The notes under the pieces were generated by a model. The model was given only the letters and a program-made list of their open reading frames with translations, was not told where the DNA came from and searched no databases. Positions 1-50,780 of a DNA stretch of 50,780 nt are shown here, piece after piece; position 1 is the stretch's first letter; each line of letters begins with the position of its first letter. The stretch comes from Nanobdellota archaeon (lineage in GTDB: Archaea > Nanobdellota > Nanobdellia > Woesearchaeales > SM23-78), in contig JAHJQO010000006.1 in assembly GCA_018819305.1 (NCBI GenBank), positions 1-50,780 of the forward strand, read 5' to 3'. The translations under genes were made by a program, and so were the position numbers.

Positions 1-137
1 CAAGAAAGAAGCAATTTTGTTGCTTTTTCTAGCAGTATTATGTTTCTTATCGATTCTATTGTGGGATTGAGCCGAATATTTGGCTTGCCCATATTTTTCT
101 TTTAGAAAAACAGCATTTATTTATTTTTTGGATGGAG

Positions 138-186
138 CCTGAAAGCAAAGCTTTCAGGAACTTCAAAAATTTTTTAATTTTTGTTT
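138..186. repeat. Twin-hairpin intergenic element (copy A)
   Basis: CCTGAAAGC-AAA-GCTTTCAGG (138-158) followed by CAAAAATT-TTTT-AATTTTTG (164-183); same layout at 12027 and 19801. Confidence 0.6.
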
Positions 187-237
187 GTTTTGGGGAATTT
201 TAGAGTAGAGCTAGCTTAGCTCACAGATAAAAAAGGT

Positions 238-1869
238 TTACCTTGGATAAAAGTTATTTTGAAAACCAGATGGTAGATATCCATTAAGTCTAGTAATTAA
301 CCTTTGCACAAAGACAGGTTTTGTCTCTGAATCTCCAAAAGTTGAATAATACTTGATAGCATCAAATTCAAGCAGAAAATTATCTCTCAATGCACTGAAA
401 TCTTCAGCCATTTTTTTTATTTTATCTATATCATTAGGAAAAACCATTTCAGTGGTTCCTGTTGAGTGCACAATTAATGATTTAGGATTAATCTTTGTAC
501 TGGCCTCTTGCATCAAAGTTGCCATGGCATTATAATCTGCTACGCTTGGACTCGCAGAGAAAAATTTAGCAAGTTTATATCTTAAAGCTTCGACAGCCAT
601 AGCATCTCGAGAAGGAGTCACCATAATTTCCAAGTATTCTGGATGGGTATGGACAAAAATAGGATCTTTGCTCAATTTAGATATGTCATAAGTAATAAAA
701 TTAGTTCTTGCTCCGCCTGGTTTGAGTTCTAGCTTACCACCTAAAGAGTACCATGTTTCTTCATTAGAGTCAAACACCCACATCCCCTCACTTAAGGGAT
801 TCCAACCTCCTCCTGTCATCGCTATTTTTTCAAGGTCTTTCATTCCTTCAGAAAATGATTTTTTATTAATATAAGGAAGAGCTGCATATTCGAGCGAACC
901 TTGGGATTCTTGAAAATATCTTTCTATTGAAAAAGGGTCTATTATATTTTTGCCTTTTTTCAATGATTTGGAGGGATTCAGTTTTTTGTTAAATTGTTCT
1001 AGCAAGTTATCTTGTTTTTTCCTTGTTTTTGCATATGAGAAAAACATACTGAGCATTTCATTTGGAGTGATACCATAACAAGGACATCCAAAAGTAATTA
1101 AATCCTCAAATTCCCGGTAATTGCTTGCTTGGTAATAAGGTCTTTCACCACCTAGTATCTGAAAAACTTCCACTACTAATTCTGGATTGACTTTAGCCAA
1201 GTGAAGCGACCTGAATGCATCATTGAAACTGGGAAATACATATCCGCATAATGAACCATCAGCCTCAGGAAGTTTCATAATCGTTTGGGATGCTTGCTTA
1301 ACAGAAAGTCCCAATCTAGTTGCAAATGAGAAAATAAACAAAGAAGTATCCATCACGCCATTATCCGCACTTGTCTTAATCATTTCTTTGAATGTATCAA
1401 GGTTTGAAGGCAAGTCTGCTTGGTTTTCTGCATTGTGATTAATAGCTCTTGTTAAAAGCATTATATTATTGTATTCTTGTATGAACTCATATTTAATAGA
1501 TTTCATCATATGCATAAGAAGATCCTGAGATTGTTCATATGTCAGACCTGCTTTTTCAGAAGCACTCATGTATTTCGGAAGGTTTTCTAAACTTTTACGT
1601 AAACCATACCAATGAACGACTTCCTCAATAGAACCTTCTTCATTCAACATATGCATTGGCCTTTGATTAAATCTTTTTTCTTCTTTAAGAAAATTAACTA
1701 GGTCTTTTTCCTTGAAAGAATTGAAATTATTAATTATTAAATCAGTTAATTCGGAATCAGGTAATGGTGAAAATCCATTTCTCAAAAAAATAGTCCTTAT
1801 ATATTGAGATTTTTGGTGTTTATCACCAATTAACACACTTCCTTGGTATGATTGATTTTCTGTAGTCAT
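238..1869 (-). CDS. Hypothetical protein with C-terminal JAB/MPN-like metalloprotease motif
   Basis: 543-aa ORF (ATG at 1869) with upstream TATA-like element; E(GMWVF)...HTHP...SPSVAD resembles JAMM E..HxH..SxxD with a long insert. Confidence 0.55.
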   Translation of the reverse strand: MTTENQSYQGSVLIGDKHQKSQYIRTIFLRNGFSPLPDSELTDLIINNFNSFKEKDLVNFLKEEKRFNQRPMHMLNEEGSIEEVVHWYGLRKSLENLPKYMSASEKAGLTYEQSQDLLMHMMKSIKYEFIQEYNNIMLLTRAINHNAENQADLPSNLDTFKEMIKTSADNGVMDTSLFIFSFATRLGLSVKQASQTIMKLPEADGSLCGYVFPSFNDAFRSLHLAKVNPELVVEVFQILGGERPYYQASNYREFEDLITFGCPCYGITPNEMLSMFFSYAKTRKKQDNLLEQFNKKLNPSKSLKKGKNIIDPFSIERYFQESQGSLEYAALPYINKKSFSEGMKDLEKIAMTGGGWNPLSEGMWVFDSNEETWYSLGGKLELKPGGARTNFITYDISKLSKDPIFVHTHPEYLEIMVTPSRDAMAVEALRYKLAKFFSASPSVADYNAMATLMQEASTKINPKSLIVHSTGTTEMVFPNDIDKIKKMAEDFSALRDNFLLEFDAIKYYSTFGDSETKPVFVQRLITRLNGYLPSGFQNNFYPR

Positions 1870-1942
1870 GGTCAATCATAGCAAAGAGATTATAATAATT
1901 TATAAAACTTTCGCATAATTAACTACTATTAAGTGAGAATAA

Positions 1943-2725
1943 TCAGCTTAGCTCAACAACCAGCTTTGCAGCTGTCTTAGAAGTAATATCATTCACATCT
2001 TTGTCAGGGTTGACTTCAACAACATCAACCATGCCAATGTTTCTGAGCATTTTAAGTCTGTGGATGATGTAAATCAACTGTCTTGTTGTCAGGCCTCCTG
2101 GCTCGCAATAACCTGTTCCTGGAGCAAAACCAGGGTCAAGAACATCAATATCAACAGATATGTATACTTTGCTCCAGAGTCTTGCAACACTCATAATAGT
2201 GTCTGCAACTTCTCTGAGAATATCAAAGCTGATTTTTCTCATAGAATGAACTTTTAATTTGTTATCATCAATGAATTTTTTCTCTTGAATGCTCATGTTT
2301 CTTGTGCCAACCAGAATAACATTGTTTTTATCAACAATTCCTTCTTCAATCAGAACTCTCAAGTAATCTTCATGTGTTGGAGGGTTGTGTTTTTCCTGAA
2401 CATCTGGATGAGCATCAAAAACAATAATTCCTGCTTTGGGATTGTTCTTTGCAAAAGCCTTGAAAGCAGGATATGTCATTGAATGGTCTCCGCCAATCAA
2501 AACAGTTGGAAAATCAATTTTCTCAACTGCTTGTTCAATCATCTTATGTGCTTCTGAAAGATTTGAATTATCAACTTTAATCTCTTTGACATCAAACACA
2601 GGCAAATAATTATTCTCAGTAAGATGAAAATCTTTTAGAAAACCAGCTATCTTATCAGGGCCTTTTTCAATTCCCTGCTTCTTGCTCATAGCGCCTGCAT
2701 TAAGAGGGATTTTGAATATTCTCAT
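1943..2725 (-). CDS. Arginase/agmatinase (ureohydrolase) family protein
   Basis: GGDHS, DAHPD, SVDIDVLDP, PGTG and VEVNP motifs; start moved to ATG 2725 (MRIFKIP). Confidence 0.9.
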   Translation of the reverse strand: MRIFKIPLNAGAMSKKQGIEKGPDKIAGFLKDFHLTENNYLPVFDVKEIKVDNSNLSEAHKMIEQAVEKIDFPTVLIGGDHSMTYPAFKAFAKNNPKAGIIVFDAHPDVQEKHNPPTHEDYLRVLIEEGIVDKNNVILVGTRNMSIQEKKFIDDNKLKVHSMRKISFDILREVADTIMSVARLWSKVYISVDIDVLDPGFAPGTGYCEPGGLTTRQLIYIIHRLKMLRNIGMVDVVEVNPDKDVNDITSKTAAKLVVELS

Positions 2726-2833
2726 GTAGAACAGGAAAAAATGATTGGTTTTAAATGTTTTCAAAAGAATTATAAACACAGCATAATAATGTTAGAAAGT
2801 AGTAAAATTCAAAATCAGAAAAAAGGTGATAAC

Positions 2834-3025
2834 ATGGCAAAAATAAGAGATATTATTCGTGAATGCGTTGAAGATGTACATAAACTTACTCATCAACCAA
2901 AATATTTGAATGACAGGGATGCTCGTGCTCAATTTGCATCACAAATAGGTTTGAAACTTGAACAAGTATGGCACGCACTTGATAAAATAGAACATGTTCT
3001 TGAAAACATAGAACATAACATATAA
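2834..3025 (+). CDS. Small hypothetical protein (63 aa, helical)
   Basis: AGGTGA SD directly before ATG 2834; plausible composition. Confidence 0.6.
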   Translation: MAKIRDIIRECVEDVHKLTHQPKYLNDRDARAQFASQIGLKLEQVWHALDKIEHVLENIEHNI

Positions 3026-3046
3026 ATAATATCTGTGTAAATAAAC

Positions 3047-3682
3047 TCAAGCATTCCTAAGCAAATCAATAGCAAGCTTAGGATCATTGCTGTTAAATAT
3101 ATAGCTTCCTGAAACAAGAATATTAGCTCCTGCTTCTATTGCCAGATAAGCAGTGTCTGCATTTATTCCTCCGTCAACAGCAATATCTTTCATAGGATAT
3201 TTTTTTCTTATGCTTTTGACTTTTTTAAGAGGAGTTTTCATCATCTTTTGCCCTCCTTTGCCAGGCTTGACAGTCATGACCAGCACTAAGTCAACATCAG
3301 GAAGAATTTTTTCTATTTTTTTCAAAGGAGTCTCTGGATTTAAAGCTATACCTACAGAAACTTTTTTCTTTTTTAGATGCTCAATTAGTTTTTTTGGAGA
3401 ACGTATTGCTTCGATGTGAAAAATTATTCCCTCAGCACCTGCTTTTATGTATTTGTCAACAATTTTCTCAGGCTGCTTAACCATAAGATGAACAATTTTA
3501 TTCAGTTTAGTATCTATTTTTTCAAGAAGAGTATGGTCAAATGTTTTCTGAGGCACAAACTTGCCATCCATCACATCAAGATGAACAGAATTCGCAGTGT
3601 CGACTCTCATAAGAGCCTGGTTAATCACAGTAATATCATTATAATCCAGACTCAAAATACTGACACCAACCTTAACAATCAA
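3047..3682 (-). CDS. rpe: Ribulose-phosphate 3-epimerase
   Basis: HLDVMDGKFVP, VHLMV, LVMTVKPGKGGQ, VDGGIN, LVSGSYIF motifs; TTG start after GGTGG. Confidence 0.95.
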   Translation of the reverse strand: MIVKVGVSILSLDYNDITVINQALMRVDTANSVHLDVMDGKFVPQKTFDHTLLEKIDTKLNKIVHLMVKQPEKIVDKYIKAGAEGIIFHIEAIRSPKKLIEHLKKKKVSVGIALNPETPLKKIEKILPDVDLVLVMTVKPGKGGQKMMKTPLKKVKSIRKKYPMKDIAVDGGINADTAYLAIEAGANILVSGSYIFNSNDPKLAIDLLRNA

Positions 3683-3726
3683 TCATACCACCTACAACAT
3701 ATAAATAGGGATAAATATTTATAAAA

Positions 3727-3786
3727 TTTGTCATTTAAAAATTGTTTTTATTTTTAAATTCAAAATTCTTTCAGAATTTTGTCATT
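3727..3786. repeat. Twin-hairpin element (divergent copy E) between rpe and rpiB, bounded by a TTTGTCATT direct repeat
   Basis: ATTTAAAAAT..ATTTTTAAAT (3733-3759) and CAAAATTCT-TTC-AGAATTTTG (3761-3781); TTTGTCATT at 3727-3735 and 3778-3786. Confidence 0.45.
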
Positions 3787-3830
3787 AAATTGACGAAAAG
3801 TTTATATAACTGATTAATAATCCTATTATC

Positions 3831-4283
3831 ATGGAAGAAAAAAAGAAAAAAATAATTCTTGCAGCTGACCATGCAGGTTTTGAATTAAAAGAAAAACTAA
3901 AAGAAGTTCTTAATGAAAGTGAAGTTCCTTTTGATGACTTAACACCTAAGTTTGACAAAGAAGATGATTATACTGATGAAGCTTTCAAAGCTGCTCGAAA
4001 AGTTGTCAAAGATAAAACACAAGGTATTCTTGTTTGCGGAACAGGTATTGGCATGTGTATTGCTGCCAACAAAGTCAAAGGTGCAATGGCTGCAATGGCT
4101 TATGATGAAAAAACCGCAAGATTAAGCAGGCAGCACAATGATGCAAATATTCTCTGTCTTGGTGCAAGAACAACTGAAGAAGGTGAAGCTGTAAAAGCTC
4201 TCAAAGCATGGCTCACAACAAGATTCTTAGAAGGCAGGCATGCTATAAGAGTTAATAAAATAAAAGAATTTGAGAGGGGATAA
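3831..4283 (+). CDS. rpiB: Ribose 5-phosphate isomerase B
   Basis: ADHAGFELK, CGTGIGMCIAANK, HNDANILCLGAR, GRHAIRV motifs. Confidence 0.95.
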   Translation: MEEKKKKIILAADHAGFELKEKLKEVLNESEVPFDDLTPKFDKEDDYTDEAFKAARKVVKDKTQGILVCGTGIGMCIAANKVKGAMAAMAYDEKTARLSRQHNDANILCLGARTTEEGEAVKALKAWLTTRFLEGRHAIRVNKIKEFERG

Positions 4284-4285
4284 AT

Positions 4286-4507
4286 ATGACCTATAATCCA
4301 AAGACTCATCAAGCATTAATGTATTGCTTATTAACATCAGAACATTTTTGGAATCTGCCTTATAAAGATATGGAAAATGTTTTAGATTTTCTTAATAGTA
4401 AGAATGCAAAAAGCACATGTAAAGGTGTTGATGAACAAATAGACAAAGTAAATGAAACTATAAATAAGATTTTTGACCCTGCTACATATTACAAAAAAAA
4501 TAAGTAA
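4286..4507 (+). CDS. Small hypothetical protein
   Basis: ATG 2 nt after the rpiB stop; 73 aa. Confidence 0.55.
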   Translation: MTYNPKTHQALMYCLLTSEHFWNLPYKDMENVLDFLNSKNAKSTCKGVDEQIDKVNETINKIFDPATYYKKNK

Positions 4508-4509
4508 AC

Positions 4510-5784
4510 TCAAAACTTCAGCTTCTTGCCTGCATAAGCACTTTTCTTTAAATCAGATTCTATTTCTATCAATCTGTTATACTTAGCAGTCCTTTCACCG
4601 CGACAAGGTGCTCCGAGTTTTATCTGGCTTGCTCCAATACCAACAGCAAGGTCTGCAATGTATGGGTCTTCTGTATCGCCGCTTCTATGGCTTACAACAA
4701 TTTCCCATCCTGCTTCCTGAGCCATTTTCGCTGCTTTCAAAGCCTCGCTTAGAGTTCCTATCTGATTTACCTTAAGAAGCAAAGCATTGCATAATTTCTC
4801 ATTTATAGCTTTTCTGACACGAGAAGGATTGCTAACAGTTAAATCATCACCAATAATCTGTATTTTTCTTTTTTTTGCCACAGTGCTCATGAATTCCTGC
4901 CATGCATCCATGTCATCCTGGTCAAAAGGGTCTTCAATGCTCTTGATATCAAATTTACTAAGTAATCTGTCGTAGTAAGTTGTCAGGCCTTTTGCACTGA
5001 AATTAGCACCTATGTCATATTCATTATTATAATAAAGTTCACTTGCTGCAACATCCATACCTATTCTTATTTTTCTTTTGTAGCCTGCCTTTGCAATAGC
5101 AGCATTGACTAATTCCAGGGCTTCTTCTGCTGTTCTTATTGGCGGTGCAAAGCCTCCTTCATCGCCAACATTAGTGGCATTTACACCATATTTATCATCA
5201 ATAATCTTCTTAAGCAAATGATATGTCTCACTCACCATTTGCATTGCATGTGCAAAGTTCTTGGCACCAGTTGGCAAGAGCAAAAACTCCTGAAACTTCA
5301 AATAATTTCCAGCATGCGCTCCGCCATTCAGCACATTTGCCTGAGGAACAGGAAGCACTGGATTATTCTTATTTCCAGAAAGCTCTGCTAAATACTCATA
5401 CAACTCTTTTTTCTTGAAATCAGCAGCTACTCTGCTTACAGCAAGGCTTACAGCAAGGATTGTATTTGCTCCTAAAATAGATTTATTTTCTGTAGTATCA
5501 AGTCTCTTAAGTTCTAAATCAATATCTTCCTGATTAGTGACTTTCATGCCATGGAGTTTTTTGCTGATTTTCTTGTTAATAATATCAATGTTATGGGTGA
5601 CTCCTTTTCCACCATATGGCTTCTTTTTATCTCTAAGCTCTAATGCTTCGTATTTTCCTGTGCTTGCTCCGCTAGGAACCATTGCAAAGCCAGAATGTTT
5701 TTTAGTTTTAACAATAACTTTAATAGTAGGATTTCCTCTTGAATCTAAGATTTGATATCCAGTTATCTCATGTATTTTATCCAA
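4510..5784 (-). CDS. eno: Enolase (phosphopyruvate hydratase)
   Basis: ILDSRGNPT, VPSGASTG, VGDEGGFAP, LLKVNQIG, SHRSGDTED, ERTAKYNRL; TTG start after GAGGTG. Confidence 0.97.
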   Translation of the reverse strand: MDKIHEITGYQILDSRGNPTIKVIVKTKKHSGFAMVPSGASTGKYEALELRDKKKPYGGKGVTHNIDIINKKISKKLHGMKVTNQEDIDLELKRLDTTENKSILGANTILAVSLAVSRVAADFKKKELYEYLAELSGNKNNPVLPVPQANVLNGGAHAGNYLKFQEFLLLPTGAKNFAHAMQMVSETYHLLKKIIDDKYGVNATNVGDEGGFAPPIRTAEEALELVNAAIAKAGYKRKIRIGMDVAASELYYNNEYDIGANFSAKGLTTYYDRLLSKFDIKSIEDPFDQDDMDAWQEFMSTVAKKRKIQIIGDDLTVSNPSRVRKAINEKLCNALLLKVNQIGTLSEALKAAKMAQEAGWEIVVSHRSGDTEDPYIADLAVGIGASQIKLGAPCRGERTAKYNRLIEIESDLKKSAYAGKKLKF

Positions 5785-5888
5785 TCACACCACCTCAGAC
5801 TAAAGGATTGTAAATGTCTTTTATTAAGTTTATGCTTTTGCTTAATAATTCCATATCAACTCATTACTCTCAAAATTTTTGTTTCTAT

Positions 5889-6020
5889 TAGCATTAGATG
5901 CTACAACCCGCACAGATTTTTCAAAAATCTGGTAAAAGTGTGTGGCGTAAAGCCACACGCGTGGAGCTTTATGCTCCACATTTTCGCCAACATTTTCTTA
6001 AAAGGTTGGGTGCCACCCCG
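5889..6020. other. Cluster of stacked hairpins in the pilin-enolase intergenic region (REP-like element or structured RNA)
   Basis: TAGCAT/ATGCTA, CAGATTTT/AAAATCTG, GTGTGTGGC/GCCACACGC, GTGGAGC/GCTCCAC, CCAAC/GTTGG; GC-richer than flanks. Confidence 0.45.
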
Positions 6021-6173
6021 TAACGCATTCTATGTAAGAATCGAAGAAATTTTGCCTTAAGAGTAATAAGTCTAATTAGAAAGAATCATTAAAGAAAAAA
6101 AGAAATAAAAAAAACAAAATTAAAAATTTTGAATATTTTTCTTAAAAACAAGAAAAATAAAATATTAAAAAAT

Positions 6174-6644
6174 TTATTCAAACTTACCAGATATTGAGCC
6201 TGTTGCAGTGTGTGATTCTGTTTCTCCACTTCTAACATATGAGACTTCAATGTTTCCTTTGAATGATGATGCTGTAAATGGACAGTTAGTTGCATCATTT
6301 CCAAAGGTAATCACCGTACTTTTCTGGCCGTTTGTTAGGGTTGGTATATCAACACCTGTGTTAGCTCCTGCGCATTCGATTCCCTGTGAGTTTGTTAGGG
6401 TAACGTTCACTGGAGATGCGTCCACTCCCAGGTTGTTCTGCAAGTAGATTTTCACTGTCTCTGTAGTATCATCCATTTTATATTCTACGCAACTAAATCC
6501 TCCAGCGACCAAACATTTGCTTGGCATAAATCTATCGGGACTCAATACTCCAAAGTATGCAAGTGCTCCAATAGCTGCTAATACAACTAGTATTGCCCAG
6601 CCATAAGTCATCAAGAATTCCATTGCTGCTTGTCCTTTTTTCAT
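6174..6644 (-). CDS. Archaeal type IV pilin, probable major pilin
   Basis: Class III signal peptide MKKG|QAAMEFLMTYGWAILVV; GAGGTGA SD; own promoter upstream. Confidence 0.9.
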   Translation of the reverse strand: MKKGQAAMEFLMTYGWAILVVLAAIGALAYFGVLSPDRFMPSKCLVAGGFSCVEYKMDDTTETVKIYLQNNLGVDASPVNVTLTNSQGIECAGANTGVDIPTLTNGQKSTVITFGNDATNCPFTASSFKGNIEVSYVRSGETESHTATGSISGKFE

Positions 6645-6720
6645 AATTTCTTCACCTCACTCTTTTTCTATAATTACCTTTAACGTAATTACAATACTTT
6701 TTTCTTATTTATTCTTTCCA

Positions 6721-6739
6721 ATATTTATAAAGTTTTTGG
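6721..6739 (-). promoter_or_regulatory. BRE/TATA promoter of the pilin gene
   Basis: Minus strand reads CCAAAAACTTTATAAATAT about 80 nt upstream of the pilin ATG. Confidence 0.55.
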
Positions 6740-6798
6740 TAAATACACTATTGAGATACTTTTTCGGCTATTGAATCTTTCTCGACAAATCGATTTGA

Positions 6799-8121
6799 TT
6801 AAAAAAATGTTCCAAAAGCAGCATGAATAATCATCGTAGAAAATGTATAAAGAATCAGTGAAACTGCAATAAAAATAGGGATATTAGACAAACCCTCCTT
6901 AATTCTTCCTTTCTTAATAATAGCAACTATGCAGGCAGATGAAAATGCAGAAATTGTCAGCATCAAATAAGAGAAAATCCTGAAATCACTGAGTTTTATT
7001 GAATCTGCAGAAAAAGAAAAACTGAAAAAACTAGATGAAGCACCCATTGTAGAACCTAAACTACTGGTTATATTCTGAATTATGACTAACAACTCAGTAG
7101 CTAATCCAAAAAGAACAGGAGCAGCTCCAATTGTGGCAAAAGAAATAAAAATAACATATGTAGTTACATTAGCTGCCATTTCTTTCTTTAAAATCTTTGT
7201 TTCTTCAATATTCAAAGCAATTTTGCTGAGCAAATCAGCCATTTCTCCGCCAGCAGCCATGCCCTCCAGCAATAAATTAACAGACCTTTGAATTATCTTT
7301 GAATCGTATTTGTTTGCAAAATCAGTCAAAGCATCAGCCAAATCCTCTCCTGCCATTGTGTTTTTTGCAACATCTTCTATTTCTTTTGCTAGCACACCAA
7401 AGCTGGGCCTGACAGCATACCATAAAGCCTGATCAATAGGCATACCTGCACTGATGTTAGCACTTGTCAGCTGAAGAAAGTCAGGAAAAACAGCTTCAAT
7501 AGCCTGCTTTCTCTGGAATATTTTCAAATCCAGATAAATCAAATACACCATCCATAATAATGCCAGAAGAATAAAAAATACAGTTATCCAGAAACCAAGC
7601 AAAAACACCACAAGGTTTCCAAAGCTTTTTTGAAAAGCAATATTCAGGATAATAACTACAACTGTTAATACAATGCAAAGGTAGACATTAAATTTAAATA
7701 GTTTTTTTGCAATTTTTCTGGCATCTAAAGTTACCATGCCTGCCCTTTCCAAAGATTTCTGAAGGTCAATGCTCTTAACAAAGCCTCTGATGGAATAACT
7801 TCTTTTATTTCTTTTCTTTTTTTTAGATAGAATATTTTTCTTTTTCAGGTTCTTGAGTTTTTCAAGGTCTTTTGCTTTGGGCAGCTTTTTTTCAAGATCT
7901 GATTTTATAGATGGTTCGGGAGTTTTGGTTTTTGATTTATCAGGAATTTTTTCTTTTTCTATCTTTTTCTCTTTACTCTTAACCTTCTCTTCTTTACCTT
8001 CTTTACCTTCATTACCTTCATTACCTTCATTACCTTCATTACCTTCATTACCTTCATTACCTTCTTCAACAGGAAGTTCCTGCTTTTTTTTCTTGAAAAA
8101 ATTGAATTTCATAATATTCAT
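6799..8121 (-). CDS. Type II secretion system F family / TadC-like pilus platform protein
   Basis: Several TM helices; FPDFLQLTSANISAGMPIDQAL signature; charged N-terminal extension. Confidence 0.88.
   Translation of the reverse strand: MNIMKFNFFKKKKQELPVEEGNEGNEGNEGNEGNEGNEGKEGKEEKVKSKEKKIEKEKIPDKSKTKTPEPSIKSDLEKKLPKAKDLEKLKNLKKKNILSKKKKRNKRSYSIRGFVKSIDLQKSLERAGMVTLDARKIAKKLFKFNVYLCIVLTVVVIILNIAFQKSFGNLVVFLLGFWITVFFILLALLWMVYLIYLDLKIFQRKQAIEAVFPDFLQLTSANISAGMPIDQALWYAVRPSFGVLAKEIEDVAKNTMAGEDLADALTDFANKYDSKIIQRSVNLLLEGMAAGGEMADLLSKIALNIEETKILKKEMAANVTTYVIFISFATIGAAPVLFGLATELLVIIQNITSSLGSTMGASSSFFSFSFSADSIKLSDFRIFSYLMLTISAFSSACIVAIIKKGRIKEGLSNIPIFIAVSLILYTFSTMIIHAAFGTFF
7993..8064. repeat. 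In-frame 9-bp tandem repeat, 8 units, encoding (EGN)6(EGK)2
   Basis: TTTACCTTC x2 plus ATTACCTTC x6. Confidence 0.9.
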
Positions 8122-8136
8122 CTCATTATCAACCTA

Positions 8137-8931
8137 CTATAGCTCCATAGGCGGTCTTGCTGATTTAATTATTGCAAAAAACATGAATTGGACAAATCCA
8201 ACCATACCTGCCATTATCAGTAAAAATGGCAATGGTATTGGAAAGCCAAGAAATGTGGCCAGCACAATAAGCACTGTTGTTCCCAGGCTTGGAACAATGA
8301 CTGCTATCATCATATAAAACATTGCCAGAGGATTAAGTTTTCGTCCATATTCTTTAACAGCAATTTGCTGCTGCCTTACAATTTGGTCTATAACTGCATT
8401 AAGAGAGTCAGCAACATCAGCGCCTGTTCGCATAGAATTTAGAACCTGCCACATTAGTTTTCTTAAATCCGGGGAAGGTGTATTTATTATGGCTTCATTC
8501 ATAGCTTCTTCCATTGTTGTTCCTAGATTGACTTTCTCTACAATCTCGTCAAAAAAAGGCCCTATCACTTTATAATTCCTACCGAGATTGATAAACGCAT
8601 TATAAAGAGGCACACCTGATTGAAGTTCAATAATCAGGAACCTGCCTGCAAAGATTATTTCCTGGTCAATGCTTCTTGTAATCTTTGTAATCTTTACATC
8701 AACATATCTTAGAAAATAAGAAAAAGCAAATAAAAAAATAATAGGAGCTAAAATTATTACTCCTGGCTTTTTTACAAATGTAAAAGCAACTATTAAGATT
8801 CCAAAGGTGAGAAATAAAGCTGTGCTAAAAGTTTTTTTTACATAGTGCTCTGGCTCTTCAAACATGCGAGATTGAATTAATTTTATCTTCAAGTCAGGCA
8901 TGCGCCTAGCAATTAACTTAAATATAGACAT
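8137..8931 (-). CDS. Type II secretion system F family / TadB-TadC-like platform protein
   Basis: TM helices; ELQSGVPLYNAF and EYGRKLNPLAMFYM; adjacent to secretion ATPase. Confidence 0.88.
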   Translation of the reverse strand: MSIFKLIARRMPDLKIKLIQSRMFEEPEHYVKKTFSTALFLTFGILIVAFTFVKKPGVIILAPIIFLFAFSYFLRYVDVKITKITRSIDQEIIFAGRFLIIELQSGVPLYNAFINLGRNYKVIGPFFDEIVEKVNLGTTMEEAMNEAIINTPSPDLRKLMWQVLNSMRTGADVADSLNAVIDQIVRQQQIAVKEYGRKLNPLAMFYMMIAVIVPSLGTTVLIVLATFLGFPIPLPFLLIMAGMVGFVQFMFFAIIKSARPPMEL

Positions 8932-9000
8932 TTATCACCCTCCGGAAATAATCATTAATCAAAAACAATATTTTCAAAATATTTTTAATCCATAATATTT

Positions 9001-10653
9001 TTAATCTTCAAATTTCTTATTTGCATTGACAAATTTCATGATGTTGGATTTATTTGTAAAATATTCTGCAATTACTCTTCCAACCTCATCTACATCAGTA
9101 ATTTCATGTTTCATCAGATAATTCAAAACTTTTTCTTTTTCAGCCAGATCTTTTTTTATATCTGCATCACTCATTCCTGTGTAAAGTTTCAAGGTCTTGA
9201 ATAAGGACTTGGAAGGATTAACTTTCACCAGCTTATCTTTTTTCTGGTCATACTGCATCATTATATTGACTGTTGAATCATCAAGTATCTCAGCAATCTG
9301 GAATGTTCTTCTTGTTCCTGTTCTCCTGTTTCTGAACTGAACTATTATAAGGCTGATTGCAGGCAGCATAATTTTAGGAACATCAATTGGAGGATTTGTA
9401 AGTCTTTCAACTGTCTGCTGTGCATTGTTTGCGTGAAAAGTTGCATAAACACTATGTCCTGTGTGAATAGCTTCAAACAGGGTTTCGGATTCTCTTTTTC
9501 TTCTGACTTCACCAACTAATATTCTGTCAGGTCTCATTCTCAGGCTGTTAATAAGCAGGTCTTCCATAGAAATCTCTCCTTTGCCTTCTGCATTAGGAAG
9601 CCTGGTATTCATAGGTACCCAGTGCAAAAATTTTGGCAGCCTGACTTCTCTTGTATCTTCAATGCTAATAATCCTCTGGTTTGGAGGAAAGAAATTTGCA
9701 AAGCAGTTAAGAGCAGAAGTTTTTCCGCTTGCTGTTCCTCCGGCAATAATCGCACTTAGCTCATATTGCATGGCCATCCATATCAGAGCTGCTGCTTCTA
9801 CAGAAATTGTTTTGGTTTGAATGAATTTTGTAATGGTCCATGGGTCACGGGCAAACTTTCTAAAAGTGATTGTATTGCCTGCAGTGCTGATTGGCATAAG
9901 TGTGGCATTAACTCTGTCTCCTCCTTCAAGATGTGCGTCAAGCAGAGGTTCTAAAACAGTAATCTGCCTTCCAACTTTTCTGCCAATAATACTTGCAAAA
10001 TGTCTTGTCTGCTCTTCATCCCTTAGAAAAACATTTGACTTTAGCCATCCATGCTTTCTATGAAAAACCCAAATAGGTTCTGTTGCTTCATTAATAACAA
10101 CTTCTTCCAGAAGATAATCATTCATAACAAACTCAATCATGCCCAAGCCCAGACTCTTGGTCATAAGATAACTTGTCAAAAATCCTTTGGTTTCATCATC
10201 AAGGTCTGGAAAATACTTTCTGATAAGGTCTCCTATGGTTTCTTCAAACTGGTTTTCAATAAGCTTGGTTTTTTTCAAATCTGTAAGGTCAACCATTTCA
10301 AGGTTTACTGCCTTGACAAGTTCCTGCCTGATTCTTTCAAGCATAAACTCTGTTGTCTTGGAAATACTTGCAACACTCACTTCATAAAGAGGAACAAATT
10401 CTCCTTTTCTTCTTACTATAGTTACTTTTATAGGAATGTTTTTTGCCCGATATTCATAAGTATCAATAATATTACCTGAACCAGAATCTGATGTTTTTAT
10501 CTTGTGAACTGTAAGTGGTTTAGAATCTGCTTTATTTTGCTTTTTCTTAGAAATATTAGGCTTAACCTGTTTATTCTTGGTTTCTTTTTTCTTATTGGTT
10601 TTTAGGGCTTTCTTAATAATTACCTTTTTGACTTTTTTCTTCTTTTTTGCCAC
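9001..10653 (-). CDS. CpaF/VirB11-family pilus assembly ATPase
   Basis: Walker A GGTASGKT, SIEDTRE, LRMRPDRILVGEVR, HTGH..TFHA; GTG start after GAGGTG. Confidence 0.95.
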   Translation of the reverse strand: MAKKKKKVKKVIIKKALKTNKKKETKNKQVKPNISKKKQNKADSKPLTVHKIKTSDSGSGNIIDTYEYRAKNIPIKVTIVRRKGEFVPLYEVSVASISKTTEFMLERIRQELVKAVNLEMVDLTDLKKTKLIENQFEETIGDLIRKYFPDLDDETKGFLTSYLMTKSLGLGMIEFVMNDYLLEEVVINEATEPIWVFHRKHGWLKSNVFLRDEEQTRHFASIIGRKVGRQITVLEPLLDAHLEGGDRVNATLMPISTAGNTITFRKFARDPWTITKFIQTKTISVEAAALIWMAMQYELSAIIAGGTASGKTSALNCFANFFPPNQRIISIEDTREVRLPKFLHWVPMNTRLPNAEGKGEISMEDLLINSLRMRPDRILVGEVRRKRESETLFEAIHTGHSVYATFHANNAQQTVERLTNPPIDVPKIMLPAISLIIVQFRNRRTGTRRTFQIAEILDDSTVNIMMQYDQKKDKLVKVNPSKSLFKTLKLYTGMSDADIKKDLAEKEKVLNYLMKHEITDVDEVGRVIAEYFTNKSNIMKFVNANKKFED

Positions 10654-10757
10654 CTAACTCCCACCTCTTTTTAAAGGAATATAATGAAATCTACTTCTAA
10701 TATTTTATAATTATAAGTATATAAATCTTTTCATAAGAAACGCGAGAATTAAAAGGT

Positions 10758-11918
10758 TTACTTTGCATTAATAAAATCAGCAAGCTTGCCAAGCTTCTTG
10801 GCAAAATCAGATTTTTTCTTTTCTGTTTCCTGAAAGCTCTTTTGAAGATCTTTGACATAGCTCTTTACATTCGTGCTTTTCATAGAAAGGTTAAAGCTTT
10901 GGGCTGTTGCGATTAATCCGCGAAGCTCTTTCTCAATCTCTTTTTTATCCTTATCAATATTATCAATCAGGATTTGTGTTTTTGCTTTTTTATTAAAGAA
11001 AGCTTTGAAATCATCAGCAGCTTTCATACTTTCAAACTTGTACTTATCAATCTCTTTTTTCTTAGCCATTATCTTTTTAAGAATAGAATCCTGGACAGCT
11101 AAAATCTTTTCTTCTTTGCCTTTGGCTGTCTGAATAATCGGTTCTAGTTCTGATTTCATCCTGAAATGAATATCTTTTTGAAGTTTCTCAGCAGATTTGA
11201 GATGAACATTAATTGTCTCTGTAGAAGCTTTGATAATAACATTTTGTTCTGTTATTTTTGCATCAAGTGACTTGAAAATCTCTCTTAGTGCATTAAGCCT
11301 TTTTTTCAAGTTGTCTTGTCTTTTTTCCAAATAAGAAATTTCAACCTTAGCTTCTTCTATTTTTGATTTCTCAGAGCCAATATGATCAATAAAGCTCTCG
11401 TATTTTTTTCTCTGCTCTGCTATCTGCCTGTGAATCTTTTCAAGCATATCCTGATAATCTAATCTCTGCTGGATAATGTCTTTGTCAATGTTTTTTTTCA
11501 AATCCTCATAATGTTTTAACTCCTGAAGCTCTTCCCTGACCTGGTCAATGTCGCTTCCAATAGTATCTTTTAGTTTTTTGAATTCTACTTTGATACTGTC
11601 AAAACCAGCAGATTCTTTTTGCAGAGATGACAATGCAGTCTCAACTTTTCTTGTAAAAGCATCTTTTTTAGAAGAATAGACTTTGGCTTTCTTCTCAACC
11701 TCACCTTTGGACAGTTTTCTCTCGCAAAGATAAGTCCTGCTAAGCTTGTACTCAACAGTAATCATACCCTCGTCTTCCAGGAAATCAGCCCACTCCTGGA
11801 TAACAGGAATACTAACACCCAGTTCATTGGCAGCATCATTAATACTGAGTTTCTTTTTCCTGTTAATCAAAGATACTAATTTATCTACACCTGTCTCAAT
11901 ATTCTTCTTATCTGCCAT
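10758..11918 (-). CDS. Long coiled-coil protein with N-terminal winged-helix-like domain
   Basis: LSINDAANELGVSIPVIQEWADFLEDEGMITVEY then ~300 aa heptad-rich K/E sequence; start set at ATG 11918 after GAGG. Confidence 0.7.
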   Translation of the reverse strand: MADKKNIETGVDKLVSLINRKKKLSINDAANELGVSIPVIQEWADFLEDEGMITVEYKLSRTYLCERKLSKGEVEKKAKVYSSKKDAFTRKVETALSSLQKESAGFDSIKVEFKKLKDTIGSDIDQVREELQELKHYEDLKKNIDKDIIQQRLDYQDMLEKIHRQIAEQRKKYESFIDHIGSEKSKIEEAKVEISYLEKRQDNLKKRLNALREIFKSLDAKITEQNVIIKASTETINVHLKSAEKLQKDIHFRMKSELEPIIQTAKGKEEKILAVQDSILKKIMAKKKEIDKYKFESMKAADDFKAFFNKKAKTQILIDNIDKDKKEIEKELRGLIATAQSFNLSMKSTNVKSYVKDLQKSFQETEKKKSDFAKKLGKLADFINAK

Positions 11919-12026
11919 GATAACCTCTTTTTTATCCTCTAAGCCTATTTTTTCGTTTGAAGGTATAAAAATGTTTCTTTTTTTTCTTTTTTCGGAAAAA
12001 AACAACAAAATCTATATGATTTTGTG

Positions 12027-12074
12027 TCATAAAAGCTTTGCTTTTGTGAGTTCAAAAATTCCTAATTTTTGTTT
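12027..12074. repeat. Twin-hairpin intergenic element (copy C)
   Basis: TCATAAAAGC-TTT-GCTTTTGTGA, GTT, CAAAAATT-CCT-AATTTTTG. Confidence 0.6.
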
Positions 12075-12083
12075 CTTTTTTTA

Positions 12084-12213
12084 TTGTCATAAAAGTAAGT
12101 GCCTTATATGTGAGCGAGACTGGTTAGCCTCGTAAGACACAGGTTTGGAACATAATTTCTTAGTTAATAAATTAACTTAAATTATGTCGAGCGAACCGGC
12201 ACTTTTATGACAA
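12084..12213. mobile_element. MITE-like 130-bp element with terminal inverted repeats and internal hairpins
   Basis: Left TTGTCATAAAAGT(AAGT)GCC versus right GGCACTTTTATGACAA; internal ACATAATTT..AGTTAAT/ATTAACT..AAATTATGT stem. Confidence 0.45.
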
Positions 12214-12229
12214 ATTTATTTAATATTAA

Positions 12230-12568
12230 TTAAAAATTTATTTCATCCTTATTTTTTGTCTTCCCAATCATACCAACAGGAAGTTCAACTACATACTTTG
12301 ACTTAGCCTTAGGCGAATAATAAGCAAATGGCTTGAAATTCTTTTTTATATCAACAACTTTATTGTTCTTGTCAAGGAACAAGACATCAATTGGAAAAAA
12401 CACAAACCACATGTGCAAGGGTGTAAGTTGTTCTTTATCAAAATCAAAAACCAGTCCAAAGTCTGGCTTTCTGAACCTGAACATCAGACCAAAGGCTTTG
12501 CAAAAAATGCTTTTGCAGATTCTGGTTTTCTTTATTATATTTATTTTTTTTGTAATATTGCGTATCAT
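12230..12568 (-). CDS. DUF192 domain protein
   Basis: GLMFR..GLVFDF..LHMWFVFFPIDVLFLD..KYVVELP signature. Confidence 0.9.
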   Translation of the reverse strand: MIRNITKKINIIKKTRICKSIFCKAFGLMFRFRKPDFGLVFDFDKEQLTPLHMWFVFFPIDVLFLDKNNKVVDIKKNFKPFAYYSPKAKSKYVVELPVGMIGKTKNKDEINF

Positions 12569-12578
12569 TTTTATATCT

Positions 12579-13547
12579 TCAACACTCAGTATAATTCAAA
12601 TCATCGACTTCGTATTTCGAAGTATGATTTAAATCTATCTTAAACCAATTTGGCATGTTGTCAACATTGCAGGCAAGCTCTTCATATCCTGATATATTGC
12701 TGAATAATATATAATCAACAATACTTTTTGAAGAACTGTAATTAGCATCCTGGAGTTTCATCTCATCAATATTTACAATGCTTTCTATTCCATATGGCGA
12801 GCTTGAAAAGTTTCCTTTCATTCTCATTAAAAAGCTCGGGGCTTCTGTATTAGTTGCATAGTATGAATTATTAATATGCCTCATTAAATTATCTGTATTA
12901 TTATCCGTGCTGTTCACAAAGTCAGTAATGTTTGTGATTCTGATTGTATTGGGCACTCTTCCATAAGTTGCTACGCTATACACTGGGTCTCTGATGTTAA
13001 TCAAGGAAACACTTGTATTATAGTCTCTTGTGAAATCCCATGCAGCCAAACCTTTCTGGTCTGTAATATTTATTCTTGTAGTTGCAATAACTTTCACACT
13101 CCAGGGAGAATCATGATAAAGTGTTATATCTGTAACATTCATGTCTATATCTAATCCTATCTGGCCTGCAATGACTTTTAGCTTGTCAAGATAATCAAGA
13201 TAAGATGAATTCTCCAGTATTTCAACTGTTGTCCCATTCACAGTCCCATTATAAAACGCTAATCTAAACACTTCTTCTGTGTTATTGAGATATGCTCCTG
13301 ACTGTGCAACAAAATCCTCAACAGCAATCAGGGCTCTAAAGCCAGAAATATATATTGACCTATCTGAGTCTGAATCTATATCTTTGATAAATCCATCTAT
13401 GGTTCTTATCCTTGTCTCAGCTACTTCCTGTCTTTCAGTGTAGCCATATTCTTTGTATGCCAAAAAAACAAATATCATTACCACTATAAATAAGGATGAA
13501 AGTAACAAGTAAAACATTCCTTTTTTGTTGATTTTTTTAAATCTCAT
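12579..13547 (-). CDS. Minor pilin-like protein with class III-type signal peptide
   Basis: MRFKKINKKG|MFYLLLSSLFIVVM; many NxS/T sequons; start at ATG 13547. Confidence 0.7.
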   Translation of the reverse strand: MRFKKINKKGMFYLLLSSLFIVVMIFVFLAYKEYGYTERQEVAETRIRTIDGFIKDIDSDSDRSIYISGFRALIAVEDFVAQSGAYLNNTEEVFRLAFYNGTVNGTTVEILENSSYLDYLDKLKVIAGQIGLDIDMNVTDITLYHDSPWSVKVIATTRINITDQKGLAAWDFTRDYNTSVSLINIRDPVYSVATYGRVPNTIRITNITDFVNSTDNNTDNLMRHINNSYYATNTEAPSFLMRMKGNFSSSPYGIESIVNIDEMKLQDANYSSSKSIVDYILFSNISGYEELACNVDNMPNWFKIDLNHTSKYEVDDLNYTEC

Positions 13548-13567
13548 TTTATTTTTCAGTTTATAAT

Positions 13568-16333
13568 TTATTGCCAGACTCTGGCTTTGATAAGTGTTGG
13601 TCCCCATAAATAAGGTACTGAAGTAATAGTAGTAAGGACGATTTCAATGTCTGCTGCATCTAAATTTACAAACACTTTTCCATTATCATCAAAATCAAGA
13701 GCTCTCAACAATTGGAATACTGCAATATCATAAGCATCAGTGTTATCATAAGCTCCATCTGCAAGAGTATAATTATTTTCTGTATAACTGCATCTTTTAG
13801 TGCCATCATATTCTATAGGAATCACTTTACTGCTGTTAGTATCATCCTCAAACTGTATGGTCCAGTTGCAGCCATCTGAATGTTCAACTACTTCAGAACG
13901 GGCAGTAGCTGATGGAACAAGAGCAGTATATATCAAAGTATTGTTGTCTGAACAATTTGTGTCGTTTTGAGGTGAATCTCCTGTTCCTATTGTCAAACTA
14001 TGAGTTCCGTTTGTTAAGAGATACGCAGGAATCTGTATTGTGTATGGATCACCCAAACGTGTATAATCAGAACTAAAAAAAGAAAGATTATAAACACTTA
14101 TTCCATCAATTATCAAAGTATCGGTCCAGTGATAGTCAGAGTAAGAAACAACTTTTGCATCAGCCACTCTAATGCCATCTGGAATCATAACAGTAGGATT
14201 ACATGTGCCGAACTGATCTGTCTGCACAACAACACTTAGTTCATTAGGATAAGGTGGATTTATTGTAGGAGTATAAACAAATTCAATATACGAATCATTA
14301 AACAAAATTGAAGAAGTAATATTACCTTGTACAGTCACGATTTGAGCAGTCTGTCCTACTCTTGACAAAATATCATAAGAAATGTTCTGGTAAAACTCCT
14401 GCAATGCAGAACCATCACTACTGACAAGCACACTTCCATTGCCTGCTTCTGCAATTTCATGAACAGTGTAATTCGCATTTGTACAAGTTTCCAGAGGCCC
14501 AAACCCAACAGCATATACTGTGGCATTTAAATCATCATGAAGCCTTTGAGCAGAATTAATTGCATTATTCATTGGACCGTTACAGTCATTTCCTTCACAA
14601 TCATCTTCATCACCAAAACAAGAGAGTACTGATGGCGGCCGATAGCCTGTGGTTCCAATAGATGTCTCATTACATTCCCATTCATTACCATCCCAGTACT
14701 GGCCGCAGCAATGTGTTGGCACGCCATCAGTCATTACAATCACAGATTTAGTCCTGTTATCACTGCTATAAGTATTCAAAATATCATAAGCCTGATTTAT
14801 TGCACAGCAGATACATGTCCCTCCTTTTATCTCTTTCCCACTCTTGGATTTATACCTATCATATATCTCGTTTTCAATATTTTCTTCTGTTAAAATCCCA
14901 AGGTCAGAACTAAAAAAAGGGTTTGCATTGTCTGCAAAATCAACCAACCAGAGCCTATTGTAATTATTTGCTCTCGAAGAATTCATGATTATAGCGTTCA
15001 CATCTGAGTCAAGGCACGCTGCCACACCAAGCCTCCTGGACGCAGGGTCTATTATGTCCTCTGCCTTACAACCAGGAATTGCATTACCTCCTGGTGGATA
15101 AACCCAAGTATTCATTCTGAACTTCATGCTTCCGGAAAGATCTGTAATAAGCACAACATCTGCGTTCGAGCCAAAAACATATGATTGTGTCTCATTATAT
15201 GACGCAAATCTAATCGGAATGGTATTGTTGCTCAGGTCATCATAATTTAGATTGATTGGAAACTGATGCAGGTCTGTATCATTTAATCTCACTTCTGTTT
15301 CACCATCAGAATCATTCTGGTAAACAATAACATCACCAATTGTCAAGTATGTTCGGTTAGCTGTGCTGTCAAAGTGCAAATAAATAGACATGTTTGTCAG
15401 AGTTCCAGAGATGTAGAATGAATCATACAAATTCACAACTCCTTCAACTCCAGGCAAATAAGATTTTTCAGTTCCTGTAACAATAGTATCTTGAGCTTCA
15501 TCTGTTTTATAGTCGACTTTTAAGTATCCTCCCGCTACATAAGATTCATTCATTTCTCCAGAAAAAATGAAATATATGTTGTTTCTTCCCGGAACAATTG
15601 ATGAATTACAATGTGTAATATCCCAAATATCAGGACTCATGTTAGTTGAAGTTGGTGAAAATGTATCGCAGGTATCACTATTTATTTTCAATGTGAAAGA
15701 GCTTGCTGCATCCACTTCTAAAGTTATCATACTTATATCCTCTGATGATACATCATCAGGTATATCTTCTAAGAAAAAAGAAAGATTGCCCTGCCCGACA
15801 AAACCCCCAAAATATGCAAAGCTGCTGGTGCGCTTGTCATCAATTTTTCTTAGATAGGCAGATGATGTTGCTCCTGTGAGCGGAGCTCCCTGCATAATTC
15901 CTGTGATCATTCTTTCTCCAGAAACTCTTTCAGAAACAGCGGATTTTGTTTTTTCAAAAATAGTATCGCTTTCTATCACAATGTTCACTCCTGTATTATT
16001 AGAAAACATTCCTTGTAAAATATAACTAGAGAGATTCATCGCAAGTTCTGTTTCATTAACAGCCCAGTAAGTGCCAATCTGCTCAAGAACTGAAATATTT
16101 AGATTGGTATATGAACTGTCGAGATAATTACCCACAAAAGTACTGTTGACTTCGCTCATCTGAAGTTCTGAAAGCACCAGCAAAACATCTGAAGACAAGT
16201 ATTCAATGCTTTCTTTAGGATGCTCTTTGACAAGATGCTGGGATATTAAAAGCAATCCTCCTATAAGTATGATTGATGCAAACAATGCATCCAGAGTAAA
16301 ATAAAATGCTTTTTTGTTTTTAGCTAGCGCCAT
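13568..16333 (-). CDS. Large pilin-like vWA-domain protein, putative pilus tip adhesin
   Basis: KKA|FYFTLDALFA signal; MIDAS DLSGS..GGT..MTDGVP..VYAVGFG; Cys-rich, many N-glycosylation sequons. Confidence 0.8.
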   Translation of the reverse strand: MALAKNKKAFYFTLDALFASIILIGGLLLISQHLVKEHPKESIEYLSSDVLLVLSELQMSEVNSTFVGNYLDSSYTNLNISVLEQIGTYWAVNETELAMNLSSYILQGMFSNNTGVNIVIESDTIFEKTKSAVSERVSGERMITGIMQGAPLTGATSSAYLRKIDDKRTSSFAYFGGFVGQGNLSFFLEDIPDDVSSEDISMITLEVDAASSFTLKINSDTCDTFSPTSTNMSPDIWDITHCNSSIVPGRNNIYFIFSGEMNESYVAGGYLKVDYKTDEAQDTIVTGTEKSYLPGVEGVVNLYDSFYISGTLTNMSIYLHFDSTANRTYLTIGDVIVYQNDSDGETEVRLNDTDLHQFPINLNYDDLSNNTIPIRFASYNETQSYVFGSNADVVLITDLSGSMKFRMNTWVYPPGGNAIPGCKAEDIIDPASRRLGVAACLDSDVNAIIMNSSRANNYNRLWLVDFADNANPFFSSDLGILTEENIENEIYDRYKSKSGKEIKGGTCICCAINQAYDILNTYSSDNRTKSVIVMTDGVPTHCCGQYWDGNEWECNETSIGTTGYRPPSVLSCFGDEDDCEGNDCNGPMNNAINSAQRLHDDLNATVYAVGFGPLETCTNANYTVHEIAEAGNGSVLVSSDGSALQEFYQNISYDILSRVGQTAQIVTVQGNITSSILFNDSYIEFVYTPTINPPYPNELSVVVQTDQFGTCNPTVMIPDGIRVADAKVVSYSDYHWTDTLIIDGISVYNLSFFSSDYTRLGDPYTIQIPAYLLTNGTHSLTIGTGDSPQNDTNCSDNNTLIYTALVPSATARSEVVEHSDGCNWTIQFEDDTNSSKVIPIEYDGTKRCSYTENNYTLADGAYDNTDAYDIAVFQLLRALDFDDNGKVFVNLDAADIEIVLTTITSVPYLWGPTLIKARVWQ

Positions 16334-16875
16334 GTATAAACCACCATTCGCACTATTTCTGAATCATAAATTGCAAGTCTTGATACTTTCACCAGATTAT
16401 TGTAATTAATACTTGTAAAGTCAGGATTATGACAGTCAAAAGGAGGACCTGTGGAATTAATAGTAACATCAGAATTGCCAATTGCGCAACGCCCGTCAAA
16501 TTCCAGCATATCACCTTCTGCATCTTCAAATGTTATCAAGAAATCATGTCTTGACTGGAGCTTGGTTTTTAATGACGAGTAACTTACATTCATGGCATTT
16601 AATATTTTAGTTGAGTTCAAGCGAGAGCCGATTAATAGACCAGGTCTGATAACTGTGTTATTAGTCCATTGAACAGGATAACCTTCTGAAAGAAGTATTT
16701 CACTCATTTGAGAAGCATCTGTTTTTAATTCCTGAAAATCAGCATTCAGATTAAATCCATTAAGAATGAGTTTTACTGCCAGAACAGCAGCTATTGTGAA
16801 TAACAAAAGACTGATTGTATAATCTGACAACCAAACCTGTGCTTTTTTGCTTTTTTTGCTTTTTGTTTGTCTCAT
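16324..16875 (-). CDS. Minor pilin-like protein
   Basis: KKA|QVWLSDYTISLLLF signal; SEGYPVQW motif. Confidence 0.75.
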   Translation of the reverse strand: MRQTKSKKSKKAQVWLSDYTISLLLFTIAAVLAVKLILNGFNLNADFQELKTDASQMSEILLSEGYPVQWTNNTVIRPGLLIGSRLNSTKILNAMNVSYSSLKTKLQSRHDFLITFEDAEGDMLEFDGRCAIGNSDVTINSTGPPFDCHNPDFTSINYNNLVKVSRLAIYDSEIVRMVVYTWR

Positions 16876-16904
16876 GTTGTTATTAATTTTTTATTATTTT
16901 ATTA

Positions 16905-17291
16905 TTAACTAATTGAAACAGTGCTGATATCTGTCTTTCTTATTGTATTAATTCCTTTCTGCAAAGTACCTGTAATATTTGGAATTGGAAACAATAATTC
17001 TGTCCTCCTGTAAGTTATAATGATGTCATTGTTTAGTGTGGTTATTGTATAATCCAAATCTTCAATTTCAGATGGAATTGATATATTTCTTTCATAACCA
17101 AGCTCAACTTCTGAAGCAAGGATTATTTCATTCTGCAAAGAATAACCCAGGTCTGTTAATCTGTTAATGTTTCTCTGCTCTGAATAATCGTGCGTAAGAA
17201 CATAAAGCACTCCTGCCAAAACCATGATGATTATCATAGACAAACCTATCATAATCATGAACTCAGTAGCAACTTGTGCTTTCTTTCTCAT
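16905..17291 (-). CDS. Minor pilin-like protein
   Basis: MRKKA|QVATEFMIMIG class III signal with +5 Glu. Confidence 0.8.
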   Translation of the reverse strand: MRKKAQVATEFMIMIGLSMIIIMVLAGVLYVLTHDYSEQRNINRLTDLGYSLQNEIILASEVELGYERNISIPSEIEDLDYTITTLNNDIIITYRRTELLFPIPNITGTLQKGINTIRKTDISTVSIS

Positions 17292-17341
17292 TGAAAACCT
17301 CTTTTTGATTATTCTTTATCCGGGATTATCTTCTTTGCAAT

Positions 17342-17746
17342 TCAATCTGTGATACTGACATCGTTATCCTGGGCTTCAACAACAATGTTATGGATTCCGC
17401 TATAAGTCTGAAGACTGCCTGTAAGATTTGCAACAGTCCACTTCACAACTTCATAGTCACCACTCGGTCCTTCAACTAAAAAAGCCAGCCTGCTGTTAAT
17501 TACAGTGATGCTGTGAATTCCTTCTGGAAAATAAAGAGACAATGTTTTCTTGCTGGGTTCTCCCAGATAATAAACCTCATCAGCAGCATCTCTTATCTCG
17601 CTGGCAATCTTTTCCATATGAGCAGAAGTTATTTCAATATTCAGGGTTTCAGACTGCTGATAAAAAATTATTATCAATGGAATTGTCATTAAAAAAGCAA
17701 ATCCGACCACCATTAAGAACTCCAAACTAACCTGAGCTTTTCTCAA
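17342..17746 (-). CDS. Minor pilin-like protein
   Basis: MRKA|QVSLEFLMVVG class III signal; TTG start after GGTGA. Confidence 0.8.
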   Translation of the reverse strand: MRKAQVSLEFLMVVGFAFLMTIPLIIIFYQQSETLNIEITSAHMEKIASEIRDAADEVYYLGEPSKKTLSLYFPEGIHSITVINSRLAFLVEGPSGDYEVVKWTVANLTGSLQTYSGIHNIVVEAQDNDVSITD

Positions 17747-17887
17747 TTCACCACCCCTCTTTTTTACTGATTTGACTCCTCCTAATTAATAAAACATATA
17801 ATAAAATATGGTCTTATATCTAATATGTATTGATTTTCGTGAAAAGAATATATAAATCTTTATTTTTTTAACTCAATTTACCTGATT

Positions 17888-18658
17888 TTAACCAATATAA
17901 CTAGTGTCCTTGCGAGCCATGGATCCTGGCTGGTCAATCATTCCCTGCTGCTGGGCCAAAGGTCTCAGTTCGTTCTCAAGTTGCTTTATGTCTTTGTCAA
18001 GCTTTTTCATGTTAACTCCCAGCTTGTATCTTTGTTCAAGAATTTTCATTATTTCTTTGGCACCACGAAGCCCAATGTACATTGGATGAGCATAAGTCTC
18101 TGCCAGAAGAGTAACTGCTTTTATTCCTTTCTCACCACTCATTCCAAGAAGCAGGCCTGAAATTCCCATTATTGGGCCAACAACACCAAAGAGCTTGTCA
18201 TCTGCGCCAAGTTTTTTGAATTCCTGAATAAATTTCTTGTCATTTCCAGTGCACAAAACTTTTGGCTTTTTCGGTATCTCATGCAAACCAATGCCGCCAA
18301 GAGTTATTATGTGTTTGACTTTGTTTTTTACAGCCACATCAAGAACAGCTTGGGTAAATTCATAAGAATCTCTCTCTTTCATAGGCTGGACATCGCCCAC
18401 AAGAAACAAGAAGTCCTGTTTTCCTTTTTTCTTGTGATAAAACTCAATCTTAGGAAGCTCAACCATGTTGTCATCTTTTACAAACACAGAATTTGGAAGA
18501 CATGGTGAAAATAAAGTCATGATTTTAACTGCTTTAATCTGCTCAACAATAATGTCTGCAGCTATCTTGCCGACATTACCAATACCAGGCATTCCCTCAA
18601 TTAGAATAGTATTTGATAAATTTACTTTTTTTATTGTTTTTATTTTCCAGTCAGACAT
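17888..18658 (-). CDS. PAC2 family proteasome assembly chaperone
   Basis: LIEGMPGIGNVGKIA, IITLGG, GISGLLLG; canonical position after nop10. Confidence 0.9.
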   Translation of the reverse strand: MSDWKIKTIKKVNLSNTILIEGMPGIGNVGKIAADIIVEQIKAVKIMTLFSPCLPNSVFVKDDNMVELPKIEFYHKKKGKQDFLFLVGDVQPMKERDSYEFTQAVLDVAVKNKVKHIITLGGIGLHEIPKKPKVLCTGNDKKFIQEFKKLGADDKLFGVVGPIMGISGLLLGMSGEKGIKAVTLLAETYAHPMYIGLRGAKEIMKILEQRYKLGVNMKKLDKDIKQLENELRPLAQQQGMIDQPGSMARKDTSYIG

Positions 18659-18678
18659 TTTGATTTTCTAATTTTTCA

Positions 18679-18837
18679 TTATTTTTCCTGCCCTTCCTTA
18701 AACTTCCTACGATAATCACCGTATTTATCTTCAGGGCTGTATTTTGGAGGCTTTGGCCTGTCTCGCACATTTCCACATTTGCATTTTTCACTCAGACCAT
18801 AACTATGACATTTAGGACACTTAAGGATGTGGTTCAT
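18679..18837 (-). CDS. nop10: Ribosome biogenesis protein Nop10 (not in ORF track)
   Basis: Own translation MNHILKCPKCHSYGLSEKCKCGNVRDRPKPPKYSPEDKYGDYRRKFKEGQEK; ATGA overlap with aIF-2alpha stop. Confidence 0.93.
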   Translation of the reverse strand: MNHILKCPKCHSYGLSEKCKCGNVRDRPKPPKYSPEDKYGDYRRKFKEGQEK

Positions 18838-19616
18838 TTTTCCTGGCGCTCAAATTTTATCGCGCCTTTTTTCTCCTCTATAAAGTCAGTCATCTTTTCC
18901 TGGATTTCTTTAAGGATCGCTTCTGCTTTTTTATAATCCTTGGCTGTAATCAGCATTCTGTAATTGCCGCCGCCAAGATAATTAATCTGAACAGCAGAAT
19001 CTATTTTTTTTGCAACATCAAAAACATTATGAAGCACTTCTAATCCATTCTCATCATAAACCTTGATTGCAATCTTGAGAATAATCTCAACTTTTTTAGG
19101 TTTAATCTTATCTTTGATTATTTCCTCGAGAATGTCTGCAGTTTCTTTTTTCAAACCAATTTTTTCAAGAGAAGCATTGTTTTCGACAACATCTTCAAAA
19201 GCATCATGTAACCACAAGTATTCTTCTAGAATAAAAGGAGCAACTTCTTTGTAAAGTTCTTCTGGCTTTTTTTTCAGTCTTTCTGCAATCACAGCAAGAA
19301 TTTTTTCTGCTTTTTGCTCTTGCTTAATCGCATCTGTCTTGTTTCTTTTCTGAGATTCATTAACTCTTCTAAGAGACAAATCAATATGCCCTCTTTCAGA
19401 GTCAACACGGATAACTTTACACACTACTTTTTTGCCTTCAACAACAAAATCCCTGATATTTCTTATTCTTCCAGGGCTAACCTCAGAAATATGAATCAAT
19501 CCTTGCAGGTTAGGGTATTCGTCAAGCTGAACTGTGACTGCATGGTATTGTATTTTTGTAACTGTGCAGAACACAAGTTCTCCTTCCTCTGGAAATCCTT
19601 CTCTTTTAAGAAGCAT
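18834..19616 (-). CDS. eif2a: Translation initiation factor aIF-2 alpha subunit
   Basis: S1 domain PEEGELV..GLIHISEVSPGRIRNIRD..HIDLSLRRV. Confidence 0.95.
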   Translation of the reverse strand: MLLKREGFPEEGELVFCTVTKIQYHAVTVQLDEYPNLQGLIHISEVSPGRIRNIRDFVVEGKKVVCKVIRVDSERGHIDLSLRRVNESQKRNKTDAIKQEQKAEKILAVIAERLKKKPEELYKEVAPFILEEYLWLHDAFEDVVENNASLEKIGLKKETADILEEIIKDKIKPKKVEIILKIAIKVYDENGLEVLHNVFDVAKKIDSAVQINYLGGGNYRMLITAKDYKKAEAILKEIQEKMTDFIEEKKGAIKFERQEK

Positions 19617-19617
19617 C

Positions 19618-19800
19618 TTATTCTAAAACCTCAAGTACTCTGGCCTTGACTCTGGTTTTTCCGCCTGTTGGTTCAGCAAGAGTCTTGTCACAAACAAGGC
19701 ACTTGACCTTTGAAGCTGCTTTGCCAAATACAATCTGTTCATTCTTGCATTTAGGGCATCTGAGCTTAATGAACTTGCTCTCAGGTTCTTTAGTTTCCAT
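19618..19800 (-). CDS. rps27e: 30S ribosomal protein S27e
   Basis: SKFIKLRCPKCKNEQIVF..CLVCDKTLAEPTGGK zinc ribbon. Confidence 0.96.
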   Translation of the reverse strand: METKEPESKFIKLRCPKCKNEQIVFGKAASKVKCLVCDKTLAEPTGGKTRVKARVLEVLE

Positions 19801-19850
19801 CGAAAATCACCTCTGTGATTTTTGAGGGTTCAAAAATTTTAATTTTTGTT
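19801..19850. repeat. Twin-hairpin element (copy B) abutting the rps27e start codon
   Basis: CGAAAATCAC-CTCT-GTGATTTTTG, AGGGTT, CAAAAATT-TT-AATTTTTG; GTTTCCAT direct repeat at 19793-19800 and 19848-19855. Confidence 0.65.
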
Positions 19851-19924
19851 TCCATAGTATATCCCTCCAATTAATCTAATTATCATAAATGAAGTATGCT
19901 TGAGACGAAAGAATAAGTAAGGAT

Positions 19925-20854
19925 TTATAAAGGTTGTTGATGAGATTCTCTGTAAAGCGCAAAAAAATCAGATACAATTGTTTCTAATCTTAGCTTCACA
20001 TCAGCAGAATTTAGCACTTTCATTACTTCTTCATGATTTGCAGTATTAACACCATCCGCCGTTACAGTGTTTGTTATTAATGACATGCCAACACAGTTCA
20101 TTCCCCTGTTTCTGGCAACAATAACTTCTGGAGTCACAGACATACCAACAACATCAGCATGTAAACCATCTCTAAAAGCAATGCATTCTGCTTCTGTTTC
20201 ATAACTAGGCCCTACAACTGAGAGAAGAGTACCTCTATGAACATATTTTTGGTAATCAATTGCAGCTGTCCATAATAAATCACTCAGAAAAGGATCATAT
20301 GCATTATTCATTGGCTGAAATCTCTCTGTGAAATCCTCCGTGCCAACTTTGAAAAAATTGTGCTTTCTTCCCATCAAAGGATTGGGCAGGAAATTAATAT
20401 GAGATTCAATAATCATTATATCTCCAGGTTTATAATTCGGGTTAAGCCCTCCTGCTGCATGAGTTGCAAAGTAATTTTTGACTCCAAGATTAGCAAGAAC
20501 ATGCACTGGAAAAACAACTTTAAGCATGCCATTATTAAATGGTTCGTCAGCAACTTCATAATAATGCTTTCTGCCCTGCAGAGCAATAACAGAAACACCT
20601 TCAAGTGTTCCTTTGATTAGCCTGCCTTTGTGACCTTCAACACCAGTCCTAGGAAAATTAGGAATCTCTGCATAATCAACAACCTGCTGGTTTTCAATAG
20701 CATCTGCCAATCCTCCCAAGCCAGAACCAAGAACAATGCCAAATTCTGGCTCATCAAAACCAAACTTCATCTGAATAAAGTTTACAGCTTCAGCGACTTT
20801 GCTTTCATAATTGTCCCTGAAATCTTCAGCTTGTTCCATATAATCTGTAATCAT
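19925..20854 (-). CDS. Purine nucleoside phosphorylase, trimeric family 2 (PunA-like)
   Basis: GIVLGSGLG, VEGHKG, QGRKHYYE, AAGGLN, GPSYET, VVGMSVTPE, NHEEV; start uncertain (20854 or 20887). Confidence 0.92.
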   Translation of the reverse strand: MITDYMEQAEDFRDNYESKVAEAVNFIQMKFGFDEPEFGIVLGSGLGGLADAIENQQVVDYAEIPNFPRTGVEGHKGRLIKGTLEGVSVIALQGRKHYYEVADEPFNNGMLKVVFPVHVLANLGVKNYFATHAAGGLNPNYKPGDIMIIESHINFLPNPLMGRKHNFFKVGTEDFTERFQPMNNAYDPFLSDLLWTAAIDYQKYVHRGTLLSVVGPSYETEAECIAFRDGLHADVVGMSVTPEVIVARNRGMNCVGMSLITNTVTADGVNTANHEEVMKVLNSADVKLRLETIVSDFFALYRESHQQPL

Positions 20855-20932
20855 AAAACCCAGAAATAAGCCTGGATTTAAAAACATAATGAAAGAATAA
20901 GCATATAAATAGAATAAAAACCTAGAACAATC

Positions 20933-21244
20933 TCATACAAGCTCAATCTTCTTAGCCCTAATACCTTTAGCCTGAACAAATGTCTTGCTGCATTGCTTGC
21001 AAGTATATCTAAAATCTGTTTTTTTGCTCAGCTTCTTACCGCTCATCTTTGGCTTTGTAGGCTTAGAATATTTACCTAAATTACCTGCTCCTCTTCTCTG
21101 CCCTCTCTGCCTGACTCTTTTTTTAGAGCCTCTTGACAGAGGATGAGCTGCATTTCTGCCTTTTTTCTTAGCAAGAGATACTTTATGCTCTGTGTGTTTC
21201 TTACAGTGAGGGCAATGCCTCTTAACAGCCTTTTTAACTTTCAT
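20933..21244 (-). CDS. rpl44e: 50S ribosomal protein L44e (eL42)
   Basis: CPHCKKHTEHKV..KKTDFRYTCKQC..GIRAKKIEL. Confidence 0.95.
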   Translation of the reverse strand: MKVKKAVKRHCPHCKKHTEHKVSLAKKKGRNAAHPLSRGSKKRVRQRGQRRGAGNLGKYSKPTKPKMSGKKLSKKTDFRYTCKQCSKTFVQAKGIRAKKIELV

Positions 21245-21299
21245 ATTACCGTCGTAGAAAAAAGTGAGGGTTTAAAAAGGTTTTGTTATTATTTTGTTA

Positions 21300-21980
21300 T
21301 TAAGAAAGCTCAGCAGCTCCTCTATTGACGAGCAAATCAGCAATTATTGGCTCCAGTTCAACTACATCTCCTTCATTAAAAGGACCGATTACTTCGCCCT
21401 GGGTACCTACAAATTCTGGCAGAGAAGTCTTGATTTTGACTTTTTTTATCTGGTTTGTTACTTCATGAGTTGATTCTTCTTCTTTTTCCTCTTCTTCTGT
21501 TGCTTCTTCAGGCTCTGCAGACAGCTCCTGCTTGACTTCAGGCGTAGCAGCTTCTTTTTTATTGCAGTTCTCAAATTCTTTCAAATTAAGAATAGCATCC
21601 AAAACCTTGTCCTTGTATTTGACAAAAAGCTCTACTTGGTCCTGAAAAAAGTCTTTTTCAGATGGTAAAAGAGCAGAAGTATCAATAACATCAGAACCTG
21701 TCCTTGCCCTGCTTAAGGACATGCTGATTATCTTTTTTTCTCTTCTCTCATAAAGCTCTTTGATAATTCTCCTGATATTCTGGAACTGAATCTTAAGCTT
21801 TTCCCGCTCTGCACTCACAAAAAGCTCGTCTCCTTTCTTAGTAAGAGCTACTTTTTTCTCTTTAAGATAAGCAAGCACCTGCTCATAAAAGTCTTTATCA
21901 ATAGATTGCAGTTCTTCTCTGTTTTTTTCTCTTCTAAGAAGGTCAAAAAGAGTTTCATAAGTAATCTTGATATCAACCAT
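21300..21980 (-). CDS. DNA replication complex GINS family protein (Gins15-like)
   Basis: ITYETLFDLLRREK..LQSIDKDFYE..RREKKI; C-terminal B domain PEFVG..GPFNEGDVVEL..LLVNRGAA; conserved position before rpl44e. Confidence 0.88.
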   Translation of the reverse strand: MVDIKITYETLFDLLRREKNREELQSIDKDFYEQVLAYLKEKKVALTKKGDELFVSAEREKLKIQFQNIRRIIKELYERREKKIISMSLSRARTGSDVIDTSALLPSEKDFFQDQVELFVKYKDKVLDAILNLKEFENCNKKEAATPEVKQELSAEPEEATEEEEKEEESTHEVTNQIKKVKIKTSLPEFVGTQGEVIGPFNEGDVVELEPIIADLLVNRGAAELS

Positions 21981-22021
21981 ACTTTTGAAGAAGACATAAT
22001 GTGTTTATATAATTTGTTGTG

Positions 22022-22108
22022 TTTTGACATAGTCAAAATACTCAAAAACTTTGTTTTTGTTGTGCTTTAATTTTGATCAAAATACTCAAAAAGATGATTT
22101 TTGCTGTG
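22022..22108. repeat. Tandemly duplicated twin-hairpin unit (44-bp period)
   Basis: TCAAAATACTCAAAAA-N5-TTTTTGYTGTG at 22033-22064 and 22077-22108, each preceded by TTTTGA. Confidence 0.6.
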
Positions 22109-22154
22109 ACTAAACCAACATGCTTTTTAAATAAAACTGTTTTCTGCTCTACTC

Positions 22155-23366
22155 ATGGCAGTTTTAGACTTTAATGACCTGAAATTTTTCGAGGAAAAAG
22201 ATAAAGTAAAAGTAACTTTTTACAGAATCTATTATTTTTATCTCTCTAAAGATGATTTGAAAAAGATTGCTGACTTTAAAGTCACTGATCATTCTATTGA
22301 ATTTGACTGCTCTGAGAAAAAAGCTACTAATAAATTTTACCAGCTTCTGGACAAAGGCTTTCACAGTCTGATTTGCTCAATTAACAAGGTGAAAACAGTT
22401 TATATCCATAAAAACTCAGGCATTCCTTTGATAGGCGCAGGTATTTTTGGCATTGTTGACAGAAACACCAACTGCATTGATATAAGACCTTTGACAACCT
22501 GCAATCTTGATTGCATGTATTGCAGTGTTGATGCCGGCCTCAGCAGCAAAAAGCAGACTGATTATGTTATTGAAAAAGATTATTTAGTGGAGGAGATTAA
22601 CAAGCTGGCTGAAACAAAAAAGCACGATGTCGAAATCCATATCGGTCCTCAGGGCGAGCCTTTGCTTTATGCTCCTTTGGTAGATTTAGTAAATGATTTG
22701 AAAAAAAATTCTAAAATAAAAATTATCTCAATGGATACCAATGCCACTATTCTTACGAAAAAACTGGTTGATGAACTTGTAGAAGCAGGACTCGACAGAT
22801 TCAATATATCACTTAACGCTCTCGACGAGAAAAAATGCACGAAACTTGCAGGCACACATTACAATCTAAAGCATCTTCTTGAAATCATTGATTATGCAAG
22901 CAAAAAAACCAATGTTCTTATTGCTCCAGTTATAATTCCTGAACTTAATGACAATGAAATAAAAGCATTTGTAGATATGGGTAAAAAAATTAAGTCAGAC
23001 TTCCCCACCCTTGGCATCCAGAACTTTCTTAATTACAAGCACGGAAGAAATCCTGCAAAGCAAAGAACATGGGATGAATTTTTCAAAATACTTGAAACTC
23101 ATGAAAAAAAATCCGGCCTTAAATTAAAGCTTTGCAAAGAAGACTTTGGAATTAATCATGACACAAAACTTGAAAAGCCTTTCAAGAAAAAACAAGTTGT
23201 GAAGGCAAGGGTTGTGTGTGATGGACTTTTAAAAGGTGAAAAAATCGCTGTTTATAAAAACAGGTCAATTCTCGTCGATAAAGCAGAAAATGTCAGCAAT
23301 AATTCTGAAATAAGAGTTCTGATTATCAGAGACAAACATAATATCTTCAAAGGCATAAGACAATAA
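22155..23366 (+). CDS. Radical SAM protein with C-terminal TRAM-like domain
   Basis: CNLDCMYC (CxxxCxxC), GEPLLY, C-terminal beta domain ending IIRDKHNIF. Confidence 0.88.
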   Translation: MAVLDFNDLKFFEEKDKVKVTFYRIYYFYLSKDDLKKIADFKVTDHSIEFDCSEKKATNKFYQLLDKGFHSLICSINKVKTVYIHKNSGIPLIGAGIFGIVDRNTNCIDIRPLTTCNLDCMYCSVDAGLSSKKQTDYVIEKDYLVEEINKLAETKKHDVEIHIGPQGEPLLYAPLVDLVNDLKKNSKIKIISMDTNATILTKKLVDELVEAGLDRFNISLNALDEKKCTKLAGTHYNLKHLLEIIDYASKKTNVLIAPVIIPELNDNEIKAFVDMGKKIKSDFPTLGIQNFLNYKHGRNPAKQRTWDEFFKILETHEKKSGLKLKLCKEDFGINHDTKLEKPFKKKQVVKARVVCDGLLKGEKIAVYKNRSILVDKAENVSNNSEIRVLIIRDKHNIFKGIRQ

Positions 23367-23416
23367 CAGAATAAACCACAACAAAAATAAATAATAGAAT
23401 AAATAACAGCATAATC

Positions 23417-25300
23417 TTATTCTGCTTCTTTATTCCTTCCAAACAATCTTTGAAAGAAATCTGATACTCCTTCAATTAATTTTTGCAAAAATCCTTTTTC
23501 TTTTTTTAACTCAGGCTCTGGTTGCGACTCAGGTTCTGACTCAGGCTCAAGCTCAGGCTTAGGCAGTGGTTCTGGCAAAACAATTGTTATTGTTGTTGAT
23601 TTATTTGCATAATATCCTTTTTCTAAAATGTCTGCAAATGTTGTTATAATAAGTTCTTCTTTTTCATAGTTTGCAGGCACACGAATATTATATGTATATG
23701 CTTGTTTAGTGCCTGCAGCATCAAAGTAAATTGTATTGCTGGATTTTCCTCCAAATAAAACAAGATTTTCTGAATTACTATCTCTGACTTCTACCTGAAC
23801 AGCTTCAGCATTATTGTTTTTTATTTCTACTGTTACTGTCAGATTGTCTCCTGCATTAATCTCACTTTTGATAGTAGGAATAATGGTTATAGCCTCACTC
23901 ACCAGAGTTACAGTAAGAGTTTTCTTTTGAGAAAAATTAAAACTCTCATATGTATTAGTGTCATAACTTCCAGAAGCTTCAATCACATACTTTTTTGTCT
24001 CGTCGACAAATGGGGCTCTCAAGGTGTCGTTAACAAACAAAGTTCTTGTTTTACCAGGAGCCAGTTCTTCAAGCTCAATATCAAAATCTGGAAAGATCTC
24101 ACTTTTTATTTTTGCGTTAATATTATTAAAAATAACATTGCTATTTGGGTTTTTTACTGAAAAGGCAATCCTAAACTGGCTTCCTTCAGAGATGCTCTCA
24201 TCACTCAAAGTCAATATTGGCTCTAATTTAGATATTTCAGCTGTAAATTTCGATGTTTTTGTTTCTGAAAATTCTTTTTCCTCAGAATCTGTAATTTCAA
24301 CCTTGACAGGAATTTCATATTCACCTGACTTAATTGGTTTAAGCAAAAGATTCAAAAGCTTGAATTCACCATCTGCCAGCACACCAGTCCACGTGTATCT
24401 GTTGTTTTTCTTTTCCAGTTCTCCCGGCTTGGTTTGAAGTGAAAGAAAAGAAGGGATTGTGATTAAAAGTTCATTCACTGTTATATCTTCTGAAACTGTG
24501 TTTTCAATTTTGACACTTAAGGCAACCTGCTCTGTAGCTTCCACAGTATTTTTTGAGAGTGTTGTTGTTAATTCATAAGGTTTTTCAACCTTAACTGTCT
24601 TGCTAGATGTCTCAAAACCATTGCTCACACCTGCATATGTATAATTATAAGTTGCCTTATTTGTAAAATCCATATAATCTGTAACTTTAAACCTGTAAAT
24701 TATTGTTCTTTCACCACCATATGGAATGTTTTTATCATAAGAAACACCTCTTGATGTTTTTGTTGTGCCTGAAGAAGATGATAAAATAACCACGCCAGAA
24801 GGGTATTCATCTTTATAAAGAAATGAATCTGTGCCTGTGCTTCCGTCATTTGTTATAGTCACTGTCACAGTAACTTCTTCGTTTAATTCTGGTGATGTGG
24901 TTGAGAATGCTCTGTCAACATCAAGATCAGGGCCTCTTTCATTGACAAGAATATAAATACCTGCATAAGCAGTGCCCTGCTCAAATTTTATAGGATCATC
25001 TTCTGTTGCATTATACAGCTCAGTATATATATCTCCGATACAATATTGTCTTGTGCCATCATCTTTGCAGTCACCTTCATATATAACATATGTTTTATCA
25101 TTCACATCTAAAATAACTGATGTTGCGTAGAAATCATAATGAGTGACTAAAAAAACATCATCTTCAACTTTAAATGTATCGCCGGAAAAATACCAGTCAG
25201 CGTGAAGTTGCTTGGCACTGGCAGAAAAAGATAATAGAAACAGGATAAATAAAGAAATAATTAGCAACCCACCTTTTTTCATAATCGATTTCTGCTTCAT
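23417..25300 (-). CDS. Secreted multi-Ig/CARDB-like surface protein
   Basis: Signal peptide; repeated VTVTITNDG/VKIENT/VEIKNN beta motifs; PE linker and amphipathic C-terminus; downstream of S-layer gene. Confidence 0.7.
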   Translation of the reverse strand: MKQKSIMKKGGLLIISLFILFLLSFSASAKQLHADWYFSGDTFKVEDDVFLVTHYDFYATSVILDVNDKTYVIYEGDCKDDGTRQYCIGDIYTELYNATEDDPIKFEQGTAYAGIYILVNERGPDLDVDRAFSTTSPELNEEVTVTVTITNDGSTGTDSFLYKDEYPSGVVILSSSSGTTKTSRGVSYDKNIPYGGERTIIYRFKVTDYMDFTNKATYNYTYAGVSNGFETSSKTVKVEKPYELTTTLSKNTVEATEQVALSVKIENTVSEDITVNELLITIPSFLSLQTKPGELEKKNNRYTWTGVLADGEFKLLNLLLKPIKSGEYEIPVKVEITDSEEKEFSETKTSKFTAEISKLEPILTLSDESISEGSQFRIAFSVKNPNSNVIFNNINAKIKSEIFPDFDIELEELAPGKTRTLFVNDTLRAPFVDETKKYVIEASGSYDTNTYESFNFSQKKTLTVTLVSEAITIIPTIKSEINAGDNLTVTVEIKNNNAEAVQVEVRDSNSENLVLFGGKSSNTIYFDAAGTKQAYTYNIRVPANYEKEELIITTFADILEKGYYANKSTTITIVLPEPLPKPELEPESEPESQPEPELKKEKGFLQKLIEGVSDFFQRLFGRNKEAE

Positions 25301-25399
25301 TCTTATGATTTTTCTGGATTATGCTCTATATATGTTTTTCGTTTTAAGAGATGAAAAATTAAAAAGAAAAAAAAAGAAAAAAAGAAAAAATTTTTAGGT

Positions 25400-27904
25400 T
25401 TATACGACAGTGTTTACTGTTATTGTGTTTAAATCAGCCACAATAACTTCAACTTCTGTTCCAGACAAGTCGTAGTCTTCGTAGTCAGCCATTACATAAC
25501 AAGCTCCTAGAGTTTCTTGTGCTTCGTAACCTGCTACAAGTAAAGCGTTTTTAGCTGCGAACAGCTTAATAATTGCTTTTCCTGGTTCAAATCCTTCTGC
25601 ACAGTTCTCTGGGTTTCCCATAAGTTCTGCTGCTACTGTGTTTGCACATGGACCACCTACAACAATTAAGTTCTCGCTACCTAATGCTGGTGCATCGGTA
25701 TCTAGAACTGCCAATCCTACAGCGATTGGGTTTATGTTTGTTGTCATAACAGAACCATCGCCACCACCTGAAACTGCGGTGATTGATCCCATGGTTACGA
25801 ATACTTGTCCATATCTCTGCACAAGTGGGTACTCAATCATTATTTCTTCGATTGAAGACGAACTGGTTGGTGTGTACTTTTCAATTGTTGCACCATACCT
25901 TGTCATTCTGTGCTCATACTTGTCGTCATCTAACTTCTCATACATAGTTCCATTCACAGTGCCTGCCAACTGGTTTGCAGTTGTAGTGTTGGACAGAGTT
26001 ACTTTGATAACTTCTGGTCCGTCTACAGACTCGTCAAAGTTTGATGCAATTGTTGTTACAGTTACATTCATTCCTGTGTATGCGAAACCGAGTGGTTCAG
26101 TGTTGTTTGCTGTTCCTGCTGTGTAGTTGAAAGTCTGTGTTCCGAAGTCAATGATTGCTCCACCTTTTGCTACAGCTTGTACTTCTGCACTGTCAATTGC
26201 TCCAGATGCGTCAAGGTCCATGGCTAATGAGTACTTTTCAGTTGCGTCTGCTGTGCTCTCATCATATACCCAAAAGTTGTGGCTTGCTCCTGCAACAATA
26301 AGTTCACCAGTGACTACACCTGTAGTGTTGATGTATGAAACAACAATTGTTCCTCCTGCAATGTCGTCGAAGGTTACAGTGCTATCTCCTGTACTCAATG
26401 ACTTATATCTCAACACATTAACGACTGCTTTGTCATCAGTGTCACTAGCTGCTCTGTCTCTGACAATAAAGTAGTCATCGTCTGAAATCCAAGTCTCGTT
26501 AGCAAGACCTTGAGTTATGTTGACTGTGTACGGCTCTGTAAAGATAAAGTCGTCATCATTGTCTCCATAAGCCCAACCTTTATGAGCGTCGGTCTTATCA
26601 GTTACTAATGGGATTGTGTATTCATCTCCATTTAAGTTTGTAAATTTCAAATCATAGCTATGAGATGAAACTGGGTCAAACTTAATCGTTGACATACCTG
26701 GGTTTGTTAGACCTGCATAGAAAATATCCCAATTGTCTCCGAGCAATCCTTCTGGCTCTGTCAAGTAAGCTTTTAGTCCTTCACCTGCTGGTACCCAAAG
26801 TTCGTCATCAGCTGTTAACTTATATTTAATATAGTTCAGCTTGATATCTCCAGATTCGTTGGTTGCTTTTAAAATCAGGAATGCATTATCAATCCTGTTG
26901 CCGCCAACTTTTACAACACCAGCTGCATAGGTTGTATCTGCATAATCAGTGTCTTGTAATTCCACTTTGTTTGCTCCTAAGTAGAATTCAACCAAACCTT
27001 CCCTTTGGTTTGTCAGGATTTCCTGGACACCAACTGTCACATCTGAACCTAGAAGTTCTGTTCTACCTTCAGCAAGCTCTTTAGTTAGCATACCGTTGAC
27101 ACTTAGCTTTGCTTTTTGGTCTGTACTGTCGATGAATACTGCAGTTACTTCATACTCTTTGCCGTCGATAGTGTATGTTTTGGTTTCACCATCTCTTAGG
27201 GTATCTGCTACTTCTCCGCCCATAAGGTCCAGAGTTAGCTTGACACCTGAAATCTTTGCATCCACAATGGTGTAAGGTATGCCCATTATGTTCAAGACTT
27301 CACTTTCAAAGTCAAGCAAATCTACACTGCTTGTGACTTCTGAAACTGCTCCTTCTGTGAATTCCATGTGGTATTCAAAGAATATTGCATCAGATGCGAT
27401 TTTCATGAAATCTGCAGATACATCTGTGTTACTGTCTTGTTCATAAGCAATACTCAATCCAGAGTTTTCAAATTTCAGGTATTGCTTCACAGGTGTTGTG
27501 CTGCTTCCTGATGTGAAAACACCAGATGATAGTCCGTCCAAGTCAGCGTCTGTAAAAGTTGTTTTTACAGATCCTAGAGCTTCCCCAAGATATGGGATGT
27601 CAGATCCTGTCTTGAATTCGGCTGAGTCACCGGTAACTGTCGTTGTTCCTGCCACACCAGGTACTTCTACTTCGCTGGTTACTGAAGCTGCTGCTTGTAG
27701 GCTTGCAGCCAAGTCAATCGCACCTACGACGTCTGAGGTAGCTGCATTAGCTCCCACGACGATTTTACCGTCGAAAACACCGTTTGCTACGAAAGGCGCA
27801 GGATAGTTGCCCAAGTCTGCTGCTGCTCCCATGATAGTGGCACCCAACATGGTTGTTCCAGCAACAAGAGCTGCTATCTTTTTTACTGTCTTTCTTATAT
27901 CCAT
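25400..27904 (-). CDS. S-layer protein (Methanococcales/Thermococcales-type N- and C-terminal domains)
   Basis: VKKIAALVAGTTMLGAT..DLGNYPAPFV..IVVGANAATSDVVGA; C-terminal NLIVVGGPCANTVAAEL..ALLVAGY; GGAGGTG SD. Confidence 0.9.
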   Translation of the reverse strand: MDIRKTVKKIAALVAGTTMLGATIMGAAADLGNYPAPFVANGVFDGKIVVGANAATSDVVGAIDLAASLQAAASVTSEVEVPGVAGTTTVTGDSAEFKTGSDIPYLGEALGSVKTTFTDADLDGLSSGVFTSGSSTTPVKQYLKFENSGLSIAYEQDSNTDVSADFMKIASDAIFFEYHMEFTEGAVSEVTSSVDLLDFESEVLNIMGIPYTIVDAKISGVKLTLDLMGGEVADTLRDGETKTYTIDGKEYEVTAVFIDSTDQKAKLSVNGMLTKELAEGRTELLGSDVTVGVQEILTNQREGLVEFYLGANKVELQDTDYADTTYAAGVVKVGGNRIDNAFLILKATNESGDIKLNYIKYKLTADDELWVPAGEGLKAYLTEPEGLLGDNWDIFYAGLTNPGMSTIKFDPVSSHSYDLKFTNLNGDEYTIPLVTDKTDAHKGWAYGDNDDDFIFTEPYTVNITQGLANETWISDDDYFIVRDRAASDTDDKAVVNVLRYKSLSTGDSTVTFDDIAGGTIVVSYINTTGVVTGELIVAGASHNFWVYDESTADATEKYSLAMDLDASGAIDSAEVQAVAKGGAIIDFGTQTFNYTAGTANNTEPLGFAYTGMNVTVTTIASNFDESVDGPEVIKVTLSNTTTANQLAGTVNGTMYEKLDDDKYEHRMTRYGATIEKYTPTSSSSIEEIMIEYPLVQRYGQVFVTMGSITAVSGGGDGSVMTTNINPIAVGLAVLDTDAPALGSENLIVVGGPCANTVAAELMGNPENCAEGFEPGKAIIKLFAAKNALLVAGYEAQETLGACYVMADYEDYDLSGTEVEVIVADLNTITVNTVV

Positions 27905-28060
27905 TTAAACACCTCCGTGTTTAACCTTTTGTTTTAACTATGTCGTCTACACATTAATATATAGGGTTTGCGCTATATAACTGCGTTCACAGTCATATTT
28001 TAAGCCCCTATACATTCATGTATATAGTCAACTAATCGTATGCTCTTCATAGTCAACTTT

Positions 28061-28077
28061 TATTTATAAAGTTTTCG
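28061..28077 (-). promoter_or_regulatory. BRE/TATA promoter of the S-layer gene
   Basis: Minus strand CGAAAACTTTATAAATA; implies a 5' UTR of roughly 130 nt. Confidence 0.5.
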
Positions 28078-28292
28078 TAACCCCTTGTTTTCAACAGTTG
28101 CATTGGTTGCTAAATAGTCTGAAAGTTAGGAATTCAAATATATTAAGCGTTATTAATTATTAAGTGACTACATAGTTTATTTATAAATGAAAATCATGTG
28201 ATTGTATCATATTAATTAATAGATAAGATATATGTATAATAAATATTATATGCAATCAATAAAAAAATAATATGTTGTATTAATAAAAAAAC

Positions 28293-28424
28293 TGCGGGGG
28301 AAGAGATTTGAACTCTCGTAGGCACTAAGCCACTGGGTGTCTCCAAGTCATAGCGTGAAGCTCATCACACCCAAAAATTGGACTTACCTAAGCCCAGCCC
28401 GTTTGACCGCTCCGGCACCCCCGC
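28293..28424 (-). tRNA. tRNA-Leu(UAG) with 48-nt intron at canonical 37/38 position (intron 28339-28386)
   Basis: GCGGGGG/CCCCCGC-A acceptor, CTGGG/CCCAG anticodon stem, loop CTTAGG|A, long variable arm, GTTCAAATC T-loop; no encoded CCA. Confidence 0.93.
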
Positions 28425-28570
28425 AAGAAGGTCTTATGAGAGTGAATTTCTTTTGTTTAAAAAACTTACTACAAAATCATAAAAACATTATATATAATGT
28501 GGACTTTTTATTTTAATAATATAAGTATACTAATCAAAATCAAAAAATTCAAGAAATTATTAGAAGTAAT

Positions 28571-28738
28571 TTATTTCTTCTTCCGCCAGTTATACACTCT
28601 CATCTTAGAACTGGTTCCAAAACCACATTTGGAACACCTTTTTTTTCTGATGTGGTATGTATGTTCTCCGCATCGTCTGCAACGTATATGGGTTTTTTTG
28701 CCTGACTTTTTCCCCATAGAAGGTGTTCCTTTGGTCAT
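28571..28738 (-). CDS. rpl37e: 50S ribosomal protein L37e (not in ORF track)
   Basis: Own translation [41 protein letters not shown]..; AGGTGA SD; follows Sm gene. Confidence 0.96.
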
Positions 28739-28765
28739 ATTATTTCACCTGTTTAGAAACATAAT

Positions 28766-28990
28766 TTATTGTGTTGAGATGATTGTGATTGTGTCTCCTC
28801 TGATAAAGACTGTTCCTAGTTTTCTTTTCATCTCTCCATCAACTCTTTCCTCTGCATCAGTTAATACTGTATTAATATGTATGTCAAATGATACTAAGGT
28901 TCCTGTGTACTGTCTTTGATTTTTTAATTCTACTATTACTCTTTTTCCTCTTGCACTGTTCAATGCGTCAAGTGGTCTTGCTGCTTCCAT
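28766..28990 (-). CDS. Sm-like archaeal protein (SmAP1/Lsm)
   Basis: RPLDALN..GTLVSFDIHINTVL..VFIRGDTI; conserved Lsm-rpl37e pair. Confidence 0.95.
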   Translation of the reverse strand: MEAARPLDALNSARGKRVIVELKNQRQYTGTLVSFDIHINTVLTDAEERVDGEMKRKLGTVFIRGDTITIISTQ

Positions 28991-29103
28991 GTTTTATCAC
29001 CTACAAAATAAAAAAACTTATTTTTTTGAGGTATTGTAAACTATTTATAAATGTTATTATAATTTGAGCTGTAAAGTTAACGTCATTTAAATAACAAAAA
29101 AAT

Positions 29104-29325
29104 TTATCGTTTAAATATGATATTCAATGCTTTCTGCTGTTCTTCACTTATATTTTCAGAAGCATCAATTATCTTTTGGATTTTTGTCTGAATCACAATA
29201 TTTGAATCCCCCTGCACAATTTGAATATTTTTTCCATAAACAATTATAGGAGTATTTTTTTTATTTGATTTCTTTTCTGTGAGAAATTTGAATATATAAC
29301 TAGCTATAATACTAGCAGGAATAAT
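29104..29325 (-). pseudogene. Probable 3' remnant of a membrane-anchored hypothetical gene
   Basis: IIPASIIASYIFKFL..IQIVQGDSNIVIQ reads protein-like; the 5' part of the listed ORF overlaps a compositionally different segment. Confidence 0.3.
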
Positions 29326-29329
29326 CCTA

Positions 29330-29464
29330 CAACACAACTTCATAGAAAGCCACACCACCACAGGAGTAAGACCATGCGAACTAGCCAACCTAAACATAGG
29401 ACAAGGAACAAACAAATGGCTAGAACTCATAAAAACAGCTAGCATTGGATTAAATTACAAATAA
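29330..29464 (+). pseudogene. Tyrosine recombinase box I-like fragment
   Basis: Start-less frame reading FIESHTTTGVRPCELANLNIGQ matches TGxRxxELxxL. Confidence 0.4.
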
Positions 29465-29544
29465 ACCCTTTTATCGAACTGTTTTAGGTGTAGAAGACAA
29501 GAATTAACCTTAATATAACCCTTAAGAATAACGATATTAAAAAA

Positions 29545-30363
29545 TTATTCCTTTTTAATCCTTATTTCATATATTTGAGCTTTTAAACCTAAAGGGGTAG
29601 AAAAGCGATTATCGTCAACCTCATAATGCTTCTCTATCTTAAGTTCTTCTACAATCTTTCCTACTTTAACAATATTATTCTCACCAATCGCGTGTAATTT
29701 TATGAAAGGGATGTTGCTTAGTTTAAGTCTTTTTGTTATTTCGTGTTTAAGTTTTTCTTGGTTTGTATAATTCCCAACAAAAACTGCGGTTGGAAAGAAT
29801 TTCATTAAACTTCTATAAAATTTATTATACTCTTCAACATATTTTTCTTCTCCGTGACGTGATTTCATAACATCCATAAATGGTAGAATTAATTCATCAA
29901 AATAACCAGTGCTCATTAAATTAAAAAGCTTTTTCCCATTTTCAGGACAGTTCTTCTCCAACTGCCCTATGAGCTCATCAAAAAGCTTTTTATCTTTCCT
30001 TTTAGAGGCCAAAAAAGCTCTCCGCGCCATAAGAACACATTCAATTTCAGTTGAATTTAAAATTTTTCTTAATTTTTTCAAACTCTCTTTTTCCTGAATA
30101 CTTATTTGTTCATATTCAAGATAATCATCAACAATATCTTTATGCACAACCGGGAGTGGAAGTGTGTCCCTCTTTTTATATTTCTCCAACTCGTTGTAAA
30201 AGTTATCTATAACTTTTTTATCTTTAATGAGTTGGTCGCCTATTTTTATATTCTCTCCAGTAATGATTATTTTTCTGTTATCAGTTTTTCTAAAATCTAA
30301 TTTTATATTAATCTTAGGAGCTACTGCTTTTAAAGCCTTAAGAAGAAAGTCAGACCAATTCAT
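29545..30363 (-). CDS. Hypothetical protein (272 aa)
   Basis: Long AT-rich ORF starting 1 nt after the upstream gene's stop. Confidence 0.75.
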   Translation of the reverse strand: MNWSDFLLKALKAVAPKINIKLDFRKTDNRKIIITGENIKIGDQLIKDKKVIDNFYNELEKYKKRDTLPLPVVHKDIVDDYLEYEQISIQEKESLKKLRKILNSTEIECVLMARRAFLASKRKDKKLFDELIGQLEKNCPENGKKLFNLMSTGYFDELILPFMDVMKSRHGEEKYVEEYNKFYRSLMKFFPTAVFVGNYTNQEKLKHEITKRLKLSNIPFIKLHAIGENNIVKVGKIVEELKIEKHYEVDDNRFSTPLGLKAQIYEIRIKKE

Positions 30364-30364
30364 T

Positions 30365-30619
30365 TTAATCTAATCCACTAAAATATTTAACTAACTCTGA
30401 TTCTTCTTTCTTTATTGCTATCTTAGAACCTTTTAGAAAACCGCCAAAATTATTATTTGGTATGACTTCAAAATCGGGATTAGTAAGAAGTTTGCCCTTT
30501 TCATCAAGAATATCCGATTTCTCAACTTTAAATCCTAAAGCCTTGAGTAATCTTGATTTTGAAGTGTCATCAAAAACCAAGATTGGTTCTTCATTACTCA
30601 TTTTTTCATTATCAGCCAT
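30365..30619 (-). CDS. Small hypothetical protein
   Basis: AGGGGG SD before ATG 30619; TATA upstream; coupled to the 272-aa gene. Confidence 0.7.
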   Translation of the reverse strand: MADNEKMSNEEPILVFDDTSKSRLLKALGFKVEKSDILDEKGKLLTNPDFEVIPNNNFGGFLKGSKIAIKKEESELVKYFSGLD

Positions 30620-30997
30620 GTTCAACCCCCTAAAAGTTCGTTTCTAAGGAAATCTCTTTATTTTATAAATGTTTCCTCTGAAACCCACTTTAAAGGGATA
30701 AAAAGCAATCACCTCTAACACCATTTTTCATTTAAGGGTATATAAAGTTAACGATTTTCACCTCTTTCTTCGATTAGTTCTGGGTTTCTTTTTCTGTTAA
30801 ACTGCCAAGTTATAAATTTATCATTTACAATACATTTATAGTTTTAGCATGGCGAATAGTATGATTAGAAAAATAACGGGCTGTAAAGTTAACGTCAACT
30901 CATTATAATTTAAGTATAATTATCGTGATATATAGAAAAATTTATATGTCTCTTAATATTCGCTTATTAATAATTAATAAGTATAGGGGGGTTGAGT

Positions 30998-31204
30998 ATG
31001 GAAGAACAAGAAATTGGAAGATTAAAAAAAACTGAGTCCACTAGTGTTGTAATAAGGATTAATGAGTTCCAAGGAGAAAAAGGTGTGGACATTAGAGAGT
31101 TTGTTGAAACTAACAAATACACCGGACTCACGAAAAAAGGAACTCGTATCCCTGTCAGCAAGTGGCCTGAGTTCAAAGCCCTTATCGACAAGGTTGAAAT
31201 TTAA
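30998..31204 (+). CDS. PC4/YdbC-family ssDNA-binding protein
   Basis: INEFQGEKGVDIREFV..TKKGTRIP..WPEF PC4 signature. Confidence 0.85.
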   Translation: MEEQEIGRLKKTESTSVVIRINEFQGEKGVDIREFVETNKYTGLTKKGTRIPVSKWPEFKALIDKVEI

Positions 31205-31308
31205 ATTGTTTTTCAATGTATTCAGTATTTTTTCTTATTATCATTATAAGAAGTATATATAACACAAAAACATTACATTTATAAACACATAATTTTTTCT
31301 TCACGTGC

Positions 31309-31689
31309 ATGGTTATTATTCAAGCTAAACCAAAAAGAAAGCCTAGTGGTGCAAGATATACCAGCACAAGGACTAAGAGAATTCATCAAAAGGGCAGTCT
31401 TCCTACTAACACAAGGATTGGTGAGAAAGATACTCGAACTTTGAGAACCAAAGGCGGCAGTTCCAAGACAAAACTCTTGTTTGCTGACAAGGTTAATCTT
31501 TTTAATCCTAATACCCGAAAATGCACTGTCGAGGAGATTAAGACTGTGCTTGAAAGCCCCGCGAACAGGCATTTTGTAAGGCGTAATATAATTACAAAAG
31601 GTACTATTATTGATACTTCTAAAGGCAAAGCAAAAATTACCAGCCAGCCTGGCCAGGATGGAATGGTCAATGCTATTATTGTAAAATAA
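31309..31689 (+). CDS. rps8e: 30S ribosomal protein S8e
   Basis: RKPSGAR..RTKGG..NRHFVRRNIITKGTIIDT..SQPGQDGMVNA. Confidence 0.96.
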   Translation: MVIIQAKPKRKPSGARYTSTRTKRIHQKGSLPTNTRIGEKDTRTLRTKGGSSKTKLLFADKVNLFNPNTRKCTVEEIKTVLESPANRHFVRRNIITKGTIIDTSKGKAKITSQPGQDGMVNAIIVK

Positions 31690-31768
31690 ATTAACTTATT
31701 CTTTAACTACTTTAAAGTGGTTATAAAACGAAAGCTTTATAAATGATAAAATCAACAAGGATTCTAAA

Positions 31769-32356
31769 ATGGATATAAGACCAATTGAAAACTGGAATGA
31801 TTATCTCAACTATTGCAGTCTTACACCTCCAAAAAATTATAGCAAACCAAATCCTATTGATTATCTCGTAGCAAACATAGCCAAGAAAACACCACTCACA
31901 GCAAAGGCTAAAAGAGCTGTTCTAAAAACCATTTATGACAATCTAAATATCAAAGGAGGAAAAGCACCAATTGATGAAGCTCCTGATAAAAATGTTCATG
32001 CTGCTTTTCAAAGAGTTTTTTTAGGTAAAGATAAAAAAATAAATTATGATCGCATTAAAAATCAACTGAGGCAACTAAAAAGAAAAGATTCTCCTATTCA
32101 AAAACAAATTGATTTTTACAGAAAGAACCTTGCTTATCAAATTGAAAACACAGCATTAGAACAAATCAATCTACCGGATTTGGTAAGCACAGATGTTATT
32201 TTTGGTCATGAACTTCCATTTCCAAAGTCAATGGAAATCAGAGACACAATTGAGCAAAAAATTGAGCAGAGTTCAAAAAATGATGTTACTGAATTAAGAA
32301 AAACTTTTGGCGATCCAGTAATGCTCCAATACGCAGCAACGCATCAATACAAATAA
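31769..32356 (+). CDS. Hypothetical protein
   Basis: 195-aa ORF, leaderless after CGAAAGCTTTATAAA promoter. Confidence 0.65.
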   Translation: MDIRPIENWNDYLNYCSLTPPKNYSKPNPIDYLVANIAKKTPLTAKAKRAVLKTIYDNLNIKGGKAPIDEAPDKNVHAAFQRVFLGKDKKINYDRIKNQLRQLKRKDSPIQKQIDFYRKNLAYQIENTALEQINLPDLVSTDVIFGHELPFPKSMEIRDTIEQKIEQSSKNDVTELRKTFGDPVMLQYAATHQYK

Positions 32357-32365
32357 AACCTTTTT

Positions 32366-33574
32366 CTAAACAACCCATCCATTAAGAACAAGATAAATAC
32401 CAATCAACAGCATAATAATTCCTGCAATCAAATGCAAGAGCCTTATGTTCTTTTCTTTCCATCCTGAAACTTTTTCTACAGAAGCAATGCCGCCAAACAC
32501 AATGAAAGTTATGACAATCATAGGAACAACAAAAATAAAATTATACAATGCAAGCCAGGGCAGAGTCTTAACAAATTCTAAAGCAGATAAAAGACCTCCT
32601 GCAATAAAATAAGGCCCGATAGTACATGGTAATAAGAATATTGTAACAAGCAAGCCAATAACAAATGCGCCTTTAGGACTTCGCACACCTTCAATAATTT
32701 TTTTTACTTTTGGTCTGAGCAGCAGAGGCATCTCAGTTCCGACACGACCAGGTCTGTAATTAATAAAATCCCTAATTCCAAGAAGCCCCAAAATAATAGC
32801 CAATACACCTAAAGCTTTGGTAACCCAGAAAGTCATATTAAAAATAAAACTAAATTGAAAAAGTTTGACAATGATTATGCCATAAACAAAATACATCACA
32901 AAAATAGCACCAACAAAAGCCAGACCTGCAAGCAAAACCTTGTATTTTTTTGTCGGGTCATGAGTCAAAATAGCAACCAGCACAAAAACAAGAACTGCAA
33001 TAGCACAAGGATTAATTGCATCAACAGCAGCAAGCCCTAAAATTGTGGCAAAGGTTAATTCTTTCGCAGGTGTTTCGCAAGTAGCATTACTGCCTGCTTG
33101 TGTTTTATTCTGTCCAATTAAAATTTCAGGTAACCCAGGTAAAGTGCTGCAATCCAACTCATCATAATAAACAGAAGAACCATCTTCAAGAGGGCAGGGG
33201 TTTGATTCCATGCTGTTAACAGCATCTTCTAAACCCTCAATAATAGGTATATCTCCCCTAATAATAACATCTTTATTAAAAATAATCATAGGAAAACCAG
33301 GTCTTGTTCCATAAGTAGTAGAATATGTATTAAGATAAGGCATGTTTTGTGAATTCTGCTGAACTTCGTACTTAATTAAAACAAGATTAGGTGTATTATT
33401 CAGTACTTCTTCAATTGTAGGTGCTGCTTTTTCACAATGAGGACAATTAACACCTGTGAAATAAACACCGCAAATAGGAATATCTGCATGAAAATCATGT
33501 GGTTCTTCAGCAGAAACAAATGGAATTATAAATAATATAAACAACAATGGAATAATTAATAATTGTTTTTTCAT
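32366..33574 (-). CDS. Thioredoxin-like domain fused to CcdA/DsbD-family membrane redox domain
   Basis: Signal peptide, CPHC, then TM domain with DAINPCA and LLPCTIGPY cysteines. Confidence 0.85.
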   Translation of the reverse strand: MKKQLLIIPLLFILFIIPFVSAEEPHDFHADIPICGVYFTGVNCPHCEKAAPTIEEVLNNTPNLVLIKYEVQQNSQNMPYLNTYSTTYGTRPGFPMIIFNKDVIIRGDIPIIEGLEDAVNSMESNPCPLEDGSSVYYDELDCSTLPGLPEILIGQNKTQAGSNATCETPAKELTFATILGLAAVDAINPCAIAVLVFVLVAILTHDPTKKYKVLLAGLAFVGAIFVMYFVYGIIIVKLFQFSFIFNMTFWVTKALGVLAIILGLLGIRDFINYRPGRVGTEMPLLLRPKVKKIIEGVRSPKGAFVIGLLVTIFLLPCTIGPYFIAGGLLSALEFVKTLPWLALYNFIFVVPMIVITFIVFGGIASVEKVSGWKEKNIRLLHLIAGIIMLLIGIYLVLNGWVV

Positions 33575-33635
33575 TTTTTAATCCTTGTCATTTCTACTTA
33601 TTTTTAAAGTTTATCATTATTTCGAAAGTAAATAA

Positions 33636-34385
33636 TTAATGGTGAAATAAAAACTTAAGCAAAAACATAAATCCTATTCCTATCAGGAAAAAAACAAATG
33701 ACATCATTGATTTCTTAAGATTGGATTCTTTGTGCAGTTCAGGAATCAGGTCAGATGCCGCAATATATATAAAGCCTCCTGCTGCAAATGGCAGGATATA
33801 AGGAACAACTCCTTCTATATGTGATGCAAAAATATATCCTACAATTCCTCCAACTACAGAAACAAGCTGAGAGATAAGATTGCAAACCAGTGCCTTTGTC
33901 TTGCTGAATCCACCATAAACAAGCACGCCAAAATCACCTAGTTCTTGGGGAAGTTCATGCCCCATAATCAAAAGTGTGGTTATAATACCAAAATGAATAT
34001 TAACCATGAAACTAACACCAATTATTATGCCGTCGATAAAGTTATGAACAGAATCCCCAATAAGTATCAAATAAGAAATGGGATGTACCTTGCATTTTTC
34101 TCCGTGCTTGTGACAGTGATGCCAGTGCAGGAATTTTTCAATAATAAAAAACATAATAAAACCAATCATCATAATACCAAAAACAGTCATGGCAGGAAGT
34201 TCTTCTAATGCTTCTGGCAAAAGATGGAAAAATGCTCCGCTTAACAATGCTCCTGCGGAAAAAGCCACAAGAACCATAATTATTTTATTGAAAACCTTAT
34301 CTTTTATCCACAGAGAAAATACTCCTGTTAAAGCAATCAGACCGTTAGCAACGGTTGCAAGGATAATCCAGATTAAAACATTCAT
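33636..34385 (-). CDS. ZIP family metal transporter
   Basis: HLLPEA, His-rich loop HWHHCHKH, HNFIDG, HELPQELGDF, DLIPELH. Confidence 0.95.
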   Translation of the reverse strand: MNVLIWIILATVANGLIALTGVFSLWIKDKVFNKIIMVLVAFSAGALLSGAFFHLLPEALEELPAMTVFGIMMIGFIMFFIIEKFLHWHHCHKHGEKCKVHPISYLILIGDSVHNFIDGIIIGVSFMVNIHFGIITTLLIMGHELPQELGDFGVLVYGGFSKTKALVCNLISQLVSVVGGIVGYIFASHIEGVVPYILPFAAGGFIYIAASDLIPELHKESNLKKSMMSFVFFLIGIGFMFLLKFLFHH

Positions 34386-34714
34386 CTTTTACCTCTTTGA
34401 TGCCTTTTGCAAACACATTTTTTATTTAGATTAAAGTCTCCACCTTCAATTTTTAGGGCTTTTCCATTAATCAATGCTTCTGCTATTTTTTTCCTTGCAC
34501 TAGATAACAGCCTGTGAAAAGTTGGCTGGGAGATATTCATTTCTCCTGCAGCTTTCTCCTGTTCAAAGCCTTGCAAGTCTTTTAACCTGACGGCTTCAAG
34601 TTCATCTATTGTCAGAATGATTTGTTCAAGCTCGTCACTTTTTATCCCTGCCGGCTTGAAAAATGTATGAAAAGGATGATGACACACTCTTCGATGCAAT
34701 CTGGGTCTTACCAT
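34382..34714 (-). CDS. DUF134 domain HTH protein
   Basis: MVRPR..FKPAG..LTIDELEAVRLKD..AAGEMNISQPTFHRLLSSARKKIAEAL..IEGG. Confidence 0.92.
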   Translation of the reverse strand: MVRPRLHRRVCHHPFHTFFKPAGIKSDELEQIILTIDELEAVRLKDLQGFEQEKAAGEMNISQPTFHRLLSSARKKIAEALINGKALKIEGGDFNLNKKCVCKRHQRGKR

Positions 34715-34722
34715 GATTAATT

Positions 34723-34738
34723 AGGAATATGTATTCAT
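34723..34738. promoter_or_regulatory. Palindromic operator upstream of DUF134
   Basis: AGGAATATGTATTCAT, matching two sites at 35098 and 35122. Confidence 0.55.
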
Positions 34739-34812
34739 TAAAAATCTTTTGTTTTTTTGAAAAAAAGAAAAGAAAAATTGAAAAAGAAATAAAAGAAAAA
34801 AAGAAAAATCTA

Positions 34813-35046
34813 TTATTTGTCTAATTCAGCTATTTTTTCTTCAATTTCTTTTTTATGATCTTGCAGGATTTTCTTCTGAGCTTCCTTATCCAATCCATCA
34901 AAACATACTCCTCTTCCAAGTCCTCTTCCAAAGCCTCTTCTCTGGCCTCCTCTGAATCCTCTGGCAAGTCCGCTTCCACAGGGTCCTAAGCCTCGACCTG
35001 ATAAAGAACCTTCGCCTTGAGGTCCGCTTCCATCTCTTCCCGGCAT
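34813..35046 (-). CDS. DUF5320 family Gly/Arg-rich protein
   Basis: MPGRDGSGPQGEG..GRGLGPC..GFGRG plus C-terminal coiled coil; GGAGG SD. Confidence 0.85.
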   Translation of the reverse strand: MPGRDGSGPQGEGSLSGRGLGPCGSGLARGFRGGQRRGFGRGLGRGVCFDGLDKEAQKKILQDHKKEIEEKIAELDK

Positions 35047-35097
35047 ATTTATCGCCTCCAAATTTTATTTTTTATTTGTTTCTTGGTTTTCTTGTAA

Positions 35098-35137
35098 ATG
35101 AATATAAATTCATAACTAATAATGAATATGTATTCAT
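35098..35137. promoter_or_regulatory. Tandem palindromic operators upstream of DUF5320
   Basis: ATGAATATAAATTCAT (35098-35113) and ATGAATATGTATTCAT (35122-35137) just downstream of a TATA box. Confidence 0.6.
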
Positions 35138-35213
35138 AACTAGTATTTAAAGTTTTCGGAAATTAATAAAAAATTGAAAAAAAACAGAATAATAAATCAA
35201 GAAACATCATAAA

Positions 35214-35450
35214 TCATACATAAACAGCATTCTTATCGCTGGTTTTGATGCCATTGATTAAAAGGTAGTTCCAAAACAAGCCTTTTCTCTTTACAGCTCT
35301 GACAGCAAAACCTGCCTCTCTAAAAACTTTTTGTAATTTATCCATGTCATCCAGAATCTCTTTGTCAGGAATCACTTTGTAAAGGTCGACATATTCAAAA
35401 AAATGAATTCTGCCGTGTTCAGGCATAACAAAATAAGATATCATATTCAA
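35214..35450 (-). pseudogene. Fragment paralogous to the C-terminus of the APC-methyltransferase fusion
   Basis: MPEHGRIHFFEY..FREAGFAVRAVKRKGLFWNYLLINGIK aligns with LPEGGRICFVDY..FRKAGFSVKIERKRGILWNYLFVYGIK. Confidence 0.75.
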
Positions 35451-35535
35451 TACTTATAAATTTTTTTGAAAATACCCCAACGTGAATAGAAAAACTTTAT
35501 AAAAACAGTTTCCAAAGGAATAAATAAGGTGAAAA

Positions 35536-36255
35536 ATGAACATTGAAATTCTGCTTCTTATTATTGTAGCAGTTGTGATTATTTATTTTGCTACAAAATT
35601 TCTCACCAAGACTGTGAAAATTATAACTAAAGTCATCTTGTTGATTGTTGTAGTGTTAGTTTTCCTGACAATACTGTCTTACAAAGACATGATGGATGTA
35701 AGAACTGGTTTTGAAAAAAACAACAATACTTTTTTTTTATATGAAAATAACAAGCTTTCAACAGCTGTTATGCTAAAACCTATTACAAGTGATAATCTGA
35801 CCATGGAGAGTGTTAATTATTTTACAAAAGATGAGCTTGAAGAGTTTGAAAAAAATATAGAAGCTAAAGATTATAAATCTCTGCTTAATAATAACAACAA
35901 GATATTCATTGTGAAATCAAATCTTCTTGACAAGCCATACAACATAAACCTGGGCGCTAATTTAGATCAGGAAGATTTGCTCAGCATGATATGGAGTGAA
36001 GATCCATTTCTTATTTTAGCTCAAAAATCACAGGAAAACTATGACATGAATATTGACAGATTAAAAGAAAACTTCAAAGAGATATATGGCACTGAAGAAA
36101 CCTTCAAAGGATACATCTTCGCAGGGCTGATTATAAACATATTTTTTAACAAGCAAGAGACAGGTGATTTAACTAAAAATCTAAAGACAGGCGATTTAAA
36201 GATTTATCCTGAGAGCATAAGTTTTAAGATAAGCAAATACCTGCCCTGGGCGTAA
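35536..36255 (+). CDS. Hypothetical membrane-anchored protein
   Basis: Two N-terminal TM helices; AGGTGA SD. Confidence 0.75.
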   Translation: MNIEILLLIIVAVVIIYFATKFLTKTVKIITKVILLIVVVLVFLTILSYKDMMDVRTGFEKNNNTFFLYENNKLSTAVMLKPITSDNLTMESVNYFTKDELEEFEKNIEAKDYKSLLNNNNKIFIVKSNLLDKPYNINLGANLDQEDLLSMIWSEDPFLILAQKSQENYDMNIDRLKENFKEIYGTEETFKGYIFAGLIINIFFNKQETGDLTKNLKTGDLKIYPESISFKISKYLPWA

Positions 36256-36325
36256 TTAAATCGTTAAGAGTAAAGTTTTTATATTAAAACATAGAATAAT
36301 AGTAAATAAATAAAAAAAGAGGTAT

Positions 36326-36751
36326 ATGATGGGTATTTTTAGTAAGTTTCTAGGGAAAAAGAATGATGACCTAGGACTGGATGACTTTGACAAAAGTTTT
36401 GGAAGCGGAAGCCCTGGCATGAATGACCCCATGGGAAGCCCTGACTTCGGAAGCCCAATGGGAATGCCACCTCAGACAACACCTGGAATGCCCGGCCAGC
36501 CAAGTTCTTCAGGCAGTTATTCTCCAGAAGCTTTTGGATTTGAAAAAGTGAATCAACAGGAAAGGTCAGCCACAGGAATGGGTTCTCAGCAAAACCTGAG
36601 TGAAATAAATCTTGGAAAAGACATGGAAATAATCAGTGCCAAGCTTGATGCAATCAAAGCAGAGCTCGATTCAATGAGCCAGCGACTGAAAAGGCTTGAA
36701 AGACTTGCAGAAGGAGACCCTCATATTAATAAGGACAAGTGGAGTTATTGA
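36326..36751 (+). CDS. Hypothetical protein, low-complexity middle with C-terminal coiled coil
   Basis: MGIFSKFLG amphipathic start; KDMEIISAKLDAIKAELDSMSQRLKRLE; GAGGT SD. Confidence 0.75.
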   Translation: MMGIFSKFLGKKNDDLGLDDFDKSFGSGSPGMNDPMGSPDFGSPMGMPPQTTPGMPGQPSSSGSYSPEAFGFEKVNQQERSATGMGSQQNLSEINLGKDMEIISAKLDAIKAELDSMSQRLKRLERLAEGDPHINKDKWSY

Positions 36752-36794
36752 ATCGATAGAAAACTTTTTATTCTCAATTAACTTATTCTAAAGC

Positions 36795-37319
36795 ATGAAA
36801 GCATTCCTCAGAAACACAATCATTCTTATTGCTCTGATTGTACTAGACCAAGTGCTTAAGTTCTTTATTGAATCCAAGAAGTTTTTTGTTGACCTTGGCA
36901 TTGTAAGTTTTCATTACATTACAAATACTGGTGCTAGTTTTGGAATATTTCAGAACAACAATGTTCTATTGGCCTGGGTGAGTATTATTGTTCTTGGTCT
37001 TATCATGCTGCTTGCAGACAAGATGAAAAAACAACATGCACTTCCAGTAGTTCTGATTGTTGCAGGCATTATTGGAAATCTTATTGACAGGGTTTTCAGA
37101 GGATTTGTAGTTGACTTCATAGATTTCAAGTTCTGGCCTGTGTTTAATATTGCAGACTCAGTTATTTGCATTGGCGTGATTTGGCTTGCAATTGTTATAA
37201 TTATTGATGATATTAAAGATTCTAAGAAGAAGGAAAATAAGCCTATAAAATTAAAAGCAAAAAAACATAAAAAGAAAAAAGTAAGGCCCTCGCCGATTGA
37301 GAGCAATTATAATCCTTAA
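36795..37319 (+). CDS. lspA: Signal peptidase II (lipoprotein signal peptidase)
   Basis: LDQVLK, NTGASFG, GNLIDR, VVDFID, FNIAD conserved boxes. Confidence 0.92.
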   Translation: MKAFLRNTIILIALIVLDQVLKFFIESKKFFVDLGIVSFHYITNTGASFGIFQNNNVLLAWVSIIVLGLIMLLADKMKKQHALPVVLIVAGIIGNLIDRVFRGFVVDFIDFKFWPVFNIADSVICIGVIWLAIVIIIDDIKDSKKKENKPIKLKAKKHKKKKVRPSPIESNYNP

Positions 37320-37696
37320 GTTTTATCAGGTACAACAGTATATACGATAAAAAGATCTGAAAGTTTACTTTTGGTCTTCAAGCCAAACTCTTTTAAAACT
37401 TTTTTTATTATTCTTTTATTGGGAGTAAACGTATAAGAAGGTGTTCCTGCAATAGTTATAAAATCACGAAAAGCATTCTCTAAACTTTCCTTGTTTTTGC
37501 TATGCAAAAAAACGTCCCTTGGATGTCTGGAAAAATTAATTGAAACATCATCATATTTCTTTTCTAAAGCATAGTAAGCATGCCCTATTTGAGTTAATAT
37601 ATGAATATCTTTATCAAAATGAGAATGCGTAATATTATCCTGTTCTTCAAGAACAATATCATTAAGATCGTATCTAAACCATATTTCTTTTGACAT
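37316..37696 (-). CDS. Hypothetical protein
   Basis: 126-aa ORF with ATG; no recognised motif. Confidence 0.55.
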   Translation of the reverse strand: MSKEIWFRYDLNDIVLEEQDNITHSHFDKDIHILTQIGHAYYALEKKYDDVSINFSRHPRDVFLHSKNKESLENAFRDFITIAGTPSYTFTPNKRIIKKVLKEFGLKTKSKLSDLFIVYTVVPDKT

Positions 37697-37743
37697 AAAA
37701 AAATGGAAAGAAAAAACAATATAAAAATGTTTCTATTCTCAAG

Positions 37744-38073
37744 TCAGAATTCATCCATTTCTTCAAGCTTATCTAAATGGCCGTTTTTTCTCAGCCAATC
37801 AACTTGTAGAGGTCTGTATTTGTAAATGATGTCTCCTTTTGCGTCTCCGCCATACTCCCATGGCTCAACAAGAACAATATCTCCTTCTCTTACCCAAAGT
37901 CTTCTCTTGAGCCTGCCTGGAATCCTGCAAATTCTGGTCTTGCCATCAAGACATCTGACTTCGCACCTGCTTCCGCCAAGTCTTCTGTTTAGAATCCCAA
38001 GAGATTCTTCATTTCTGGGAAGTCTTACTCTTACAACTTCGTCTTCCACAGGCGGTTTTCTATATTTAGCCAT
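37744..38073 (-). CDS. eif1a: Translation initiation factor aIF-1A
   Basis: [42 protein letters not shown]. Confidence 0.96.
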
Positions 38074-38282
38074 TTAAAACCAGAACGAATTGAGACTTTA
38101 TATATATTGCTATTATATAATGTTATTCTTGTTGTTATTCGGGTCATTTTCAATAAAATTTAAAAATAAAAAAAACTAGTGCTACTGCAAAGAATGCGCA
38201 GAAGCATATTTTAAATTACTTGAATATCCGGATAAGATGAGTCAGAAGATATCAAACAGTTTTCTCTTTGATTCTTTTATCT

Positions 38283-38696
38283 TCACTTTATTTCGTTTGT
38301 TTTGTAGTCTTCAAATTTTCTTCCTCTGACTGTAACCTCAAGACCGTGTTCTTGCATCTTCTCCGCTATTTCTAATGCCCTTTTTGTTCCTGCATCAATC
38401 AATACATTTTTTTTGGTTTCTAAAGAAGCATATTTTGCTTCAAGATGACCCATTACACTTTCATCAGATTTGTACTCCTCGTAACCATCAGAACATATGT
38501 AACTCTTTAAGGTCGGATCAAGAGAGATTACATAACTCATATACCAGGGATAAAAATGAACTTCCACATCTACTTCTTTGATTCCTTTCCTCTTGTACTG
38601 ACAGATGAATTCATTCAATGTATCGGCAGATTTGAATAGTTTATACCAACGGCTCAATTTCAGCCCATCGCAATTTGTTTTGTTTCTTTTTTTCAT
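38283..38696 (-). CDS. Hypothetical protein
   Basis: 137-aa ORF with AAGGAG SD. Confidence 0.6.
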   Translation of the reverse strand: MKKRNKTNCDGLKLSRWYKLFKSADTLNEFICQYKRKGIKEVDVEVHFYPWYMSYVISLDPTLKSYICSDGYEEYKSDESVMGHLEAKYASLETKKNVLIDAGTKRALEIAEKMQEHGLEVTVRGRKFEDYKTNEIK

Positions 38697-38815
38697 TTTT
38701 TCTCATCTCCTTAGTTTAATAACCACTTAATAGTAGTTAACATATATATTATTTTTAAGTAATTTTCTTACTTATTTAAGAAAGCTTTAAATAGAACAAA
38801 GCTAAAGAAAAATAT

Positions 38816-39550
38816 GTGGACTACAACAACACCTTGCAGGAAATAGGTTTCAAGCAAATAGAAGCAGAAATATATATTTATCTTCTGAAAAAAGGCTCTT
38901 CTTCACAGCAAAGAGTATCAGATGACACAGGAATTCTAAGGCAAACAGTCTATGACATGATGAACAAGATGGAACGAAAAGGTCAAATATCTGCATCAAA
39001 AAGAGGAAAGAGGAAAATATACTCTGCTGTAGATCCAAAAATATTATTAAGCAGACTAAAGGAAAAAGAAGAAAGCTTTTTGCAAATCCTGCCTGATTTA
39101 GAAAAAATAAAATCAATGAAAAAACCAGAGATTTTCAGTGAATCATTCATAGGAATCCCAGGGCTCAAAAACTTATTCAATCTTACTCTTCTTTCAAAAA
39201 CAGAAATACTCTGGCTGGCAAATATTAAACAACACATAAATCTTTTCAAAGATTATTACTGGCAAAACTATGCACTTAAAAGAGCAGAAAAAAAGATTCC
39301 TATAAAACTAATGATTGATTCAAAAACAAAGCTAAAAACATGGAGCACAAACAAAAAACTGCAAAGATATGCTAAGCAAAGCGATTTTGTTAATAATATT
39401 AACTCATCATTTGCAGTGTTTGACGATAAAATAATAATATATTCATTAGATCAAGACCAACCCTATGGTGTTTTCATACAAAACCCCACATTAAAAAATA
39501 TGTTTGAACAAATATTCATGCATCACTGGAATAATGCAAAAGAATTCTAA
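38816..39550 (+). CDS. TrmB family transcriptional regulator
   Basis: LQEIGF..EAEIYIYLLKKG..RQTVYD..YSAVDP wHTH; C-terminal FAVFDDKI..FEQIFMHHWNNA; GTG start. Confidence 0.88.
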   Translation: MDYNNTLQEIGFKQIEAEIYIYLLKKGSSSQQRVSDDTGILRQTVYDMMNKMERKGQISASKRGKRKIYSAVDPKILLSRLKEKEESFLQILPDLEKIKSMKKPEIFSESFIGIPGLKNLFNLTLLSKTEILWLANIKQHINLFKDYYWQNYALKRAEKKIPIKLMIDSKTKLKTWSTNKKLQRYAKQSDFVNNINSSFAVFDDKIIIYSLDQDQPYGVFIQNPTLKNMFEQIFMHHWNNAKEF

Positions 39551-41472
39551 ATCATCGGCACATCTCGTTCTGATTTGATTCCATAAACAAACAAATAATT
39601 CCATAAGATGCCGCGTTTCCTTTCTATTTTTACTGAGAAACCTGCTTTTCTAAAAATTGTTCTCAGCATTTCACGGTTTGATATCCATGGCGCATCTGGA
39701 AGGAACTTAAAGAAATTAATATAATCTACAAAGCAGATTCTTCCGCCTTCTGGCAGCAAACGATTCATCTGCAATAGTATTTTCTGATAATCCTGCATAT
39801 AACTCATCATTCCAACACTAAACACTGCATCAATATCCTTGACATCAGGATGAATTCTGTTAACTTGGTGAGGGTCATGAATAACTTCAACATGGCTTAT
39901 AAAATTCTTAGCCAGTCTTTTTTTCAGGATTTTTACATTTCTATGGCTCATGTCAGTAGCGTAGATTTTTCCTCTTGGACCAACTTCTTGTGCAAGATGC
40001 ATGGTTAATGTGCCAACACCCGAGCCATATTCAAGCAAATACTTTCCTTCCATATCCTTAAATAAATCTACTATTTTTTTTCTTATATGCTTTGGCAGGA
40101 GTATGTTTTCCATCCAAAGGGTGAGGCCTGCAAAATAATTTGAAAACCCAACTATTGCATCCGGATTATAAAAGAATATTAACAGCAGATAAATTGGAAT
40201 GCCAAACAGAATAAGTGAAACCATCCTGCCTAAAACTGACAAGGCTCCGCCTTCAAAATATGCCCATACAACAATTACTCCAAGATAAACCAATGAAACA
40301 ATTATCGGACCTATTTTTCCGAAAAAAACTTTGAAAGGTCTCTTAGCATTTGGCATTTTGAATCTGAGAATTGTGACTGAAAGCAGAACAGCAATATAAA
40401 CCAAAAGAGCTGTTGGCGTAAATAAACTAAGCAAAGCTTCATAATTGCCTGCTGTCAACAACAATATAAGGATAGCAACAATTGTCTGAAATATTATGGC
40501 TTTATGAGGAGTTCTTCTTTTTTCATGAACTGCTGCAAGCTGGGCAATGAATAATTTATCACGAGCCATGCCCAAAATAAGTCTTGGAGTTGAAATAATA
40601 ACTCCTGCTGCGGCGCCAATCAAGGACAGCACAATTCCCCAGCTAATTAATCTTGCTCCTCCTGCTCCAAATAATAATGCAGAAACTGATTGTATTGGTG
40701 CTGGCAAGTTTGCCAGTCTTGCCCAGGGAATAAGATTTAATGAAACAGCTGCAACTAAAATTGTAAGAACTCCTGCAATGAGTGTGGAAATAATTAATGC
40801 TCTGGGAATTATTTTTTCAGGGTTCTTGGTTTCTTCTGCTAAAAAAGATGCTTCTTCCCAGCCCATCAGGGCTTCAAGCATAAAAAACATGGCTGCAAAT
40901 ATGAGTATGAACGGTCCTGTGAATAATGGTGTTAAATTGTTAAATTGAAAATCAAAAATACCAGGAACTATGATTGAAACCAATACGCCCATTGTAATTA
41001 ATGCAAATATCATCAAGATAGCAGCACTTGCATCCACTCCCAGAAAAGCAATAAAATTTAGTACAAGAATTATTATTATAGCAACAACAATCTTTAAATC
41101 AATTCCAAAAATAGAGGTCTGAAGAGCAGCTGCAGGAAACAAATAATCCAAAGCAGCTATGATTGTTACTATCATTCCAATTGTAGCCATAAGCCATGTT
41201 ACCCATCCTACAAGAAAAGAAACAAATCTGCCATATGCTTGTTTTGAATACTCATAGACTCCTCCTGCTTTTGGAAACAAAGCTACAAGTTCTCCAAAGC
41301 ATCCAGCTACATAGAGGCTGAGAAGAATAACAAGAACCCATGCAATAAGAACTGCATTGCCCACTCTGGCAGCACCCAGTGATGTTCCAAAGAACATTCC
41401 AGTGCCTACCATTGCTGTTAGCAACAATGCCAGAATGGTCCAAAAGCCAAAACCTCTTTTTAACTCAGCCAT
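39547..41472 (-). CDS. APC-family amino acid permease fused to class I SAM-dependent methyltransferase domain
   Basis: ELKRGFG..VGTGMF, ELVALFPKAGGVYEY, LAEETKNPEKIIPRA, ~12 TM; then LLEYGSGVGTLT..VGPRGKIYATDMS. Confidence 0.85.
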   Translation of the reverse strand: MAELKRGFGFWTILALLLTAMVGTGMFFGTSLGAARVGNAVLIAWVLVILLSLYVAGCFGELVALFPKAGGVYEYSKQAYGRFVSFLVGWVTWLMATIGMIVTIIAALDYLFPAAALQTSIFGIDLKIVVAIIIILVLNFIAFLGVDASAAILMIFALITMGVLVSIIVPGIFDFQFNNLTPLFTGPFILIFAAMFFMLEALMGWEEASFLAEETKNPEKIIPRALIISTLIAGVLTILVAAVSLNLIPWARLANLPAPIQSVSALLFGAGGARLISWGIVLSLIGAAAGVIISTPRLILGMARDKLFIAQLAAVHEKRRTPHKAIIFQTIVAILILLLTAGNYEALLSLFTPTALLVYIAVLLSVTILRFKMPNAKRPFKVFFGKIGPIIVSLVYLGVIVVWAYFEGGALSVLGRMVSLILFGIPIYLLLIFFYNPDAIVGFSNYFAGLTLWMENILLPKHIRKKIVDLFKDMEGKYLLEYGSGVGTLTMHLAQEVGPRGKIYATDMSHRNVKILKKRLAKNFISHVEVIHDPHQVNRIHPDVKDIDAVFSVGMMSYMQDYQKILLQMNRLLPEGGRICFVDYINFFKFLPDAPWISNREMLRTIFRKAGFSVKIERKRGILWNYLFVYGIKSERDVPMI

Positions 41473-41647
41473 CTAAAATATTGATAATTTAAGGGATATA
41501 TAAATAATTCGGAATAGTTTGAAAAATTTCAGTTTGAATAGATAAACCAAAACATTTATATATAATGATAATAACTTATATAATATTTAAGCATTATACT
41601 GACTTCGAATTAAAAAAACAAAACGAAAAGTTTATATATAAATATAA

Positions 41648-41663
41648 TAAGTTATATAACTTA
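41648..41663. promoter_or_regulatory. Perfect 16-bp palindrome, putative operator of the HTH-fibre operon
   Basis: TAAGTTATATAACTTA between TATA box (41631) and ATG 41680. Confidence 0.5.
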
Positions 41664-41679
41664 GAAAGGTTATAAGAGC

Positions 41680-41865
41680 ATGCTTACAGAAAAAGAAATA
41701 CAAGTTCTAAAACTAAGAGCAGAAGGATTAATACAGATACAAGTAAGCAAAAAACTCAAAATAAGCCAAGCTGCAGTTTCTCATTTTGAAAAAAACGCTC
41801 TGAGAAAAATCAAAGAAGCAGAAGAAACTCTGCAAACAGCTAAAAAACTCAAAATCAAAAAATGA
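41680..41865 (+). CDS. Small Tfx/LuxR/sigma70-region-4-like HTH protein
   Basis: MLTEKEIQVLKLRAEGLIQIQVSKKLKISQAAVSHFEKNALRKI; ATGA overlap with next gene. Confidence 0.85.
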   Translation: MLTEKEIQVLKLRAEGLIQIQVSKKLKISQAAVSHFEKNALRKIKEAEETLQTAKKLKIKK

Positions 41866-43781
41866 AGCAAACAAATAAACAATTTGTTGATCCAGAAAAG
41901 CAAAAAGCTTTTCTGAAGCCTGAAGAAAATATACAAAAATTGGAAGAGACCAGGAAAGAAGTAATTAGGTTTACAAATGAATTAGATGAAAAGCTCAGGA
42001 CCCACCAGATAGACGGAATAGAATACCATGTCTTGGTCGACGAGAAACTTAATGGAAAGCACAAGGAAGAAATTATCAAATACATAGACAACAAAATAAT
42101 AGAAGAAAAAATCAAAATAAAACAGGGAGAACATGAACAAAGAAAAAAGAAAACAGCCCTAACCTTTAGCGCAGCAGCAATCGTGCTTGTCCTGCTTGTC
42201 ATTGTAGGAATTCTTTATACGACACCAGACGCACTCACAGGATTTACAACATTTGATAGAGAAGTGCAGGAAAGCATAGATTATAACAGAGTATTTGACC
42301 ATTACACAGAAACACCACTTAATATTTCCAATGTCACAAGCCTGAAAATAAGCGGAATCTTAGACGGAACAGGCGCAACAGTCAAACTCAGAGTTGGAGA
42401 TATAGAATATCTTATTGCTAACATTATTAATCAGCAAGAAGAAAGCCTGATTACTGGACTTGTTATAGCAGAAGAACCAGAATATGAAATTAATACAGAT
42501 AAAATAGAGTATGCATTAGGAGAAACAGCAACAATAACAATAATACCCGAAGCTGAAAATAAATCAATCTATGTATCTTATGGTGGAGAAACACAAAAAC
42601 TTGAAGGAGACACATATCTGACTGAAAACATTGGAGAGCATCAAGTTGTCGGCATAATAGTATTAACAAATGACATAATAAGATTAGAAACCAACTTCAC
42701 AGTCATTAATCAGACAATAAATGAAACAAACACCACAATACCAGATACAACAAACACGACAAATGAAACAATTTCAGAAGAGACAACCACAGAAATTTAT
42801 ACTTTTGAAGCATTGTGCACAGACACATGCAACCTAAATGAAAACAGCAATCCTGTCTTAATAGTTGAACTGGAAGAAGGAAGCACATTAACAATAACTA
42901 AGATAATAGTAGTTCAAAACAAAGAAAACAATGCACCAGAACAAACACAAACAATACCTGACATAACAATTACAACAACACAAACAGCAACCTTGAATCT
43001 GGATGAATACTTTACAGATGCTGACGGAGACTTAGTAGCCTATGACCTGAATGAGATAGCTGAAATAACTTCAGAATTCGAGCAAGAAGTACTGACAATC
43101 AGTTCAGAGACACCAGGAATATATATTGCATACATCTATGCAACAGACGGAGACAAACTAACAACCAGCAACACCTTCCAAATCACAATTACAGAAGTTG
43201 TAATTGAAGAAACCAACCAGACAAACCAAACCATACCTGAAATAAATCAAACAATTAATGAGACAAATGCAACAGAAACAAACGTTTCTGAACATCCAGC
43301 AGAGCTGAATGAAACTGCACCAGCAGAAGAAATAGTGCTAACAGACCCTTGCAGTAATCCAGATCCAAATTTAAGACCTCCTGAATGTATCGAAGGAAAA
43401 GAAGAAAAATACTTTGTCTTGGAAAATGTGTTTTTAAAAGATAATAATAGAGGAAACAGTGCAAGAATAACTGCTCTGGGTAATATGATAATCAAAGGAG
43501 ATCTAATAGATAATTCAATACTAGACCCTGAAAGAAATGATTTCAAAGTAACTATGACGAATGAAGATTATGAAGATGTTCCTATTGCATGGATAGACTC
43601 AGATAACGGAAACTTACATCTTACAGGAGTACTATATGAAGAAGATTTCTTCCTGACTCCAACACCTAATGCATTTGTAATTCAAAATAAGAGAAATGTA
43701 AACCTGGCATATTTTGACAGAAACACAGGAGACTTGCATATTAAAGGAAACCTGATTCAGCAAAGAGAAACAATAGAATGA
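41862..43781 (+). CDS. Membrane-anchored extracellular protein with cadherin/Ig-like domain
   Basis: Cytoplasmic N-terminus, one TM, LTGF motif, NNAPEQ..LNLDEYFTDADGD..ATDG Ig/cadherin-like unit, NxT-rich linkers, C-terminal GNLHL/GDLHIKG repeats. Confidence 0.7.
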   Translation: MKQTNKQFVDPEKQKAFLKPEENIQKLEETRKEVIRFTNELDEKLRTHQIDGIEYHVLVDEKLNGKHKEEIIKYIDNKIIEEKIKIKQGEHEQRKKKTALTFSAAAIVLVLLVIVGILYTTPDALTGFTTFDREVQESIDYNRVFDHYTETPLNISNVTSLKISGILDGTGATVKLRVGDIEYLIANIINQQEESLITGLVIAEEPEYEINTDKIEYALGETATITIIPEAENKSIYVSYGGETQKLEGDTYLTENIGEHQVVGIIVLTNDIIRLETNFTVINQTINETNTTIPDTTNTTNETISEETTTEIYTFEALCTDTCNLNENSNPVLIVELEEGSTLTITKIIVVQNKENNAPEQTQTIPDITITTTQTATLNLDEYFTDADGDLVAYDLNEIAEITSEFEQEVLTISSETPGIYIAYIYATDGDKLTTSNTFQITITEVVIEETNQTNQTIPEINQTINETNATETNVSEHPAELNETAPAEEIVLTDPCSNPDPNLRPPECIEGKEEKYFVLENVFLKDNNRGNSARITALGNMIIKGDLIDNSILDPERNDFKVTMTNEDYEDVPIAWIDSDNGNLHLTGVLYEEDFFLTPTPNAFVIQNKRNVNLAYFDRNTGDLHIKGNLIQQRETIE

Positions 43782-46700
43782 GAAAAGAAAAAACAACTTG
43801 GAAAAAAGCATTTATGATTTTGATGATGTTAATTATAACACTATCAATTGTAATTGCTGCAAATGATCCTGGCCACGACACATTATATGTTGAGCAAACT
43901 GGTGATTCAGAAATAACAGGTAATCTGAATATAAGCGGCAATCTGAGTGTAGAAGATGTTATTTTTTCAGGAGTAGACCTTGATGTAAGAGGAGATGGAG
44001 TCCAAGCTGCAGGAAGCAATAATCAGATTATTGGAACCAGCAATGCATTATCAATCCAAAGTTTAGGTCACATATATATTAATACATTAACTGGAACAAC
44101 AAGCATGATATATCTTGGTGACGGCGCAGACACAGTTAATCTGAATATTACTGGAGCACTATATATTCAGAGCGGAACAGCGACTATCGGCGGCAGTGCG
44201 ATTTGTTTGGCAAATGGAACTAATTGTCCAAGCGCACTCGGAGGAGCAAACGTAACAGGCCCTGCATCATCAACAGACAATGCAATAGCAAGATGGAATG
44301 GAGCAGGAGGAAATGTATTGCAAAACAGCGCAGTAACAATAGATGATTCAAACAATCTCAGAACAGCAGGCGACATCAATACCTCAGGAGGAGACATCTG
44401 CATAGAAGGAGGACAATGCCTAAGCCAAATGGGAAGCGGAACAGGAACTGTAACAAGCGTAACAGCAGGAGACGGAATGACACAAACAGGAACAGCAACA
44501 ATAAACCCAACACTAAATGTAGTAAGCCACGCAGGAACAGCAGGAAGCATAGGAACAATAAACATAGGAGCAGACGCAATAGGAACAAACCTAGGAACAA
44601 GCAGCACAACAGCATACAGAGGAGACTACGGAAACACAGCATACACCGACAGACTAAAATGGGACGGAGGATCAACCGGACTAACAGCAAGCACAGGAAG
44701 AACAAGCCTAGGAGCCACCACAATCGGAAGCAACCTATTTAATTTAACCAACCCCTCAGCAATAACATTCCTAAGAATAAACGCAGACAACACAGCAGAC
44801 ACACTAAACGCAGCCGACTTCAGAACAGCAATAGGAGCAGGAACAGGAGGAGGAAGCGTAACAAGCGTAGCCATGACAGTACCAACAGGACTAACCATAA
44901 GCGGAAGCCCAATAACAACAAGCGGAACACTAGCACTAAGCCTAACAAGCGGATACACAATACCAACAACAACCAACATAACCAACCTAGGAACAGCATA
45001 CACACACAGCCAAATAGCAGGAGGAGACTCAGTACACGTAAGCACAACAGAAAACACAAACTGGGACACAGCCTACACCCACAGCCAAATAGCAGGAGGA
45101 GACTCAGTCCACGTAAGCACAACAGAAAACACAAACTGGGACACAGCATACACCGACAGACTAAAATGGGACGGAGGTTCAACCGGACTAACAGCAAGCA
45201 CAGGAAGAACAAGCCTAGGAGCCACCACTATCGGAAGCAACCTATTTAATTTAACCAACCCTTCAGCAATAACATTCCTAAGAATAAACGCAGACAACAC
45301 AGCAAGCACACTAAACGCAGCCGACTTCAGAACAGCAATAGGAGCAGGAACAGGAGACGGAAGCGGAAGCGTAACAAGCGTAGCAATGACAGTACCAACA
45401 GGACTAACCATAAGCGGAACACCAATAACAACAAGCGGAACACTAGCACTAAGCCTAACAGCAGGATACACAATACCAACAACAACCAACATAACCAACC
45501 TAGGAACAGCATACACACACAGCCAAATAGCAGGAGGAGACTCAGTCCACGTAAGCACAACAGAAAACACAAACTGGGACACAGCCTACACCGACAGACT
45601 AAAATGGGACGGAGGATCAACCGGACTAACAGCAAGCACAGGAAGAACAAGCCTAGGAGCCACCACTATCGGAAGCAACCTATTTAATTTAACCAACCCC
45701 TCAGCAATAACATTCCTAAGAATAAACGCCAACAACACAGCAGACGCACTAAACGCAGCCGACTTCAGAACAGCAATAGGAGCAGGAACAGGAGGAGGAA
45801 GCGTAACAAGCGTAGCAATGACAGTACCAACAGGACTAAGCATAAGCGGAACACCAATAACAACAAGCGGAACACTAGCACTAAGCCTAACAGCAGGATA
45901 CACAATACCAACAACAACCAACATAACCAACCTAGGAACAGCATACACCCACAGCCAAGCAACAACAAACGTCCACGGACTAACATTCACAGCAGAAGGA
46001 AGCGGAGGAGGTCTAGACGCAGACACACTAGATGGTATGGACAGCTCTGCTTTTGGTGACGCAACAGCAGCAAACCAAAACACAATCATAGGATACATAG
46101 ACACAGAAATAGCAGCAATCCTCGACGACACAGGAACCTCAGGAGTAGTACTAGCAAACGACGCCATAACAGCAGCCAAAATAGCAGCCGACGCCATAGG
46201 AGCATCCGAAGCAGGATTCCTAACAGACAGCATAGGATTCGCAGGAGCAGACATCGCAACCATCAAAGGATACATAGACACAGAAATAGCAGCAATCCTC
46301 GACGACACAGGAACCTCAGGAGTAGTAATAGCAAACGACGCAATAACAGCAGCAAAAATAGCAGCAGATGCAATAGGAGCATCAGAAGCAGGATTCCTAA
46401 CAGACAGCATAGGATTCGCAGGAGCAGACATCGCAACCATCAAAGGATACATAGACACAGAAATAGGTGCTAACACTGACTCTGCTTCAATGAGTAGTAG
46501 TTTGTTTGCTGGACAGCAAGCTATTTATGATAATATTTCAAAATCTCGATCTGAAAGCTTTACTTCAAGCGGCACCTGGAACCAACCTAACGGCGTAACT
46601 CTTGTCTGGGTCACCATGATTGGTGGTGGAGGCGGCGGAGGCGGCGGAGATGGTTGGGGAAACCAAGATGGTGGTGGTGGAGGCGGTGCTGGTATGAAGT

Positions 46701-47296
46701 ACTATCGCTATCCTGTAGAAGTATCAGGTGATGTTACAGTTACTGTTGGTGCTGCAGGTTCTGGTGGAGCAGGAGGTAATGGTGGCGCTTCAATGAACGG
46801 AACTAGTGGTGGAAATACATCTTTTGGTTCACTAGTTGCAGAAGGTGGTAAATTTGGCGGCGGCGTCTGGACTGCTGCAGCAGGTCTGGGTGGTAATGGA
46901 GGCGGATATGGAGGACAGAACCTGGGAGGTGCTGGTGGTACTGGAAACGGTGCCGATCCTATCCACCTAACTAGTTATGCAATTGGTGGTGCGGGTGGTG
47001 GTGGTGGAAGTGAAGCAGGTGATAGTGGTCAGCATGGCGGATCTAACCTTTTTCACACTAAGGGACTGGCAGCAGGTGCACCGACAGGAGGCCTTGGAGG
47101 TGGAGGTGGAGGAGGAGCCTCTGCTATGGGAAACGGAGGTAATGGAGGAGCTGCCACCGGGGGTAATGGTGCTGCAGGAACTGGCTATGGTGCTGGAGGT
47201 GGAGGAGGAGCATATTACCCAGGAGGACAAGCTGGAAATGGTGGAGCCGGAAGTGGTGGTTACATTCTTGTTGAATGGATTGGTCCTGCTAATTAG
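43778..47296 (+). CDS. Secreted repeat-rich fibre/adhesin with tail-fibre-like modules and Gly-rich C-terminal domain
   Basis: Signal peptide, three ~145-aa repeats, 25-aa repeats, two 59-aa repeats, LDADTLDG, then FTSSGTW..VWVTMIGGGGGGG..GGAGSGGYILVEW. Confidence 0.75.
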   Translation: MRKEKTTWKKAFMILMMLIITLSIVIAANDPGHDTLYVEQTGDSEITGNLNISGNLSVEDVIFSGVDLDVRGDGVQAAGSNNQIIGTSNALSIQSLGHIYINTLTGTTSMIYLGDGADTVNLNITGALYIQSGTATIGGSAICLANGTNCPSALGGANVTGPASSTDNAIARWNGAGGNVLQNSAVTIDDSNNLRTAGDINTSGGDICIEGGQCLSQMGSGTGTVTSVTAGDGMTQTGTATINPTLNVVSHAGTAGSIGTINIGADAIGTNLGTSSTTAYRGDYGNTAYTDRLKWDGGSTGLTASTGRTSLGATTIGSNLFNLTNPSAITFLRINADNTADTLNAADFRTAIGAGTGGGSVTSVAMTVPTGLTISGSPITTSGTLALSLTSGYTIPTTTNITNLGTAYTHSQIAGGDSVHVSTTENTNWDTAYTHSQIAGGDSVHVSTTENTNWDTAYTDRLKWDGGSTGLTASTGRTSLGATTIGSNLFNLTNPSAITFLRINADNTASTLNAADFRTAIGAGTGDGSGSVTSVAMTVPTGLTISGTPITTSGTLALSLTAGYTIPTTTNITNLGTAYTHSQIAGGDSVHVSTTENTNWDTAYTDRLKWDGGSTGLTASTGRTSLGATTIGSNLFNLTNPSAITFLRINANNTADALNAADFRTAIGAGTGGGSVTSVAMTVPTGLSISGTPITTSGTLALSLTAGYTIPTTTNITNLGTAYTHSQATTNVHGLTFTAEGSGGGLDADTLDGMDSSAFGDATAANQNTIIGYIDTEIAAILDDTGTSGVVLANDAITAAKIAADAIGASEAGFLTDSIGFAGADIATIKGYIDTEIAAILDDTGTSGVVIANDAITAAKIAADAIGASEAGFLTDSIGFAGADIATIKGYIDTEIGANTDSASMSSSLFAGQQAIYDNISKSRSESFTSSGTWNQPNGVTLVWVTMIGGGGGGGGGDGWGNQDGGGGGGAGMKYYRYPVEVSGDVTVTVGAAGSGGAGGNGGASMNGTSGGNTSFGSLVAEGGKFGGGVWTAAAGLGGNGGGYGGQNLGGAGGTGNGADPIHLTSYAIGGAGGGGGSEAGDSGQHGGSNLFHTKGLAAGAPTGGLGGGGGGGASAMGNGGNGGAATGGNGAAGTGYGAGGGGGAYYPGGQAGNGGAGSGGYILVEWIGPAN
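44636..45958 (+). repeat. Three near-identical ~432-438-bp coding repeats with a nested 75-bp duplication
   Basis: Units start at 44636, 45143 and 45581; 75-bp copies at 44993 and 45068. Confidence 0.92.
46091..46466 (+). repeat. 177-bp (59-aa) coding tandem repeat, 2 copies plus a partial third
   Basis: GGATACATAGACACAGAAATAG at 46091, 46268 and 46445. Confidence 0.92.
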
Positions 47297-47313
47297 ATAT
47301 ACTTTGCAATTGA

Positions 47314-48243
47314 ATGAATAATATGAGCAAGAAAAAGAGAAAATTAATTAATAGAAATATCATCATCTCTTTTGCAGTTGGTATTCTATTCATGTTACTT
47401 ATTGTTTTAGCTTTTAATCTTTTAAAATCTGGTCAGGCAGAATTTAATGAGGAAGAGGATTTGTCAAGAGGCTTGAATCTTATCTTCTATGCTGACAGGT
47501 ATGAATCTCAGGAAGCTTTTGATAATGACATAATTTTTTTAATGAGTGAATTGAAAAAAAGAGAGCCTTGGGGTTCATATAATAATTTCAACATTTACAA
47601 AATTAATCCTATGAATGAGAAAGAGATTTGTGTTGTAGAAACTGAAAACCTGAGAAAACCAAGTCTTCGCTGCTCAGAAGAAATCAATAATTACCTCCAA
47701 AAAATAAATGTTAAGAGATTTAAAGTGATTGTTTTATCAAGGCAAGAATTTGAATCATGGGCTAATGTTGCCAGGTTAAAAAATTCAGGAGTTTTTTTTA
47801 GTGTTTCAAAAAGACTAAACAAAGACAACTCTGAGAGTTATGGAACCTTATTCACACACCTTATAGGGCATGCTTTTGGTCTTAAAGATGAAGAAATTTA
47901 TGTGGTTGCTAAATCAGGAGGTGCTCCTCACACGCCAGACGGACCAAACTGCGCACCAGACATAGAAACAGCAGAAAGTTGGTGGGGTGATCTAGCAAAA
48001 GAGTTCATTGACGTGGGAATATACAAAGGTTGCTGTGGAAACAAGGAATACATTAAGCCTGCCTCCAATTCAGTAATGAATCTTAATGAAATTAGATCTT
48101 CTGATGTTGATTATGGTCCTGTTTCAGAAAGATATCTAAGAAACTTTTTAAAATTCTGCTTTTCAGGTAAGAAATATTCTTATAATGATAATATGGATTT
48201 CTTTGAAAGATATCCTGAGTTTAAAGAATGCCTTAATGATTAA
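47314..48243 (+). CDS. Membrane-anchored M64-like metallopeptidase homolog lacking the catalytic Glu
   Basis: N-terminal TM; EPWGSYNNFNIY; THLIGHAFGLKDEE in place of HExGH; PNC, GCC, NSVMN, YGPVS. Confidence 0.6.
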   Translation: MNNMSKKKRKLINRNIIISFAVGILFMLLIVLAFNLLKSGQAEFNEEEDLSRGLNLIFYADRYESQEAFDNDIIFLMSELKKREPWGSYNNFNIYKINPMNEKEICVVETENLRKPSLRCSEEINNYLQKINVKRFKVIVLSRQEFESWANVARLKNSGVFFSVSKRLNKDNSESYGTLFTHLIGHAFGLKDEEIYVVAKSGGAPHTPDGPNCAPDIETAESWWGDLAKEFIDVGIYKGCCGNKEYIKPASNSVMNLNEIRSSDVDYGPVSERYLRNFLKFCFSGKKYSYNDNMDFFERYPEFKECLND

Positions 48244-48296
48244 CGTAGTGTGGTTAATCCAAAACAGTTTTAAATTAATTCTTTTTCTTTCTTAGC

Positions 48297-48956
48297 ATGA
48301 AGACATTTTTCATAGAAGCAAGATACAAGGGAAAAATTAAACTTCCTGATGAACTAATAGATAAACTTCCAAACAAGATAGTTTTGTTCACAACAGTGCA
48401 GTTTCTTGACAGTGTTGATAATATTAAAAAGAAACTTGAAAAAAAACAAAAAAAAGTTTTGCTTCTCAAAACAGAGCACACAAAGCATGCTGGACAATTG
48501 CTTGGCTGCAATATCAAAGAGTTTAAACAAGACTTTGACGCATTCTTATATATTGGAGATGGAATGTTTCATCCAAAGGCATTATTGTTGAAAAACTCTA
48601 AGCCTGTCTTTGCCTTTAATCCTTTTTCAAAAAAGTTTTTTAAGCTTGAGGAAAAAGAAATTAATGACATGAAAAAAAAGCAAAAAGGAGCTCTAATGAA
48701 ATTCATGGCAAGCAAAGAAATCGGAGTTCTGGTGAGCACCAAGCCAGGACAGAATAAATTAAAACAAGCCCAGACGCTTGAAAAAAAGTTTCCTGAAAAA
48801 AAATTCTACTTCTTAATGTTCGACACAATAGATTTCGCAGAGCTAGAGAACTTTCCATTTGTAGAGTGCTTTGTCAATACTGCATGTCCAAGAATAGCTT
48901 TTGATGAAGCTGAGAAGATAAGAAAGCCAATTGTTAATATTGAAGATTTATTCTAA
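48297..48956 (+). CDS. dph2: Diphthamide synthesis protein Dph2-like, short form
   Basis: TTVQF, GQLLGC, YIGDGMFHP, VSTKPGQ, VNTACPRIAFD. Confidence 0.85.
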   Translation: MKTFFIEARYKGKIKLPDELIDKLPNKIVLFTTVQFLDSVDNIKKKLEKKQKKVLLLKTEHTKHAGQLLGCNIKEFKQDFDAFLYIGDGMFHPKALLLKNSKPVFAFNPFSKKFFKLEEKEINDMKKKQKGALMKFMASKEIGVLVSTKPGQNKLKQAQTLEKKFPEKKFYFLMFDTIDFAELENFPFVECFVNTACPRIAFDEAEKIRKPIVNIEDLF

Positions 48957-48994
48957 GAATAAATTGTGATAATTTTTCATAAAAAAACAAGTCT

Positions 48995-49825
48995 TTAATT
49001 TAATTTCTTTCTAGTTTTTCTTTTAGGTAGATAATTTTCTTTAGAAATTACACTTTTTCCAATATTTTTCTCTATATCTTTTCTTGTTCGCTTTGCGATG
49101 TTCCCGCCTTTATTAGCAGATTCTTTGCATTCAATAAATCCTTGAGAATTTTTTTCTATCGTAATGTCGGTTGTTGCCTTCTCACCTATCATTGTAAGAA
49201 TAAGTTCCCAGTCAGTCATATGATCTCTTAAGTTCTGGTTTTTCTTCTGTATTTTTTTGAACTCTTTGTATTCACCAACTGTTTTACCAAATGTAGCTTT
49301 ACTAATCTCATTAGTTAGTATTGAGAATTCTTTTTCTGTTTTAATCTCTCTGTTTTTCCACTCATCTGTTAATTCCTGTCTTATTACTATTCCACGAAGC
49401 CTTTTGTCAATCCATTCCTTTGGATAACCTTTAAGCTCATAATATTCCTTAATTCTATCCTGACCAAGCTCAGGATTCTCAATCTCCTCAATTCTCTCAT
49501 AACCAACCTGTGCTAACCATTGCTTAAATGGTTCTGCTCTTTTAGAAGGAATTGATTGGATTATTCTAAAAAGAGATTTAGTATTAGCACAATCTGTTTC
49601 TCTAAGTTTTCCATCTGGTGCTTCTAATTTCAACTGTACCCAAATTGGGGACAGTTCAAAAGCCTTAAATTCCCTGTCTTTAATCTTGCCCCAGTACTGC
49701 CTTGGTGTTGGACTATCTGTTAAAACTGCAACAACATCAACTACTGAGAAATACCATTCATTATTATGCCAGATTCGCCTGATTTTCCTATCTTGAAAAA
49801 CCACGAGTTTGTTCTTTTCATTCAT
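48995..49825 (-). CDS. Bro-N domain protein (phage antirepressor-like)
   Basis: KIRRIWHNNEWYFSVVDVV..DGKLRETDCA..QSIPSKRAEPFKQWLA..NLRDHMTD. Confidence 0.9.
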   Translation of the reverse strand: MNEKNKLVVFQDRKIRRIWHNNEWYFSVVDVVAVLTDSPTPRQYWGKIKDREFKAFELSPIWVQLKLEAPDGKLRETDCANTKSLFRIIQSIPSKRAEPFKQWLAQVGYERIEEIENPELGQDRIKEYYELKGYPKEWIDKRLRGIVIRQELTDEWKNREIKTEKEFSILTNEISKATFGKTVGEYKEFKKIQKKNQNLRDHMTDWELILTMIGEKATTDITIEKNSQGFIECKESANKGGNIAKRTRKDIEKNIGKSVISKENYLPKRKTRKKLN

Positions 49826-49879
49826 TAATTAATAAGCAGAATGTTTTTATTTATAAACCCTACGCAAGAATGTCCAGTG

Positions 49880-49961
49880 GAGATTTTCGCCCGCTTCACT
49901 CTCAAAATCTCGTAAAATGCATGTCAGTACAACATAAAGCTAAAAAAAGCTTTAGTTGTAC
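49880..49961. repeat. Two-hairpin element related to the interior of 12084-12213; second stem loosely attC-like
   Basis: GAGATTTT..AAAATCTC, then GTACAAC-A-TAAAGCT..AGCTTTA-GTTGTAC. Confidence 0.4.
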
Positions 49962-49993
49962 GTAATTCCCAAAAAAAATATTTATTTTTTTAT

Positions 49994-50593
49994 TTATCTT
50001 GAAGCATCTGCCTGTCTTTCGACTTCAAACTTCTTAGAAATTGCTAATGAATCATTAGACATGTTGAATGCTGCGATTATTTCTTTTGCAAGGCTTTGCT
50101 CTGCGCTTATCTTTGAATTAAATGCTTTATGATATGCACCCTGCACAAAGAACTTGAGTGCTGTGTCAATTCTTCTCTGAGGCGCGCATTCAACAGATTT
50201 AGGATAACGAGCACCACCATATTCAATGGTTATGATTTCTTCTCTTGGAGCAGCATTTTCAATTGCCTGAACCAGTACTTCAATAGGGTTTTTCTTGGTC
50301 TTTGCCTCAATAATTTTTAATGCTTCTTCAACAATTCTTGCAGAACCTGCACCTTTGCCAGTGCAATGGCCACTTGACCTAAAATGTTTCTTACCTTTGT
50401 GTCCAGGTGTCATGACTTTGTTGATAAGTCTTTCAACTATGAAAAGTTTTGATTTATGGAATCTGTTGCCTGCATATCTTGCTCCTGTTACTGGAACAAT
50501 GACTGGATTTACATTAATATATTTAATCAATCCAGGGTCTTTTACTTTTATACCTGAACAGTCCCATTTATTAAATGCTAATATTTGTATCAT
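49994..50593 (-). CDS. rps7: 30S ribosomal protein S7 (uS7)
   Basis: IVERLINKVM..NPIEVLVQAIENAAPREE..APQRRID..KKFEVERQADASR. Confidence 0.96.
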   Translation of the reverse strand: MIQILAFNKWDCSGIKVKDPGLIKYINVNPVIVPVTGARYAGNRFHKSKLFIVERLINKVMTPGHKGKKHFRSSGHCTGKGAGSARIVEEALKIIEAKTKKNPIEVLVQAIENAAPREEIITIEYGGARYPKSVECAPQRRIDTALKFFVQGAYHKAFNSKISAEQSLAKEIIAAFNMSNDSLAISKKFEVERQADASR

Positions 50594-50780
50594 ACTATTG
50601 AGGAGAAAAAGTAACGGTTTATAAAGGTTTTTGTTCTAACAGCTCCATCCATTAAATGATTTTGTATTCTTTTGTGGTTTAATAGGAAGGATTCGTATTT
50701 TTATTGAAAAAGTTACTTTTTTCTTGGAAAAAGTAACTTTTTGTTTTTAGAATGTTTCATTTTATGCTTTTTCTTTTATA

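What the first reader, a model, noticed from the sequence alone, without database searches (positions are those of the whole stretch)
41648..48243. Candidate undescribed surface-fibre system: operator, HTH regulator, membrane anchor, tail-fibre-like secreted adhesin and peptidase homolog
Seen: four co-oriented genes, the first three joined by ATGA stop/start overlaps, behind a perfect palindrome. The 1172-aa product has a Sec-type signal peptide, but its body consists of modules (GSVTSVAMTVPTGL..PITTSGTLAL, TAYTDRLKWDGG, AYTHSQ, LDADTLDG, DAITAAKIAADAIGASE) ending in a Gly-rich tip. From recall, such modules occur in tail fibres and virion proteins of aquatic tailed phages. No capsid, terminase or portal gene lies nearby. 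Inference: a host-dependent DPANN cell has domesticated phage fibre modules into a secreted, probably trimeric, host-attachment fibre, displayed by the upstream TM-anchored protein and autoregulated by the HTH.
Basis: partly seen in the sequence, partly recalled or inferred. Interest (0 to 1): 0.85.

Follow-up and report, generated by a model that had tools for sequence, protein, structure and literature searches.

The report
Archaeal fibre cassette built from phage parts
A small archaeon carries a conserved three-gene unit (a DNA-binding regulator, a membrane-anchored stalk protein and a secreted fibre largely assembled from bacteriophage tail-fibre modules) that probably forms a surface attachment fibre, while the fourth gene flagged with it is an unrelated neighbour.

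Summary
There are four co-oriented ORFs. ATGA overlaps lie at 41862 and 43778, and a perfect 16-bp palindrome lies at 41648-41663. The 1172-aa product has a signal-like N-terminus and a Gly-rich tip.

The real unit has three genes, not four. In 48 of 56 related loci, a homologue of the 639-aa membrane protein sits directly upstream of a fibre with the same N-terminal domain (signal peptide, then A-NDPGHD-LY). A small DNA-binding gene overlaps that membrane gene by 4 nt. The 309-aa gene is in 0 of 65 related loci; it is an M64-like protein with close relatives labelled Patescibacteria.

The fibre body is phage-like. One 117-aa module matches 496 stretches of IMG/VR contigs, the best 80 at 61-90% identity. 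The tip resembles the trimeric tail fibre gp24 of cyanophage Pam3. The N-terminal domain was not found in viral contigs, and the neighbourhood is chromosomal.

Divergence of the fibre's N-domain tracks the membrane protein's C-terminal domain (partial r 0.68) and not its Ig-like stalk. This fits a plug-and-socket anchor, but DNA adjacency could explain it too. Binding, trimer state and host attachment remain untested. I found no published description.

The parts
41622..41641 (+). Archaeal BRE/TATA-like promoter block (ACGAAAA-G-TTTATATATAAA)
   Evidence: Aligns with an invariant GCGAAA-N-ATTTAAATA block in 10 of 10 upstream regions of type-A cassettes. Promoter function is inferred from the archaeal BRE/TATA consensus, which I recall rather than tested.
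41648..41663 (.). Perfect 16-bp palindrome TAAGTTATATAACTTA, the candidate operator between the TATA box and the start codon
   Evidence: The core TTATATAACT is invariant or nearly so in 10 aligned upstream regions. Cassettes with a different regulator type carry a different palindrome, TACTTA...TAAGTA.
41669..41673 (.). Third GTTAT half-site (ATAAC-N8-GTTAT with the right arm of the palindrome)
   Evidence: The T positions of (G/A)TTAT are invariant in alignment A8.
41680..41865 (+). Gene 1: 61-aa GerE/LuxR-type (sigma-70 region-4-like) HTH protein, matching the N-terminal half of Tfx-family proteins
   Evidence: Pfam GerE 36 bits (cut-off 23.5). NCBIfam Tfx 44.5 bits, below its 60.25 cut-off, covering profile positions 7-64 of 137. 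It overlaps gene 2 by 4 nt. All 23 HTH genes detected in related cassettes overlap gene 2 by 4 nt.
41862..42152 (+). Gene 2, cytoplasmic N-terminal helical region (aa 1-97)
   Evidence: AlphaFold helices 20-46, 52-62 and 68-120. A K/R cluster precedes the TM helix. The motif LxxGxITxxE looks SHOCT-like by eye, but only 1 of 37 family members gives a weak Pfam hit (DUF1707, E 0.0034).
42153..42221 (+). Gene 2, single transmembrane helix (about aa 98-120)
   Evidence: Hydrophobic stretch ALTFSAAAIVLVLLVIVGILY, inside the long model helix 68-120.
42234..43196 (+). Gene 2, four beta-sandwich (Ig/cadherin-like) domains forming an extracellular stalk (aa 125-445)
   Evidence: Model pLDDT is mostly above 90. 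Foldseek hits are tandem-Ig proteins: dystroglycan 9c3c (E 1.8e-7), S-layer SbsB 4aq1 and adhesin SraP 4m00. Pfam hits are weak: Big_9 in 3, He_PIG in 2 and Cadherin_4 in 2 of 37 members.
43344..43781 (+). Gene 2, conserved C-terminal domain (aa 495-639; two Cys, WIDSxTGNLHLxG and TGDLHxxGN motifs), the proposed socket for the fibre
   Evidence: Most conserved part of the family (alignment A6, mean column identity 51%). No PDB or Pfam relative was found. Its divergence tracks that of the fibre N-domain.
43778..43858 (+). Gene 3, signal-peptide-like N-terminus (aa 1-27)
   Evidence: Read from the sequence. Small residues at -3/-1 before the conserved A-NDPGHD are seen across alignments A3 and A7. 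Cleavage was not tested.
43859..44227 (+). Gene 3, family-defining N-terminal domain (aa 28-150: NDPGHDTLYV, GDSxITGNLNISGN, LNITG, ICLxNGTNC), the proposed plug
   Evidence: 196 cluster representatives out of 1.84 billion have E<=1e-3 and 108 have E<=1e-30. In the strong hits listed the domain sits at the extreme N-terminus. All 15 genome hits are archaeal. The NDPGHD part was not found in IMG/VR. No PDB or Foldseek relative was found.
44228..44635 (+). Gene 3, proximal shaft (aa 151-286)
   Evidence: aa 149-204 match a hypothetical protein of Mycobacterium phage Boilgate (E 3e-7). aa 119-165 match 3 IMG/VR loci weakly.
44636..45958 (+). Gene 3, three copies of a ~146-aa module (TAYTDRLKWDGG...GSVTSVAMTVPTGL...PITTSGTLAL...AYTHSQ...TTENTNWD), plus one extra 25-aa unit
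   Evidence: Tandem repeats. 496 IMG/VR stretches were confirmed; the best 80 are 61-90% identical, most of them over almost the whole module. The viral proteins examined sit in tail-fibre gene clusters next to endolysins.
45995..46477 (+). Gene 3, LDADTLDG motif and 59-aa repeats (x2.2)
   Evidence: 26 IMG/VR loci were confirmed at 32-91% identity.
46466..47296 (+). Gene 3, distal tip resembling Pam3 gp24 (TNF-like plus glycine-rich domain)
   Evidence: Pfam Gly_rich_2, aa 931-1167, E 2.1e-10. PDB 7yfw/7ypx, E 0.004, over aa 897-1047. phrog_863 at 5.6e-16 and phrog_6202 at 2.3e-5. In gp24 these domains form the receptor-binding end of a trimer (PMC9608196, passages read).
47314..48243 (+). 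Gene 4: membrane-anchored M64-like protein with HLIGHAFGLKDEE in place of HExxH. It is an adjacent gene, probably co-transcribed here, but not part of the conserved cassette.
   Evidence: 0 of 15 and 0 of 50 related loci carry it. It has 147 homologues, 46-60% identical among the 120 listed. All 7 organism names given are Patescibacteria groups, and some homologues carry PF09471. Leu replaces the catalytic Glu in 12 of 13 aligned members.

Best explanation
This is a chromosomal, self-regulated three-gene operon for a surface fibre.

1. Gene 1, a small HTH protein, probably binds the inverted repeats between the TATA box and the start codon and so controls the operon.
2. Gene 2 is inserted in the membrane with its N-terminus inside the cell. 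It raises a stalk of four Ig-like domains that ends in a conserved C-terminal domain.
3. Gene 3 is exported through Sec and loses its signal peptide. It has no membrane or cell-wall anchor of its own.
4. I propose that gene 3's conserved N-terminal domain plugs into the C-terminal domain of gene 2. The rest of gene 3 would then project outward as a probably trimeric fibre. That part is a shaft of modules shared with bacteriophage tail fibres, ending in a Pam3-gp24-like glycine-rich tip, and it would bind a ligand on another cell.

Shown: the gene order, the overlaps, the conservation, the domain architecture, the phage kinship of the modules and the co-divergence of the two proposed contact domains.

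Inferred: operator binding, signal-peptide cleavage, the plug-socket contact, the trimer, and the adhesive or host-attachment role.
For: Cassette conservation:
- A gene 2 homologue lies directly upstream of a fibre with the NDPGHD N-domain in 48 of 56 fibre ORFs by my automated criterion. 29 of these have an exact 4-nt overlap (built).
- All 23 detected HTH genes overlap gene 2 by 4 nt.
- 12 further cassettes have a MazE/AbrB-type gene in the same place.
- A second cassette lies in the same genome (C22; gene 2 is 68% identical by BLASTP).

Promoter and operator:
- 10 of 10 type-A upstream regions share the BRE/TATA block and TTATATAACT...GTTAT.
- Type-B cassettes carry a different palindrome.

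Anchor reading:
- Gene 3 ends in ...YILVEWIGPAN, with no hydrophobic tail.
- Gene 2 has one TM helix and tandem Ig-like domains.
- Over 528 pairs of 33 cassettes, fibre N-domain identity correlates with gene 2 C-domain identity: r 0.72, partial r 0.68, with 0 of 2000 permutations as high. It does not correlate with the stalk (partial r 0.07).
- The two cassettes of this genome are 76% identical in the cytoplasmic part and in the stalk, but only 43% in the C-domain and 48% in the fibre N-domain.
- In 3 of 3 further loci examined, the same C-domain ends a giant surface protein, and the next gene encodes a protein with a signal-peptide-like N-terminus.

Fibre nature:
- Gly_rich_2, Pam3 gp24 and tail PHROGs.
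- 496 viral stretches carry module A.
- Other family members end in Peptidase_S74 (7 of 68) or carry YadA_head repeats (7 of 68) (names). I recall both as trimer-forming modules.

Chromosomal setting:
- Ribosomal proteins S7 and S8e, GINS, enolase and an S-layer protein share the window, and no virion family is present.
- GC3 is 0.30, against 0.24-0.33 for other genes.
Against: - No direct evidence of binding exists. The two co-diverging domains are encoded by adjacent DNA, so co-inheritance of one recombination block would give the same correlation without any contact.
- Related loci are not independent. Several come from the same or near-identical organisms, for example L063, L064 and L066.
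- Eight of 56 fibres lack an adjacent gene 2 by my criterion. Two of these (L048, L085) do have one outside my distance filter. In L059, L061 and L100 the HTH directly precedes the fibre, so the fibre can exist without an adjacent gene 2.
- The N-domain model is only moderately confident (pLDDT 72, pTM 0.49) and mostly coil.
- No signal-peptide predictor, trimer prediction or expression data were available.
- The cassette is rare and patchy. Strong N-domain matches occur in 9 of 401 genomes sampled from the phylum and in 4 of 201 from the order. It cannot therefore be a general attachment device of the group.
Confidence: 0.5

Rival explanations
1. The fibre is secreted or held by something else, such as the S-layer. 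Gene 2 would then be a separate co-expressed surface protein, or a folding, export or assembly helper comparable to the tail-fibre chaperones that phages encode next to their fibres. It would not be the anchor. The co-divergence would simply reflect adjacent DNA moving together.
For: Pam3 gp24 needs a separately encoded chaperone to fold and trimerise (PMC9608196, passages read). The co-diverging segments are contiguous in the DNA. Some fibres lack an adjacent gene 2.
Against: Gene 2 is large, membrane-anchored and built like a stalk, unlike the small soluble chaperone described in that paper. It has no PHROG match. Its C-domain also ends giant surface proteins that precede secreted proteins.
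Confidence: 0.25
2. Gene 1 and gene 2 form a transmembrane signalling pair resembling a sigma/anti-sigma pair. The cytoplasmic part of gene 2 would hold the DNA-binding protein at the membrane and release it when the ectodomain or fibre is engaged. This could hold in addition to the anchor model.
For: There is an invariable 4-nt overlap of a small DNA-binding gene with gene 2 (23 of 23). The HTH resembles sigma-70 region 4. Gene 2 has a conserved cytoplasmic helical region. There is a weak DUF4179 hit at the TM region (E 0.74).
Against: Three different regulator types occupy the first position: a GerE-like HTH, a Sigma70_r4_2-like HTH and a MazE/AbrB fold. The cytoplasmic region of gene 2 does not co-vary with regulator type (coefficient 0.005 over 528 pairs). 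The window and its paralogue are 76% identical there yet have different regulators. No anti-sigma domain was detected.
Confidence: 0.1
3. The cassette is a piece of an archaeal virus or other mobile element, for example an envelope or spike module or a provirus remnant, rather than a cellular organelle.
For: The fibre body is made of phage modules. The distribution is patchy and some genomes hold several copies. A Bro-N protein lies 0.7 kb downstream. The first gene is sometimes a MazE/AbrB-type protein.
Against: No capsid, portal, terminase, integrase or replication family appeared in the 34 window ORFs scanned. The NDPGHD N-domain was not found in 2.9 million IMG/VR contigs. Codon usage matches the genome. 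The paralogous cassette keeps the same divergent neighbour gene in three loci (L026, L092, L094). The sequence is identical in the unique parts across 4 runs from 3 studies.
Confidence: 0.08

Closest known systems
Tail fibre gp24 of cyanophage Pam3 (PDB 7YPX, 7YFW)
   Same: [quoted passage not shown] In gp24 this is the receptor-binding end of a trimer (PMC9608196, passages read).
   Different: gp24 is 280-289 aa with an alpha-helical N-terminal domain that docks on a baseplate, and it needs chaperone gp25. Here the tip ends a 1172-aa exported protein in a cell. No baseplate genes are present, and the downstream gene is an M64-like protein, not a chaperone.
Modular tail fibres of uncultivated tailed phages (IMG/VR contigs; phrog_18345, phrog_697, phrog_863)
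   Same: They share the ~117-aa shaft module at 61-90% identity (best 80 of 496 confirmed stretches). They also share the AYTHSQ/TTENTNWD unit and the 59-aa repeat. The overall logic is the same: a conserved attachment end and an exchangeable distal end.
   Different: The viral proteins examined start with a different N-terminus (MASxxKIKRS...GELAYS) and lie beside tape-measure or endolysin genes. The archaeal proteins start with a signal peptide and the NDPGHD domain, and follow a membrane protein. Only 4 of the 80 loci were inspected, 2 of them with PHROGs.
Trimeric autotransporter adhesins (YadA type) and other fibrillar adhesins
   Same: They are long repetitive surface fibres with an adhesive head. 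7 of 68 proteins sharing the N-domain region carry YadA_head repeats. The stalk of gene 2 resembles the Ig stalks of SraP and of S-layer proteins.
   Different: No beta-barrel translocator or sortase/archaeosortase signal was seen (and the C-terminal sequence). The anchor would be a separate protein.
Tfx / GerE-LuxR small HTH regulators of archaea
   Same: Gene 1 passes Pfam GerE and aligns with the HTH half of Tfx. It sits behind inverted repeats next to a BRE/TATA block.
   Different: It is only 61 aa and lacks the C-terminal half of Tfx, scoring below the NCBIfam cut-offs. In related cassettes it is replaced by other DNA-binding folds.
IgA peptidase M64 family (for gene 4 only)
   Same: Some homologues carry PF09471 or the name 'IgA Peptidase M64'. 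The motif HxxGHxFGLxDE is conserved.
   Different: The catalytic Glu of HExxH is Leu in 12 of 13 aligned members. The window protein itself has no Pfam M64 hit at E<=1. It is not linked to the cassette.

Membership tests
Phage tail fibre with glycine-rich receptor-binding tip (Pfam Gly_rich_2; Pam3 gp24) | Glycine-rich domain above the Pfam gathering score | tested here: met
   41.4 bits against a cut-off of 24.3, aa 931-1167.
Phage tail fibre with glycine-rich receptor-binding tip (Pfam Gly_rich_2; Pam3 gp24) | [quoted passage not shown] | tested here: met
   E 0.0038 and 0.0041 for 7yfw and 7ypx, over aa 897-1047. The match is weak and compositionally biased.
Phage tail fibre with glycine-rich receptor-binding tip (Pfam Gly_rich_2; Pam3 gp24) | Part of a virion: encoded among tail/baseplate genes, with an N-terminal baseplate-docking domain | tested here: not met
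   No virion families in 34 window ORFs. The N-terminus is a signal peptide plus a domain not found in IMG/VR.
Phage tail fibre with glycine-rich receptor-binding tip (Pfam Gly_rich_2; Pam3 gp24) | Homotrimer | not tested
A trimer is inferred only from homology.
Phage tail fibre with glycine-rich receptor-binding tip (Pfam Gly_rich_2; Pam3 gp24) | Dedicated fibre chaperone encoded downstream | tested here: not met
   The downstream gene is M64-like and has no PHROG match.
GerE/LuxR-type HTH; Tfx family | HTH domain above the Pfam GerE cut-off | tested here: met
   36 bits against 23.5.
GerE/LuxR-type HTH; Tfx family | Full-length Tfx architecture (about 137 aa) above the NCBIfam cut-off | tested here: not met
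   44.5 bits against 60.25. Only profile positions 7-64 are matched.
ECF sigma / anti-sigma pair | Sigma regions 2 and 4, an anti-sigma domain in the membrane partner, and a partner-specific contact | tested here: not met
   Only a region-4-like HTH of 61 aa is present. No anti-sigma domain was found. There is no co-variation of regulator type with the cytoplasmic region of gene 2.
Archaeal type IV pilin-like proteins | Class III signal peptide: a short charged leader, cleavage before the hydrophobic stretch, and a hydrophobic N-terminus retained in the mature protein | tested here: not met
   Read from the sequence. The hydrophobic stretch precedes the conserved small-x-small site and the polar NDPGHD motif. 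The definition of the class is recalled.
Trimeric autotransporter adhesins | C-terminal membrane-anchor (translocator) domain | tested here: not met
   No such Pfam hit. The protein ends in the glycine-rich domain.
Peptidase M64 (gene 4) | HExxH zinc site with catalytic Glu | tested here: not met
   HLIGH in the window protein. Leu is nearly invariant in the 13-sequence alignment; only the copy from handle G157 has HEFGH.
Peptidase M64 (gene 4) | Pfam PF09471 match | tested here: inconclusive
   No hit for the window protein at E<=1. PF09471 is precomputed for some of the 120 listed homologues.

The most novel reading that the evidence does not exclude
Some DPANN archaea have a previously undescribed surface appendage made of two proteins. 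One is a membrane-anchored Ig-like stalk whose C-terminal 'socket' domain holds the other. That other protein is an exported fibre with an archaea-specific 'plug' domain fused to shaft and tip modules taken from bacteriophage receptor-binding proteins. Paralogous cassettes in one genome would have diverged precisely at the plug and the socket, so that each stalk holds its own fibre. Swapping the distal phage modules would retarget the episymbiont to new partner cells, as phages change host range. Because the shaft modules are shared with phages of bacteria, some of these archaea might attach to bacteria.
Probability: 0.3. Interest if true: 0.85.

Novelty: new variant of a known kind. Interest (0 to 1): 0.62.

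Why it matters
How ultrasmall DPANN archaea recognise and hold on to partner cells is largely unknown. A groundwater study saw pili-like appendages between ultrasmall and host cells but did not name the proteins (PMC7906910, passages read).

This cassette gives a concrete, testable candidate. It has a defined regulator site, a stalk, and a fibre whose distal end is related to a solved phage receptor-binding domain.

It also shows extensive sharing of fibre modules between bacteriophages and archaeal cells (61-90% identity over 117 aa). In addition it defines two orphan domains with no solved relative (the fibre N-domain and the stalk C-domain) whose co-divergence can be tested directly.

If the plug-socket reading fails, the result is still a well-delimited new archaeal gene family. 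It also corrects the four-gene proposal.

Tried and rejected
Leads that gave nothing:
- Complex prediction of gene 2 aa 495-639 with fibre aa 28-175, each given as an alignment, returned 'no answer' (ipSAE 0.00 in two runs, controls not run). It counts neither for nor against binding.
- Foldseek of the fibre N-domain model against the PDB gave no match at E<=0.001. The pdb_via_wide library was not on the machine.
- Profile searches of the PDB with the stalk C-domain (A6) and the fibre N-domain (A7) gave 0 hits and 1 chance-level hit.
- hhalign of A6 against A7 showed no homology (probability 4%).
- ESM Atlas look-ups for both domains gave only scores below 0.9. These are leads only.
- tblastn of the fibre against 50,697 cultured-phage records gave one short hit. 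The phage kinship is therefore visible in uncultivated viral contigs, not in cultured phages, at that sensitivity.
- Sequencing runs: no RNA holder was listed. Contigs from 4 DNA runs do not bridge the repeat region, so the repeat copy number (1172 aa or 969 aa) is unresolved.
- The SHOCT-like reading of the gene 2 cytoplasmic helix is seen by eye, but only 1 of 37 members gives a weak Pfam hit. I do not claim it.
- The sigma-70-type promoter and hairpin-terminator scan does not apply to archaea and was not used, except to note that there is no hairpin in the gene 3-4 gap.

Literature:
- Five full-text searches found no description of the motif or the cassette. They were on DPANN/Woesearchaeota with tail fibre, adhesin or surface-protein terms, and on NDPGHD, DPGHDTLY and NDPGH anywhere.
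- The preprint 10.1101/2025.02.15.638363 (passages read) does not bear on it.
- Supplementary tables of DPANN comparative-genomics papers, which I did not and could not open, might list these families.

Rejected ideas:
- A four-gene system, because gene 4 is absent from all related loci.
- Recent horizontal import of the fibre gene, because its GC3 equals the genome's.
- A regulator-specific contact with gene 2.

The MAG titles 'Methanosarcinales' and 'Methanobacteriota' on 4 of 15 loci were not checked for mis-binning. I draw no host inference from them.

Full report
**What is in the window.**

The four ORFs are as described:
- a 61-aa protein at 41680-41865;
- a 639-aa protein at 41862-43781;
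- a 1172-aa protein at 43778-47296;
- a 309-aa protein at 47314-48243.

The first two junctions are ATGA overlaps. The third is a 17-nt gap with no terminator-like site.

The perfect palindrome TAAGTTATATAACTTA lies at 41648-41663. On its own it is only mildly unusual: there are 3 such palindromes in the window, and 2.9% of shuffles of the AT-rich spacer produce one.

The rest of the window is ordinary archaeal chromosome. It holds ribosomal proteins S7 and S8e, a diphthamide synthesis protein, GINS, enolase, arginase, an S-layer protein and PilB/PilC-like genes. No virion family appeared among the 34 ORFs scanned. A Bro-N protein is the only virus-flavoured neighbour.

**The four proteins.**

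Gene 1 passes Pfam GerE and matches only the HTH half of Tfx-family proteins.

Gene 2 has no Pfam family. An AlphaFold model from 37 homologues (mean pLDDT 81) shows, in order:
- a cytoplasmic helical hairpin;
- one long helix containing the TM segment;
- four beta-sandwich domains;
- a low-complexity Asn/Thr-rich linker;
- a compact C-terminal domain.

Foldseek finds tandem-Ig proteins for this model, such as dystroglycan, the SbsB S-layer protein and the SraP adhesin.

Gene 3 starts with a signal-peptide-like segment and then a domain marked by NDPGHDTLYV. After that comes repetitive shaft: three ~146-aa modules and 2.2 copies of a 59-aa unit. It ends in a glycine-rich domain that passes Pfam Gly_rich_2. 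[quoted passage not shown] In gp24 these domains form the receptor-binding end of a trimer that needs a separate chaperone (PMC9608196, passages read).

Gene 4 has an N-terminal TM segment and the motif HLIGHAFGLKDEE.

**Which genes belong together.**

I used the fibre's N-terminal domain as a probe.
- A scan of one genome per species found 15 loci, all in archaeal MAG records. Their titles were Woesearchaeota (7), Nanoarchaeia (3), Methanosarcinales (3), Methanobacteriota (1) and 'uncultured archaeon' (1).
- A metagenome scan gave 50 loci, of which 39 carry the N-domain.

Results across these loci:
- Of 56 fibre ORFs, 48 have a gene 2 homologue directly upstream by my criterion, 29 with an exact 4-nt overlap.
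- Two of the 8 misses (L048, L085) do have a gene 2 homologue, just outside my distance filter.
- In L059, L061 and L100 the HTH gene directly precedes the fibre.
- Upstream of gene 2 there is always a small DNA-binding gene where sequence is available. Among 37 complete cases, 16 are GerE-like (type A), 7 are Sigma70_r4_2-like (type B), 12 are MazE/AbrB-like (type C) and 2 are unassigned.
- All 23 HTH genes overlap gene 2 by 4 nt.
- Gene 4 is in none of the 15 plus 50 loci.

The same genome holds a second cassette on contig C22. It has a type-B regulator, and its gene 2 is 68% identical by BLASTP. These loci are not independent samples; several are near-duplicates.

**Gene 4.**

It has 147 homologues at E<=0.01, and the 120 listed are 46-60% identical. 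All 7 organism names given are Patescibacteria groups, and some homologues carry PF09471 or the name 'IgA Peptidase M64'. In a 13-sequence alignment the Glu of HExxH is Leu in all but one member. In the window's order it was found in 12 of 201 genomes, and weakly. It is a neighbour, probably co-transcribed here, but not part of the system.

**Promoter and operator.**

Ten type-A upstream regions align with an invariant GCGAAA-N-ATTTAAATA block, which matches the archaeal BRE/TATA consensus as I recall it. About 10 nt downstream lies TTATATAACT(T/A)A-N-(G/A)TTAT. In the window, the palindrome and a third GTTAT half-site (41669-41673) occupy this block, 16 nt before the ATG. Type-B cassettes instead carry TACTTA...TAAGTA palindromes. 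A cis-element that changes with the regulator type supports the operator reading. Binding itself was not tested.

**Phage kinship of the fibre body.**

- Module A (aa 287-405) matched 546 stretches in IMG/VR, of which 496 were confirmed. The best 80 are 61-90% identical, most of them over almost the whole module.
- The AYTHSQ/TTENTNWD unit gave 8 loci.
- The 59-aa repeat region gave 26 loci.
- In the contigs I inspected, the matching proteins lie in tail modules. They follow a tape-measure protein (L038), hit 'tail fiber protein' PHROGs (L033, L143), or sit in a run of fibre genes ending with an endolysin (L167, L143).
- Only 9 viral loci were inspected in any detail: 5 of the 8 and 4 of the 80.
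- In the wider protein database, 2094 proteins share the body modules. They combine them with Peptidase_S74, Collar, Mtd_N, Gp53-like_C, Phage_fiber_2, YadA_head, Dockerin and TIG domains.
- Cultured phages gave only one short hit.

By contrast, the NDPGHD part of the N-domain was not found in IMG/VR. Only aa 119-165 matched weakly, in 3 loci.

The N-domain family is small: 196 of 1.84 billion cluster representatives at E<=1e-3 and 108 at E<=1e-30. In the strong hits listed, the domain sits at the extreme N-terminus of proteins up to 2205 aa.

The fibre gene's raised GC comes from its amino-acid composition. Its GC3 is 0.30, like its neighbours, so it is long resident in this genome.

**Distribution.**

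Strong N-domain matches occur in 4 of 201 genomes sampled from the order. In the phylum sample they occur in 9 of 401, with 3 weaker matches. All are in the same order and cluster in a few families.

The paralogous cassette keeps the same divergently transcribed neighbour in L026, L092 and L094. This points to vertical inheritance within a clade. The stretch is held by four groundwater metagenome runs from three studies, with no differences in the non-repeat parts.

**How it probably works.**

The fibre has no anchor of its own. The stalk protein has a TM helix and is always next to the fibre.

I compared 33 cassettes pairwise, giving 528 pairs.
- Identity in the fibre N-domain correlates with identity in the gene 2 C-domain: r 0.72, partial r 0.68 after removing the stalk and the cytoplasmic part, with 0 of 2000 label permutations as high.
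- It does not correlate with the stalk (partial r 0.07).
- The two cassettes of this genome are 76% identical in the cytoplasmic part and in the stalk. They are only 43% identical in the C-domain and 48% in the fibre N-domain.

The same C-domain ends giant surface proteins in three other genomes. Each is followed by a gene for a protein with a signal-peptide-like N-terminus (3 of 3 examined).

This is the pattern expected if the C-domain is a socket for the fibre's N-terminal plug. It would also arise if the two adjacent DNA segments simply travel together.

Regulator type does not co-vary with the cytoplasmic part of gene 2. This argues against an anti-sigma-like contact.

A trimeric fibre is inferred from the gp24-like tip. 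It is also suggested by family members that end in Peptidase_S74 or carry YadA_head repeats (7 each of 68). That these are trimer-forming modules is my recollection, not a test.

**Comparison and verdict.**

The closest known objects are phage tail fibres with exchangeable distal modules, gp24 of Pam3 for the tip, and bacterial fibrillar adhesins. The fibre fails the defining test of a phage fibre, because it is not part of a virion and has a different attachment end. It also fails the tests for autotransporter adhesins and type IV pilins.

Five literature searches found no description. Supplements were not seen.

I rate it a new variant of a known kind: a cellular fibrous adhesin built from phage receptor-binding modules, with a conserved and undescribed regulator-stalk-fibre cassette and two orphan domains.
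- The cassette and the module kinship are well supported.
- The anchoring contact is plausible but unproven.
- The host-attachment role is inference.

Noticed in passing
window 47314-48243: The M64-like family of gene 4 has Leu in place of the catalytic Glu (HLxGH) in 12 of 13 aligned members. The 120 listed homologues are 46-60% identical to the window protein, and all 7 organism names given are Patescibacteria groups. It may be a conserved pseudo-peptidase or atypical metalloprotein shared between ultrasmall bacteria and archaea.
   Followed up: partly
G000:C22:1-3042 (locus L026): A second, paralogous cassette lies in the same genome. It has a different regulator (107 aa, Sigma70_r4_2-like), and its fibre gene is cut by the contig end.
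   Followed up: partly
window 44663-46437: Another assembly encodes a 969-aa version of the fibre that lacks one 146-aa module and one 59-aa repeat. Short-read contigs from 4 runs break up in this region. The cause could be repeat-number variation or assembly collapse.
   Followed up: partly
L214 (G007:C6), L215 (G173:C7), L216 (G076:C15): The C-terminal domain of gene 2 also ends giant proteins of 2100-2600 aa. In each case the next gene encodes a protein with a signal-peptide-like N-terminus. The pairing may be more general than the NDPGHD family.
   Followed up: partly
L042, L043, L046, L051: Cassettes also occur on short contigs of MAGs titled Methanobacteriota or Methanosarcinales. This could be mis-binning, gene transfer or true presence in possible host lineages. 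I did not check.
   Followed up: no
window 6799-8121 and 9001-10653: PilC-like (T2SSF) and PilB-like (T2SSE) genes are followed by several large ORFs without a Pfam family (10758-16333). This is a type IV pilus-like locus in the same window.
   Followed up: no
window 25400-27904 and 23417-25300: An S-layer-like protein (S_layer_C) lies next to a DUF11/CARDB surface protein. In L027 and L064, a large ORF with a signal-peptide-like N-terminus lies divergently upstream of a type-C cassette; it was not annotated with any tool.
   Followed up: no
window 39547-41472 (- strand): An amino-acid permease is fused to a C-terminal SAM-methyltransferase domain.
   Followed up: no
window 36795-37319: A lipoprotein signal peptidase (Peptidase_A8, SPase II) homologue is present in an archaeal genome.
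   Followed up: no
window 28485 and 33210: These are the two other perfect 16-bp palindromes in the window.
   Followed up: no
L026 3239-4225, L092 2795-3742, L094 2613-3566: The same ORF (N-terminus ...KKDLEKQGYR..G.HSA.K.CLW.KKS) is divergently transcribed from the cassette in three loci. It was not annotated with any tool.
   Followed up: no
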